Source: Mytilus edulis (lineage: Eukaryota). From it: a stretch of DNA of 64,000 bases. The position numbers were made by a program, and so were the translations under genes. Shown in pieces: positions 1 through 64,000 of the stretch. A model generated the notes under the pieces. The model saw only the letters and a list, made by a program, of their open reading frames with translations. It ran no database searches and was not told the origin of the DNA. Every line of letters starts with the position of its first letter. The stretch's first letter is position 1. The stretch is from the NCBI RefSeq assembly GCF_963676685.1, contig NC_092345.1, positions 4,588,001 to 4,652,000 on the forward strand, read 5' to 3'.

Positions 1-395
1 AGTGGACCAATCTGAATAGATCTAACTAAAAAAAAAACTAGAAGTAGGTGTTAATATAATATATATATATATATATTTGAGAAATTTGATTTTTTTTAAT
101 ATGGGATGCACATGCTTCTGGTAAAATCATTTCTTGTACCCCCATCTATTTTCTCTAAATTTGCTGCTGTCTAGAATTTTTCCAGATCAGACTTTCCAAG
201 AATCACTATTAAAGGTTGTTTTTCCAATCTTTTTTTTAAAAGACTTCATATTATATTATATGATACTTCAAATGTACCTACTATGTAAATATTATTATTT
301 GTTCTTATTTTGTTCATATTTTATAAGTTATATTGATTAGTAACCTTTGATTAACTGCAACACGCTATAAAAACAAATTAATCACTATAAAAACA

Positions 396-540
396 GTTCC
401 CAATTGTCCCACATTTAAACTTCCCAATTGTCCCACAAACATATTCCCGATTGTCCCACAAACTTATTCCCGATTGTCCCACAAAATTTCATTACCTTTT
501 TACCTGTAATTTCAAAAAGTGGGACAATCGGGAAGACACC
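396..540. repeat. Subterminal tandem motifs (TTCCC[AG]ATTGTCCCACA x4) plus one inverted copy ending GGAAGACACC; probable right end of a foldback/MULE-like DNA element
   Basis: Four direct copies at ~397-483 and the inverted GTGGGACAATCGGGAA at ~519-534. The partner end is not in the window. Confidence 0.45.
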
Positions 541-2021
541 TTCGTCCGAGTTCAAAAAAAATAATGCTTAAAAGTTAATTGAAATAATTAATGGTCAATA
601 TTTTTATAAAGGATCTTTTGGTATTTAAGGTAAGGTTTGAGCTTAAGCCTGCAACTAAATACAATTATAGTTATGTTTTTCTATTAAAAGAAGCTTTTAA
701 TATAAGGTCAATATAAGACAATAAATACGTCATTTAAGGGGATAAATGCATAAAAGTACAAATGCAGTTCATGGATTTATAAAATAGCATTATGTTAAAA
801 TGTAAATTTATCAAATGCCCCATGAATGGTTGTTAAGATCAGTTGTGTATATATGTCCCTGTAAAGTTCAAAACGTATATCACTGTATAGGTAATGTATA
901 TTATTCTAAATATGTAACAGATATTGGTATATTGTATGTAACTTAAATAATATCCACTAAAGTTGTTATAATTTTCCCGTTCCAAAGACAAGTACAGATT
1001 AAATATCCTGAAAAACTTTTGTTGCAATAAGAGTAATCAATAATGAAAACAACATATCAAATAAAGAAACTGAAGATAATAAGTTTACTAATCATAGGAA
1101 ATTAAAATATTCAATTGTAATAATCATATATTGCTCATGGTTAGTAAAATGTAGTGATTTCTCCATCGATGAAGTCACAATCGAAGAATTGAGAACTAGA
1201 TGGTGGGGAAAATAAATATCACTTAAGATTAGTAAATTAAATCAAAATAGAGCCACAACATATTTAACCGTCTTCTATTCCTAATTTTCCAAAGATAGAT
1301 ACATCAAATAATGTTGGTGTTCATATAAACCTACTATAAATGATATATGAACCTCAGTTACCCAGAAAATTATTTTATTGCACACTAACTCCTATACTTG
1401 AAAATTCAACTAGGGCCAACATTCGGACCTGCACACCTAACACACATGTGGAGTGATACCTTAGTAATGACTAAATGTATCGATAAGTCCTCTTGAAATT
1501 GATACTGGATTTAAGGAATTTCTGGCAAATGTTCAGACTCCTTGTTGGTTTTCTTCCATCAATACAAAGCAAAATGTTTTACCCCATAACACCCATTTTC
1601 TTTTTATATAAGACACTTCAATAGCACACAAAAGGTCACAAAACCAGGTTCAACTGACCATTTTGTCTTACAATATTTTATAACAAGTCAGGAAAATAGT
1701 AGTTGATATCTTATAGTTCGTTTCTTTGTATTTTGCATTGTTGTTTGATTGTTGTTAAACTCGGTGTTTCTGTTGGTTCGTTGTTTCCCTCTTATTGTTG
1801 ATATGTTTCCCATGGTTTTAGTTCAATCGATTTGTGACTTTTGAACAGCGATTTACTAAAGTTGCCTTTATTTACCAAAGTTTAATAAGCAGATTCTTGA
1901 TTTTTTTAATTTGATTTGAGATCCACATTATTCCAATGCAAATACGAGGTATAAGTCATAGTCAGCCTTTTCCTGCCATTTTGTAAAAATCAAATATTTC
2001 GAAAAGCAGCTCTTTTTAGCT

Positions 2022-2453
2022 TAGAATGAAATTCAAAACAGTGTGGCTGTGGCCATTGATTGACACATTAAATTCATCCATTGACTGGGACAATTTAGGT
2101 GAACGTTTGTATGTAACGACCACTGCTTACTATGTACTTTTTAAAGACACTTAAACTATTGGGTCACCAAAGGTTCTCAACACCTTAATAAAGTAATTCG
2201 GAAATAACACGATGTTTTGATTTATATCAATAATATAAATCAAAATATAAAGGTTATTCCTGATTATTTTTTCGAATTATTTTATAATTAAAGGTGTTAA
2301 GAAACCTTTGGTGACCCCACAGTTTAAATGTCTATCGTAGGTACGTCGTGAACAGTGGTCGTTACAGACAAACGTTAACGTAAATTGTCCCAGTCAATGG
2401 ATGAACTTGTGTCAATCAATGGCCATAGCCACACTGTTTTGAATTTCATTCTA
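2022..2453. mobile_element. Foldback MITE with ~185-bp imperfect terminal inverted repeats
   Basis: TAGAATGAAATTCAAAACAGTGTGGCTGTGGCCATTGATTGACACA at 2022 is mirrored by TGTGTCAATCAATGGCCATAGCCACACTGTTTTGAATTTCATTCTA ending at 2453. Complementarity continues inward. No ORF. Confidence 0.85.
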
Positions 2454-3777
2454 TTTTGTTCCGCAACTTATGCTCTGCCGACTTCTAGTATCAGCTCTAT
2501 TTTTTTCCCAACTAAGTGCATCCTTAAGACAATTTAACCAAACGACTTCACTTATTTGATCCAAAACTCTCTGAATCTATCAGTTCCAGATTTCTAATAC
2601 CAAGGTGACCATGGATGCACTTTGTTTAACGTTGGTTTGGTTTTTTTTTACGTACATAAAGCTTTCAATATGATCAAACTCATAACAGAATTAAAGCTAA
2701 ATAAATGTTTAAATACTTTCCTTCGTCTTGGTGTGTTTTTAATTTCACTTTTGCACCTGAAAGCAACTAGGTTTCACAATCAAAAATTAAGTCAGAACTT
2801 GGTTTTATCCAACATAGCCACGATTAAGGACTAGACCACACGAATTAAAATTATTTGCACTGAAATCGAAGAAAACTATCAACAACGTTTTAATGAAATC
2901 CAAATATCAGATGCATCGGAATCGTAAATGTAACCTGTGCATAGAAGCCAATGTAATGATTTGCAATCAAAACCATTAATTTATAACTTGAATATGTCAA
3001 AACCAATGTAAAAAAAGAACATATTTGGGAAATATAACAGAACGGACCCAATGGTGACCTGATACATAAAAACAATCATATGTCTATCTTTTAACTGGCA
3101 GAGATAAAATGAATTAACATATCATTAAACACAACTACTAACAAAGATCCTGACTTAGGACAATAAAATGACCGCATGGTGGGGGTAAACTAGTTGTTTC
3201 ATTCCTATAATCCAAAAATTCTTAATAGTGTTGCCAAATACAGCTAAGGTAATATAATTTTGATGTAGAAAAGCCGTAGTCTGTTATCCAAGTGGGAGGT
3301 GAAATACGACCTTGTTCATGATAATGCTTTAACCAAGTCCACAAAATGAAATTGAATGACCAAGTATCCGAAATTTGCACATTTAATTAAAGATCTAGAC
3401 CGATTGTTTTCTGCCTTTTTACGATTCAGGTGCTACTTTAAATACTATTTTAAAAGACTGTGCTAGTTGAAAATGCAGCACATTGGCAAAAACGAAACCT
3501 TTTCACTTAGTTAGAGATTTATATCATAAATGCATTTTTTTTATTGATATAAAGTTATATATGAAAAGTTTAAAACAGAAAATGTTATTTTGAATCAAGT
3601 ATTTCTTGCACGATAAATCAACTTTATAGTATAGCGTAAACATTCTAAATCAGGAACATCATTATTTAAATGGTCCACTGTCATATCAATGTCAATGAAC
3701 ATTATCCGCATAAGCTTTTGCGATGTACCTTGTTATTCCGTTTAATTTCTTCAAATCATTCATAAATACCTCGGATA

Positions 3778-6111
3778 TTAATTTAAATCCCAATACGCTT
3801 GTACAATTCCTTTATGTAGCAATGGTCCGTCTTTATGTAGAAAAAGTGCTGGCCAAACAACGTATTTTACTTTGTTTCCGCTCTTGACAAATTCCTTGTA
3901 TGTGTTCTTATCAAAAGTTTTGCCTTGTGTTATGTCTCCATCTAAATACATTACGGGATCTTGAATAACCATACACCAACAAAGATTAACACATTGATCA
4001 AAGAATGGCGTTTTCATTAGATACTCCATTACGTCTCCATTTTTATTCACATATTCCCAGTTATGCATAGCTGTTTTCCCGATAATCTTATTAGCAAGCA
4101 AATGTTTCACAAAATGGTCAGACTTCTGTATTCTTTGTACGACTACATCTTTGCACGCGGGAAAATTGTAAAAATCACTTCTAGAATTAACGTTGAGACA
4201 CAACGTTTCTGAAATTGTTTTTCCAATGTTATCTATCTGTTCATCTGCCAGTGATAAACATTCGTTATAACAAATTTTTAGTAGTTGGCAAAGATGGAGT
4301 ACAATCACTTCCTCTATATCAATATGTTCACTGACACTGTAGAATGATTTTATGTCATTGATGAATTCCATAGCATCTGTCCATTCGTTATCATACAGTT
4401 CTCCATATTTATCACCAATTTTCATCGGACGATTAGGATCTCCAAGATCGGTAATTGTGGGATTTCCCTTGCTCAGTTTCTCACTAGCAATACTACTAAG
4501 CCTAGTTTGGAGTTCGTCTTTTTCTTGAATTAGATATTTTATATTTTCTTTTTTCTCTTTAAGAATCTGTCGAAGATTCATTCTTTCCGTTTCGCATTGG
4601 CTCAGCTTATTGGTGTTATCCTTAAAACGTACTTGATGACCTTTTATTTCTTCTTTCAGTTGTAGTATATTCTCTTCTTTTTCTTTAACTGTGGTTTTTG
4701 TTTGCTCTCGGGTTTGTCTATTTTCCTCATCAATTCTATTCTTCTCGCTTTGAACTTGTTTCAACAGATCTGATTGATTCTTTATTTTACTATTAAGGTA
4801 CTCGATTTCTTTATTGTGTTCTTTTTGTTGTTTCTCTATAGTGTCATATAACTTTTGTTTTTCTTTCCATGCATCGGATGCCTTTACTTTTAATTTAGAA
4901 ATTTGCTTGGCCTTGAACTGTGGATCATACGATAACTTATTCATTTTCTTTATTTCAAGTTGTTTTTGGTTTATGTCGCATGTCAATTCATTTGTCAATT
5001 GAGCCATTCCTGTCAGCTGCTCCACAAATCCTTTTTCCTTTTGAATGCCATGCTCTTTCATCATATGGAATTGCTCTGTGATATAATTCATTCGATCAGC
5101 ATATGAGTCCATGTGATTGTTGTCTAATCTTTTGACCATGTATGTTTCATTTACATGAAAACGACTGTCTTCCAGTTTATTATTGCAGTCTTTTACAAAT
5201 TGGCACGTTTCCTCTGACAGTTGTATCATGTAACTTATCTCAGTTTTTGACGTTTCTTGTTCTGATTTTAGACCAACGACTTCCCTTTTCAGCGATTCAT
5301 TCTGTGTTAGAATTTTTTTATATTGGCTTGAAACCATGTCTGTGTCTTTAACCTTAAATGCGTCATCAGATGCTAACTTGTCAACCTCTTCATCAATCAT
5401 GCCTTTTTGTGGATGTACATTTTGTAACTTTCCGAACTGCTCATCTAAGTTATATATGTTTATTAATCCACAAAGAAATGTTAGTCGGTCAGGAGGTTTT
5501 TCAAGCTTATTCATTTGTTTTGCAAAAGTTTGCCATTTATGCAAAAACAGTAGTGGAAATACAGCTCTTGACGTTTTAAATTCCGACATTTTCTCTCTGA
5601 CACTTTGGATGTCTCTCTCCATTTCAGTGGCATATTCTTCTAGATATTGTTTGTGTTCGTTTAGTTCTGATAAAAGCTTACATTTCCTCTCTGAAATACA
5701 ATCAACTATCTTTTTACACTGATTTTCTATTTGAATTGTTAAGGTTTCTAGGAGTTTCTTTGTATCAGAAGTCATGTCAAATGAACGTTTTTCATCACTC
5801 TCTGTATATTGTTCCGATTGTACGATAAATAAAGCCTCAGTTAAACCCACGATCGAATGATCATCATGGACCTCTATTGTCTGACAGAATTCGCATACTA
5901 AATGTTGACACTGGAAACAATATCCGGTCACAGAATTAGGAAGTTCGCTGTGAATTCCACAGAGATGACATTTACTGTCCTTGATATATGAACATACACT
6001 TGCGTCATGAAGTTCATAGCATTTTTTACAGCACTTAGTCCCACAGTTTTCACAAAACTGAATCCAATCATTAGATCCGCAAATATTACAAGTCTCAAAA
6101 GTATTCGACAT
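3778..6111 (-). CDS. B-box-type Zn finger / coiled-coil protein with C-terminal mitochondria-eating protein (MIEAP/SPATA18)-like domain, 777 aa, intronless CDS
   Basis: Long uninterrupted ORF. N-terminal CxxC..CxxC..CxxC..H clusters (CNIC..CENC..CKKC..H; CHLC..CFQC..CEFC..H..H), then a heptad-rich E/K/Q region. C-terminal DLGDPNRPMKIGDKYGELYDNEWTDA...CVNLCWCMVIQDPVM...FDKNTYKEF...VVWPALFLHKDGPLLHKGIVQ is typical of invertebrate MIEAP-like domains. Confidence 0.85.
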   Translation of the reverse strand: MSNTFETCNICGSNDWIQFCENCGTKCCKKCYELHDASVCSYIKDSKCHLCGIHSELPNSVTGYCFQCQHLVCEFCQTIEVHDDHSIVGLTEALFIVQSEQYTESDEKRSFDMTSDTKKLLETLTIQIENQCKKIVDCISERKCKLLSELNEHKQYLEEYATEMERDIQSVREKMSEFKTSRAVFPLLFLHKWQTFAKQMNKLEKPPDRLTFLCGLINIYNLDEQFGKLQNVHPQKGMIDEEVDKLASDDAFKVKDTDMVSSQYKKILTQNESLKREVVGLKSEQETSKTEISYMIQLSEETCQFVKDCNNKLEDSRFHVNETYMVKRLDNNHMDSYADRMNYITEQFHMMKEHGIQKEKGFVEQLTGMAQLTNELTCDINQKQLEIKKMNKLSYDPQFKAKQISKLKVKASDAWKEKQKLYDTIEKQQKEHNKEIEYLNSKIKNQSDLLKQVQSEKNRIDEENRQTREQTKTTVKEKEENILQLKEEIKGHQVRFKDNTNKLSQCETERMNLRQILKEKKENIKYLIQEKDELQTRLSSIASEKLSKGNPTITDLGDPNRPMKIGDKYGELYDNEWTDAMEFINDIKSFYSVSEHIDIEEVIVLHLCQLLKICYNECLSLADEQIDNIGKTISETLCLNVNSRSDFYNFPACKDVVVQRIQKSDHFVKHLLANKIIGKTAMHNWEYVNKNGDVMEYLMKTPFFDQCVNLCWCMVIQDPVMYLDGDITQGKTFDKNTYKEFVKSGNKVKYVVWPALFLHKDGPLLHKGIVQAYWDLN

Positions 6112-7087
6112 TTTGATTAATTAACTAGTCCAAACAGAAAGTACATATCCAAAATTGTATTCCTATTACAGTTGTATGTAAAAGGGACCAAACTGATTTA
6201 AAAACATTTATTTAAAAAGTAGAGGTTTTTTTTTGTTTTTTTTTTAAATATTTGCAATATTGATATCGTATATGACTGTCACGAGATAAAGTCTAAAAAT
6301 AAGTTTTAGTAAAATATAGATATCTATAGAAGATAATTTAAGTCACGAGGAGAACAAATGTACAAACATGAATAGGCAAGACCTTGTGAAGTTTATATCA
6401 CGATTAGAACGGTACATTTTAAGCAAATGATTTTGCAGTATCTGTAATATTTTATTGTGTTGCTTTTGTATCTACTTGACATAAAAGCTACTTTTTCTCT
6501 TTCTATATAGTAATTGACCATGCCACTCCCTATGTCGTTCATTCCTTGAATGTTTCGAATGTGGTTGCCTCTGTCAAATTGTAAATACTAAACCCATGAT
6601 TCCGTTTAGTTAGATATAAAAAGGCCCCAAGTATGATAAATAACATGACTACATGACCATTTAGTCTATGATCAATTTTGCCTGAGGGAGTTCGATTTAG
6701 TACGACCAGTTTGATTTATCAACAGAGAATTTAAGAATAAATTGGTCAAGAAGAAACAAAGGGTGAATTTGATAATTTAACTGTTGTTTTCCTAGTTGCG
6801 ATCAGTATATTGGGGATGCATCGATATATTTGCGTTAAAACAGAACACTTTTCATTTCAAGTTGGCATCAATTGCATAATTTTTTGTTTGTACGGTGTGG
6901 GTGTAGCATCAGTTAGAGGCAACGGTAATTCAGCGATTTTCAAAAATCATAAATATATAAGTAAGATACAATTCAAGGTAACACATAGAAAATGAGGGAA
7001 ACGCTCGAATTCCGAAATCAAATTGACCTCGCGGAACGATAGGGAAATCAACATTTCTGCTATGCCTGCAGTACACGCTGGTACGTA

Positions 7088-7357
7088 AAAAAAGTAAAAT
7101 TACAAAAATACTGAACTCCGAGGGAAATTCAAAACGGAAAGTCCCTAATCAAATGATAAAACACATCAAACGAATGACAACAACTGTCATATTCCTGACT
7201 TGGTACAGGCATTTTCAAATTTAGAAAATGGTGGATTGGTTTTATAGCGCCAAATCTATCACTTGTATGACAGTTGCGTCAAATTCCATTATATTTACAA
7301 CAATTTGTGAACAAAACAGACATAATAGGTAAAATAGTCGCAATATGGATACAGCAG
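7088..7357 (-). mobile_element. SINE-like interspersed repeat, family A (core CCTGACTTGGTACAGG)
   Basis: Near-identical copies at ~11153-11372, ~11752-12050, ~26487-26857 (opposite orientation), ~27003-27250 and a fragment at ~61148-61200. Confidence 0.7.
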
Positions 7358-8385
7358 AAAATCTTTAGAATTATTCAGAACGGATCCACAATCAGTAATA
7401 ATATTTCAATCAGGATTAGGATAAACTCGATAAATTGATGGATCATACTTCTTGTCCCTATATTGACATTTTTGTCACCTTTGATTATTTAAGTATCAGA
7501 CGAAAGTTTCCATGTTGTGTTTGTTTTGTAGATGTATCCTTAAATACTATGTAGTTCCACATCATTGCTTTTGAATCCATATATTGCATCAAAGATAAAC
7601 CGACCTCCAAATAATCCAGGAATCTATAATGAAGAGTTTTATAATGGAACGCATGCTTTACTACACATTCGTAAAAATCGAATAATTGATGTTGAGATTT
7701 TTCTCTTCAATATTTGGTAACAATTTGACATAAATCTATGCTCATTTTGGAGGACTAGAAATGAATGTCTGTTATACATGTTATATATTGTAATTATTAA
7801 TTTTAAACGGTCGTTTTGGTACAATTTTGGTATCGTGATTCTATACACGTAAACCAGCATATTTTTGTTTAGATAACAAACAAAACACATTGAGTACATG
7901 TATCAAATCAGTGCATTTTACTCAACAGCAGATTTACCAGAGCTTGCCTTTACAAAACAATAATATATACTGGATAAGAAACTTGTTAGAAATGGAAATC
8001 ACTAGCATACAGTTAGAATATTGGCTCATCCAAAGACGTGTTTTGCTTCATTTCTTTCATTTCAAAAGTTTCAAGTTCAGCAAAATAATATTTAATAACA
8101 GATAACTTTAAGTTATTACTTATCAAATGACCAGGCATGATAATTATAGTCACAAATGGTCATATAATACTATATTGACGGTTAATACAGACAATAGTAC
8201 AACGAATTTACTCCAAATGGAGGGAAATGGTGAGTATAGTTTGGTTAATAAAATCATAGTTAAGCCGGTTCTGGTTTTTTTTTTGTCCATTTTTATGATT
8301 TGATTATCAGATATCTGTCCATGACAGACCTAGTTATTATGCCGATATGTGTTACATAATTCGGTAACATATTTAACCTGTTAAA

Positions 8386-9830
8386 CTACTGCCAGTATGC
8401 TTGTACGATTCATTTGTAAAGCATCGGTCCGTCTTGGTGTAAGAACAATGCTGGCCAGACAACATATTTTACTTTGTTTCCGCTTTTAACAAATTCTTTG
8501 TATGTATTCTTGTCAATTGATGTGCCTGGCTTAATGTCTTCGTCTAAATACATTACGGGATCTTGAATAACCATACACCAACAAAGGTTTATGCATTTTT
8601 CAAAAAAATGTGTTTTCATTAGAAGCTCAATTACGTCTGCACTTTTGTATGCATAATCCCATGCATTCATCGCTGTTTTGCCAATAATCTGATTTTTGAA
8701 TAGATCATTCGCAAAATGTTCATGCCTTAATCTTCTCTGAGTTGCGACATCTTTGCAAAGAGATAAATCGCAAATTTCCTCTCTAGAACTGATGTTGAGA
8801 CAAAATGTTTCTGCAAGTGTTTTGCCAATCTTATCTATCTGTTCATCTGCTAGTACTAAGCATTCATGGTAACAACTTTTTAACAACCTACAAAGATGAA
8901 GTACAAGTATTTCCTCAAAATCTGGGTGTACACTGTCGCTATAGAATGGTTTTATGTCATTGGTGCATTCCATAGCATCTGTCCATTCATTATCATATAA
9001 TTCTCCATACTTTTCACCAATTTTCATTGGACGATTTGGATCTCCAAGATCGGTAATAGACGGGTTCCCCTTAACTAGTTTTTCTCCAGCAACACTACTT
9101 AACCTTGTTTGAAGGTCGTCTTTTTCTGTTTTTAATTGTGCTATGGTGTCTTCTCTCTCTTTAAGGAGGTAACGGATCTGAGTGGTTTCGACTTCGTTGT
9201 GTTGAAGTCTCTTTTGTAGTAGATTTACATAGTCCTGTGAACTTTCAGTACATCCTTTACCTTCCTCTTTCAGATTGAGTCTGTTTTCCTTCCTTTCACT
9301 GAGTATTTTTTCATATTTTTCTTGTAACTCTCTGAAATCTTTTTTTAAATTAGCAGTCGTTTTCTCTTTCTTTGTGAACGTCTTTAAGTCGTTTCTTAAG
9401 CCTTTCGTTCTCTTCTCTGTGTTGTACTCTAACTTTCTTCAGTGTTTCATATAAGAATTGTTCTCTTGGCATGTCAGCAGATTTCGGCTCTTCCCATTGC
9501 GATTGGGAATCTTTCACAGAGTTATCTATTTTCCTCCCTTGCAAACTCATCTTGTTATATGATTTGTTTATTTCCTCCATCATCCTGACGTTAATTTGGT
9601 CATTTCACCAGGTGTTTTTATTACACATGTGTTAGTCAGTTTCTTTCTGATAGAAGCTCTCTTTCAATTCAATATGTTTTCACTAATGTGGAAATACGAT
9701 TTGCCGCGATTTTATTTAATTTCTGTCAAGAAAGTACCATTTTGAATTTTGGCAACATTAAGTCCTTGAGAAACATTGTTTATTTCTTTCATTGTGATAA
9801 TTTCATAGAATTTATTGATATACGTATCCA
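8386..9830 (-). pseudogene. Pseudogenised paralogue of the MIEAP-like coiled-coil gene
   Basis: ORFs 9350-9583 and 8410-9027 are homologous to 3778-6111 and to 18886-19557. A 2-bp deletion at ~9355 (TAGCAGTCG vs TAGCAAAGTCG in copy 2) shifts the frame. A GGA>TGA nonsense codon at 8410-8412 precedes IVQAYWQ* (natural stop 8386-8388). Further frameshifted homology lies upstream to ~9830. Confidence 0.8.
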
Positions 9831-11152
9831 TAAATTTCTTTTCAACTGCACTTATTACATAACATACTTCCACTGTTCCCGCACATACGTGTCAAATTAT
9901 AAAACTAACCACTCCTATAAAACTCGGGCATTAGTTGCTTTGTATTGTTTTATAATACTTTTGTGTTAAAAAGAAAGTAAGATTACAAAACATGACTCAA
10001 GTGGTCGTAATGTGAACGAGAGCAACACGTGATCACACGTGTCATGATAACAGTCAATGACTTTCTATAGAAAAGTCATTAACCTCATTATTAACAAGGG
10101 TTGCAATATTGTTATCTTCGCGTAACCGTCCCGAGTCGTTTTCTAAAAATAACTTTAAAGTAAACAATTGACAATTAAACCAGTAATTATGAAGGAAGTT
10201 AGAAGTGAAATATATATACTATGTATATCTATGGCAATTCGTTTTTTTTATTTTTTTTATTCCATTTTCAATATATTTAAAAAGTACTTGAGATATCTTA
10301 TGAATTAAATATTTTTAAAAGTTATATCAATATCTTAGTAGTTATTTAGGCCTCGGCGGTGTAATGGGAACGCTTAACTGTGATGTTAACGCCGAAGTGC
10401 GATGGTTTTACGCCGAAGTTCGATGGACCTTTCGCTGAAGTGCGATGGCTTGGTATGAAGTTTGAATATTGTGACGTTTTCAGATACAACTTTATTAGAC
10501 AAAATGGATTAGTAGGCAGGATAATTAGTTTATGTATATGAAGGTTTCATGTGTACAAAGGAAAGGAAACAGAGACACACAAACAATTCATATCCCGTAC
10601 ATGCAGTTTTGAGCGTTGGACGTGAAGAATACATAAATAGGTAAAACTAAGTCAGACAGCAAATCATGGGGAACAAAGCGGCTAAAAGATTAGCTCGGCC
10701 TGCATATGGGCTAACCAGTGCTTGGAAGTAAAAAAATGTATGCCGCTGAAATGAATGCTGCTTTGTAAGAAAACCCGCACTGTAAGTCTAATTTGATGTC
10801 CTTATAGTATTAATCTTCTACAACGGGTTAGTCCCGAATGATACCTGCTTGGTGTACTTCTCAATTTCTGCTGCTCAGCGGAGAAACTGCTAATTCTCAA
10901 TAATTTGACAGAACGTGCGTCATATCTCACTAAAAGTAAAACATGTATGTTTATTTCTTACAAACTGTTATGATTCCAGACAAATGGATGAATGAGTGTT
11001 GTAAGCAAATTCTTAGCTATAAGATAACAAGAACAAATTACTAGTATATTTGATAAAAATATAGATGGACCTTGCTAAGTCATTAATATAGACCGCCGTG
11101 CTGAACCCGTTTTTTTTATATATAAAGAAATGTCCATTATAATACTAAATAT

Positions 11153-11372
11153 GAAAAAAAGTAAAATCACAAAAGTACTGAACTCAGAGGAAAATCAAAT
11201 CGGAAAGTCCCTAATCACATGGCAAATTCAAATGACAAAACACATCAAAAACGAATGGACAAGAACTGTCATATTCCTGACTTTGTACAGGCATTTTCAA
11301 ATGTAGAAAATGGTTGATTAAACCTGGTTTTATAGCGCTAAACCTATCACTTTGTACAACAGTCTCGTAATC
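11153..11372 (-). mobile_element. SINE-like family A insertion specific to duplicate copy 1
   Basis: Absent at the corresponding site in copy 2 (~26120-26130). Confidence 0.7.
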
Positions 11373-12420
11373 CAGTGTATTTTCTGACTCCATATTGCTG
11401 TGTGTGCTAACTGAATGATTAACTTAAAAATCAAAGTCTTCGGTTTGGCCTGACCAGAAATTTTTTTTTTTATTTTCTTATTGCAACGCTACCACGCTAA
11501 CCACTTCACCGCCACCTGAGATGGGGTTTTAACTTCAGACCATCGCATTTAGCTATTACATACAACGCACTTCAGTGTAAACAAAATCGGTATTTTTGTT
11601 ATTTTACTTTCATCACAATATTGTGCATTACACTAATACAAAGTTCAGGACTTGGCATTTGGTATAAGCAACAAAAAATATAAATCAAATCTAACCAAAG
11701 TCGAGAGGATGTCTATATTTCCATTCCCCATTCAACCCTTTGAGGATCATAAAAAGTGAAATAACTAAAATACCGAACTCCGTGGAAAATTCAAATGGAA
11801 AGTCCCTAATCACATGGCTAAAATCAAAAGCTAAAACACACCATACGAATGGACAACAACTGTCATATTCTCGACTTGGAACTGTCATTTTCTTATGTAG
11901 AAAATGGTAGATTAAACCTGATTTTATAGCTAGCAAAGGCTCTCACTTGCAAAACAGTCGCATGAAATTCCATTATATTGTTTGAACAAAACAAACAGAC
12001 ATAATAGTTTAAAATGTCAAACATATATAGGGGTTCAGCAGTCAACATAGAAACACAAAAAGGCATAATAGACAAATCACATAAGAAACACAAAAGACAA
12101 AAATACAACAATTTACTACAATGCACATTAGCACGGTGACAGTTAGTTGCTATTTGCGATGAAAATATTCCATGTTCCTTATTTTGAAAATCGTGTTGGT
12201 AGGAACGCCATATTACGTTCAAACTGGAAATAAATGAATTAGCCACCAAGTGCAAATGTTGCTGGAATAACATACATTAGGTATGCTCGAGACCAAAACT
12301 TTATGATAGCACCTTTATGTAGAGCATAAAACAATATAAAAACCTCTAAAGCTAGCTATATAGTTACTAATCATTAATAGAGACAACCTTTGTTTTTAAT
12401 ACAAATAATATACTAGTAAA

Positions 12421-13084
12421 TAGATATAGGAAGATGTGGTGTGAGTGCCAATGAGACAACTCTCCATACAAATAACAATTTAAAAAGTAAACCATTATAG
12501 GTTAAAGTACGGCCTTCAACACGGAGCCTTGGCTCACACCGAACAACAAGCTATAAAGGGCCCTTAAAATTACTAGTGTAAAACCATTCAAACGGGAAAA
12601 CCAACGGTCTAATCTATATAAACAAAACGAGAAACGAGAAACACGTATGTATTACATAAACAAACGACAACTACTGTACATCAGATTCCTGACTTAGGAC
12701 AGGTGCAAACATTTGCAGCGGGATTAAACGTTTTAATGGATCCAAACCTTCTCCCTTTTTCTGAAACAATAGCATAACATCACAACAAAGAAAAACATAC
12801 GATAAAATATCAATTGGCAGACTTAACTCAATCAAAAAACGTATGATTAAACAATGAACGAATAAATTTGATCTGCGATATCCGAATACAAATGCACAGT
12901 TAATTAAATATTAGAGACAAACATTCATGACCAAAAAGCTAACAAACAAATTCAAACACAGGACATGACTGAGAAATATTTAACCAATCAATGTTCACTT
13001 TAGAAAAAAACCGGTTTTTTTATAATCTTGAAGTTTATACAAATGTTGTAAGAATAAGTGAAAAATTGAAGATATTACAAATAA
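12421..13084 (-). mobile_element. SINE-like retroposon, family B, with 7-bp TSD TAGTAAA
   Basis: TAGTAAA at 12414-12420 and 13085-13091. Empty site TACTAGTAAAGACTG in copy 2 at ~28141-28155. A near-identical inverted copy lies at 27252-27708. Confidence 0.85.
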
Positions 13085-13734
13085 TAGTAAAGACTGCTTT
13101 GTATACATTAGAACTGCTTGAGTTACACACTTACAAATTAATTAGTTCTCACAGGGGAATTTGAGAAGCTGTTGGGATATAAAAACTTACTGAGTCCAGC
13201 GTCCTATACTCGCTCTACTGAGTTATGCTTTCGTTGTTCGGACGATACATCACTCGCCGACTTAATCTAGTACATCATGACTAGTGGTATAATGATATCC
13301 CGGCGACTATTGAACAGTAAACCAACAACTGTACCGACCCAGTATTGGTAAAATCAAAGAATTTTGTCGATTTAAATATGTGTATTGTGTGTTTCTTGTA
13401 CAAGATACTAAAGGAATAATTTAAAAACATAAGTCAAAGAAAGACCGCCAACAATAGCATAGCAAAACGAGAAAGACAAAAAAAAGACAAACAGTACTCC
13501 AAATAACAGTTCATAGAAAACTAAAGATTTTGCACGAATTCCAAAATCTAGCGAGGTCTTATGTGCTCTGGAAGGGTTATTATATCCTGTTTTACAAGTG
13601 GCACATGTATTGCTGTATGTGAAGCTTCAGGTTGATCAGGTACGATCACAACAAAAAGTTTGAAAATACAAATTAAAAAATCAAAATCCTTTATTGCAAA
13701 TTTAAACAACAAATCAAATACATTAATTATGATA

Positions 13735-16700
13735 TTAACCAATGTTTTGCCATTTACAGTTGATTCTAGATCTGGGGTCAGACGAATGTCTATTGTCTAT
13801 GTCGGACTCAGTTCTACGTTTGTGTAAAATCTCGCCATTTATAATATCCACTGGAGACAGATCGATATTTGGCGGGACACTGTCATGTGCCAGAACTGTC
13901 GTTAGCCAATCATTGCTGTTCATTCGTCCTGCAGATTGGTTATACAAACGTTCGTGAAAAACGGGCTGTGATGGGATTCTAGAAATGTCTGAAAAGTTAA
14001 ACGGGAATATATTAGTTTTACTGACAAGACATAAGTGTAATTAAGAACAATTAAACAATAAATATTTAAGTTTCAGTTTAATGGTATGCCTGTAATTTTG
14101 ATGGTTGTTTTCTCCTCTCCTTCTCTGCTTTGTAAAACAAGTGATTAGGAATTTTCTTAGTACCATTTAGAGACTACTGAATGGTGAAAAAATTAAGCAA
14201 GTCCGCTCATCATACAATAGTATACAATGAATTCCCGATTTTTTTTTTTATTTTAACGTCATTTTTGAAAGATATTAATCTCAATGGTCACGATGCATAC
14301 TAATCAAATTTAAAACATATCAAATATTTAATAGAGAATCATTAAATAGAAATAAAATTCCTTGCAGAGTACATCATACAGCAGACCAAAAGATCTTCTT
14401 GCATATGTTAAAGACGTCATACTGGTGACTCCCCCAAACTAAAAGAGTCCCAAATCGTCAGAATAAAAATGTTAATATTCACAGTTTTCTGTATAACACT
14501 TTTGTAATAATGAAACTATGTTCTTTCACTTTGAGAATGGAAATGCAAACATGTTTTACTAATGTAAGGATACTACATTTCGACGCTTTGTAGTGTGATG
14601 TGATGTATATATCATATCTACATTTTGGAGCAAAGTATTAAACAAATTATCATTAGAACATTTCAAAGTGAATTACCGTTAAAAGTTTTGTTTCGTGCTA
14701 ATAAATCATGATCTTAATTTTGCATCAAGCTGATAACAGCAGATCGTGCAAGGTTAATTAACATTTTCATACAACAGAAAATGTTTCACTCGTTTTTTTA
14801 ATAACTACGTTATACCTTGTGAAAATCTTCCGTTGTGGACTTCAGGTTCGTCGTAACTGGTTTCCACAGCATGATTATGGGGTGATGACTTTTTGTCCTT
14901 TGCTCTTTTATTTTGGAACCACACTTGTATTACTCTATAGTCTAGACATAAATCTCGGCTCAATCGTCTTCGCGCTTCACGGGTTGGTTTTGGATTTTTG
15001 CTGTAAGCTTTTGTCAAGCATTTTAACTGTTGTGGACTTATGCTGGTTCTGTGTCGTTTACCACTTCCGGTGGAACATTCTGAATCACTATCGTCTTGCG
15101 AATCTACAAAACAAGAAAATTGCAAATTTTATCTTCAATTGCCAGAAACAATAAGTCGACTCCATTTTAAAACTGATAAGTATGGTGATTTCATATCTCA
15201 ATACACGAAATCACCTGACTAAGCCAATATTAAATTAAAAACAAAATGCCATTTGTTGAATATCCTTTGTTTTGGATGTTTGGCCGGAAGTCGCTAACGC
15301 AGACCTCCAATACAATTCAACATAAAACAAAGACATAGAACAGAAACAACAACATGAAACAAAGACAAATGAACAAAAGAAAAAAGAAAACAAACAAAAC
15401 GAAAACAAATTAGTTAACCAATGAAAGATAAATGAAATAAACAAACCGGCATCTCGAGGTCAACATATGATACAGTTTTACATAGAAAGACTTTGGTTTC
15501 TAAATTAGCGAAACTGTTTATAATTTATTAGAATGAACTGTGGGGAAACATGACAAATCAATTATAAATTGAGAGTTGCTTAACTTACCATTCGTCCGTA
15601 AGGCTCGGTAATCATCACCACATACGAGTTTGTTGTCGTCTGAAAGGTAAAACTGTTCCCCTGTCTGTAATGGACGATAGCAGACGACACACTTGAAACA
15701 CGTCTGATGGTAGACGTTTTTCTGAACTCTTTGTACATACTCGTTATCAGACAGAACCAATTTACAGCTAGAACACCGGAACGGGTGTGATCTGTATAAG
15801 AAAAGAAATATCAACATTCAATTCAGAATTAAAAAAAACGGATAAATCATAATACAATAAATTGTATTTTATGATTGTATACTAAAGGTAACTCATTTAA
15901 AGAATAAAATAAAAGCAAAACAAAACAAAACAAAACAAACGATAAGAAAAACAAAATTATGGGATACAAACAAACAAACGTCAGAAGCGCTTTTCTGGGT
16001 TTACTTTCATCATGAAAGCTCAAAACAAATTTAGAATAAAAGGATATATTGTTTCTTGAATGCGTTAGGAGGTTATGACCAAAAGGCACTATTGCTAATT
16101 GTTGAAGACCGTTCCACTGAAATTAACCCCTAAACCTTAGAAAACCAATGCATATGTGTTAAAAGTTAGGGATACTCCACTCGACAATTACGTAACGAAG
16201 ACATTCTTAAATTGCTGATCTTAAAATTCATTTTGGTTTTGCATTTTGTTATTTCAGTTAACTCACCTTATATAATCTTCATAACACAACAAATTACTAC
16301 CGTTTCCATAGCAACTGTTTCCCAATGGTTTTTCACACATAGAACATTGTAAACATGACGGGTGCCACACTTTGTCATGGATACGTAATAATGACTTGTC
16401 GTATATGATGTTACCACATCGAGCACACCCAGGAACACCTAAAGACAAAAATACAATATAAATATGTGTTAGTGTGCAGATTAAGACAATTTGAAAAACC
16501 TGTCATGCAGTTATAAATAATGCTTTTCATTGCTGCACAATGACCGGCTTGTAAAATATGGGGAATTAATAATCAAGTTTCTTTAATGAACTTTTATATT
16601 TGTTTTCCCGTATTTTGTGAAGTAGTTTATACTTCTTCAATATAGATTGATGGTGTGTTTATGTTCACTATTATCATGGATTATGTCGAATTCAAAATAT

Positions 16701-17778
16701 CTTGTATTGTTCTAAAAGGTTACTCTATGTATAGAAATATTGTTAATTTTCTCATCCGACAGTAAAATCCAAGAGCAATTAAATCTATTTTTGGCTGTGT
16801 TGATTGCATTTCAAGTCGGATTACTCGTAATTTAATCAAATGTTTCATGAAGAGAAAGTACCATGTTTTCTGTACGTTGAAAAAAGCGTTGCTTGAAAAA
16901 AAAACTCTTTCATTGGTCCGCACGTTGTCTATAAAAAGTGGGGAATAACAACCACTATCCAGCAACTCGTAAGTCTTATTTGCCTGTCTTTTATCCTGGT
17001 CGGCCTATATTATCGAAATCAAGCCTATCGTATGTATACTGTTAATATATAATTGTTCTCTTCCTGAAGTTGCACGAATCAGTTGCCACTTGACGTTAAG
17101 CAAGAACTTGAACAATTATCAATCTACTTTGGACTTTCCGGTTTGTGTATTACGTTTTTGAATATCTGTTCCTTTTACGTTTTATCAGAAGTCCATTACT
17201 AGGTGGTAATGGACTTCTGGTTTTATCTATATCTTCTTCGTTCAAATATCTACATTTTTCATCATTGAATAATGACAGTTATATTGAATTTGATATATAC
17301 TATTCCTCATCTTTTTGGTAAAAGTTACGAAGTTTAAATAAAAAAAAGTGTAAAAAGAAATTAACAGTGATTCACTGACAGAAAACTAATACCAAACCTT
17401 CTGACGAGCAAAGAAAACAAAACAAAATAAAAAAAATAATTGAAAAAAAAAAACATCTTCCTTATGCGTGTGGATTATATCCGCTGAAAGAAACAGTAAG
17501 AACTTAATGAGAATAGATTTTTAAAAGTCTGAAAATATGTTTGTGTACAGTGAACGATAACACTTTCAAATTCGTTTTTCGCCGATCTTCGTTAAAATAA
17601 AAAAAAAATTAAACGGATGAAAATCAGAGATGGACTGCATTTACACTTGCATTAATATATATATACTTTTTGTTGCGACAGTAATGCTTTTAAAATATTT
17701 GTACATACCGCCTTTCCACGAATCAATATTCTCTGGGTCTGAAGCTGTATCGGACGTGTTCGGAGATGAATATTCCAT
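13735..17778 (-). CDS. LIM-homeobox transcription factor (divergent Lhx3/4-like), copy A, 5 exons, ~328 aa
   Basis: Exons 17709-17778, 16267-16438 (LIM1), 15589-15791 (LIM2), 14816-15103 (homeodomain KRHRTSISPQQL...VIQVWFQNKRAKDKK) and 13735-13988. All introns are GT-AG with consistent phases (1,2,1,1), giving a 987-nt open frame. Confidence 0.88.
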
Positions 17779-18885
17779 TTTATAAAATTTCGACTATTTC
17801 AACCAACTAGCATCAAATAAATGATTGTTTATTACAACTCTTTCAGTAATGATTTGTAAACCTTATATGCCTGTATTTTCAAAGTAGTAAATGTCAATGT
17901 GACTTAGTTAAATAGTTTTGATAATATGAGATGTCTCTGGGATGAGCTACGTTTATAATACCTCAAGTATTTTTATTTGTCTGATTTATCTGAAATCCGA
18001 CTGAGTAATTACAAATTATCTGTCTGGCCTGATAAAAGTCTTGACCAAAACTAGACATAAACAAACGACTCCTTCCGGTGTTTATTCAACAATAACTTCT
18101 GATAATTAGGTTAATTGGTGATAACATGTGGAGGGTCGCGTGTTTCTTTGTTTGTTTGTTTGTTGTGATCACTTGTCCATTGATGTTCTTTGACGGGTCG
18201 ATTACACGTGTTAACGGAAAACAAACAAAGTGATTGGTGTGAGTGATCGATACTATTAGAATGTCTGATCATGTCTGAGCAATACAAATTTATTTTGAGA
18301 CGTGTATTTATTATTATTTTTTTTTAAATTTACTTATTTTATTTTCTCTCGAATATTTATATAGGCTTTAAATTGGTATAATTATTTTGTAATAGAACTC
18401 TTTACTCAATGTAGAAATGCTACTGGAAATGTTAATTAACTTAATCTGTTTATATAACATTCAGTCTATACCATATATATATAACAAAATTATATCTATA
18501 GGCTTTTATACATAAAAAATCATTGTACGTACATAGTAATGTTTCTTGTGAAATCGATAGGTTTTTTTAACTTATAATATTTTTAGATAATCGTCAGATT
18601 GTTGTTATATTTTGGCATATTTTATTATTTTTCGAAATTCTTATCACTCGAAAAGGAATAGATTTCAAATGGATAACATTAGAGAGGTGTGGGGCATGTG
18701 ATTAGTTTTACAGGCCCTAGGGGTACATGTACCATTATTTAAATTCTACTTTTCTTTGTGGTGGTATTTTTTTTAAAATACTCTTAATAACTTTTTTATT
18801 TTATCTATGATGTATAATTATAATACATCCTGTTTTGTGATATTTAAATTTATCTTTATTTGATTTTGTTTCTTCAAAATCCTTA

Positions 18886-19808
18886 TCAGAAAAAGAATAA
18901 ATTATAAAAGCTGTAGAATGGTTTTATGTCATTGGTGCATTCCATAGCATCTGTCCATTCATTATCATATAATTCTCCATACTTTTCACCAATTTTCATT
19001 GGACGATTTGGATCTCCAAGATCGGTAATAGACGGGTTCCCCTTAACTAGTTTTTCTCCAGCAACACTACTTAACCTTGTTTGAAGGTCGTCTTTTTCTG
19101 TTTTTAATTGTGCTATGGTGTCTTCTTTCTCTTTAAGGAGGTAACGGATCTGAGTGGTTTCGACTTCGTTGTGTTGAAGTCTCTTTTGTAGTAGATGTAC
19201 ATAGTGCTGTGAACTTTCAGTACATCCTTTACCTTCCTCTTTCAGATTGAGTCTGTTTTCCTTCCTTTCACTGACTAACTTTTCATAGTTTTCTTGTAAC
19301 TCTCTGAAATCTTTTTTTAAATTAGCAAAGTCGTTTTCTCTTTCTTTGTGAACTTCTTTAAGTCGTTTCTTAAGCCTTTCTTTCTCTTCTCTGTGTTGTA
19401 CTCTAACTTTCTTCAATGTTTCATATAAGAATTGTTCTCTTGGCATGTCAGCAGATTTCGGCTCTTCCCATTTCGATTGCGAATCTTTCACAGAGTTATC
19501 TATTTTCCTCCCTTCCAAACTCATCTTGTTATGTGATTTGTTAATTTCCTCCATCATCCTGACGTTAACTTGGTCATATCACCAGGTGTTTTTTATTACA
19601 CATGTGTAATTCGGTTTCTTTCTGATAGAAGCGCTCTTTCAATTCAATATGTTTTCACTAATGTGGAAATACGATTTGCCGCGATTTTATTTTATTTCTG
19701 TCAAGAAAGTACCATTTTGAATTTTGGCAACATTAAGTCCTTGAGAAACATTGTTAATCTCTTTCATTGTGATATTTTCATAGAATTTATTAATATATGT
19801 AATCCATA
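18886..19808 (-). pseudogene. 3'-truncated duplicate of the MIEAP-like pseudogene
   Basis: ORF 18886-19557 matches 8939-9583 but is cut at the duplication junction (18910/18911) inside the MIEAP domain and ends in FYNLFFF* read from unrelated flank. Confidence 0.8.
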
Positions 19809-22800
19809 AATTTCATTTCAACTGCACTTATTACATAACATACTTCTACAGTTCCTGCAAATACGTGTCAAATTATAAAACTAACCACTCCTATATAACT
19901 CGGCCATAAGTCGCTTTGTATTGTTTTATAATACTTCTGTGTTAAAAAGAAAGTAAGATTTCAAAACATGACTCAAGTCGTCGCAATATGAACGAGAGCA
20001 ACACGTGATCACACGTGTATAACAGTCAATGACTTTCTATAGAAAAGTCATTAACCTCATCATTAACAAGGTTTGCAATATTGGTATCTACGTGTAACCG
20101 TCCCGAGCCGTTTTCTAAAAATAACTTTAAAATAAACAAATGACAATTAAACCAGTAATTATGAAGGAAGTTAGAAGTGAAATATATATATATTATGTAT
20201 ACCTATGGCACTCGAGCTATGGCAATTTAGTTTTTTATTTATTCCATTTTCAATATAATTTAAAAAGTACTTGAGATATCTTATGAATTAAATCGTTTTA
20301 AAAGTTATATCAATAATGAAAGAAAGTGATAAAATAGATCGTACCCCTGTAACAATAAACCAAGATGGCGGTCAGAAAACAAGAAGAGGTAGACCATTAG
20401 GTCAGAAAACAAGAAGAGGTAGACCATTAGGTTCCAAGAACAATTTAAGGAATAATTCGACACCAAGGCCAAGCTCCCCTGCCATTTTAACACAAAATTA
20501 ATTTCAAACACTGCGGGTAGAATAGGAAAATGACGATGCATGGGTATGCGAAAATTGCAAAACAGTGTTTACAAATCCAGACGCAAAAACGTTGGAATGC
20601 CAGAGATGTAAAAAACAATACTGTACCAAATGTCTTAACAAATCAGATGATGAGTACAACATTCTAAGTAAGTCTGACTCGATGTGGTTTTGTAATCCCT
20701 GCAGAGGTAAAGTTGAAAAGAACATTATAACAGATCTAAAAACAGAAGAAAGATGCAACGCAATAATAGAAGAGTTTGAACAAAGGCTACATTTCCTAGA
20801 GACAGAAATCCAGACAAAATGTGATGAAGACACAGTTAGAAAAATAGTACGACAAGAATTAGTCAACAACAACCAGGATGACACAGACACAGCGCCTATA
20901 CTGCCACAAGCCGAAAATAACTCAGTCACATCAGTTATATCAGAACTTAACGAAAGGAAATCAAGAAAAAATAATTTAACCATATACGGAACCAAGGAAT
21001 GTAACTCTGAAAATGTAGAAGAAAGGAAAGACTTCGATTTAGAACTATTGACTGACATTGCACAGAACTGTAAGATAGACCTAAATACATACAACATAGG
21101 TAAGCTAAGAATAATTGGTAAATTTGATAAAGACAAAGTTCATAGACCGTTATTAATTCAAAGTGAAACACCCGATTTTAAAATAGCTGTTTTGAGAAAC
21201 GCGAGTAAGCTAAAGGGAACAGATAAGAAATATTATGCCATATCATTGGGCCACGACATGACAAAATCAGAAAGAGAGAAGGAAAACAAGTTATTTGCGG
21301 AAACCAAGGAAAAAGAAAATAAGAGCCAGGCAAAGTAAGAGGCCCTCCAGGTACTCGACGAATAATAAGGGTGCAATAAAAACTAAAAACATAAGAAAAA
21401 GAAATTGTACAAATGTAGATAAAGATGTAAATATGTTTCATGTTCTTAACAGTTTGAGTTGTTTTTATACGAACGCCGACCAATTTAGAAATAAGTTTGC
21501 AGAATTCCAAACTAGAATTAATACTTATCGTCCAATGATAATTGGTATTACTAAAGTTAAACCTAAAAACAGTGCTTATAAATTGAACCCGGCAGAGTTT
21601 AATTTAGATTTAATAGACAATTATGATCTTTTTTTCAATTAACATTGATAGTGACAAAGGAAGAGGTATGATATTTACATGTACACAAAACACTAGGAGC
21701 GAAAGAAGTAAATATGGAAATAAACTATGAAGAAAATATATTTGTGAAAATTGCACTAAATAAAAATGACGCTCTTTTACTGGGACTACTATATAGGTCA
21801 CCGTCAGAAACTACTGCTCTCAGCAACAATAATTCAAATATTTAAATTTAATTACTGAGTCAATTCAAAAGAATTTCTCACATATAGTATTATTTGGAGA
21901 TATGAATTACCCTAATGTTGACTGGGAAACACATAACTGTAAGAGTGATAACATAGAGTGGGATGAATATAAATTTACACAGTGTGTTCAAGACAATTAC
22001 TTGTACCAGCATGTAACAAAACCAACCAGATGGAAGGGACCAGACACACAACATGTATTAGACCTCATATTCGCGAACGAAGAAAATATGGTAAGCGATA
22101 TTGAGTACCTAAGTCCACTGGGGAAAAGTGATCACTGTGTGATACAATTTCAATATAACTGTTACACAAAATTGAAAATTGACAATAGAACAAAAATGCT
22201 ACGATAGAGGTAACTATGCAGTTTTAACAAAGAAATATTGGAGACAAATTGGGAAGTGCTTTTAAACCAAGGTGATCACATAGATAAAAATTGGGAAAAA
22301 TTTCATGAAAAATTATCAGAGATGGAGAAGCGTTATATCCCTGTCAAGAGAATAAAAACCTCAACTAAAAGAAGGAGTGATTTTTAAATGGACAAAAAAA
22401 ATTTAGAGAAAATAAAAAAATAAAAACTCTCTATGTAGGAAGTCAATTGCTACTAAAGATCCAAGTATAAGATTGGATTACAATAAAGTACGTTATCAAG
22501 TAAAGACGATGACAAATAAACTAAAAAGGGAACATGAAAAGAAACTGTCAACAAATGCTAAGAAAAATCCAAAAGCAATAAGGAAATACATAAAGTCCAA
22601 GTATAAAACAAGATCAGGAATAGGTGAACTATTAATAGACCAAAACGACAATACGTCTAGAAAGACCGATGACGACAAAGATTATGCTGAAATTTTAGCA
22701 ACGTTTTTCAACAGTGTCTTCACAAAAGAACCAGAAGGAGAAGGTACCTACCTTACCAATAAAAAACACTGAAAATAAAATGCTACAAATAAACTTACCA

Positions 22801-22820
22801 GGAATAAAATTTAATATATA

Positions 22821-22862
22821 CGCAAGACACGCGTTTCGTCTACAAAAGACTCATCAGTGACG
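22821..22862 (-). ncRNA. Minimal type I hammerhead ribozyme (slightly degenerate copy)
   Basis: Minus strand reads CGTCA-CTGATGA-GTCT TTTGT AGAC-GAAA-C GCGT GTC^TTGCG, with one stem I mismatch and a non-palindromic loop III. Confidence 0.75.
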
Positions 22863-23185
22863 TTCGAATCAAAAATGTTATAAAAGGCCAAATAAAGTAC
22901 GAAGTTGAAGAGATTTGAGGACCAAAAATTCCTAAAGGTTTTGCCAAATACAACTAAGGTAATCTATTCCTGAGGTAGAAAAGCCTTAGTTTTTCCAAAA
23001 TTCAAAGTTTTGTCAACAGTTAATTTATAATTATAAACATATCAATGGTAACTCAAGTCAACACAGAAGTGCTGACTACTGGGCTGGTGATACCCTCGGG
23101 GAAATAAATCTCACCAGCAGTGGCATCGACCCAGTGATTGCAAATAAACTCATCATAGATACCAGGAATAAAATTTTAATATTTA

Positions 23186-23227
23186 CGCCAGACGCGCGTT
23201 TCGTCTACAAAAGACTCATCAGTGACG
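23186..23227 (-). ncRNA. Minimal type I hammerhead ribozyme (intact copy)
   Basis: Minus strand reads CGTCA-CTGATGA-GTCT TTTGT AGAC-GAAA-C GCGC GTC^TGGCG. It has the full core, a 4-bp stem II, stem I CGUCA/UGGCG, a palindromic loop III and a GUC cleavage triplet. Confidence 0.88.
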
Positions 23228-24286
23228 CTCGAATCAAAAATGTTATAAAAGGCCAAATAAAGTACGAAGTTGAAGAGATTTGAGGACAAAAAATTCCTAA
23301 AAGTTTTGCCAAATACAGCTAAGGTAATCTATTCCTGAGGTAGAAAAGCCTTAAAATGAATATAAATAAGGAAGAAATAGCTAAGATACTTGAGGGACTG
23401 AAGGTTGAAAAATCTCCGGGACCAGATAGGATACACCCAAGAATACTCATAGAGTCAGCAGAAACAATATCAACACCATTATGCATAATATTCAACCAAT
23501 CAATAACAAACAGTACTGTTCCAAGTAGATGGAAAGAAGCACAAATTAGCGCTATTTTAAAGAAAGGAAAAAATGTATTGCTGGTAACTATAGACCTGTC
23601 AGTCTAACCTCAGTGGTGTGCAAAGTAATGGAAAAATTGGTACGTGAACATATTGTCAAACATATGAAAAGCAACAAATTCTTTACTGATCGTCAATATG
23701 GATTTATATCAGGCAGATCTACATCTCTTCAACTTTTAAATGTTTTGGACAAATGGCTAGAAGCCCTCGGTAATGGGAAATCTATCGATGTTATTTACAT
23801 GGACTATATGAAAGCATTCGACACTGTTCCGCACAAAAGACTAATGAACAAACTCAGAGCATATGGCACAGAACTTTCAGTTCTGAATTGGGTCGATAGT
23901 TTTCTAAGTGACAGGATATAACACGTTTCAATAAACAATAGAACATCATCATGGTCAAAAGTAACTTCAGGTATACCCCATGGCCAAGGATCTATGCTTG
24001 GGCCTCTACTTTCTGTGATTTTCATAAATGACCTACCAAACATGGTTGATTCCGACGTATACCTCTTTGCAGATGATACTAAAATTTTTAACACAATTAG
24101 TTAGAAAGAGGATAAAACTCAATTACAAAGTGACTTAAATAAACTATCGCTATGGAGTGATACCTGGCTATTAAAGTTTCACCTCGACAAGTGCAAACAT
24201 ATGCACATAGGTAAACCGGAATCAGACTCAAAATAAACACTGAAATCGACAATAATACAAAAAGTTACTGAGGAAAAAGACATTGG

Positions 24287-24604
24287 TATAGGGGGCGGGT
24301 TGAGATCTCATAAACATGTTTAACTCTTCCGCAATTTTGCGCCTGTCCCAAGTCAGGAGCCTCTGGCTTTTGTTAGTCTTGTATGATTTTTTATTTTAGT
24401 TTCTTGCGTATAATTCGGAGTTTAGTATGACGTCCATTATCAGTGTACTAGTATACATATTTTTTAAGGGGCCAGCTGAAGGACGCCTACGGGTACGGGA
24501 GTTTCTCGCTACATTGAAGACACATTGGTGGCCTTCGGCTGTTGTCTGCTCTATGGTCGGGTTGTTGTCGCTTTGACACATTCCCCATTTCCTTTCTCAA
24601 TTTT
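24287..24604 (+). mobile_element. SINE-like element (core CCTGTCCCAAGTCAGG) nested in LINE ORF2
   Basis: 5-bp TSD ATTGG at 24282-24286 and 24605-24609. Removal restores E-K-D-I-G-V-I-I. Confidence 0.8.
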
Positions 24605-26486
24605 ATTGGAGTAATTATTGACACTCTGAATTAAATTTCGAAAAACATATAAGTGAGAAAGTTAATAAAGCAAATTCCGTGTCTGCACTACTGAGAAGGA
24701 CTTTCTAATATTTAGATACAGATACCTTTGTACTACTATACAAGACACTCGTAAGAACACATTTAGAGTTTGCAAGCTCAATATGGCATCCATATAAAAT
24801 AAAATATATTGACATGATTGAGAATATACAGCGCCGGGCAACTAAACAACTACCAGGATTAAAGAATTTAACTTACTCAGAAAGACTGCGAAAATTAAAA
24901 CTACCATCTCTAAATTTCAGACGGGTCCGAGGTGACATGATTGAATTATATAAAATACTGGACGGAAAATATGATAAAGAGGCGGCACAATTTGTTAAAT
25001 TATGGAAGGATATGACTACAAGAACAGGGGTACGCGGCAACAGTCTGAAAATATTTCCACAGAGAGCAAGAACAGAATTAAGGAGAAATGTTTTTGCTCT
25101 ATGAGTGGTGAGACCATGGAATACACTACCCGAAATTATAGTGACATCACCAACCACAAATACATTTAAGAATAGACTAGGCAAATACTGGATGAACCAA
25201 GCAATGGTGTACGAAGACTATAAATCAACAATCACCGGAAGTGGAGAAGATTTAGATATAGAGATTGATGAAGAGGAGCTTTAGTTCCTGTGTCAGTAAA
25301 AGAACCTAAGTAAATATCTTAGTAGCTATTTAGGCCTCGGAAGTTCGATGGGAACGCTGAAGTGCGATGTCTACGCCGAAGTGCGATGGTCTTTCGCTGA
25401 AGTGCGTTGGCATGGTATAAATTTTGGATATTGGGACATTTCAAATATAACGTTATACGGATTCGTATGCAAGATAATTAGTTTATGTATATGCAGATGT
25501 CATGCGTACGAAGGAAAGTAAACGGAAAGACACAAACAATTCAAGTCCCGAACATGCAGTTTTGAGCGTTGGACGTATAGATTAAAGAAATAGGTAAAAG
25601 TAAGTCAGATAGCAAATAATGGGGAACAAAGCGGCTATACGATTATCTAAGTCTTTATATGGGCTAACCATTGTTTGAAAGTAAACAATGTATGCCGCTA
25701 AGATGAATCCTGCTTTGTAAGAAAACCCGCACTCTCTGTTTAATTTGTTTGTCCTTATAGTATTAATCTTCTGCAACCGGTTAGACCCGAATGATACCTA
25801 CTTGGTGTAATTCTCAATTTCTGCTGCTCAGCGGAGAAGCTACTAATTCTCAAAATTTTGACAGAAAATGCGTCATATCTCACTAAAAGTAAAACATGTA
25901 TGTTTATTTCTTAAAAACTGTTATGATACCAGACAAATGGATGAATGAGTGTTGTACGCAAATTCTTAGCAATAAGATGACAAGAACAAGTTACTTGTAT
26001 AGTTGATAAAAATATAGATGGACCTTGCTAAGTCAATAATATAGACCGCCGTGCTGAACCCGTTTCTTAATCGCACTTAAACATTCAATATAAAGACATG
26101 TCCATTATAATACTTAATATAACCCAACTAGTGTATTTTCTGACTCCATACTGCTGTATGTGCTAACCAAATGATTAACTGAAAAATCAATGTATTTGGT
26201 TTGGCCTGACCAAAAAAACATTATTAATGCAAGGCTACCACGCCAACCACTACACAGCCCCATGAGATGGGGTTCTATTTTTAGACCATCGCATTTAGCT
26301 ATTATAAACAACGCACTTTATCGTTAAAAAAAATCGGTATTTTTGTTATTTTACTTTTAACACAGTTTTGTGCGAATTTCAAACGCGCAATTTTACACCA
26401 GTACTCAAAACCCTCCTTCCTTTATGGGTGCATTTTACATAGACAAATAAAATCGTATAATATAATCAAAATGAGGATGTTAATAT

Positions 26487-26857
26487 GATGTATGCCTTTT
26501 TGTGCTTCTTTGTTACATTTGTTGTTTTTATGGTGATTAAGATGATAACACAATGTTGACTGCTGTACCCCTATTTTTGACATTTTTACCTATTGTGTCT
26601 GTTTGTTTTGTTCACGCATCGGTGACAATATAATGGAATTTGATGCGACTGTCATACAAGTGAGAGGTTTAGCTAGCTATAAAACCAGGTTCAATCCACC
26701 ATGTTCTACATTTGAAAATGGCTGTACCAAGTCAGGAATATGACAGTTCTTGTCCATTCGTTTTTGATGCGTTTTGTTATTTGATTTTGCCATGTGATTA
26801 TGGACTTTCCGAATTGATTTTCCCTCGAGTTCAGTATTTTTGTGATTTTACTTTTCC
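26487..26857 (+). mobile_element. SINE-like family A copy
   Basis: Reverse complement of the 7088 and 11153 copies; lies in a ~520-bp segment absent from copy 1. Confidence 0.7.
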
Positions 26858-27251
26858 CTTATTCAAAGTTAACAAGACACTATATTATTACGATGTTTTC
26901 AGGACTTGGAATTTAATATAAGCAACAAAAATATAAATAAAATCTAACCAAAGTCGAATGGATGTTTATACTTTTATATCCCATTCAACACTTTGAAGAT
27001 CATAAAAAGTGAAATAACTAAAATCCGAACTCCTAGAAAAATTCAAAACGGAAAGTCTCTCATTAAAATGGAAAAATTAAAAGCTCAAACACACCAAACG
27101 AATGGACAACTGTCATATTCCTGACTTGGAACCGTCATTTTATTATGTGGAAAATTGTGGATTAAACTTGGTTTTATAGCTAGCAAAAGCTCTCACTTGT
27201 AAAACAGTCTCATATCCAATACATTGCTTGGATAAAACAAACAGACATAAT

Positions 27252-27708
27252 CGCAGATCAAATTTATTCGTTCATTGTTTAATCATACGTTTTTTGATTG
27301 AGTTAAGTCTGCCAATTGATATTTTATCGTATGTTTTTCTTTGTTGTGATGTTATGCTATTGTTTCAGAAAAAGGGAGAAGGTTTGGATCCATTAAAACG
27401 TTTAATCCCGCTGCAAATGATTGCACCTGTCCTAAGTCAGGAATCTGATGTACAGTAGTTGTCGTTGGTTTGTGTAATTTATACGTGTTTCTCGTTTCTC
27501 GTTTTGTTTATATAGATTAGACCGTTGGTTTTCCCGTTTGAATGGTTTTACACTAGTAATTTTGGGGCCCTTTATAGCTTGTTGTTCGGTGTGAGCCAAG
27601 GCTCCGTGTTGAAGGCCGTACTTTAACCTATAATGGTTTACTTTTTAAATTGTTATTTGTATGGAGAGTTGTCTCATTGGCACTCACACCACATCTTCCT
27701 ATATCTAT
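27252..27708 (+). mobile_element. SINE-like family B, one-end-truncated copy with 5-bp TSD ATAAT
   Basis: ATAAT at 27247-27251 and 27709-27713. Empty site CAGACATAATAGTTT at ~11996-12010. Near-identical to 12421-12880 in reverse. Confidence 0.85.
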
Positions 27709-28791
27709 ATAATAGTTTGAATGTCAAAAATAGGGGTACAGCAGTCAACGTTGTGTTATAATCTTAATCACTGTAAAATAAAATTAAAAATATGTCAACA
27801 AAGATACACAAAAAGGCATAATAGACAAACAACATTAGCAAACACGAAAGACAATAATACAACAATTTACTATAGCACATTAGCAAAATGACAGTTAGTT
27901 TGCTATTTGCGATGAAAATATTCCATGTTCCTTATTTTAAAAATCGTGTAGGTAGGTTCAAACTGGAAATAAACGATTTAGCTACCACGTGCTAATGATT
28001 CTGGAATAACATACGTTAGGTATGCTCGAGACCAAAAATTTGTGATAGCATGTTTATGATGAGCATAAAACAATATAAAAATCCTTCTAAAGCCAGCTCT
28101 GGTTACCTAGAGACAACCTTTGTGTTTAATACAAATAATATACTAGTAAAGACTGCTTTGTATATATTAGAACTGCATGAGTTACGCACTTTCATTACGT
28201 TCTCACGGGGGAATTTGGGAAGCTGTATGGACATAACAACTTGTTGAGTCCATTGTCGCTCTACTGAGTTATGCTTTCGTTTTTCTGACGATGTCTTAAT
28301 CGCCGACTTTACCTATAGTACATCATGACTAGTGGTATAATGATATCCCAGCGACTATTGAACAGTACAACAACAGCTGTACTGACCCAGTATTGGTTAA
28401 ATTAAAGAGTTTTATCTATTTACATGCGCGTGTTATGTGCTTCCTGTACAAGATACTAAAGGAATAATTCAAAACCATGTACAAGTCAAAGAAAAAACCG
28501 CCAGCAATAACATATCAAAAACAAAAATAAATAAAGACAAACAAGACTCCAAATAACAGTTCATTGAAAACTAAAGATTTAGCAACACAAAGATTAAATC
28601 CTCTGTGATCTCATGTGTTCCGGAAGGGAAAACATATCCTGTTCCACAACTGTCACATACCATGCTTTATGTGAAGAATCACGTTTATCATGTCCGCTCA
28701 TATCACAACAAAAAGTGCGGAAAGAAACGACTACAAAATCAAAATCAAAATCTTTTATTGCAAATTTACACAAGTGAAATAAATTATGGTA

Positions 28792-31700
28792 TCAACCAAT
28801 GTTTTGCCATTTGCAGTTGATTCTAGATCTGGGGTCAGACGAATGTCTATTGTCTATGTCAGACTCAGTTCTACGTTTGTGTAAAATCTCGCCATTTATA
28901 ATATCCACGGGAGACAGATCGATATTTGGAGGGACACTGTCATGCGCCAGAACTGTCGTTAGCCAATCGTTGCTGTTTATTCGTCCTGCAGATTGGTTAT
29001 ACAAACGTTCGTGAATAACTGGCTGCGATGGGATTCTAGAAACATCTGAAGAGTCAAACAAGAAACATGTTAGTTTTATTGACAAGACACTTTTACAATT
29101 ATTGTCATACTAGTACTACATTTTGAAGCTTTGTTTTGTGATGTATATCCTACTACATTTGGGATCAAGGCATTAAACAAATCATCATTAAAGATTTTCA
29201 AATGAAAAGTCTTGTTTCATGCTCAGCAATCAAGATCTCTATTTTGCATCAAGCTTATGATTTTGAAAGGTTAAACATTTTCATATATTATAACAGAAAA
29301 TGTTTCACTCGTTATTTTAATATCTACGTTATACCTTGTGAAAATCTTCCGTTGTGGACTTCAGGTTCGTCGTAACTGGTTTCCACAGCATGATTATGAG
29401 GTGATGACTTTTTGTCCTTTGCTCTTTTATTTTGGAACCACACTTGTATTACTCTATAGTCTAGACATAAATCTCGGCTCAATCGTCTGCGCGCTTCACG
29501 GGTTGGTTTTGGATTTTTGCTGTAAGCTTTTGTCAAGCAGTTTAACTGTTGTGGACTAATGCTGGTTCTGTGTCGTTTACCACTTCCGGTGGAACATTCT
29601 GAGTCACTATCGTCTTGCGAATCTGAAAACAAGAAAATTGCAAATTGTATTGTCAATAGCCAGAAACAATAAGTCAACTCCATTTTAAAGCTGATGAGTA
29701 TATATATATAATTTCATCATATCTCAATGCACGAAATCACCTGACTAAGCCAATATTAAATTAAAAACAAAATGCCATTAGTTGAATATCCTTTGTTTTG
29801 CATGTTTGGCCGGAAGTCGCTAACGCAGACCTCCAATACATATCAACATAAAACAAAGACATAGAACAGAAACAACAACATGAAACAAAGACAAATGAAC
29901 AGAAGAAAAAATAAAACAAACAAAACGAAAACAAATTAGTTAGCCAATGAAGGATAAATGAAATAAACAAACCGGCATCTCGAGGTCAACATACGATACA
30001 GTTTTACATAGAAAGACTTTGGTTTCTGAAATAAGGAAACTGTTTATAATTTATTAGAATGAACTGTGGGGAAAAATGACAAGTCAACTATAAATTAAGA
30101 GTTGCTTAACTTACCATTCGTCCGCAAGGCTCTGTAATCATCACCACATACGAGTTTGTTGTCGTCTGAAAGGTAAAACTGTTCTCCCGTCTGTAATGGA
30201 CGATAGCAGACGACACACTTGAAACACGTCTGATGATAGACGTTTTTCTGAACTCTTTGTACATACTCGTTATCAGACAGAACCAATTTACAGCTAGAAC
30301 ACCGGAACGGGTGTGATCTGTATAAGAAAAGAAATATCAGGTTAAACGGGACATTCAATTCAGAATTAAAAAAACGGATAAATCATAATACAATAAATTG
30401 TATTCTATGATTGTATACTAAAGGTAACTCATATAAAGAATAAAATAAAAGCAAAACAAAACAAACAATAAGAAAAACAAAACTATGGGATACAAACAAA
30501 CAAACGTCAGAAGCTCTTTTCTGGGTTTACTTTCATCATGAACGCTCAAAACAAATTTAGAATAAAAGGATACATTGAATGCGTGAGGATGTTATGACCA
30601 AAAGGCACTATTGCTAATTGTTGAAGACCGTTCGACTGAAGTTAACCCCTAACCCTTAGAAAACCAATGCATATGTGTTAAAAGTTAGGGATACTCCACT
30701 CGACAATTACGTAACGAAGACATTCTAAAATTGCTGATCTTAAAATTCATTTTGATTTTGCATTTTGTTATTTCAGTTAACTCACCTTATATAATCTTCA
30801 TAACACAACAAATTACTACCGTTACCATAGCAACTGTTTCCTAATGGTTTTTCACACATAGAACATTGTAAACATGACGGGTGCCACACTTTGTCATGGA
30901 TACGTAATAATGACTTGTCGTATATGATGTTACCACATCGAGCACACCCAGGAACACCTAAAGACAAAAATACAATGTAAATATGTGTTAGTGTGCAGAT
31001 TGAGACAATTTGAAAAACCTGTCATGCAGTTATAAGTAATGCTTTTCATTGCTGCACAATGACCGGCTTGTAAAATATGGGGAATTAATAATCAAGTTTC
31101 TTTAATGAACTTTTATATTTGTTTTCCCGTATTTTGTGAAGTAGTTTATACTTCTTCAATATAGATTGATGGTGTGTTTATGTTCACTATTATTATGGAT
31201 TATGTCGAATTCAAAATATCTTGTATTGTTCTAAAAGGTTGCTCTATGTATATAAATATTGTTAATTTTCTCATCCGGCAGTAAAATCCAAGAGCAATTA
31301 AATCTGTTTTGGCTGTGTTGATTGCATTACAAGTCGGATTACTCGTATTTTAATCAAATGTTTCATGAAGAGAAAGTACCACGCTTTCTGAACGTTGAAG
31401 GAAGCGTTGCTTGAAAAAACTCTTTCATTGGTCCTCACGTTGTCTATAAAAAGTGGGGAATAACTACCACTATCCAGCAACTCGTAAGTCTTATTTGCCT
31501 GTCTTTTATCCTGGTCGGCCTATATTATCGAAATCAAGCCTATCGTATGTATACTGTTAATATATAACTGTTCTCTTCCTGAAGGTGCACGAATCAGTTG
31601 CCACTTGACGTTAAAGGGAAATCACACTATTTATACTACTAATAATAAATCATTGAAATTTTGCATGTAGACAGATCATACTTATTACAATATTTTAGGC

Positions 31701-34700
31701 GGAAAAAAAATTGGGGTCACCGATGTTATTTTCGAGATATGACGTCATCAAAAAGTAAAAAATCGCGTTATACGGAAATATAGAAATAGCGCTCTAATTT
31801 GCTAATTGAAGGCAAAATTATTGAAAAACGATGTTTTACTGGTAAAACTAAAACAGTCAATTGTAACTTTTACCTTATACACATTTATTTTTCTCAGTTT
31901 CCTTATTTTTCAAGGCCTTTGAACATTTCCCGCCGATTTTAATTTCGATTTATTATAGATTTTTCTAGAAATAAAAAAAAGCTACTAATGTTTTTTCCTT
32001 CAAACTTCTGCATAAGTTGCAGCTTCAGGGGAGATTTTAAAACCATAAATTAAAATGGGGGGTCACCGATGTTTTAAATCCGCTAAAACGGAAACAATCT
32101 TATTATCGATTTTTGGCGGGAACTATAACTAACGTTATAGAACGACGTTGCTAGCATAGGAGCATTTCTAGCAATGCTTGGAATCTATCGAAACGTTAAA
32201 CATTAAAAATACAGTAACAGTTTATTATTTTAATTTTTATAAAGTAATTGTCAAAGTTGAAGTCATCTACATTTTTTGATTGCATTCGTTGTATAGGGAA
32301 AACGATTGTCTGCCTCATGCCGTATAAAAGAAATAATTTACGGCCTGCAGATAAAGAATCTTCTACTTCGGAAGACTGATGGTATCCGGACTGAAAGTAA
32401 CACGTTCCATTTAGACTACAAACAGAACAAATTCACTAACTTGTATATTCGCACCGTGAAGATAAAACCTGATATGCCGTGTTTAAAAATCCACAGACTC
32501 GGCACTTTAAAAAAAGAAGCCCTTAATGACACCATTTTCGGAAGAAATTTGAAATTGGTTAACATTTCCGTAATTACACAAAGCTCAATTTATATAAATA
32601 TATATATAATCGAACCAAATTAAGTTCGACTTCCAGGTAAACTTTGAGTTCGAGTTTTATTTTGATTTCGAACATTTATTCCAGTAAGATTTCTAGTCAA
32701 AGCTAGAGTTACACTTAAAAACTTCCGAGTTATACTGTTAGATAGAGTAAAAATTCTGGAAAAAGTACATACACATTTTGAGATCCGATGAAATTAAGAG
32801 TAAAAAATATTGCAGTTTCTATTTTCTGTTGGTGCAACTCTCTTTCTTTAAATGTATATTCTTTTATCACATTTATCTTTCATTATGGTATATGTACTTT
32901 TTTTTGGCCAATACTGATCATTGATAGTTGATTTGAAAATAACTGATTGAATCGGTGTGTCAATATAAGCACTCTCTGCTATATCATATTGGCTTTTTTT
33001 TTTAAAGAACCAAAGAATGAAAGGTTAATCAGCTACCTTTGTATTAAAAAACTAGTTGTCCTTTTCAGTCATGGTCGGAATCCGACAATCTGACTGTATC
33101 ACTGAAGACAGGCAAGTGATCACATTGTGTGATCTGAACTAGCATTACTAGTTTTTTTCATTGTTTTCATGAATTTTGCAAAATTTTCAGTGGCAAATAT
33201 TACATGATCATCAGCACAAAACTTTTGTCTATATGAGTGGAATATTCCTTCACCAGACGGACCATTAATGTGTTGGTTACAATTAAGCAGTCCTCTGTGA
33301 GACATATAACTCTACATAAATACATGTGTGTGTGTGTTGAATATTTCTCTTGATGGAGACTTTTAAAGCCAAATGTATAGTACGTGTTAAATTTTTATAC
33401 GCCCGTTTACGGGACGTACATGTATTATGGTATACCGTTGTCCGTCTGTCCGTCCGTCGTCAACATGTCGGACGCTTCAACCAATTTGTATAAAACTTTG
33501 TTGATTTTTTTGTATCTATTGGCGTGCGCTTCCTTTCGTCTTTTATGAATTTTAGATTTTATGTTTCCGAGTTATAGGGTTTTACTATTAAAAAAAGTTT
33601 TTTTTTTAGTTTTCGGACAATAACTCAATAAGTGCTTTCAGCAGTTTTCATGAAACTTTAGTGCATTGTTCGTATCGATTGATGTAAGCTCCCTTTATAA
33701 TTTCATAGATTTTCGATTTTAGGATTCCGAGATATGGGTTTTTTTTTCATTAAAAGGGGGATTTTCCAGTTTTCGTGAGCTAACTCTAAGATGCTTTACC
33801 AATTTTCATACAACTTTGATGAATTGTTTATATATGTTGATGTAAATTACGTTTTGATTTTCATTAATTTCTTATATGACATTGAGAAGTAATGAATTTC
33901 TCTGAAATCTTACCACAAGGTTTCATATCACAAATTGAGGTTGGGGGTACATGTAATTGCTCCAAACGTTCAGGAATTAGGGTTCAAAAACAAGCATTTT
34001 ACTAGTTCTACTATTTTACACTAACTTGTGTTTGAGTGTATAGATCTATCTTAAATTGTACTACAAGGTTCCACACCACAAAGGGATGGCTGGGATTGAG
34101 TTTTGGGGGTAATTACTACAAGAGGAATGGGGGGGGGGGGGGGGGGGGTCATAATTTTTTTCTGCAAATTTTTGAAATTTGATTTTTTTTTTAAATATAT
34201 ATTAAGAGTAAATCTCCAATTACACAACAGTTTTTTTTAAAGACCTTTGACCATATTTATTTTGTGTCAGAAACCTATATTATGTCAAAAATTTGATCAC
34301 AGTCCAAATTCAGTATATATATCAAGCTTGGATATTGTGTCAAATAGCACACATACTTTACGTCCAGTAGCAAGTTTAATCCATACAAGTATCCAGAACT
34401 AAAACATATTAATTTTGACACTGCTTTGTATTAACCCGACAGGCTGCGCCGGATAAATATAAGTGAAATGAGATTTTTGATGAATTATTTATGCATGTAG
34501 TATAGAAAACTATAGTTATGACGTTTCATGCATGTGATATGAGAAAACTGTCGAAACTCATTGTTCCTATTTACAACCCTCTGTTGGACTGAAAACTACA
34601 GATTCCGGAAAGTGTACGCTTACATGCTGCTTCTCTTGGTCTATTTGTACCCCCTCCCCCCCCCCCCCCCCCCGAAAATATACCTTGAACTCTACATACC

Positions 34701-35948
34701 GCATCGCGACAATACGCTGCCAAAGAAAAGTATTTGTCACCGACTTCGTTTTCGAGAAAATGGTTCGAGAGGGTACTAAATTATATTGAATATGCTATGA
34801 ATTTCCATCGTTCTTTGTGTTGATTATTCATGGTGATTAGGTGTTTTGTATTGATATGTTCTTTTTATCATAAGGGTCTGGATAGAGGGTCATTCATTTA
34901 TTAATATATATTTTGTGTTACCAATATTTTTTATTCTTTATATTTAAGCTTCATTCTCTAATCTTCTGTTTTTTGCCTTTTATTCTGCAGTATTTGCCCA
35001 TTATTCTGTATTCCGTAAATTTACCCCAATACAATCAGACCCTCTTTTATGGACACGTATTTTTAATTTAATTATAACAGTTGTAAAAAATATGAAATGT
35101 TCATTATCATTTCTCCTGCTTTAGTGGAACGTCCCTTCGAGCGGCTCGCTATTTTTTTTAAAAATTAGCAACCTTTACGACGGACACGAAAACGGCGACG
35201 TCATAATACAGTTACGACACTATAGCGGCGCCGAGAGCGATGCGTATAAACAATAGTGTGATTTCCCTTTAAGCAAGAACTTGAACAATTATCAATCAAT
35301 ATGGACTTTCCGGTTTGTTTATTACGTGTTTGAATATCTGTACCTTTTACGTTTTATCAGAAGTCCATTACTAGGTGGTAATGGACTTCTGGTTTTATCT
35401 ATATCTTCTTCGTTCAAATATCTACTTTTTTCATCATTGAATAATGACAGTTATATTGAATTTGATACATATACTATTCCTCATTTTTTGGTAAAAGTTA
35501 CGAAATTTAAATAAAAAAAAGTGTAAAAAGAAATTAACAGTGATTCACTGACAGAAAACTAATACCAAACCTTCTGACGAGCAAAGAAAACAAAACAAAA
35601 TAAAAAAAATAATTGAAAAAAAACCCATCTTCCTTATGCTTGTGGATTATATCCGCTGAAAGAAACAGTAAGAACTTAATAATAGATTTTTTTTAAAGTC
35701 TGAAAATATGTTTGTGTACAGTGAACGATAACACTTTCAAATTCGTTATTCACCGATCTTCGTTAAAATAAATTTTTTTTTTAAACGGATGAAATTCAGA
35801 GATGGACTGCATTTACATTTGCATTAATATATATACTTTTTGTTGCGACAGTAATGCTTTTAAAATATTTGTACATACCGCCTTTCCACGAATCAATATT
35901 CTCTGGGTCTGAAGCTGTATCGGACGTGTTCGGAGATGAATATTCCAT
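28792..35948 (-). CDS. LIM-homeobox transcription factor (divergent Lhx3/4-like), copy B, 5 exons, ~328 aa
   Basis: Exons 35879-35948, 30786-30957, 30115-30317, 29335-29622 and 28792-29045, with the same lengths and phases as copy A. Intron 1 is expanded by a 3.65-kb transposon. Confidence 0.88.
31615..35268. mobile_element. Non-autonomous TTAA-targeting DNA transposon (Kolobok-like)
   Basis: 17-bp TIR AGGGAAATCACACTATT / AATAGTGTGATTTCCCT. TTAA TSD at 31611-31614 and 35269-35272. Empty site TTGACGTTAAGCAAG at ~17090 in copy 1. No transposase ORF. Confidence 0.88.
33392..34340 (+). mobile_element. Helentron/HINE (DINE-1/pearl-like) element nested in the Kolobok-like element
   Basis: Starts TTTTTATACGCCCGT, has a GTCC microsatellite and internal ~120-bp repeats; related to 46990-47775. 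Confidence 0.6.
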
Positions 35949-36584
35949 TTTATAAAATTTCGACTATTTCAACCAACTAGCATCAAATAAATGATTGTTT
36001 ATTACAATTCTTTCAGTAATGATTTGTAAACCTTATATGCCTGTATTTTCAAAGTAATAAATGTCAATGTGACTTAGTTAAATAGTTTTGATAATATGAG
36101 ATGTCTCTGGGATGAGCTACGTTTATAATACCTCAAGTATTTTTATTTGTCTGATTTATCTGAAATCCGACTGAATAATTACAAATTATCTGTCTGGCCT
36201 GATAAAAGTCTTGACCAAAACTAGACATAAACAAACGACTCCTTCCGGTGTTTATTCAACAATAACTTCTGATAATTAGGTTAATTGGTGATAACATGTG
36301 GAGGGTCGCGTGTTTCTTTGTTTGTATGTTTGTTGTGATCACTTGTCCATTGATGTTCTTTGACGGGTCGATTACACGTGTTAACGGAAAACAAACAAAG
36401 TGATTGGTGTGAGTTATCGATACTATTAGAATTTCTGATCATGTCTGAGCAATACAAATATATTTTGAGACGTATATTTATTATTACTTTTTTTTAACTG
36501 TACTTATTTACTAACAACAAACCTTAGTTGTCTTAATTTGTTTGTGTTTTTTTTTTCCTCTCGAATATTTATATAGGCTTTAAT

Positions 36585-37956
36585 TACGGGGCGCCGAATG
36601 GGACTCTTGTGGTTTTGTACTCAAAATTCAATTTTGTACGGACAAAAGTGACTTTTGCTCAACAAAAATAAGTTCAGTTTATCAAAATTTGTATCATACT
36701 ACAAATTTAAAATTTTGTCATACAAAATTATCTATCAGCGGACAAAAGTCACTTTTGTCATGACAAAATTCATTTTTGTTACACAGACTTGAATTTTGTT
36801 ACCTAATTTGAAAATTGGTCGACAAAAGTCAATTTTGTATTCAAATTAGTTTAGTTTGGTTTCTGTGAACTAATTTGCATACAAAATCGACTTTTGTTAC
36901 ACAAAATTGACAAAAATGAATTTTGTCTCAACAAAATTGACAAAATTGACTTTTGTCTCAACAAAATTGACAAAATTGAATTTTGTCTCAACAAAATTGA
37001 CAAAATTGACTTTTGTCTCAACAAAATTGACAAAATTGACTTTTGTCTCAACAAAATTGACAAAATTGACTTTTGTCTCAACAAAATTGACTTTTGTCTC
37101 AACAAAATTGACAAAATTGACTTTTGTCTCAACAAAATTGACAAAATTGACTTTTGTCTCAACAAAATTGACAAAATTGAATTTTGTCTCAACAAAATTA
37201 ATTTTTGTCTCACGAAAGTCAATTTTGTCTCACGAAAGTCAATTTTGTCTCATAAAAGTCAATTTTGTTGTTACAAAATTGAATTTTGTCGTCACAAAAA
37301 TGAATTTTGTCTCAACAAAATTGACAAAATTGACTTTTGTCTCAACAAAATTAACAAAAATTGACTTTTGTCTCAACAAAATTAACAAAATTGACTTTTG
37401 TCTCAACAAAATTAACAAAATTGACTTTTGTCTCAACAAAATTGATTTTTTGTCTCAACAAAATTGACAGAATTGACTTTTGTCTCAACAAAATTAACAA
37501 AATTGACTTTTGTCTCAACAAAATTGACAAAATTGAATTTGTCTCACAAAATTGAATTTTGTCTCACAAAAATCAATTTTGTCTCACAAAAGTCAATTTT
37601 GTCTCACAAAAGTTAATTTTGTCTCACAAAAGTTAATTTTGTCTCACAAAAGTCAATTTTGTCTCACAAAATTGAATCTTACCTCACACAATTGACTTTT
37701 GTGATTTAATTTCCATATCAGGTAACAAAAGTCAATTTTGTATGCAAATATGTTTATATTTGCATACCTTTTAGACAAAATTGACTTTTGTCATGACAAA
37801 AATTAATTTTGTCTACACAAATGAATTTTGTCATCACAAAATTGAAGTTCTCACAAAACAAGTCTTTAGCACATAGTTTTGTAAGACAAAAATGATTTTG
37901 TTATGACAGAATTGAATTTTGTACAAAACCACAAGAGTCCCATTCGGCGCCCCGTA
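36585..37956. mobile_element. MITE with 36-bp TIRs enclosing a ~1-kb 10/20/30-bp satellite array
   Basis: TIR TACGGGGCGCCGAATGGGACTCTTGTGGTTTTGTAC at both ends. TTAAT TSD at 36580-36584 and 37957-37961. Empty site at ~18365-18375. The interior is (ACAAAATTGA)(CTTTTGTCTCA) repeats. Confidence 0.9.
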
Positions 37957-38533
37957 TTAATTTGGTATAATTATTTTGTAATAGAAATCTTTACTCAATC
38001 TAGAAATGCTACTGGAAATGTTAACTTAATCTGTTTATATAACATTCAGCCTATACCATACATATAACAAAATTATATCTATAGACTTTATACATAAAAA
38101 AATCATTGTACGTACATAGTAATGTTTCTTGTGAAATCGATAGTTTTTTTTTTAACTTATAATATTTTTAGATAATCGTCAGATTGTTGTTTTATTTTGG
38201 CATATTCTATTATTTTTCGAAATTCTTATCACTCGAAAAGTAATAGATTTCAAATGGATAACATTAGAGAGGTGTGGGGCATGTGATTAGTTTTACAGGC
38301 CCTAGGGGTACATGTACCATGATTTAAATTCTACTTTTCTTTGTGATGGTATTTTTTAAAAATACTCTTAATAACTTTTTTTTTTTTACATCTATGATGT
38401 ATAATTGTAATACATCCTGTTTTGTGATATTTAAATTTATCTTTATTTGATTTTGTTTCTTCAAAATCCTTATCAGAAAAAGAATAAATTATAAAAGTAT
38501 TTATCACATATTTTTTACGAATACGTTGGATAA

Positions 38534-39055
38534 GGTAAACGGACAGAAAGTCACAGGACAAAAAGTCACAGGACATAAAGTCACAAATTTGATAGGACAA
38601 AAAGTCACAGGACAAAAAGTCACAAATAGTTTGTTGACAATTATTTGAATATATAAGAGAAATATCTTGAAATATTTACTTTTTAATACATATATTCATA
38701 TTAAAGTGTAGGAAATGTGTCATTATACTTGAAAAATGAAGATTTATTTAATTTTAATCATGCAAAGGGTATATTTCTTGGCACAATAAAGCCATTTAAG
38801 GGAAAAGCCACATTGACATTTTGTTTTTTCAACAATTATTTGATCATCTTTGATATTTTTTGGATAAATTTTGTTTACAATGTTGGTTTATATACAATAG
38901 TTCAAGAAAAATACATAAATATTTTTGTAGAAATAAGTGTTTTTTATTCAAAGAAAATATTCAGAAAAAATGAATTGTGACTTTTTGTCCTGTGACTTTT
39001 TGTCCGTAACTTTTTGTCTGTGACTTTTTGTCCTGTGACTTTCTGTCCTAAATTC
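38534..39055. mobile_element. Mutator/foldback-like MITE with 9-bp TSD
   Basis: GTTGGATAA at 38525-38533 and 39056-39064. The inverted ends are built of 15-bp GGACAAAAAGTCACA subrepeats. Confidence 0.85.
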
Positions 39056-39059
39056 GTTG

Positions 39060-39492
39060 GATAATATCAGATGATTAAATGGCATTTTTCATATCGCATG
39101 TATTATCAACCCTAGGTTCAATATCAGCCCAAGATCAGCATGGCTCGAGGTCTGATATTGATCGAGGGCTGATAATACATGCGATATGAAATATAACATG
39201 TTATGATCTTTTTATCATATGCTTCAACAAGAAAAATAACAGATTCATATATTGATCCGTTTAAGTGGTTCCCAAATAGAAGTTCAAAGAGTGAAAAGTT
39301 CACGGACGTCGGACCCCAAATTTAGTACATTCGATATGAAATCTATCTATCATATGCCTCAACAGAGAAGAAACATATTTTAATAAGCACGATTCGACAA
39401 AAATATACATAATGAACACTGTTTGGAAAAGTCAACTTTCTAAATTATGTTTGAAACTTTTAAAAATGCATTTATTAAATAATTTGTTTGTT

Positions 39493-39527
<35 letters not shown>

Positions 39528-39835
39528 TATTTTACACAATATACTTTCCAGTATCCAAATAATTGTATTGTAATGTTTTTCATAGAGAACAACAACAACA
39601 ATACTTTATTTTAAGAGAGAACGTAGCATTGAGGTGTATTTTCCAGAATTTGCCGAGTATCACCGGAATGGCATGCGATAACGTTATGGAAAGGCATGTG
39701 ATAACAATCGAAGCATGTGATAATATCAGATTATTACATGGCATTTTTCATATCGCATGTATTATCAGCCCTAGGTTCAATATCAGCCCAAGAGCCGCAC
39801 GGCTCGAGGGCTGATATTGACCGAGGGCTGATAAT
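39060..39835. repeat. ~659-bp-period direct repeat, each unit carrying a ~105-bp palindrome; runs into the assembly gap
   Basis: Hairpin TTTCATATCGCATGTATTATCA...TGATAATACATGCGATATGAAA at 39087-39191, repeated from 39746. Confidence 0.7.
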
Positions 39836-39935
39836 NNNNNNNNNNNNNNNNNNNNNNNNNNNNNNNNNNNNNNNNNNNNNNNNNNNNNNNNNNNNNNNNN
39901 NNNNNNNNNNNNNNNNNNNNNNNNNNNNNNNNNNN
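39836..39935. other. Assembly gap (100 N)
   Basis: Run of exactly 100 N. Confidence 1.
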
Positions 39936-40714
39936 TATGATTTTAATAATATGTAATATTGTATAGGTCATTCTTTCTTAAATATTTATATAACTATTAG
40001 TACTGAATTTGAGTGAATGTTAAATTAAAATGGGTACGTTTTTTGAGGCAAAAATGGCACACCTCTACAAAAAAATATCGAAGTTACCAACCCCCCCCCC
40101 CCCCCCCCCCCCCCCCGTGATATAATCTAAGGGAGTGTTAAACCATGATTAGCATGATTACGTTTAACAATACAACCGGAAACCCAACGGTTTAATCTAT
40201 AAAAAATATTTAACAGATGAGCATTTTTTTACTATACGAAAAGTGGATGCATTACAAAGAACTTTCATTTACCATTGTTTACACATTACTTATATATCTG
40301 ATGTTAACTGGGAAACATACCATACTTATCCACATAAAACTAACTAGACCTAAAGTGTATCAATGTCATTAATGCATTATAAACTAGTAAGTAAAAAATG
40401 AAAACCAAACAAATTGATCAATTCTGTATGAATCATTAAGTTCAGTATAGTATTTAGAATTTTGTAAACACTGCAGGTACATTGTAGGTATATTTTTGAA
40501 AATCAGCGGTGATTTCCATATTGTGGATTCTAAAATTACCACCACTGCAAAACATACTATCTTAAATTGTATGTGTTTATAAATAGAACACTGTAAAAAT
40601 TGTCATTAACACGCGAACACTAAAAATTATTTTACTGTACTTTGACCATGTTGACATGTCAAATGCATATCATATAATTATGAATTACATTTGTATTACT
40701 TAATATTTTTTCAG

Positions 40715-43700
40715 GGCCAGAGGATTAGAGCTAGAAGACAAGAAAAATCCAGACTTCTAACTGAGTCGGTTAAACAATCACAGGGTGATTCTGAATATTC
40801 AAAGGTCACTGAATATAAGGAACAGACTGGTACCCAAAGTAATCAAGTTCAAGCCACTAGAAAAAGAAAGCATGGTGAATTATCTCCCTTCATCAAAGAG
40901 GGTGGAAAACCATCAGGACAAGTTATCTCCTCTTTGTTCAGATTTAACCCAGAGATTCCTAAAGTTAAAAGGTTTGATATTTGATTTTTTTATGAATAAT
41001 TTTTTAAATGCAGTGAAACAATTGTGATCGAGATTTGTGTTCTTGAATGTTCTTCAATATATATATGTTTATTCATATCATTACTTTGGATGCCAAAAAT
41101 ATGAAACAGACTTGAACTTATAATACCATTGTTTGTCTTTTTTTTATATATTTGAACATACTTAAGCATGTTAAGTTTGAAAGGTATTAATAAATAAGTA
41201 AAACTGTAAAATAAAATTATTTACATATATTTTTAGTATATAGTTGAGTTGATTGACTATTTATTGATGTATTTTACTCATGTACAAATTTAGGGTACCA
41301 CTTGTACAACATAGCGAGATTACCTTTTCAGTGCGATAGAGTTAAACTTAGAGAACAGACTTTGCTCATTCGTCTTTTATTTTTTGATTTCCCCTTTTTG
41401 ATATTAACAGACTTTTATTTGCTAATACAATGTAGAAGGCATATGTCAGGGCAAACAGGATTTTCTCAAGTAAAATGGAAACTTTTTTTTTAAAATTTAG
41501 AATATAATCATTTTCAGGAAATATACTTAATAAACAAGGTTCTTCTTTAATAGTCAAGAAATATTCTATATTTTGTTAAAACACGGTCACCTAATAGTTA
41601 TATTCTTGTGTTAATACATTTGTATTTCTGAAGAGAAAAACCTTGAAATAAATGCAAAGTAGTAGAGTTCATTTTAAATGTTCTGTTATTGATTCATTGA
41701 TGTGCTTCTGTCATCTTTTTCAGTCAACCAATATCCCTCAAAAAATATAAAACAGCTCTGTGCTATGTAATAATGAAGTGACTAGAAACCTTAATGTAGA
41801 GAATTGTCCTGAAAATGCACGAAATATTTACTACTAAACATTCATCCAACAGCAAGTAGTCCTATTATAAAAGGGACTAATTTGAGACCCTTACCTTACA
41901 TTCTCCAGTATAAAAGTGACTAATTTGAGACCCTTACCTCACATTCTCCAGTATAAAAGTGACTAATTTGAGACCCTTACCTCACATTCTCCAGTATAAA
42001 AGTGACTAATTTGAGACCCTTACCTCACATTCTCCAGTATTTGTTTTAAACTTTTCAGTTTGAAAGTGGACTTTGTCAAGGAAGATGTTTTCTCATCAGA
42101 ACATTTTAGAGATTTGCCTCTTCATCCATATATGGTAGGTAACTATACTTATCTATGCGGTATGGGTTATGCTTATTGTTAAAGTGAGCTATAGATGTTT
42201 ACTTCTATGTCCTTTTATCTCTGGTGGCAATTATACCACATCTTCTTATTTTTATATTAAACAAATTCATTCATAAATTTAATGACAAGATCTATAGCAT
42301 TCTCTTTTACAACTGTCCTTGTTGATAAATTAAAAAATTATTCATAAAGTAATATATATATACCATGTTTACGCTATGAAAACTGTCCCCGCTTAAACCT
42401 GGGATTGTTAACCAAATTGATCACCACTATTTTCACTAGTCAGAATTGAACACCACTTTGGCCCCAAAGACACATTTTCAACATACCTTTAACCAGTATT
42501 TGTCCACTGGATTTGTTTGCATTCTTTGAATCACAATTGTCTTTTTTCAAAGTTTCACTTCAGATATTGGCAGATGTACTTTAAAATAGATTTCATAAAG
42601 CAATGTCATAAAAAATGTTTAAATTACACAAGGTCATACCTTTCTCAGAAGTTTAATCCCTTAGACCTGTACTGATTGTTAGTATATCCGTATCAATGAG
42701 TGGGTGCTATATTGGAGTGAACTAACCTTGTCCCTCAGTCTTTTCTGCTTGTCCGGCGGTTCTTCCTACAAATATTTCTGTCACACTATTTTCAAGTACT
42801 ACAGAACAGAATGACTTTATGTTTGGTCAACAGCTTAGTAGTGATAAGTTGTAATGTATTATCACTTTTCAAATTTGTGAGACATCTACTTCCTTTTTGC
42901 TGATACTTTAATTTTTTTCAATATGGTGAAGGGATTGTAAGTTCTTTGTCACAAATATCTCAAATTCTACCAAACAATATGACTTCATATTTGGTCAGCA
43001 GCTTAGTAGTGATGAGTTGTAATTTGTGTGTGCTTTTCAGATCTGTCAGACAGCTACTTATTGTTAACTGATACTTTATATTTTGAGGTGTGATATGCTT
43101 ATCACAACAACATATGCATTTCTTTTTAAGTATGGGAAAACACATACTTTATTCATTACCTATACGTTGTCATCCCTCAGTCTATTAAAGAACAGGTTAT
43201 TCTACACTTATCAGACTATTGCAATGTATTTGTATATCTTTCAGTGTAAAGTATTCAAGTATATACAACACACAGTAATGTATTGTTTGCAACAAACTTT
43301 TTTTTAAACTTATTGTGTTTGATTTTACAGGTATCAAATTTGGAGGAAAAAATTGGGCATAAGACAATGACTGCTGTCCAGAAACAAACAATACCTTATG
43401 TAATGCAAGGCAGAGATGTGCTGGTGAAATCCCAGACAGGCTCTGGTAAGCAGAGAAAAGATGATAAAATTATTGAATTGATTACCTATTTAAACATAAT
43501 TTAAAAGTCATTGTCAACTTTAAATTTGTGGGATCAAGATAAGTTTAAACAACAACAATGAAGGTACAATTTAACATTCTTTTAATTAGATTTGAGTTTT
43601 CCCATCCATAGATATCCTGAGTTCATTTGAAATATAACCATAATTTATAAATCGATATCAGACATGAGTATTTTGCATGTACTATATTTCATATTTCACA

Positions 43701-46700
43701 GCAGAATTGATGTTTCTGTGCATTTCTCAAAACTTCTGCTGCTCCAATCCAAGGAGCCTTTGTTTCCAAGTTGTGGTCCAATTTTCCTGCCCTTCATCCT
43801 GGTTGACATCCCTTGCAAAACCAATCTATTATATTTCTTGTTTATCTATTCTCGTCCTGAATAGACATGAAAAATTGGCCACTGGACATTAAGCAAGCAA
43901 CAATCAATCAATAGCAAGTTGGAATTTTTATGCCCCACCTAGGGTCATTATGTATTTAGATCTGTGTGTCCGTCTGTCCCGCTTCAGGTTAAAGTTTTTG
44001 GTCAAGGTAGTTTTTGATGAAATGAAAGTCCAATCAACTTGAAACTTAGTACACCTGTTCCCTATGATATGATCTTTCTGATTTTTATGCCAAATTTGTG
44101 TATTGACCCCAATTTCACGGTCTACTGAACATCCTTGTACTAAGGACACATTCTTGTTTTTCCTATCATTGCCTGTTTGTATTTATATGTTCACCCCTAT
44201 TACATTACAAGTTGAACAGTTTATATGTGGTAATAATTTATAAAGTAAAGGACATTTTATGTAAAGATTTATTCCTTTTTTAGGAAAGACTTTGGCGTTT
44301 GCAGTTCCTATTGTGCAGGCTTTACAGAGTATTAGTCCTAAGATTCAAAGAGTACATGGGCCATATGCTATAGTTATTGTTCCCACCAGAGAGGTAGGAA
44401 TTTATTGAAATATTAGTATGCTGCATATATGTGATTTAGAACTTTTTGTGACATTCAACTGTGTAACATTTAACACTACCTCTCCAGACGGATTCTTTTA
44501 AGATACTTTGAACTTCAGAACAAATGAATGTGGAACAGAAAGACATAGTAATATTTTCCCTCCTTCTGATCATCTGTTAAACTTTGAATATTAAACTTGA
44601 GACTTCTCAAAATTAACTATACCTAGTAGAATTTCTTGTTCAGTTGATTTGAAAATTCTTATCAGAGTTATGGGACTTTGACCATTTTAGCCTTGTTAGA
44701 ATTATGACAGCATAAAAAACCTTGTGAACAATACTCCTCTAAGATCAAATGTCAAAAAGGTTATCCATAGCATGTTACTCAATATGTGTAGTTGACCAAA
44801 CTATATTGCTTAATCCAATTATTCAACTAGTTAAGGGAATTAGTACATCTTGTTTCTTGCCACCAGGCAGAAAAAATAGGAAAGATACAAAAGTCATGTA
44901 GGTAAACAATTTTTTTTTTAGATATTTACATAAAATGTATATAAAGGTTTTAGGGTAGGCAGAGAGGCAGGAAACACAAGTATATTACTTTGGCCTCTGA
45001 TCCATTTGGTGTTGTCATCAGGTCAGATACCTATTATCATCTCCATGCATTTCTGTGAAAAAAGTGTTCCCTCTACTACCCACCACCTACAAGGATGGCT
45101 AGCTTACATTTTGGAAATGCTTCAAATCGGTTTGCTGTAATAATCTTATATCCTGGATGATTCTCCTACGAGAGAATGTATACTTTTGTCAAAATTTATT
45201 GCGTCTGTTGTTCAATTTTTTTACAATTTCAATCAAAAGGAACAGAAGTTCATGGGCCTTTCATACAGTAAATTCTTGAAATTGTCACAACGTTAGAACA
45301 CAATTCTTGCATTGTGAGATTTACAAAAAATGTATTGTGACTTTCAAAGATACACACTTGAAATGAGTCACAATATTTAAATTTTTACAGTTTGGGTCAC
45401 TCTGAAATTACCTCAACACTCCCCCTAAAAGTCTTGAAGATATTGATGAAACTTAACTTAGTTGTAAAATACTTCTAAATGCAAACATGATAAGGGGAGA
45501 TAATCAAAACTTATTTACTTCAATATTGCAATTTATGGTAAATTTCTATTAAATAGTTAAACAGATATTGATGAAACTAAAGAAAGCTGTAGAATACTAC
45601 CTGACGATAAAGGAATATAATCTAGGTCCAAAATGTTAAAGGGTAGATTACCAAATTTGAAGGGTGGGGGAATCCTTTTATGAGTTCACTCACAAGTTTT
45701 AGTTATATATTTGTTTTTATCAAACCATTTATGACTACAGAAAAGAATTGTTTCATTGAAATTGAAATAAATGTAGTTACATTTATATTGATTAACCATG
45801 GTTTGAACATTATTTTGTGGTGTGTATCAAATGAATAAATATTATTATCATTTACATGACATGAATGGTAAAAAAAAACAAAGTCCTCAACCCTGACAAC
45901 TATTTTTTTGGGGTGGTGGGGGATGGGCTAAAATCTACACATTGTGTTCATTTAACATACTAGTATTACAGCAGGCCATGTTTATGTATAAACCCTTTTC
46001 CTATTAGCTGTAAGTTGAATATAGAATTTTTATCAAAATGTATAAATAACATTGTAATGTTTCAAAATCAATATTGCGAAGGTAAAACAGTTCCTCGATT
46101 TTAATGTTTTACTTGAGAAATTATTATTAAAATGCTTGACATTTATTTAATAGCCATTTATAAAACAGAAACATCTTCTCTCAATAGATTATCACTACAC
46201 TCAAATAATACAAAAATTACAATATACAATTATGGCCCCTAGAAAAGGTGAATATCCAAAATTGTCAACACGAGGTTATGTCACTGAGGGCGCAGCCCAA
46301 AGTGAAACAATTTTTTAGGGTTGACAATTTTGAAAATTCATCGCTTTTAAGGGGCCACAGTTGTTTTATTATACTGAACTAACAGTGGAAGGGCCTTTTG
46401 AACCATTGAAAAAGCACTTACCTTACTGTATAACAAACACAAGTTAAAGTTTGAAAATTAATTTGTGTCTTAAAATTTCTCGTATGTACAACAAAGGTAG
46501 AATTTTTTTGTAAAATATTGATGGCCCTGATAAGGACGGATTATAAGAGATATCCTCGGTACTAGATGCATATCCAAAGCATTGTTTCCTCGTCACTTGA
46601 CGTGGTTCCTGTAATGTGAACATTGTGACATCATTTTCATGGGAGATAATTCATGTACAAATCAAGAAACTCAAAAGGTTATTCGCCAGTGAATAATAGG

Positions 46701-49700
46701 GTCATTCACCGCTGATGTTAATTTTTAAGGTTTTTCGTCCTTCTTTGCAATTAAAAGAAAATCAACTAAATTATTCCATGTCACGTGATAACATGTTACC
46801 CAATAGAATTGTTTATAATATATGTAAGGTATAATAATAATTCTTATTCAAACAATTTGTTTCAATGTCGTTTAATGCATATATTTATATCATTGTTTCA
46901 CTCTACATACAAACAATATATAGTATTTCAGATATAAAGTCAAGTTCAACACTATTGATAGAATTCATGTATTTACAATTGAAATTAGCTTTTTTATACG
47001 CCCGTTTACGGGTCGTATTATTGTATACCGTTTGTCGTCAACATGTCGGACATTAACTCAAAAACACTTTTACTAATTTGCATAAAACTTTGGTGAATTG
47101 TTTAAATTATATCTATTGACGTCCCTTTCGTTTTTTATAAATTTTAGATTTTACGTTTTCCGAGTTATGGGGTTTTATTCATTAAAAAATGGGGATTTTC
47201 CAGTTTTCGGATAATAACTCAAGAATGCTTTCACCAACTTGCAAGAAATTTTGGTTAATTGTAATATCTATTGATGTAAGCTCCCTTTAGAATTTTATAA
47301 ATTTTAGATTTTCATTTCCGAGTTATGGGGTTTTATTCATTAAAAAAGGGGGGATTTTCCAGTTATGGGACAATAACACAAAAATGCTTTCAGCAATTCT
47401 TATGAAACTTTGGTGAATTGTTTATATCTATTGATGTAAACTCCCTTTAGAATTTTATAAATTTTATTTGTTTATAGTCTGACAACAGATTTACTTAGTA
47501 TTGCGCAACAGCACAGTGTATTGCACAACATCACAGTGTATTGCACAACATCACAGTGTATTGCTCAACAGCAAGAAATCTTTAATTGAATATAAATTCA
47601 ATTCATATAACCAATTTCAAGTTCTTTGACTACATTTATTCAGAAACCTATAATATATCAAATATTTAATTACAATCCAAATTCAGACCTGTATCAAGCT
47701 TGTATATTGTGTCCATTTTTGCCCCAATTGTTCAGGGTTGGACCTCTGCAGGCTTATCCAGCTAGGCTCAGCCAGGCAGTTTATTGATAGATAACTACAA
47801 AATGTAGTTATAAGGATGAATGAAACAAGCTGAGAATACTGGTACTTCAATTTCCATATATCAATAACTACATGTGCACAGCATGGGCTTTTATGTATAA
47901 TTTTTTGAAACCAAGAAATAAAATTATATACAAAAATACAATGTTTCCTTAATGCACTAAAATAAGAAGTCAGGAAAATAAATGTCATATAAGATAAACT
48001 CAAGTTAGTTTAGACAGTCTTAATCTGGCACTGGTTTGGTTGCGCACATCTAAATCAGCAGCCTGACTTAATAATTGTCTTGCTTTGTTTGTATCCCCCA
48101 TCATCTTGTGAGCTATACCAATACACATAACACATTGTGCTGCACTGAGACTGTCTAATGTGTTGTTATAAAGGTTTTCCCTGATTTTGTGCAATAACCG
48201 AATTAATGAGACTTTACATGATGTGATGTCATGAAGATTGTAATAGCACAGAAAACACAGGAAATTGGAAAACGATACAGGATTAAAATGTGTCGTACCT
48301 TTAACAACATCTAACTGTAGTTCTGATGGAACAATTGATGACATATATTTCAGTGGTAATTCTAGAATTAATATCGTTTTTATCATTTTGCCAAATTTAA
48401 CTTGTTTAATTAAATTTAACGTAGATTTCTGGTTTAGATTTAAACTGTTTTGCCAAGGATAAATTTGCTCACTTTTGAATTTTGAAAAAGTGTAATTTAT
48501 TATAGTTAAAGCTGCTAAGTAGTTTTTATGAACATAGAAGTAAGAGGCCAACATCAGCCATCCAGATACGGCATCTGACATCGTTCTTATCAACAAATGA
48601 CTCAGGTCATGTTTGCTCTTGTGATATTGACGTTTGTTGTTTGATCTGGGTCGATTTTGTGAGGCATGTGAAACTAACTGATGTGCGTTTGACAGTATTA
48701 CACAAAAGATACCTTTTGATACAGAAGTACTAGAATGATGTAGAAATGTAAACAGCAGCTTGGTAGGATGTTTATGAGAAGTCTGAATTTTCATAATATC
48801 TTGAATTAAAGTAACCTGTTCAATAAACAATGATTTAGTAACTTCACAGGGTGGTATAGAAATATCTATCAAGGTCTCCGATTGATTGAAACAGTGTATT
48901 CCTTGTTCATATAAGTTCTTAAGGACATTGGTCATTTTAACTTTGTTTTTAGTATTGAATCTTAAACAAAACAAATTATTGTCAGGAATGAAATAATGTA
49001 ATAATGTTTCATATTCTACACAATACAAAAGTCTCTTTAAACAAGCCATGAAGCATGGTATGATGTTGTCTGGTCTCCATATTGACTGGTCTGATTCTTC
49101 TGATATCCAAAACATCAAAGTCTTCAGAAAATAGGAGCACAATAAACCATTCAAGTCTTGATACTTATCTACTATTTCTTTGAGCAAAATTTTTAGCAAG
49201 GCATAGCATAATAATTGAGTATGACTGAATGAAAATATGAGAAATTTTTCTGCTACAGAAAATGATATTCTCCATTGGAGATTTTCCTTTAAGGACCCTT
49301 TGAAGCCTATTGGAACAAACAAAACTCCACAGGAGGTTATTTTGGAAATGAGTTCAGGACAAGGCCATGTTGTGCGTGGCCTTATGATCCAATGTTGTGC
49401 TTGAGGTATCCACTGGTTACACTTTAGGCTCCAAGCAAAGTCATGGCTATCTGTCTGGGATGATATGCATGGCCCATGAATTTTAAGGCTTTTGCAAAGA
49501 ATACGTTTCATGTTGTATAGTTTATAAAGTTCACTGGAAATCTTATTCTTCTCAAAGATTAGTTCAGGAACTAAATGTAAAGTGGGGTTTTTGAGAAGAC
49601 GAAGTTCTGCAAAACATGGAGGTGTGTCTTCTGTATCCATTACCAGAGGAATCCTCTCAAATTGGAAAACAAAATCTGTGTCCGACTCATAAACAGTAAA

Positions 49701-52700
49701 GAAAGGATCAATATACATTAGGTCAAGGTCACTGCCTTTTAAATTTAGTCCTTCACCTTTACTTCCACTTGTGATTTTTTGAAAGCCTCCATTCCCAAAG
49801 TCATTAATTATGTAAGTCAATCTCCTAACTCTCACTTCCTCCACAGATCCAATCTTCTGACACAGGTATTTGTAAAATTGAACTGATAAACTTTTGTCCA
49901 TGGACATTTTAATGACACCACTCTCTCTTTCTGTATATTAAATTAATCTGAAAAATAATTATTTTATATTACAATGTCATGTATTATATAATTAAGAGAT
50001 GACCATTTGGTAATGACTTGTATATTGGTTCAACCCCGCCTCATTCTGTATGTGCCTGTCCCAAGTCAGGAGCCTGTAATTCAGTGGTTGTCGATTGTTG
50101 CTGTATATTACTGTGAATTCATTATTATTCGTTGGATACCAATTTTCGTGGGTTTCGTGGGTACAAGTAAACCATGAATTTAAATGTTCAACGAATTACA
50201 AATTTTCTATAGGCTTTGTAAGCTGAGATTGGCAAAACAATGAAATCAAATATCCACGAAAATGAAAGTTTTCCTCAATCCACGAAAATTGATACCCACG
50301 AAAATAAATGAATCCACATGTATATTTGTTTGTCGTCCATTATCTTATACATAAATCAGGCGGTTATTTTTCTCTTTGTGCCCTTTTTTAGCTGACTATG
50401 CAATATGTATAAAAAAAGAAGATGTGGTATGATTGCCAATGAGACAACTATCCACAAAAGACCAAAATGACACAGACATTAACAACTATAGGTCACTGTA
50501 CGGCCTTCAACAATGAGCAAAGCCCATACCGCATAGTCAGCTATAAATGGCCCCGATAAGACAATGTGAAACAATTCAAACGAGAAAACTTACGGCCTTA
50601 TTTATGTAAAAAAATGAATGAAAAACAAATATGTAACACATAAACAAACGACAACCACTGAATTTCAGGCTCCTGACTTGGGACAGGCACATACATAAAT
50701 AATGTGGCGGGGTTAAACATGTTAGCAGGATCCCAACCCTCCCCCTAACCTGGGACAGTGGTATAATAGTACAACATAAGAACGAACTATAAAAATCAGT
50801 TGAAAAAGGCTTAACTCATCAGATGGACAAAAATACAAGTGGACGTGGCCGGGTACTTATACATCCCGACACAAAAAGACACAATGAACAGATCTGAGAG
50901 TACTCACAGTTATCTGACAGCTAGTTCAAAGCCACTAACAACTAATAAAAAAATCATGCATCTAAGACTAAACAATCAATCCGTACACATCCAACATCCA
51001 ATGGATTTAGTGTAAAGACGTCATAAACAGCCAGAGAAAAACATGACCTTGTGCAATGTTAACTCATTGTTGAAGGATGTATTATTTTTTCCTACATGTA
51101 TGTGTCAGCTTCTTTTGTAAAATCCTTAATTTTCTGGCAGTTACATATGATAAAGAAAATCTTTTTATGATCCTCCTTGGAAACTGGTTGCTCACCCCAT
51201 TGACTTTTGTTATATGGGGGCCATGAATACTAAATGTAAAAAGAAGAATGAAAATAAATTTGAAAAAAAAAAACGAAAAATCATGTTCTAATTGCTACTA
51301 AACTTTGGGTAAATATTACTTTCTTGTCATAGTACGGTAATTTTATTTCAGTTTAATAAATAGAATAAAAGTGTACTTTTCAATTTAGCGTGAAGTATTT
51401 CTCAATGCTAGTTGATTTTAGATTGAACAGAAAAATGCTGAAAATGTTCGTCAATATTTCCTTGGCTTCTATGAAAGTGGAATGACTTTATATTTGGTCT
51501 GGAGCTTGATATAAATCATAAATGTTGATTTGAAGCATTTAAGAAATTTTTATATCGGCTGTGCACTTTACAACTTTCATTGTACAGGAAAATTTTTGTC
51601 AATCAAGTTCAATTGAACATAATTTCTGACATCATCGTCATCAGTTATGATTCAATTCGCATGTTACTTCAATAAATTGTGTCCAGACCCAGTACATATT
51701 GGTCTTGTCCAGACCCATTACATATTGGTCTTGTCCAGACCCAGTACATATTGGTCTTGTCCAGACCCAGTACATATTGGTCTTGTCCAGACCCAGTACA
51801 TATTGGTCTTGTCCAGACCCAGTACATATTGGTCTTGTCCAGACCCAGTACATATTGGTCTTGTCCAGACCCAGTACATATTGGTCTTATTTTTAACCAA
51901 AACTTAAGTTACTAAACGAATTTCATATACTAACTTTTGGATTAATGATTTACATTATTTATTTTCAGCTGGCCACTCAAAGTTTTAATAATTTCCAAAA
52001 ATTGGTCAATGTGAGTATCAATTTTGTCTTACATATTTGCATAAGGGCTTCAAACTTCTTACATTTACACATAGTGCAAAACTGCAAAACCTGTCAAAAT
52101 AGCCTCATACTTAGACCTTGTCATTAATATTTAGATACTAGCAGAGCTATACCCAAACAAAATTTTTGTTACAATATGTTTTTTTCAATTTGTGTTTAAT
52201 ATCTTTTGGGCTCATGTTTATTTTGACCAAAAACATTTTGTGAAAGTATTCAGTTGTTATCAAGTTTATGATTGGCATCTATAACTTAGTAGAAGCAAAA
52301 ACTGAAGTCATTTATTTACACAAATACAAAAAAAATCACAGGTCGAAAACCAAAAATTATGTTTACAATTGTTACAAATAATTCAATGCTAAAAAAATGA
52401 AAAATACTTACAAAGGATGTTTACGGTACAATGGAAATTTGTACTTCTGTTTGTTGTTATAAGTAGTTCTTAAATATGTGATGAATAATGAATTTTCAGG
52501 GTACATGGGACACGAAAATGTTTCACATTGTAATATATCCTTAAGTGCAATATAATAAAAAGTGGTTTATAGTTATTTATAGTCATTTAATTTATAGGGT
52601 GAAAAATGTCTTTGATTTGATTTCATGAAAAGAAACAAACTGTGACATTGAGTCATCAAGGAAATATATGTAAAAACTGGGTATAATAAAATGTATTAGT

Positions 52701-55700
52701 CTTTGGTAAAAGCAGGAAATTAAATTTCATAGAAATAAGATTTCTTTCTTCTACCACAAAACATTATTAATATATTCAGGATTTAAATGTGATTTCTTCC
52801 TTACATTATGGAATTGTTTTGAAATTGTTGGTTTTTACTATTTGTACTCTCAAATTTCTTCAAAATAGAATGTACACTGTATTTTACAATTGTACAAATA
52901 AAAAATACAATATTTTGGAGAAAAAAATATTATAGAGGACATTTTAGTGGAAAAAAAATAAATTAGACATGTAAGTGCAAAATTTACAACCCATTTTAGC
53001 CAAAACTCAAATGATCAATGTCCACTTGAAAAATCCAAATAAGTAATTAATTTCTTCTCATTTATCATTTAAAGTGGAATTAATAATATACTCTTGAAAT
53101 ATTATGAAAATAGCACAATATTGAAATGCCTAAATACTTTGTACAGTAAAACCAAGGAGCTCATTTTAACCATTCAGTTTTGTCAGGTTTTATTGATTTC
53201 ACTATTTTTTTTAATTTACCCCAGAGTTCACTATTTTTGTTGGGGCCTCGTTGACCGAGTGGTCTAAGTAGTTACTACTGTAATCACTAGCAAGTCAACA
53301 CTGAGGTTGTGAGTTCGAACCTCGCTCATGCGGGTGCACTCGACTCCAATTTTAATTGACTGGGATTGTTAGTTTTCCTATCGAAGGTTGGTGGTTTTCT
53401 GCGGCACTCCGGCTTCCTCCACCAATAAAAACTGGCCGCCACGAAATAGCCCAAAAGGGGTGCTTAAAAGTGGTGTTAAACCACCAAAATTCAAAAATCA
53501 AAATCAAGTATCTTTGTTAATACATTTTTATACGACTGCAAAAGTTGAAAATTTTTTGGTCGTATATTGGTATCACGTTGGCGTTGTCGTCGTCCGAAGA
53601 CATTTGGTTTTCGCACTCTTACTTTAGTAAAAGTAAATAGAAATCAATGAAATTTAAACACAAGGTTTATGACCATAAAAGGAAGGTTGGGATTGATTTT
53701 GGGTGTTTTGGTCCCAACAGTTTAGTAATTAGGGGCCAAAAAGGGCCCAAATAAGCATTTTTCTTGGTTTTTGCACAATAACTTTAGTATAAGTTAATAG
53801 AAATCTATGAAATTTTAACACAAGGTTTATGACCACAAAAGGAAGGTTTGGATTGATTTTGGGAGTTTTGGTGCCAACGAATTAGGGGCCAAAAGGGTCC
53901 AAAATTAAACTTTGTTTGATTTCATCAAAAAATGAATTATTGGGGTTCTTTGATATGCCAAATTTAACGGTGTATTCAGATTCTTAATTTTTGGTCCTGT
54001 TTTCAAATTGATCTACATCAAGGTCCAAAGGGTCCAAAATTAAATTTAGCTTGATTTTAACAAAAATTGAATTCTTGGGGTTCTTTGATATGCTGAATCT
54101 AAACATGTACTTAGATTTTTGATTATGGGCCCAGTTTTCAAGTTGGTCCAAATTGGGGTCCAAAATTATTATATTAAGTATTGTGCAATAGCAAGAAATT
54201 TTCAATTGCACAGTATTCCGCAATAGCAAGAAATCCTCAATTGCACAGTATTGTGCAATAGCAAGAAATTTTCAATTGCACAGTATTGCGCAATAGCAAG
54301 AAATCTTCAATTGCACAGTATTGTGCAATAGCAAGAAATCTTCAATTGCGCAGTATTGCGCAATAGCAAGAAATATCTAATTGCACAAAATTGCGCAATA
54401 GCAGGAAATTTTCAATTGCACAGTTTTGCGCAATAGCAAGAAATATTCAATTGCACAGTATTGTACGGTTTTCAAATTGGTCTACATTAAGGTCCAAAGG
54501 GTCAAAAATTAAACTTTGTTTGATTTCAACAAAAATTGAATATATGGGGTTCTTCAATATGCTGAATCTAACCATGTATTTAGATTTTTAATATTTGGCC
54601 CGATTATCAAATTGGTCCACATTGAGGTCTAAAGGGTCTAAAATTGAACATTATTTGATTTCATCAAAAATTGAATTCTTGGGGTTCTATGATATGCTGA
54701 ATCTAACCATGTATTTAGATTTTGGATATTGGACCATAATATGTAAATGTCCAATTTAAAATTTTTAAGTTTTTAAGTTTAAGTTCTTAGACCACATTCA
54801 TTCTGTGTCAGAAACCTATGTTGTGTCAACTATTTAATCACAATCCAAATTCAGAGCTGTATCAAGCTTAAATGTGTCCATACTTGCCCAAACTGTTCAG
54901 GGTTCCACCTCTGCGGTCATATAAAGCTGCGCCCTGTGGAGCATCTGGTTTCTATTAAATTGTGCAAAATTTTTTGTTAAATCCTATTATGGTTTGTATG
55001 TATCTTTTATAACCCTTTGGATCATTTATTAATCCTTGGATATTACTTTCAATCAGTCTGATTAAAGCACAGATCCTGTGGCCATGCATGCTTGCCTAAG
55101 AAGCTGACAATGCTTTGGTAAATTACTTCCTGCTTTACTTTTTTTTGTATCATCAGATTTTGTAGTAATAATTCACTGACTATCAAACATTTAGAAGCAG
55201 AAATTTCATTAGTTGATGTAATAATCATCCATTTTAAATTTTATGATCTTTCTACAAAACTTTTGAATGATTAACACATAATAATGACTAGAGGAGCAAA
55301 GAACTGGCAGGTCCAAGCTAAAAAATATCTGTTTCATGTGTTAAAAATTTACCAATTTGATTTTAGCCTTTCACCTGGATAGTACCTGGCTGTCTTATGG
55401 GAGGAGAGAAGAGAAAAGCAGAAAAAGCAAGGTTAGAATCAATTGTACTTTTGTTTTATATTTGAATCATTTGGGATAAATATCTATTCCTTAAAACTTA
55501 CTTATATTTTGAAATAGTATTATAATGTTTCGATTATTTTCTTACTGCATAGAAATTTTCTCCAAAATTTCATGTATACGAATTTGGAAGTACATGCAAT
55601 AAAAGTCATTTCAAAAAAGGAATGAAAGTCCTTAATATCAGTATTAAAGTACATGGTGAGCAACTACAGGTCACTGTAAAGCCTTCAATGACCAAACCAA

Positions 55701-58700
55701 AACTGTATCAAAGCTATAGAAGGCCCCTGGAGGAAAACATGTGATTTAATTCAAAAACAGAAAATTTACTTAACAACAATGAATAGAAAAAACAATTATA
55801 GGAGACAACAACCACTGGAGTACAGTCTCATGGCTTGGTACAGATACATAAATAATATGGCAGGGTGAAACATAATTGTGAGTGCTGAATCCTCCTAGCG
55901 TTGGACAACAACCACTGGAGTACAGTCTCATGGCTTGGTACAGATACATAAATAATATGGCAGGGTGAAACATAATTGTGAGTGCTGAATCCTCCTAACG
56001 TTGGACAACACTTCAAAAGAACAAACTCCAACCATGATCACATATAAACATTGAAGGGAAACTAATATATAAGCATCTATACAACTTTAATACGCAATGG
56101 GAAAAATTATTACATAATTTGATTACCAATAAAAAGATAAGTTTGCAACTGTTTAATACACATGTATAAAATTTTTGTTTAGTAACTTTTTTCCATTTTA
56201 AGTGAATAATTTTGTTGCAAAAAAAATCAAAATCCTCTATCACTGTTTGACTTAATTATACATACCATCATTTTTAATACAAATATACTGTTTTCCAGAA
56301 AATATTGACAGTGACTGTATAATTTTATTTGCAGATTACGTAAAGGTATAAACATTTTAGTGGCGACACCTGGGAGATTGTTGGACCATTTACAACATAC
56401 GGATAGTTTGTCTATGTCTAAAGTCAGATGGTTGGTTTTAGATGAGGCAGATAGGTAGGCTATTTTATATTGAGTTCTGTAAAATTTCATGTGAAAACAC
56501 CCATTATAATCTTCATTAAACATTACTGTAGAAGAGTTTATAATTTCATGCAAACACAGAAATTGATATATTTTTTGGGAAGTCATGTCGTTAAATTCAA
56601 CATTGTAGCACAAAATTTGTTAAGTAATTTAAACATTAAGTTTAATACATAGAGTGTTAAAGTAAACAATATTATTATTTTTTTAAACCTGCTTGACAGA
56701 CCTGAATTATAGACAAAATGGAGGATGATTTCTGATAGTTATTCCAAACAATTAAGAATTTAGTGCTGATTCAATCAAAGAAGAATCCCACCATGGATAA
56801 GATTTAATTCTAGACCATATTTTACAATCCATCTGTTTTGAATCCAGTTCTTATGATGAGTTTTATGAAGATGAAAATTATGCATCTAGTGTACCAAATT
56901 GGTTTACAATGTTGACAATGTTTTCTCTAAATAACAATCTGCCCAGGGCGTAGCTGCCGTTAGGCACTTTAGGCACGTGCCTACACATAATTTTTTCACA
57001 AATATTTTTTTTTATTAAAAAAATTAATAAACAACATTTTCTGTAGATGAAAGCCGGCAAAATTTCTGCTCCTATCCAATAATCCCTCATTTTCCAGTGC
57101 ATGGCATTTTTAAATTTCCAGACCTTCGTCCTGGACGACACCTATTACAGGACCTAGCTCCAAGTTGTATTTATTGTAAAAAAAAAAATTGACGGTCCTG
57201 AACTTGCAGAAATATTTGACCCTGGATGTAAAAAAATCAATCAATCAACTGGCTTCCAGTAATTTTGAGTACTCTCAAATCTGCGTGTAATGGCCACAAT
57301 TATTCAAAATTCCTAAGAAGGTAGGGATTTTACAGTAGAGGATATAAAGAAATACGTACTTCTTGAATTTTGTTAGGCATCGACTATGTCTGTATGTGTT
57401 TGTGTGGCTAGGGTGAAGGTTTAAGATTCAAAAGATTGATGGTTGATGTCTAGCCAAAAGGATAGTTCTATTATATAGTAGTAACAGTGTTTACGTGCCT
57501 ATTGTTTTTAATGTAGGATCGTCAATATGTACTATTAATAAAGTTAAACGTATATATCAATCAGAACGGAATAGATATGATAATACCAAACAGGTTGTAC
57601 TGCTTAATTAAAGGGATATGCTCTCAGATACGCTGATCTACGCTGGGCAATGCATATTGCAAAAAATGTATTGTAAATAAAAAAAAATATATTACGGATT
57701 GTACTTCGTTATTTAATTAACCAGTCAGATGTTATGGTACATTATTCATAATTCTCTAACTTTTCATCATGTATATTTTAATTATCATTATTAAATAACC
57801 ATTCTAATATTACATGCTTCTATAGCTTGGGTACAAAGCCATGTTCTAATTCGAATAGAACATGGGCTACACGTGATTGACGTCACAATTGAAATGGCAA
57901 CGTCAGATGAATTTTGAACAACGCCAGAGGTCAAAATGGACATTTGTGTTAGTGTTGCTCGCTAGGAAATAAAATAAAAACATTCTAAAAGTAAGTTTAA
58001 ATGTTTCTGTTCTTTTTTATTGATAAACTGTTGATTTTTCTATAGGGTTTTTATACGACCGCAAATTTTGAAAAAATTTTCGTCGTATAATGCTATCACG
58101 TTGGCGTCGGCGTCGGCGTCGGCGTCGTCGTCGTCGTCCGGCGTCCGAATACTTTTAGTTTTCGCACTCTAACTTTAGTAAAAGTGAATAGAAATCTATG
58201 AAATTTTAACACAAGGTTTATGACCATAAAAGGAAGGTTGGTATTGATTTTGGGAGTTTTGGTCCCAACATTTTAGGAATTAGGGGCCAAAAAGGGCCCA
58301 AATAAGCATTTTCTTGGTTTTCGCACCATAACTTTAGTTTAAGTTAATAGAAATCTATGAAATTTTGACACAAGGTTTATGACCACAAAAGAAAGATTGG
58401 GATTGATTTTGGGAGTTTTGGTTTCAATAGTTTAGGAATAAGGGGCCAATAAAGGGCCCAAATAAGCATTTTTCTTGGTTTTTGCACAATAACTTTAGTT
58501 TAAGTAAATAGAAATCTATGAAATTTAAACACAATGTTTATGACCACAAAAGGAAGGTTGGTATTGATTTTGGGAGTTTAGGACCCAACAGTTTAGGAAT
58601 TAGGGGCCAAAAAGGGACCCAAATAAGCATTTTTCTTGGTTTTCGCACCATAACGTTAGTATAAGTAAATACAAATCTATGAAATTTAAACACAAGGCTT

Positions 58701-61700
58701 ATGACCATAAAAGGAAGGTTGGTATTGATTTTGGGAGTTTTGGTCCCAATAGTTTAGGAAAAAGGGGCCCAAAGGGCCCAAAATTAAACTTTGTTTGATT
58801 TCATCAAAATTGAATAATTGGGGTTCTTTGATATGCCGAATCTAACTGTATATGTAGATTCTCAACTTTTGGTCCCGTTTTCAAATTGGTCTACATTAAG
58901 GTCCAAAGGGTCCAAAATTAAACTTAGTTTGATTTTGACAAAAAATGAATCGGTTGGGTTCTTTGATATGTTGAATCTAAAAATGTACTTAGATTCTTGA
59001 TTATTGAAGTTTTTTGGTCCAGTTTTCAAATTGGTCTACATTAAGGTCCAAAGGGTCCAAAATTAAACTTTGTTTGATTTCATCAAAAATTGAATCCTAG
59101 GGGTTCTTTGATATGCCAAATCTAACTGTGTATGTAGATTCTTCATTTTTGGTCCTGTTTTCAAATTTCAAATTCTACATTAAAGTCCAAAGGGTCCAAA
59201 ATTAAACTAAGTTTGATTTTAACAAAAATTGAATTCTTGGGCCTCTTTGATATGCTGAATCTAAACATGTACTTAGATTTTTGATTATGGGCCCAGTTTT
59301 CAAGTTGGTCCAAATCAGGATCTAAAATTATTATATTAAGTATTGTGCAATAGCAAGTCTTTTCAATTGCACAGTATTGTGCAATGGCAAGAAATATCTA
59401 ATTGCAAAATATTGTGAAATAGCAAAATTTTTTTTAATTAGAGTTATCTTTCTTTGTCCAGAATAGTAAGCAAGAAATATCCTATTGCACAATATTGTGC
59501 AATAGCAAGAATTTTTTTTAATTGGAGTTCTCTTTCTTTGTCCAGAATCAACTTAAATCTTTGTTATATACAATATACAATGTATATACACTTTTTACTA
59601 CCAACTGATAAATTTAAATAATCTTTACCATTCAGTGATAACAAGCAGTTTTTTTACATCTTAATATTTTATGATGTATTTAAATGAGTAGTTATTGTTG
59701 CAATCTCCATTAGAAATTTGAATTGATATCAGTTTTGAAAAAGGGAAACGGGGATGTGAAAAAAAAGGGGGGGGGGGGGGGTTAAATTTTTCTCATTTCA
59801 GATTTCATAAATAAAAAGAAAATTTCTTCAAACATTTTTTTGAGAGGATTAATATTCAACAGCAAAGTGAATTGCTCAAAGGCAAAAAAAACCTTTTAAG
59901 TTCATTAGACCACATTCATTCTGTGTCAGAAACCTATGCTGTGTCAACTATTTAATTTTAGATTTAAAAAGTTTGAAGAAGAAATCTTTAATTGATTTGT
60001 AAAATTTTGGCATTTGTTTTGTGTAAAAAAAAACCATGTAATGTCAAAAATTTGATCACAATCCAACTTCAGAGCTGTATCATGCTTGAATGTTTTGTCC
60101 ATACTTGCCCCAACTGTTCAGGGTTCGACCTCTGCGGTCGTATAAAGCTGCGCCCTGCGGAGCACCTGGTTGTTCATCAAATCAAAATGGCGACATTTCG
60201 GGCGTCTACTATAAGTCAGCTTCGAAGTACAAAAGTTCAAAATATTCCTATTAGAATAGAAATAATTCTATCATGCCATGCTCTATGCTCATTTTAACAT
60301 GGGTAGGCATTATATTTGTAAACATTTAATACCTTGCTAACGCTCGATATTAAGATATTAACAAATATAATGCCTACCCATGTTAAAATGAGCATAGAGC
60401 ATGGCATGAAAGAATTATTTCTTAAGTAAATTAAATATTTTTGTAGATAAAATTTTGCAGCTAAAACGCTGAAAACCATATAAGCGGCCCCCCAGACCCC
60501 CTGCCGATTTGTGCCTACAGTTGACTGAATACCTAGCTACGCACCTGTCTGCTCTATCACACTCTCAGCTAGGAGTTATTCATATAGTGACACAGATTAG
60601 AATTGCAAATGGTGCTCTCCATGGATTGTGTTCCTCAATAACATGTATCAGAGTTTTAATTCTCTACTCTCTACACTAGACCGAGATATAAGCAATGCAC
60701 ACTTTTTAAAGGCCACTAAGACAACTAGGTATCATACTTATGATATAAAAAGAATTTGTCAGTAATGAATAGTATTCGTCCTACTTATGAGTGACACATA
60801 TTTTTAAATACTTGTATGCACCATCTTTCTTTCAGATTGTTAGAATTGGGCTATGAGAAAGGTGTTGCAGATATAATAAATTATTTAAATGAGGCTACAA
60901 CACAGAGACAAACAATTATGTTATCTGCTACACTAACTGGAGGTAAGGTCTTAGAATAAAAGAGTTTATACAGTGTTGTAAAAGGAAGTTGAATTAATCC
61001 TGTGCCATCAAAAAGAAGTTGGCACACTATTTCATGGGGAAAAAAACATTAAAGTTTATATTGTGTCATAAAAAATAAGTTTAGAATTACATTGCCATAC
61101 TGTCACTATAAAGGCTAAAGTTTATTACATGTTGTCACAAATAAAGAAAAAAGTAAAAATCACAAAAATACTGAACTCGGAGGAAAATCCAATCTGAAAA
61201 GTTTAAGTTTACGTTTATACTGTGTCATACATAGAAAAAGCAGTTTAAGATTACATTTTATCTTTAAAAGGAAGTTTATATAAAACACTTTGTCATAAAA
61301 AGAAATACATTGTAAAAATAAGAAAATAAAATAGCTTTAGCACAGATTCAAATACTTATTTCACAGAAAGTGATATAAAGATGAAGCAAAAGTATGTAGA
61401 CATTAATCTAATGATTTTAGTATTTTTTTGTTCATGATGACTAGGTGTAGAAAGACTTGCTGGTATAACATTAGATGATCCAGTTCACGTAGATATCTCA
61501 CAGTCAGATTTGCCAAAACAGTCTCCAGACACAGGGTCAAAGGGGAACTTAGGGTCAAAGGAGAACACAGAATCAAAGGACAGCACTGAGTCCAAGTTTA
61601 CTCTACCACAAAATCTGAAACAGCATTTTGTAATAACACCACCTAAATTAAGACTTGTAACCCTGGCTGCGTTTATTACTTGGCATTGTAAGGTATGTTT

Positions 61701-64000
61701 ATAAGACTCAATCACAGGTTAACATGTTGTCTGTTCATAAATAAGGACATTAATTACAGGTATGTTTCCTGTGTCAGGAGAATGTCAGACTCTATGCACA
61801 TGTAAAATGAATGCAACAATAGCTTGAGGGGCATGTAGCTGCCTAGACCTAACTTTTTGCCCTCACTGTATTAAAGACACTGGGGCATTAAGTGCTACTT
61901 TTGATCGTCCGCCCTTCTGATTGTGGGAGAGGGTAATCAGAAAAAGACAATAACATGACAAAAACAAAATTAAAAACAAATGTCAAATAATTAATACAAA
62001 TGATACTGTAAATAGAGCCACACAGGAGTTACTCAAACAAAGGTCAACAAAGATGGTTTTTGAAAGGAAAGCCATTCATGAAAACTGTTAACCTTGTAAA
62101 CTACAAAATATCTGCCTGAATGAGTTAGGAGTAAACAGATTGCAAGATCACCTCCTATTAAAGAGTTTATAGAAGAAATATTTCTTACAATACATACGGA
62201 AAAAAAATGGTAATGGAACATTTTTAGGATATTTACAATCTTTCATTGTGTCAATAGAAAAATTTTGATACTAGGTAATATTCATCAGTTCTAAAATAGG
62301 GCTAATGAAAATAATAATTATATAACACACCTTAAAAAGGAACCTTATATAAAAATAAGGAGATGTGGTATGATCATAGCAAATGAGACAACTATCCACC
62401 AAAGTTCAAATAAAGTGGATGTAAGCAATTATAGGCAACCATATGGCCTTCAATGATGAGAAAAATCAATACCGTATGGTTGCTTATTAAAGGCCCTAGT
62501 ATATCTGTTCTTTGCTACTGTTAAATCTCAAGTCTTTACCAAGTCTTTAAGAAAGTTGTTCATCATTTTTTTAGACTTTTACTGGAAATAAGAAGTTATT
62601 AACTACACTTGTATTAACATATCAAAAATTTAAATTCATTTTCTGATTTAGTTGATTTTTGTTTCAGATAAAAAGCAATAAATGTAAAATGATTGTTTTT
62701 ATGTCAACACAAGATCTTGTAGAGTTCCATTATGACTTGTTCCAACATTTCTTTGGTGTGTCGGATGACCCTGATGACGAGATGGATGGAAATTCCATTA
62801 ACATACTCTTCTTTAAACTTCACGGAGATATGCAACAAAAAGTAAGTGTTTGAAAATTGTATAATCCTTGATCATCATTGTAGATATTTGATAAGGTTTG
62901 TATTTTGTAAACTTGTGTTTGTTTAGAATAGAGTTGAGCAACACAAACATGTCTATTCCCGCAACATTATTTGCCGGTCTCAATTCAGGAGCCTGTAATT
63001 CCCTTGATTTTGTTGATTGATAGCTGTCTGTCTGTCATTATGGTTTTCGTCTACCCTGCTATATAAAGTTTCAGGAGTGAAACATGGCGATCCAACAATT
63101 CCCCTTTGAAATTTTGAAAAACTTGAATAGAAGCTTCTTTTAACGTTATTCAGTTATGTAAATATAAGAAGATGTTGTATGAGTGCCAATGAGACAACTC
63201 TCCATCCATGTCATAATTTATAAAAGTAAACCATTATAGGTGAAAGTACAGTCTTCAACAAGGAACCTTGTATAACTTTATATGATATGCAAGCAGGGGT
63301 ATTGTCTGTGTCCCATGGACACATTCCCCATTTATTTTACATGTTTCAATATGTATTGTTTGTATGTTTTAATATCTATAATTTATATGTTTTAATATTT
63401 ATTAATTTGTAAATTTCAATATCTATTGTTTGTATGTTTCAGGACAGAACAAAAGCTTTTCAGGATTTTTCTCAGACAGATACTGGTGTTTTATTTTGTA
63501 CTGTGAGTAAAGAAGGGACTTATATAGCTATATGTATCATTGTATGTCAATAAAGTCAAGATTTAACTCATCCATAACTTTTACTTCAAGTCATAAAACT
63601 GCTCCAAATAAAAATATAAATGAAAAATGGTGAAATCAACCAGTAAAAATTTAGAATTCCATGAACAAGCATTCTTTCATGATGTTATAGACAAAACTCA
63701 TGGACCAATGGTTGACTAAATTTCAATGAGTTAAATACAATATGTTGGGTGACAGTGTGGATCCCAGGCTCATATAATCAATGGACTGCTCATTTCAGTA
63801 TGAGTATAAATATTACTAATTTCAGGCTTCCATGTTATAATATAGTCGTAATCATTTAAAATCTAATTTTCTATTTCAGGATGTGGCCGCTAGAGGTTTA
63901 GATTTACCCTCTATACAATGGATAGTACAGTATACAACACCAGGTGGAGCCACTGATTATATTCATAGAGTGGGTAGAACAGCTAGAGCTGGAAAACAAG
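40715..64000 (+). CDS. DDX31: DEAD-box ATP-dependent RNA helicase DDX31 (Dbp7), partial (first exon not identified, 3' end beyond the window)
   Basis: Exons 40715-40971, 42059-42134, 43331-43445, 44284-44393, 51969-52010, 55367-55431, 56335-56454, 60836-60942, 61445-61692, 62668-62841, 63443-63502 and 63880-64000 are all GT-AG and phase-consistent. Motifs: [31 protein letters not shown] (Dbp7/DDX31 signature), [33 protein letters not shown]. Confidence 0.93.
41866..42037 (+). repeat. 43-bp minisatellite x4 just upstream of a DDX31 acceptor
   Basis: Unit TATAAAAGTGACTAATTTGAGACCCTTACCTCACATTCTCCAG. Confidence 0.95.
46990..47775 (+). mobile_element. Helentron/HINE-like element (degenerate)
   Basis: Starts TTTTTATACGCCCGT, has internal tandem repeats, and its 3' end resembles those of the 53526 and 58049 elements. 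Confidence 0.6.
48000..49907 (-). CDS. Mab-21/cGAS-like nucleotidyltransferase (cGLR) with C-terminal TPR-like helices, 635 aa; nested antisense in a DDX31 intron
   Basis: [18 protein letters not shown] (GS-x-DxD), a candidate third acid in [37 protein letters not shown], and C-terminal [21 protein letters not shown]. Confidence 0.9.
   Translation of the reverse strand: MSMDKSLSVQFYKYLCQKIGSVEEVRVRRLTYIINDFGNGGFQKITSGSKGEGLNLKGSDLDLMYIDPFFTVYESDTDFVFQFERIPLVMDTEDTPPCFAELRLLKNPTLHLVPELIFEKNKISSELYKLYNMKRILCKSLKIHGPCISSQTDSHDFAWSLKCNQWIPQAQHWIIRPRTTWPCPELISKITSCGVLFVPIGFKGSLKENLQWRISFSVAEKFLIFSFSHTQLLCYALLKILLKEIVDKYQDLNGLLCSYFLKTLMFWISEESDQSIWRPDNIIPCFMACLKRLLYCVEYETLLHYFIPDNNLFCLRFNTKNKVKMTNVLKNLYEQGIHCFNQSETLIDISIPPCEVTKSLFIEQVTLIQDIMKIQTSHKHPTKLLFTFLHHSSTSVSKGIFCVILSNAHQLVSHASQNRPRSNNKRQYHKSKHDLSHLLIRTMSDAVSGWLMLASYFYVHKNYLAALTIINYTFSKFKSEQIYPWQNSLNLNQKSTLNLIKQVKFGKMIKTILILELPLKYMSSIVPSELQLDVVKGTTHFNPVSFSNFLCFLCYYNLHDITSCKVSLIRLLHKIRENLYNNTLDSLSAAQCVMCIGIAHKMMGDTNKARQLLSQAADLDVRNQTSARLRLSKLT
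50111..50320. mobile_element. Tc1/mariner-type MITE (TA flanks) nested in a SINE-like element
   Basis: TA-CTGTGAATTCATT...AATGAATCCACATG-TA, with internal inverted CCACGAAA motifs. Confidence 0.65.
50409..51057 (-). mobile_element. SINE-like family B-related element
   Basis: AGAAGATGTGGTATGATTGCCAATGAGACAAC...CCTGACTTGGGACAGG core, shared with 12421, 27252, 62360 and 63168. Confidence 0.7.
51680..51888. repeat. 26-bp minisatellite x8
   Basis: Unit TGTCCAGACCCAGTACATATTGGTCT, almost invariant. Confidence 0.95.
53242..53508 (+). mobile_element. tRNA-derived SINE with V-domain-like core
   Basis: A box TGACCGAGTGG, B box GTTCGAACC, core GGTGGTTTTCTGCGGCACTCCGGCTTCCTCCACC, and an (AAAATC)n tail. 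Confidence 0.8.
53526..54949 (+). mobile_element. Helentron-associated (HINE/pearl-like) element with internal tandem repeats
   Basis: 5' TTTATACGACTGCA and 3' TGCGGTCATATAAA sub-terminal IRs, a 3' GC-rich hairpin, ~160-bp and ~35-bp arrays, and T-rich flanks. Confidence 0.78.
55804..56012. repeat. ~101-bp tandem duplication within a decayed SINE-like element
   Basis: GACAACAACCACTGGAGTACAG... at 55804 and 55905. Confidence 0.85.
58049..60170 (+). mobile_element. Helentron-associated (HINE/pearl-like) element, same family as 53526-54949
   Basis: TTTATACGACCGCA ... TGCGGTCGTATAAA sub-terminal IRs, a (GGCGTC)n/(GTC)n microsatellite, four ~160-bp repeats and a 3' hairpin. Confidence 0.82.
60257..60423. 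repeat. ~165-bp hairpin with ~63-bp near-perfect arms
   Basis: AGAAATAATTCTATCATGCCATGCTCTATGCTCATTTTAACATGGGTAGGCATTATATTTGT followed by its reverse complement. Confidence 0.85.

What the first reader, a model, noticed from the sequence alone, without database searches (positions are those of the whole stretch)
22791..23353. Hammerhead-ribozyme retrozyme inside a LINE; predicted 365-nt self-cleaving (circular) RNA
Seen: two 42-nt minus-strand motifs lie exactly 365 nt apart. Each has the hammerhead core CUGAUGA-stem II-GAAA-stem III-GUC and a closing stem I (CGUCA/UGGCG). They sit in a 1.5-unit direct repeat that interrupts LINE ORF2 and is flanked by an AAAT TSD. Known: minimal type I hammerheads with a tiny palindromic stem III (AC-GCGC-GU) cleave as dimers and define Penelope-associated and non-LTR retrozymes, which yield small circular RNAs in several animals including mussels. 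Inference: minus-strand transcription would release a monomer spanning 23190 to 22826. The TSD and a datable insertion context (inside a LINE that itself post-dates the segmental duplication) show a discrete, relatively recent retrozyme mobilisation. No ORF track reveals this.
Basis: partly seen in the sequence, partly recalled or inferred. Interest (0 to 1): 0.85.

Follow-up and report, generated by a model that had tools for sequence, protein, structure and literature searches.

The report
Decaying copy of known mussel retrozyme
This is a real but ordinary, partly decayed genomic copy of the hammerhead-ribozyme "retrozyme" repeat already cloned and shown to make small circular RNAs in Mytilus mussels; it sits inside a dead LINE, and nothing shows that this copy itself is still transcribed.

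Summary
Two type I hammerhead motifs lie on the minus strand (23185-23228 and 22820-22863), exactly 365 nt apart, in a 563-bp, 1.5-unit element (22791-23353). Other copies of the host LINE give the empty site, so this was one discrete insertion flanked by AAAT. The LINE is absent from the older tandem-duplicate copy.

It is not new. The upstream hammerhead matches, 47 of 47 bases, the Mytilus galloprovincialis clone Mg353 of Cervera and de la Pena 2020. That paper reports about 5000 copies, single-motif self-cleavage at about 0.1 per min, and abundant circRNA on northern blots. This genome gave at least 6731 first-look candidates for the unit. The scan has noted this family many times on other DNA of this genome.

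Points to correct:
- The downstream hammerhead has three substitutions, one of them a C.U mismatch in helix I.
- The repeated parts differ at 8 of 183 positions, so the insertion is not young.
- RNA reads cover the element but not its flanks, and they carry family-consensus letters at this copy's private sites. That shows family expression, not expression of this locus.
- The 3'-side AAAT could equally be the element's own end (microhomology).

One small addition: sampled copies share a 3' end about 50 nt past the cleavage site and have variable 5' starts.

The parts
22787..22790 (.). AAAT on the left (+ strand), next to the element's sense-strand 3' end. It is either a target-site duplication or microhomology.
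   Evidence: Empty sites in L032, L033, L037, L041, L034 and L035 carry AAAT once. The family consensus 3' end also reads ...GAGTTTATTTG, so these four bases could belong to the element.
22791..22825 (-). 35-nt 3' tail. It corresponds to unit positions 1-45, with a 9-nt internal deletion and a 1-nt indel.
   Evidence: (families D3, D7).
22820..22863 (-). Downstream type I hammerhead. The core is intact, but there are 3 substitutions against the family consensus: a C.U mismatch in helix I, loop III GCGC to GCGU, and G to A in the 5' strand of helix I.
   Evidence: Rfam 27.3 bits. 3 mismatches to the published motif. Energy of the canonical structure -3.4 against -6.7 kcal/mol for the upstream motif.
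22826..23190 (-). Full 365-nt unit lying between the two predicted GUC cleavage sites.
   Evidence: GC 35.9%. No ORF of 60 aa or more inside it.
23185..23228 (-). Upstream type I hammerhead, identical to the family consensus and to the published Mg353 motif.
   Evidence: Rfam 32.5 bits. 47 of 47 match to the motif printed in the paper's supplement. Top score with model R1.
23191..23353 (-). 5'-truncated partial unit (unit positions 203-365).
23354..23357 (.). AAAT on the right (+ strand), next to the element's sense-strand 5' end. It derives from the target.
   Evidence: The unit consensus upstream of position 203 reads differently, so this AAAT is not element sequence.
20316..25312 (+). Host LINE, about 5 kb including the retrozyme. 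It is degraded (fragmented frames) and absent from the older duplicate copy at 10329-10332. Its flanks share about 3 bp (ATA).

Best explanation
The feature is one ordinary genomic copy of the Mytilus non-LTR retrozyme family, the family of the published clone Mg353.

Anatomy, on the minus strand, sense 5' to 3':
- a 5'-truncated partial unit (unit positions 203-365);
- one full 365-nt unit;
- a 35-nt 3' tail ending in the AU-rich stretch ...AGUUU(AUUU).

Inferred history. A retrozyme RNA that was continuous across the ribozyme cleavage site, meaning a circle or an uncleaved multimer, was reverse-transcribed at a nick in the + strand after ...CAAAT. The primer probably annealed to the AUUU of the RNA. 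Copying went more than once round and stopped part-way through the second unit.

Shown directly. The insertion was discrete. It landed antisense in the endonuclease-to-RT linker of a LINE that had itself inserted after a local tandem duplication.

Later decay. The downstream hammerhead has lost a helix I base pair and two other consensus letters, and the 3' tail carries a 9-nt deletion. The upstream hammerhead is still identical to the motif shown at the bench to self-cleave.

Function. At family level, transcripts self-cleave at GUC and are ligated into circles of about 350-390 nt (published). For this copy there is no evidence of transcription, and I consider it most likely a silent fossil.
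For: Family identity:
- 47 of 47 identity of the upstream hammerhead to the Mg353 construct, and 1 mismatch in each of two body segments of 47 and 41 nt.
- At least 6731 first-look candidates for the unit in the same 1.37-Gb genome, which has 14 large contigs. Scored copies are 86-94% identical.
- The paper reports about 5000 hammerheads in repeats of 350-390 bp, kobs about 0.1 per min, and circRNA on northern blots.

Discrete insertion: empty sites in six LINE relatives.

Hammerhead fold across 72 distinct copies: 92.3% of cells paired, 6 of 12 pairs with changes on both sides, and 0 of 500 shuffles reaching the observed score.

Termini in 22 other elements: 3' ends at unit positions 44-59 (one at 37 beside an internal duplication) and scattered 5' starts.

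Decay and silence:
- 3 substitutions in the downstream motif and a weaker canonical fold.
- RNA depth is zero on both LINE flanks in 2 raw RNA runs.
- 81% of laid reads in the raw run X21 (82% in X24) are only 90-95% alike.
- At 22824, one of this copy's private sites, 21 of 23 and 18 of 18 reads carry the consensus letter.
Against: - Both hammerheads score under Rfam's gathering score.
- The isolated motifs do not take the canonical three-way junction as their minimum-energy fold, and the monomer's fold is not unusual (z -1.07).
- Among close copies the hammerhead is no better conserved than the rest of the unit. Support for the fold therefore comes mainly from one second hammerhead family.
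- Silence of this locus is an absence of evidence from 2 raw RNA runs read only in part (about 6% and 18% of each).
- A circular template is inferred, not shown. Local duplication or unequal crossing-over after insertion could also produce 1.5 units.
- A crude target-duplication survey of 22 other copies gave no signal above shuffled pairing.
Confidence: 0.88

Rival explanations
1. The locus is an active source. Minus-strand transcription is cut by both hammerheads, and the 365-nt product (23190-22826) is ligated into a circle.
For: The upstream hammerhead is identical to a motif shown to cleave. The downstream motif keeps every core nucleotide and 5 of 6 helix I pairs. A few reads are 99% or more alike (29 and 27 in the raw runs).
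Against: Read depth is zero on both flanks. Reads over the downstream motif carry G where this copy has U (22824), and in part C where it has U (22829). The element is antisense to the LINE, so LINE transcription would yield the inactive complement. The canonical fold of the downstream motif is at least 3.3 kcal/mol weaker. The reads that are 99% alike may come from stretches that are identical in other copies.
Confidence: 0.1
2. The 1.5-unit arrangement arose in place. A single partial unit was inserted and later duplicated locally by slippage or unequal exchange, as in satellite DNA, rather than by multi-round reverse transcription.
For: Units within arrays elsewhere are only 90-99% alike (mean 94.4%), against 91.4% between arrays. 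The family forms long arrays, as the paper and other scan notes report. 7 of the 8 differences between the two parts are private to the downstream part.
Against: The same architecture recurs at many independent loci: a partial unit of variable length, then whole units, then a common 3' end near unit position 50. That points to the shape of the insertion event. Here the whole 563 bp is missing from the empty sites.
Confidence: 0.1
3. The hammerhead-like motifs are chance matches in a plain repeat with no ribozyme function.
For: Rfam scores fall below the gathering score. The minimum-energy folds are not canonical.
Against: Exact identity to a published self-cleaving motif. Compensatory changes in all three helices between two hammerhead families. 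0 of 100 shuffles match. The block shared between otherwise unlike expressed families is 23184-23249, which is the hammerhead plus about 20 nt (loose ends).
Confidence: 0.01

Closest known systems
Mytilus galloprovincialis non-LTR retrozyme (clone Mg353, hammerhead family HHR A; Cervera and de la Pena, Nucleic Acids Res 2020, PMC7229834)
   Same: Identical 47-nt hammerhead. The body is near-identical in the two segments tested (1 mismatch each). Unit length 365 nt falls within the reported 350-390 nt. GC is low (36%), the arrangement is tandem, copy number is in the thousands, and family RNA is present in mussel RNA-seq.
   Different: Nothing categorical. This copy is a 1.5-mer with a degraded second hammerhead, a 9-nt deletion in its tail, and no sign of its own transcription.
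Penelope-like elements (PLEs) and their pseudo-LTRs with hammerheads (Cervera and de la Pena 2014; Craig et al. 2021, PMC8557442; Li et al. 2026 preprint, 10.64898/2026.07.22.740005)
   Same: Insertions are partial tandems in which a 5'-truncated upstream copy precedes a full copy. The hammerhead lies near the 3' end. There is no poly(A). PLEs are abundant in this genome (at least 858 GIY-YIG candidates). In one PLE family here (L045/L046) the hammerhead sits 159 nt from the end of homology.
   Different: The retrozyme has no ORF. Its hammerhead (helix II GUCU/AGAC, loop III GCGC) differs from the PLE hammerheads seen here. No sequence was shared with the 30 PLE loci examined, other than inserted retrozyme copies.
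Newt satellite 2 and axolotl HHR_Amex1 repeats, and the Schistosoma Sm-alpha hammerhead repeats
   Same: Type I hammerhead in a dispersed or tandem repeat of about 300-350 nt that is transcribed into monomeric RNAs.
   Different: Per the paper, the amphibian motifs have a 1-bp helix III and cleave well only as dimers. The mussel motif has 2 bp plus a tetraloop and is reported to cleave as a single motif.
Plant LTR retrozymes (type III hammerheads)
   Same: Non-autonomous retroelements whose hammerheads release an RNA that can circularise.
   Different: They have LTRs, a PBS and a PPT, 4-bp target duplications, high GC, units of about 700 nt, and depend on Gypsy elements. None of this applies here.

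Membership tests
Hammerhead ribozyme type I (Rfam RF00163) | Conserved catalytic core: CUGANGA, GAAA, and a UH cleavage site | tested here: met
   Both motifs carry CUGAUGA, GAAA and GUC.
Hammerhead ribozyme type I (Rfam RF00163) | Three helices around the core with helix I open; pairing supported by covariation | tested here: met
   92.3% of cells paired across 72 distinct copies. 6 of 12 pairs show changes on both sides. Slid controls give 18-46% paired. The alignment was fitted to the model, and the covariation comes mostly from one second family. The downstream motif has one C.U mismatch in helix I.
Hammerhead ribozyme type I (Rfam RF00163) | Score at or above the curated gathering score (34 bits) | tested here: not met
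   32.5 and 27.3 bits. Other copies in this genome reach 34-42 bits. The short helix III and the odd loops lower the score; the motif is nevertheless identical to one shown to cleave.
Hammerhead ribozyme type I (Rfam RF00163) | Self-cleavage at the predicted site | not testable with these tools
   Reported for the identical motif in clone Mg353 (kobs about 0.1 per min, PMC7229834). Not tested for this copy's downstream variant.
Metazoan non-LTR retrozyme (Cervera and de la Pena 2020) | Type I hammerhead inside short tandem repeats (150-450 bp) of low GC | tested here: met
   365-nt unit, 1.5 units here and up to 5 or more elsewhere, GC 36%.
Metazoan non-LTR retrozyme (Cervera and de la Pena 2020) | Non-coding, with no LTR, PBS or PPT | tested here: met
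   No ORF of 60 aa or more inside 22791-23353. The only direct repeat is the unit itself. PBS and PPT were not searched for specifically.
Metazoan non-LTR retrozyme (Cervera and de la Pena 2020) | Dispersed, many copies, inserted as discrete units | tested here: met
   At least 6731 first-look candidates on all large contigs. Empty site shown for this copy.
Metazoan non-LTR retrozyme (Cervera and de la Pena 2020) | Expressed as monomer-length circular RNA | tested here: inconclusive
   Family RNA is present in 4 RNA data sets and reads run across the cleavage site. Short reads cannot tell a circle from a multimer, and no locus-specific reads were seen. Circularity is published for the family.
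Metazoan non-LTR retrozyme (Cervera and de la Pena 2020) | Sequence identity to the cloned Mytilus element | tested here: met
   0 of 47, 1 of 47 and 1 of 41 mismatches in three segments.

The most novel reading that the evidence does not exclude
The termini of this family say how it moves. In the 23 elements examined, the 3' boundary falls within the AU-rich stretch GAGUUUAUUUG, about 44-59 nt past the ribozyme cleavage site and never at the site itself. The 5' start is scattered along the unit. The sequence is continuous across the cleavage site. At the one junction with a known empty site, 4-5 nt are shared between target and element.

This would mean target-primed reverse transcription that starts by microhomology at one defined spot on a circular or uncleaved template and runs round it a variable distance. 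That is not copying of the linear cleaved monomer. The text of the 2020 paper proposes tandem cDNA made from circles but does not mention a fixed 3' end or 5' truncation. A fixed 3' end would also give a handle for finding the autonomous partner by matching 3' ends.
Probability: 0.45. Interest if true: 0.45.

Novelty: already known. Interest (0 to 1): 0.2.

Why it matters
As a single locus it matters little. It is one of thousands of copies of a published, bench-tested element, and probably a dead one. Its use is as a clean worked example. The empty site is known, so both junctions can be read to the base, and the nesting (duplication, then LINE, then retrozyme) gives a relative order of events. 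The family-wide pattern of ends seen along the way, a common 3' boundary about 50 nt past the cleavage site with variable 5' starts, is a testable clue to how these elements are copied back into DNA and which autonomous element serves them. The published papers I read leave that question open for invertebrates.

Tried and rejected
1. Autonomous partner. I fetched 30 GIY-YIG (Penelope-like) loci and compared them with the unit by blastn and by an nhmmer profile. Only inserted retrozyme copies matched (L053, L074). The 1.5-kb flanks would not reach the 3' ends of Naiad-type elements, whose endonuclease is N-terminal.

2. ORFs next to retrozyme copies (L007, L022, L023): no reverse transcriptase domain.

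3. Hammerhead-specific conservation among 36 close units: the profile is flat at about 3-5% divergence everywhere, so it is uninformative.

4. Target-duplication survey of 22 other copies without empty sites: the longest shared string is no longer than with shuffled pairing (4.45 against 4.40).

5. Thermodynamic folding. The monomer has z -1.07. The isolated hammerheads do not take the canonical junction as their minimum-energy fold. I do not count this as evidence against the ribozyme, because such energy models handle short helix III hammerheads poorly.

6. Gathering-threshold Rfam scan of the whole window: no match.

7. Reads. They could show neither circularity nor locus-specific expression, and there was no pile-up of read ends at the cleavage site. 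Both first-mate directions are covered about equally, so the transcribed strand could not be read off.

8. The host LINE's own 3' end (...CCTAAGTAA) does not resemble the retrozyme's 3' end.
Full report
**What is in the sequence**

On the minus strand, Rfam's type I hammerhead model (RF00163) matches 23185-23228 at 32.5 bits (E 3.1e-5) and 22820-22863 at 27.3 bits (E 0.0017). Both matches are full length and exactly 365 nt apart. Both fall just under the curated cut-off of 34 bits, so a gathering-threshold scan of the whole window reports nothing.

Both motifs carry the full core: CUGAUGA, GAAA and GUC. Helix II has 4 bp (GUCU/AGAC). Helix III has 2 bp closed by a tetraloop. They sit in a direct repeat, 22806-22988 against 23171-23353, at 96% identity and spacing 365.

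**Context**

The flanks belong to a degraded LINE on the + strand. An endonuclease match (Exo_endo_phos_2) lies at 21902-22207 and an RVT_1 match at 23613-23921. The LINE's frames are fragmented.

Searching the genome with the left flank returned related LINE copies. Six of them read straight through the insertion point as ...GCTACAAAT|GAATAT.... In one of them, L032, an open frame spans the point.

The window therefore carries a discrete 563-bp insert at 22791-23353, with AAAT at 22787-22790 and again at 23354-23357.

The LINE (about 20316-25312) is itself an insertion. The window holds a tandem duplication in which 8938-10332 pairs with 18910-20315 (94.2%) and 10329-11152 pairs with 25313-26120. 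The roughly 5 kb in between exists only in the second copy, and its flanks share about 3 bp.

**What it is**

The genome is 1.37 Gb with 14 large contigs. It gave at least 6731 first-look candidates for the 365-nt unit, and scored copies on all large contigs are 86-94% identical.

Cervera and de la Pena (2020, PMC7229834) described exactly this in Mytilus galloprovincialis:
- about 5000 type I hammerheads in repeats of 350-390 bp;
- a cloned genomic repeat that self-cleaves co-transcriptionally at about 0.1 per min;
- northern blots showing abundant circular RNA in gonad and mantle.

Their supplement prints the clone Mg353. Its 47-nt hammerhead matches the window's upstream motif 47 of 47, and the downstream motif with 3 mismatches. 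Two body segments of 47 and 41 nt match with one mismatch each. The element is a member of that published family. I did not determine the species beyond this match.

**Does the ribozyme fold hold up across copies?**

I built a covariance model from 12 motifs and searched 66 held sources. It found 89 motifs, 72 of them distinct. Only two lie in the window.

On the resulting alignment:
- 92.3% of cells form standard pairs, against 18-46% when partners are slid;
- 6 of 12 pairs show changes on both sides;
- no shuffle out of 500 reaches the observed covariation score.

The compensatory changes come mainly from a second hammerhead family (for example L016:322-369, L073:184-231 and L053:2206-2253). 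In that family helix II reads GACA/UGUC, the inner pair of helix III is U-A, and helix I has A-U for G-C. This fits the paper's statement that there are two related hammerhead families.

Among close copies of the window's own family the hammerhead is no better conserved than the rest of the unit. That comparison says nothing either way.

**State of this copy**

Against the consensus of 36 sampled units the element is 96% identical. The two repeated parts differ at 8 of 183 positions, and 7 of those differences are private to the downstream part.

Three of them fall in the downstream hammerhead:
- G to A in the 5' strand of helix I;
- C to U in loop III;
- G to U in the 3' strand of helix I, which breaks the second base pair next to the cleavage site.

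The energy of the canonical structure is -6.7 kcal/mol for the upstream motif and -3.4 kcal/mol for the downstream one. The 3' tail also lacks 9 nt that the element's own full unit has.

Units within other arrays are 90-99% alike, against a mean of 91.4% between arrays. By that measure this copy is of ordinary age for the family, not young.

**RNA evidence**

I laid two raw RNA-seq runs, one PacBio transcript set and one further RNA assembly on 22400-23800, accepting reads at 90% likeness or more.

- Depth is confined to the element and is zero on both LINE flanks.
- 81% of laid reads in the raw run X21 (82% in X24) are only 90-95% alike, and 92% continue into unlike sequence.
- At 22824, a private site of the downstream hammerhead, 21 of 23 and 18 of 18 reads in the two raw runs carry the consensus letter. 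At 22829 a large share do.
- Loose ends cluster at 23184 and at 23239-23249. The block shared between otherwise different expressed families is therefore the hammerhead plus about 20 nt.
- There is no pile-up of read ends at the cleavage site. Reads cross it, which fits circles or uncleaved multimers equally.

In short, the family is expressed, and this copy is not shown to be. Because the element is antisense to the LINE, transcription of the LINE would give the inactive complement.

**How it probably got there**

In 22 other elements from the fetched loci the sense-strand 3' end falls at unit positions 44-59, within ...GAUGAGUUUAUUUG. One ends at position 37 beside an internal duplication. 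The 5' start is scattered (positions 1-7, 36, 126, 158, 165, 175, 209-217, 236-279, 316-340), and units number from about one to more than five.

The window's copy fits this pattern: start at 203, end at 45-50.

A common 3' end with variable 5' truncation is the mark of target-primed reverse transcription. That the 3' end is not the cleavage site, and that the sequence runs on across the site, argues against the linear cleaved monomer as template. It favours a circle or an uncleaved multimer.

At this locus the + strand reads ...CAAAT followed directly by cDNA of the element. The element's consensus continues AUUUG exactly where the target reads ATTTG. So the 3'-side AAAT may be microhomology used for priming rather than a duplicated target.

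A crude survey of 22 other copies found no target duplication above chance. The paper states only that target duplications, when present, are longer than 4 bp. This mechanism is inference.

The partial-tandem layout with a hammerhead near the 3' end mirrors Penelope-like elements (PMC8557442). These are abundant here (at least 858 GIY-YIG candidates). A 2026 preprint argues that vertebrate retrozymes derive from Penelope pseudo-LTRs and leaves invertebrates untested.

I could not name the partner. None of the 30 Penelope-like loci I fetched shares sequence with the unit, other than inserted retrozyme copies.

The published construct with the identical motif holds one hammerhead and is reported to cleave. 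The paper contrasts the invertebrate 2-bp helix III with the weaker, dimer-dependent amphibian type. Dimer formation through the palindromic GCGC loop remains possible, but it is not required by what is published.

'Recent' is true only relative to the LINE and the duplication.

**Verdict**

This copy is half-decayed and probably silent. Earlier notes of this scan describe the same family at many other places in this genome. One of them independently noted a common 3' boundary, which my measurements support.

Noticed in passing
L016:322-369, L073:184-231, L053:2206-2253: A second hammerhead family with compensatory changes in all three helices (helix II GACA/UGUC, inner pair of helix III U-A, helix I A-U). 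It probably corresponds to one of the paper's two Mytilus hammerhead families.
   Followed up: partly
L053:816-912, L005:2513-2652, L015:229-362: Very short retrozyme insertions of about 100-140 nt, made of just the hammerhead plus the 50-nt 3' tail (unit positions about 279/316-365 plus 1-49). These are extreme 5' truncations that keep the common 3' end.
   Followed up: partly
L045:2600-2791 and L046:2599-2791: A Penelope-like family with a long ORF and a GIY-YIG domain carries a minimal hammerhead with a palindromic helix III (ACAUGU). Homology between the two copies ends 159 nt past the cleavage site, so the hammerhead lies near the element's 3' end.
   Followed up: partly
window 8938-18910 and 18910-38497: A tandem segmental duplication with an original period of about 9.97 kb and 83-98% identity in blocks. 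The second copy is enlarged by the 5-kb LINE and by further insertions near 31614-35269 and 36509-37957. Short segments are inverted between the copies (12412-12879 against 27250-27716).
   Followed up: partly
window 53588-54800 and 58139-59357: Two blocks of tandem repeats with periods of about 135-160 nt, about 4.4 kb apart. Copies are 61-94% alike.
   Followed up: no
window 20565-21338 (+): The first long frame of the host LINE gives a weak PHD-finger-like match (21.7 bits, under the cut-off). It may be a zinc-finger ORF1.
   Followed up: no
window 23184-23249: In RNA-seq, hundreds of reads match only this block (the hammerhead plus about 20 nt upstream) and then continue into unlike sequence on both sides. 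Several expressed retrozyme families appear to share the ribozyme module but not the body.
   Followed up: partly
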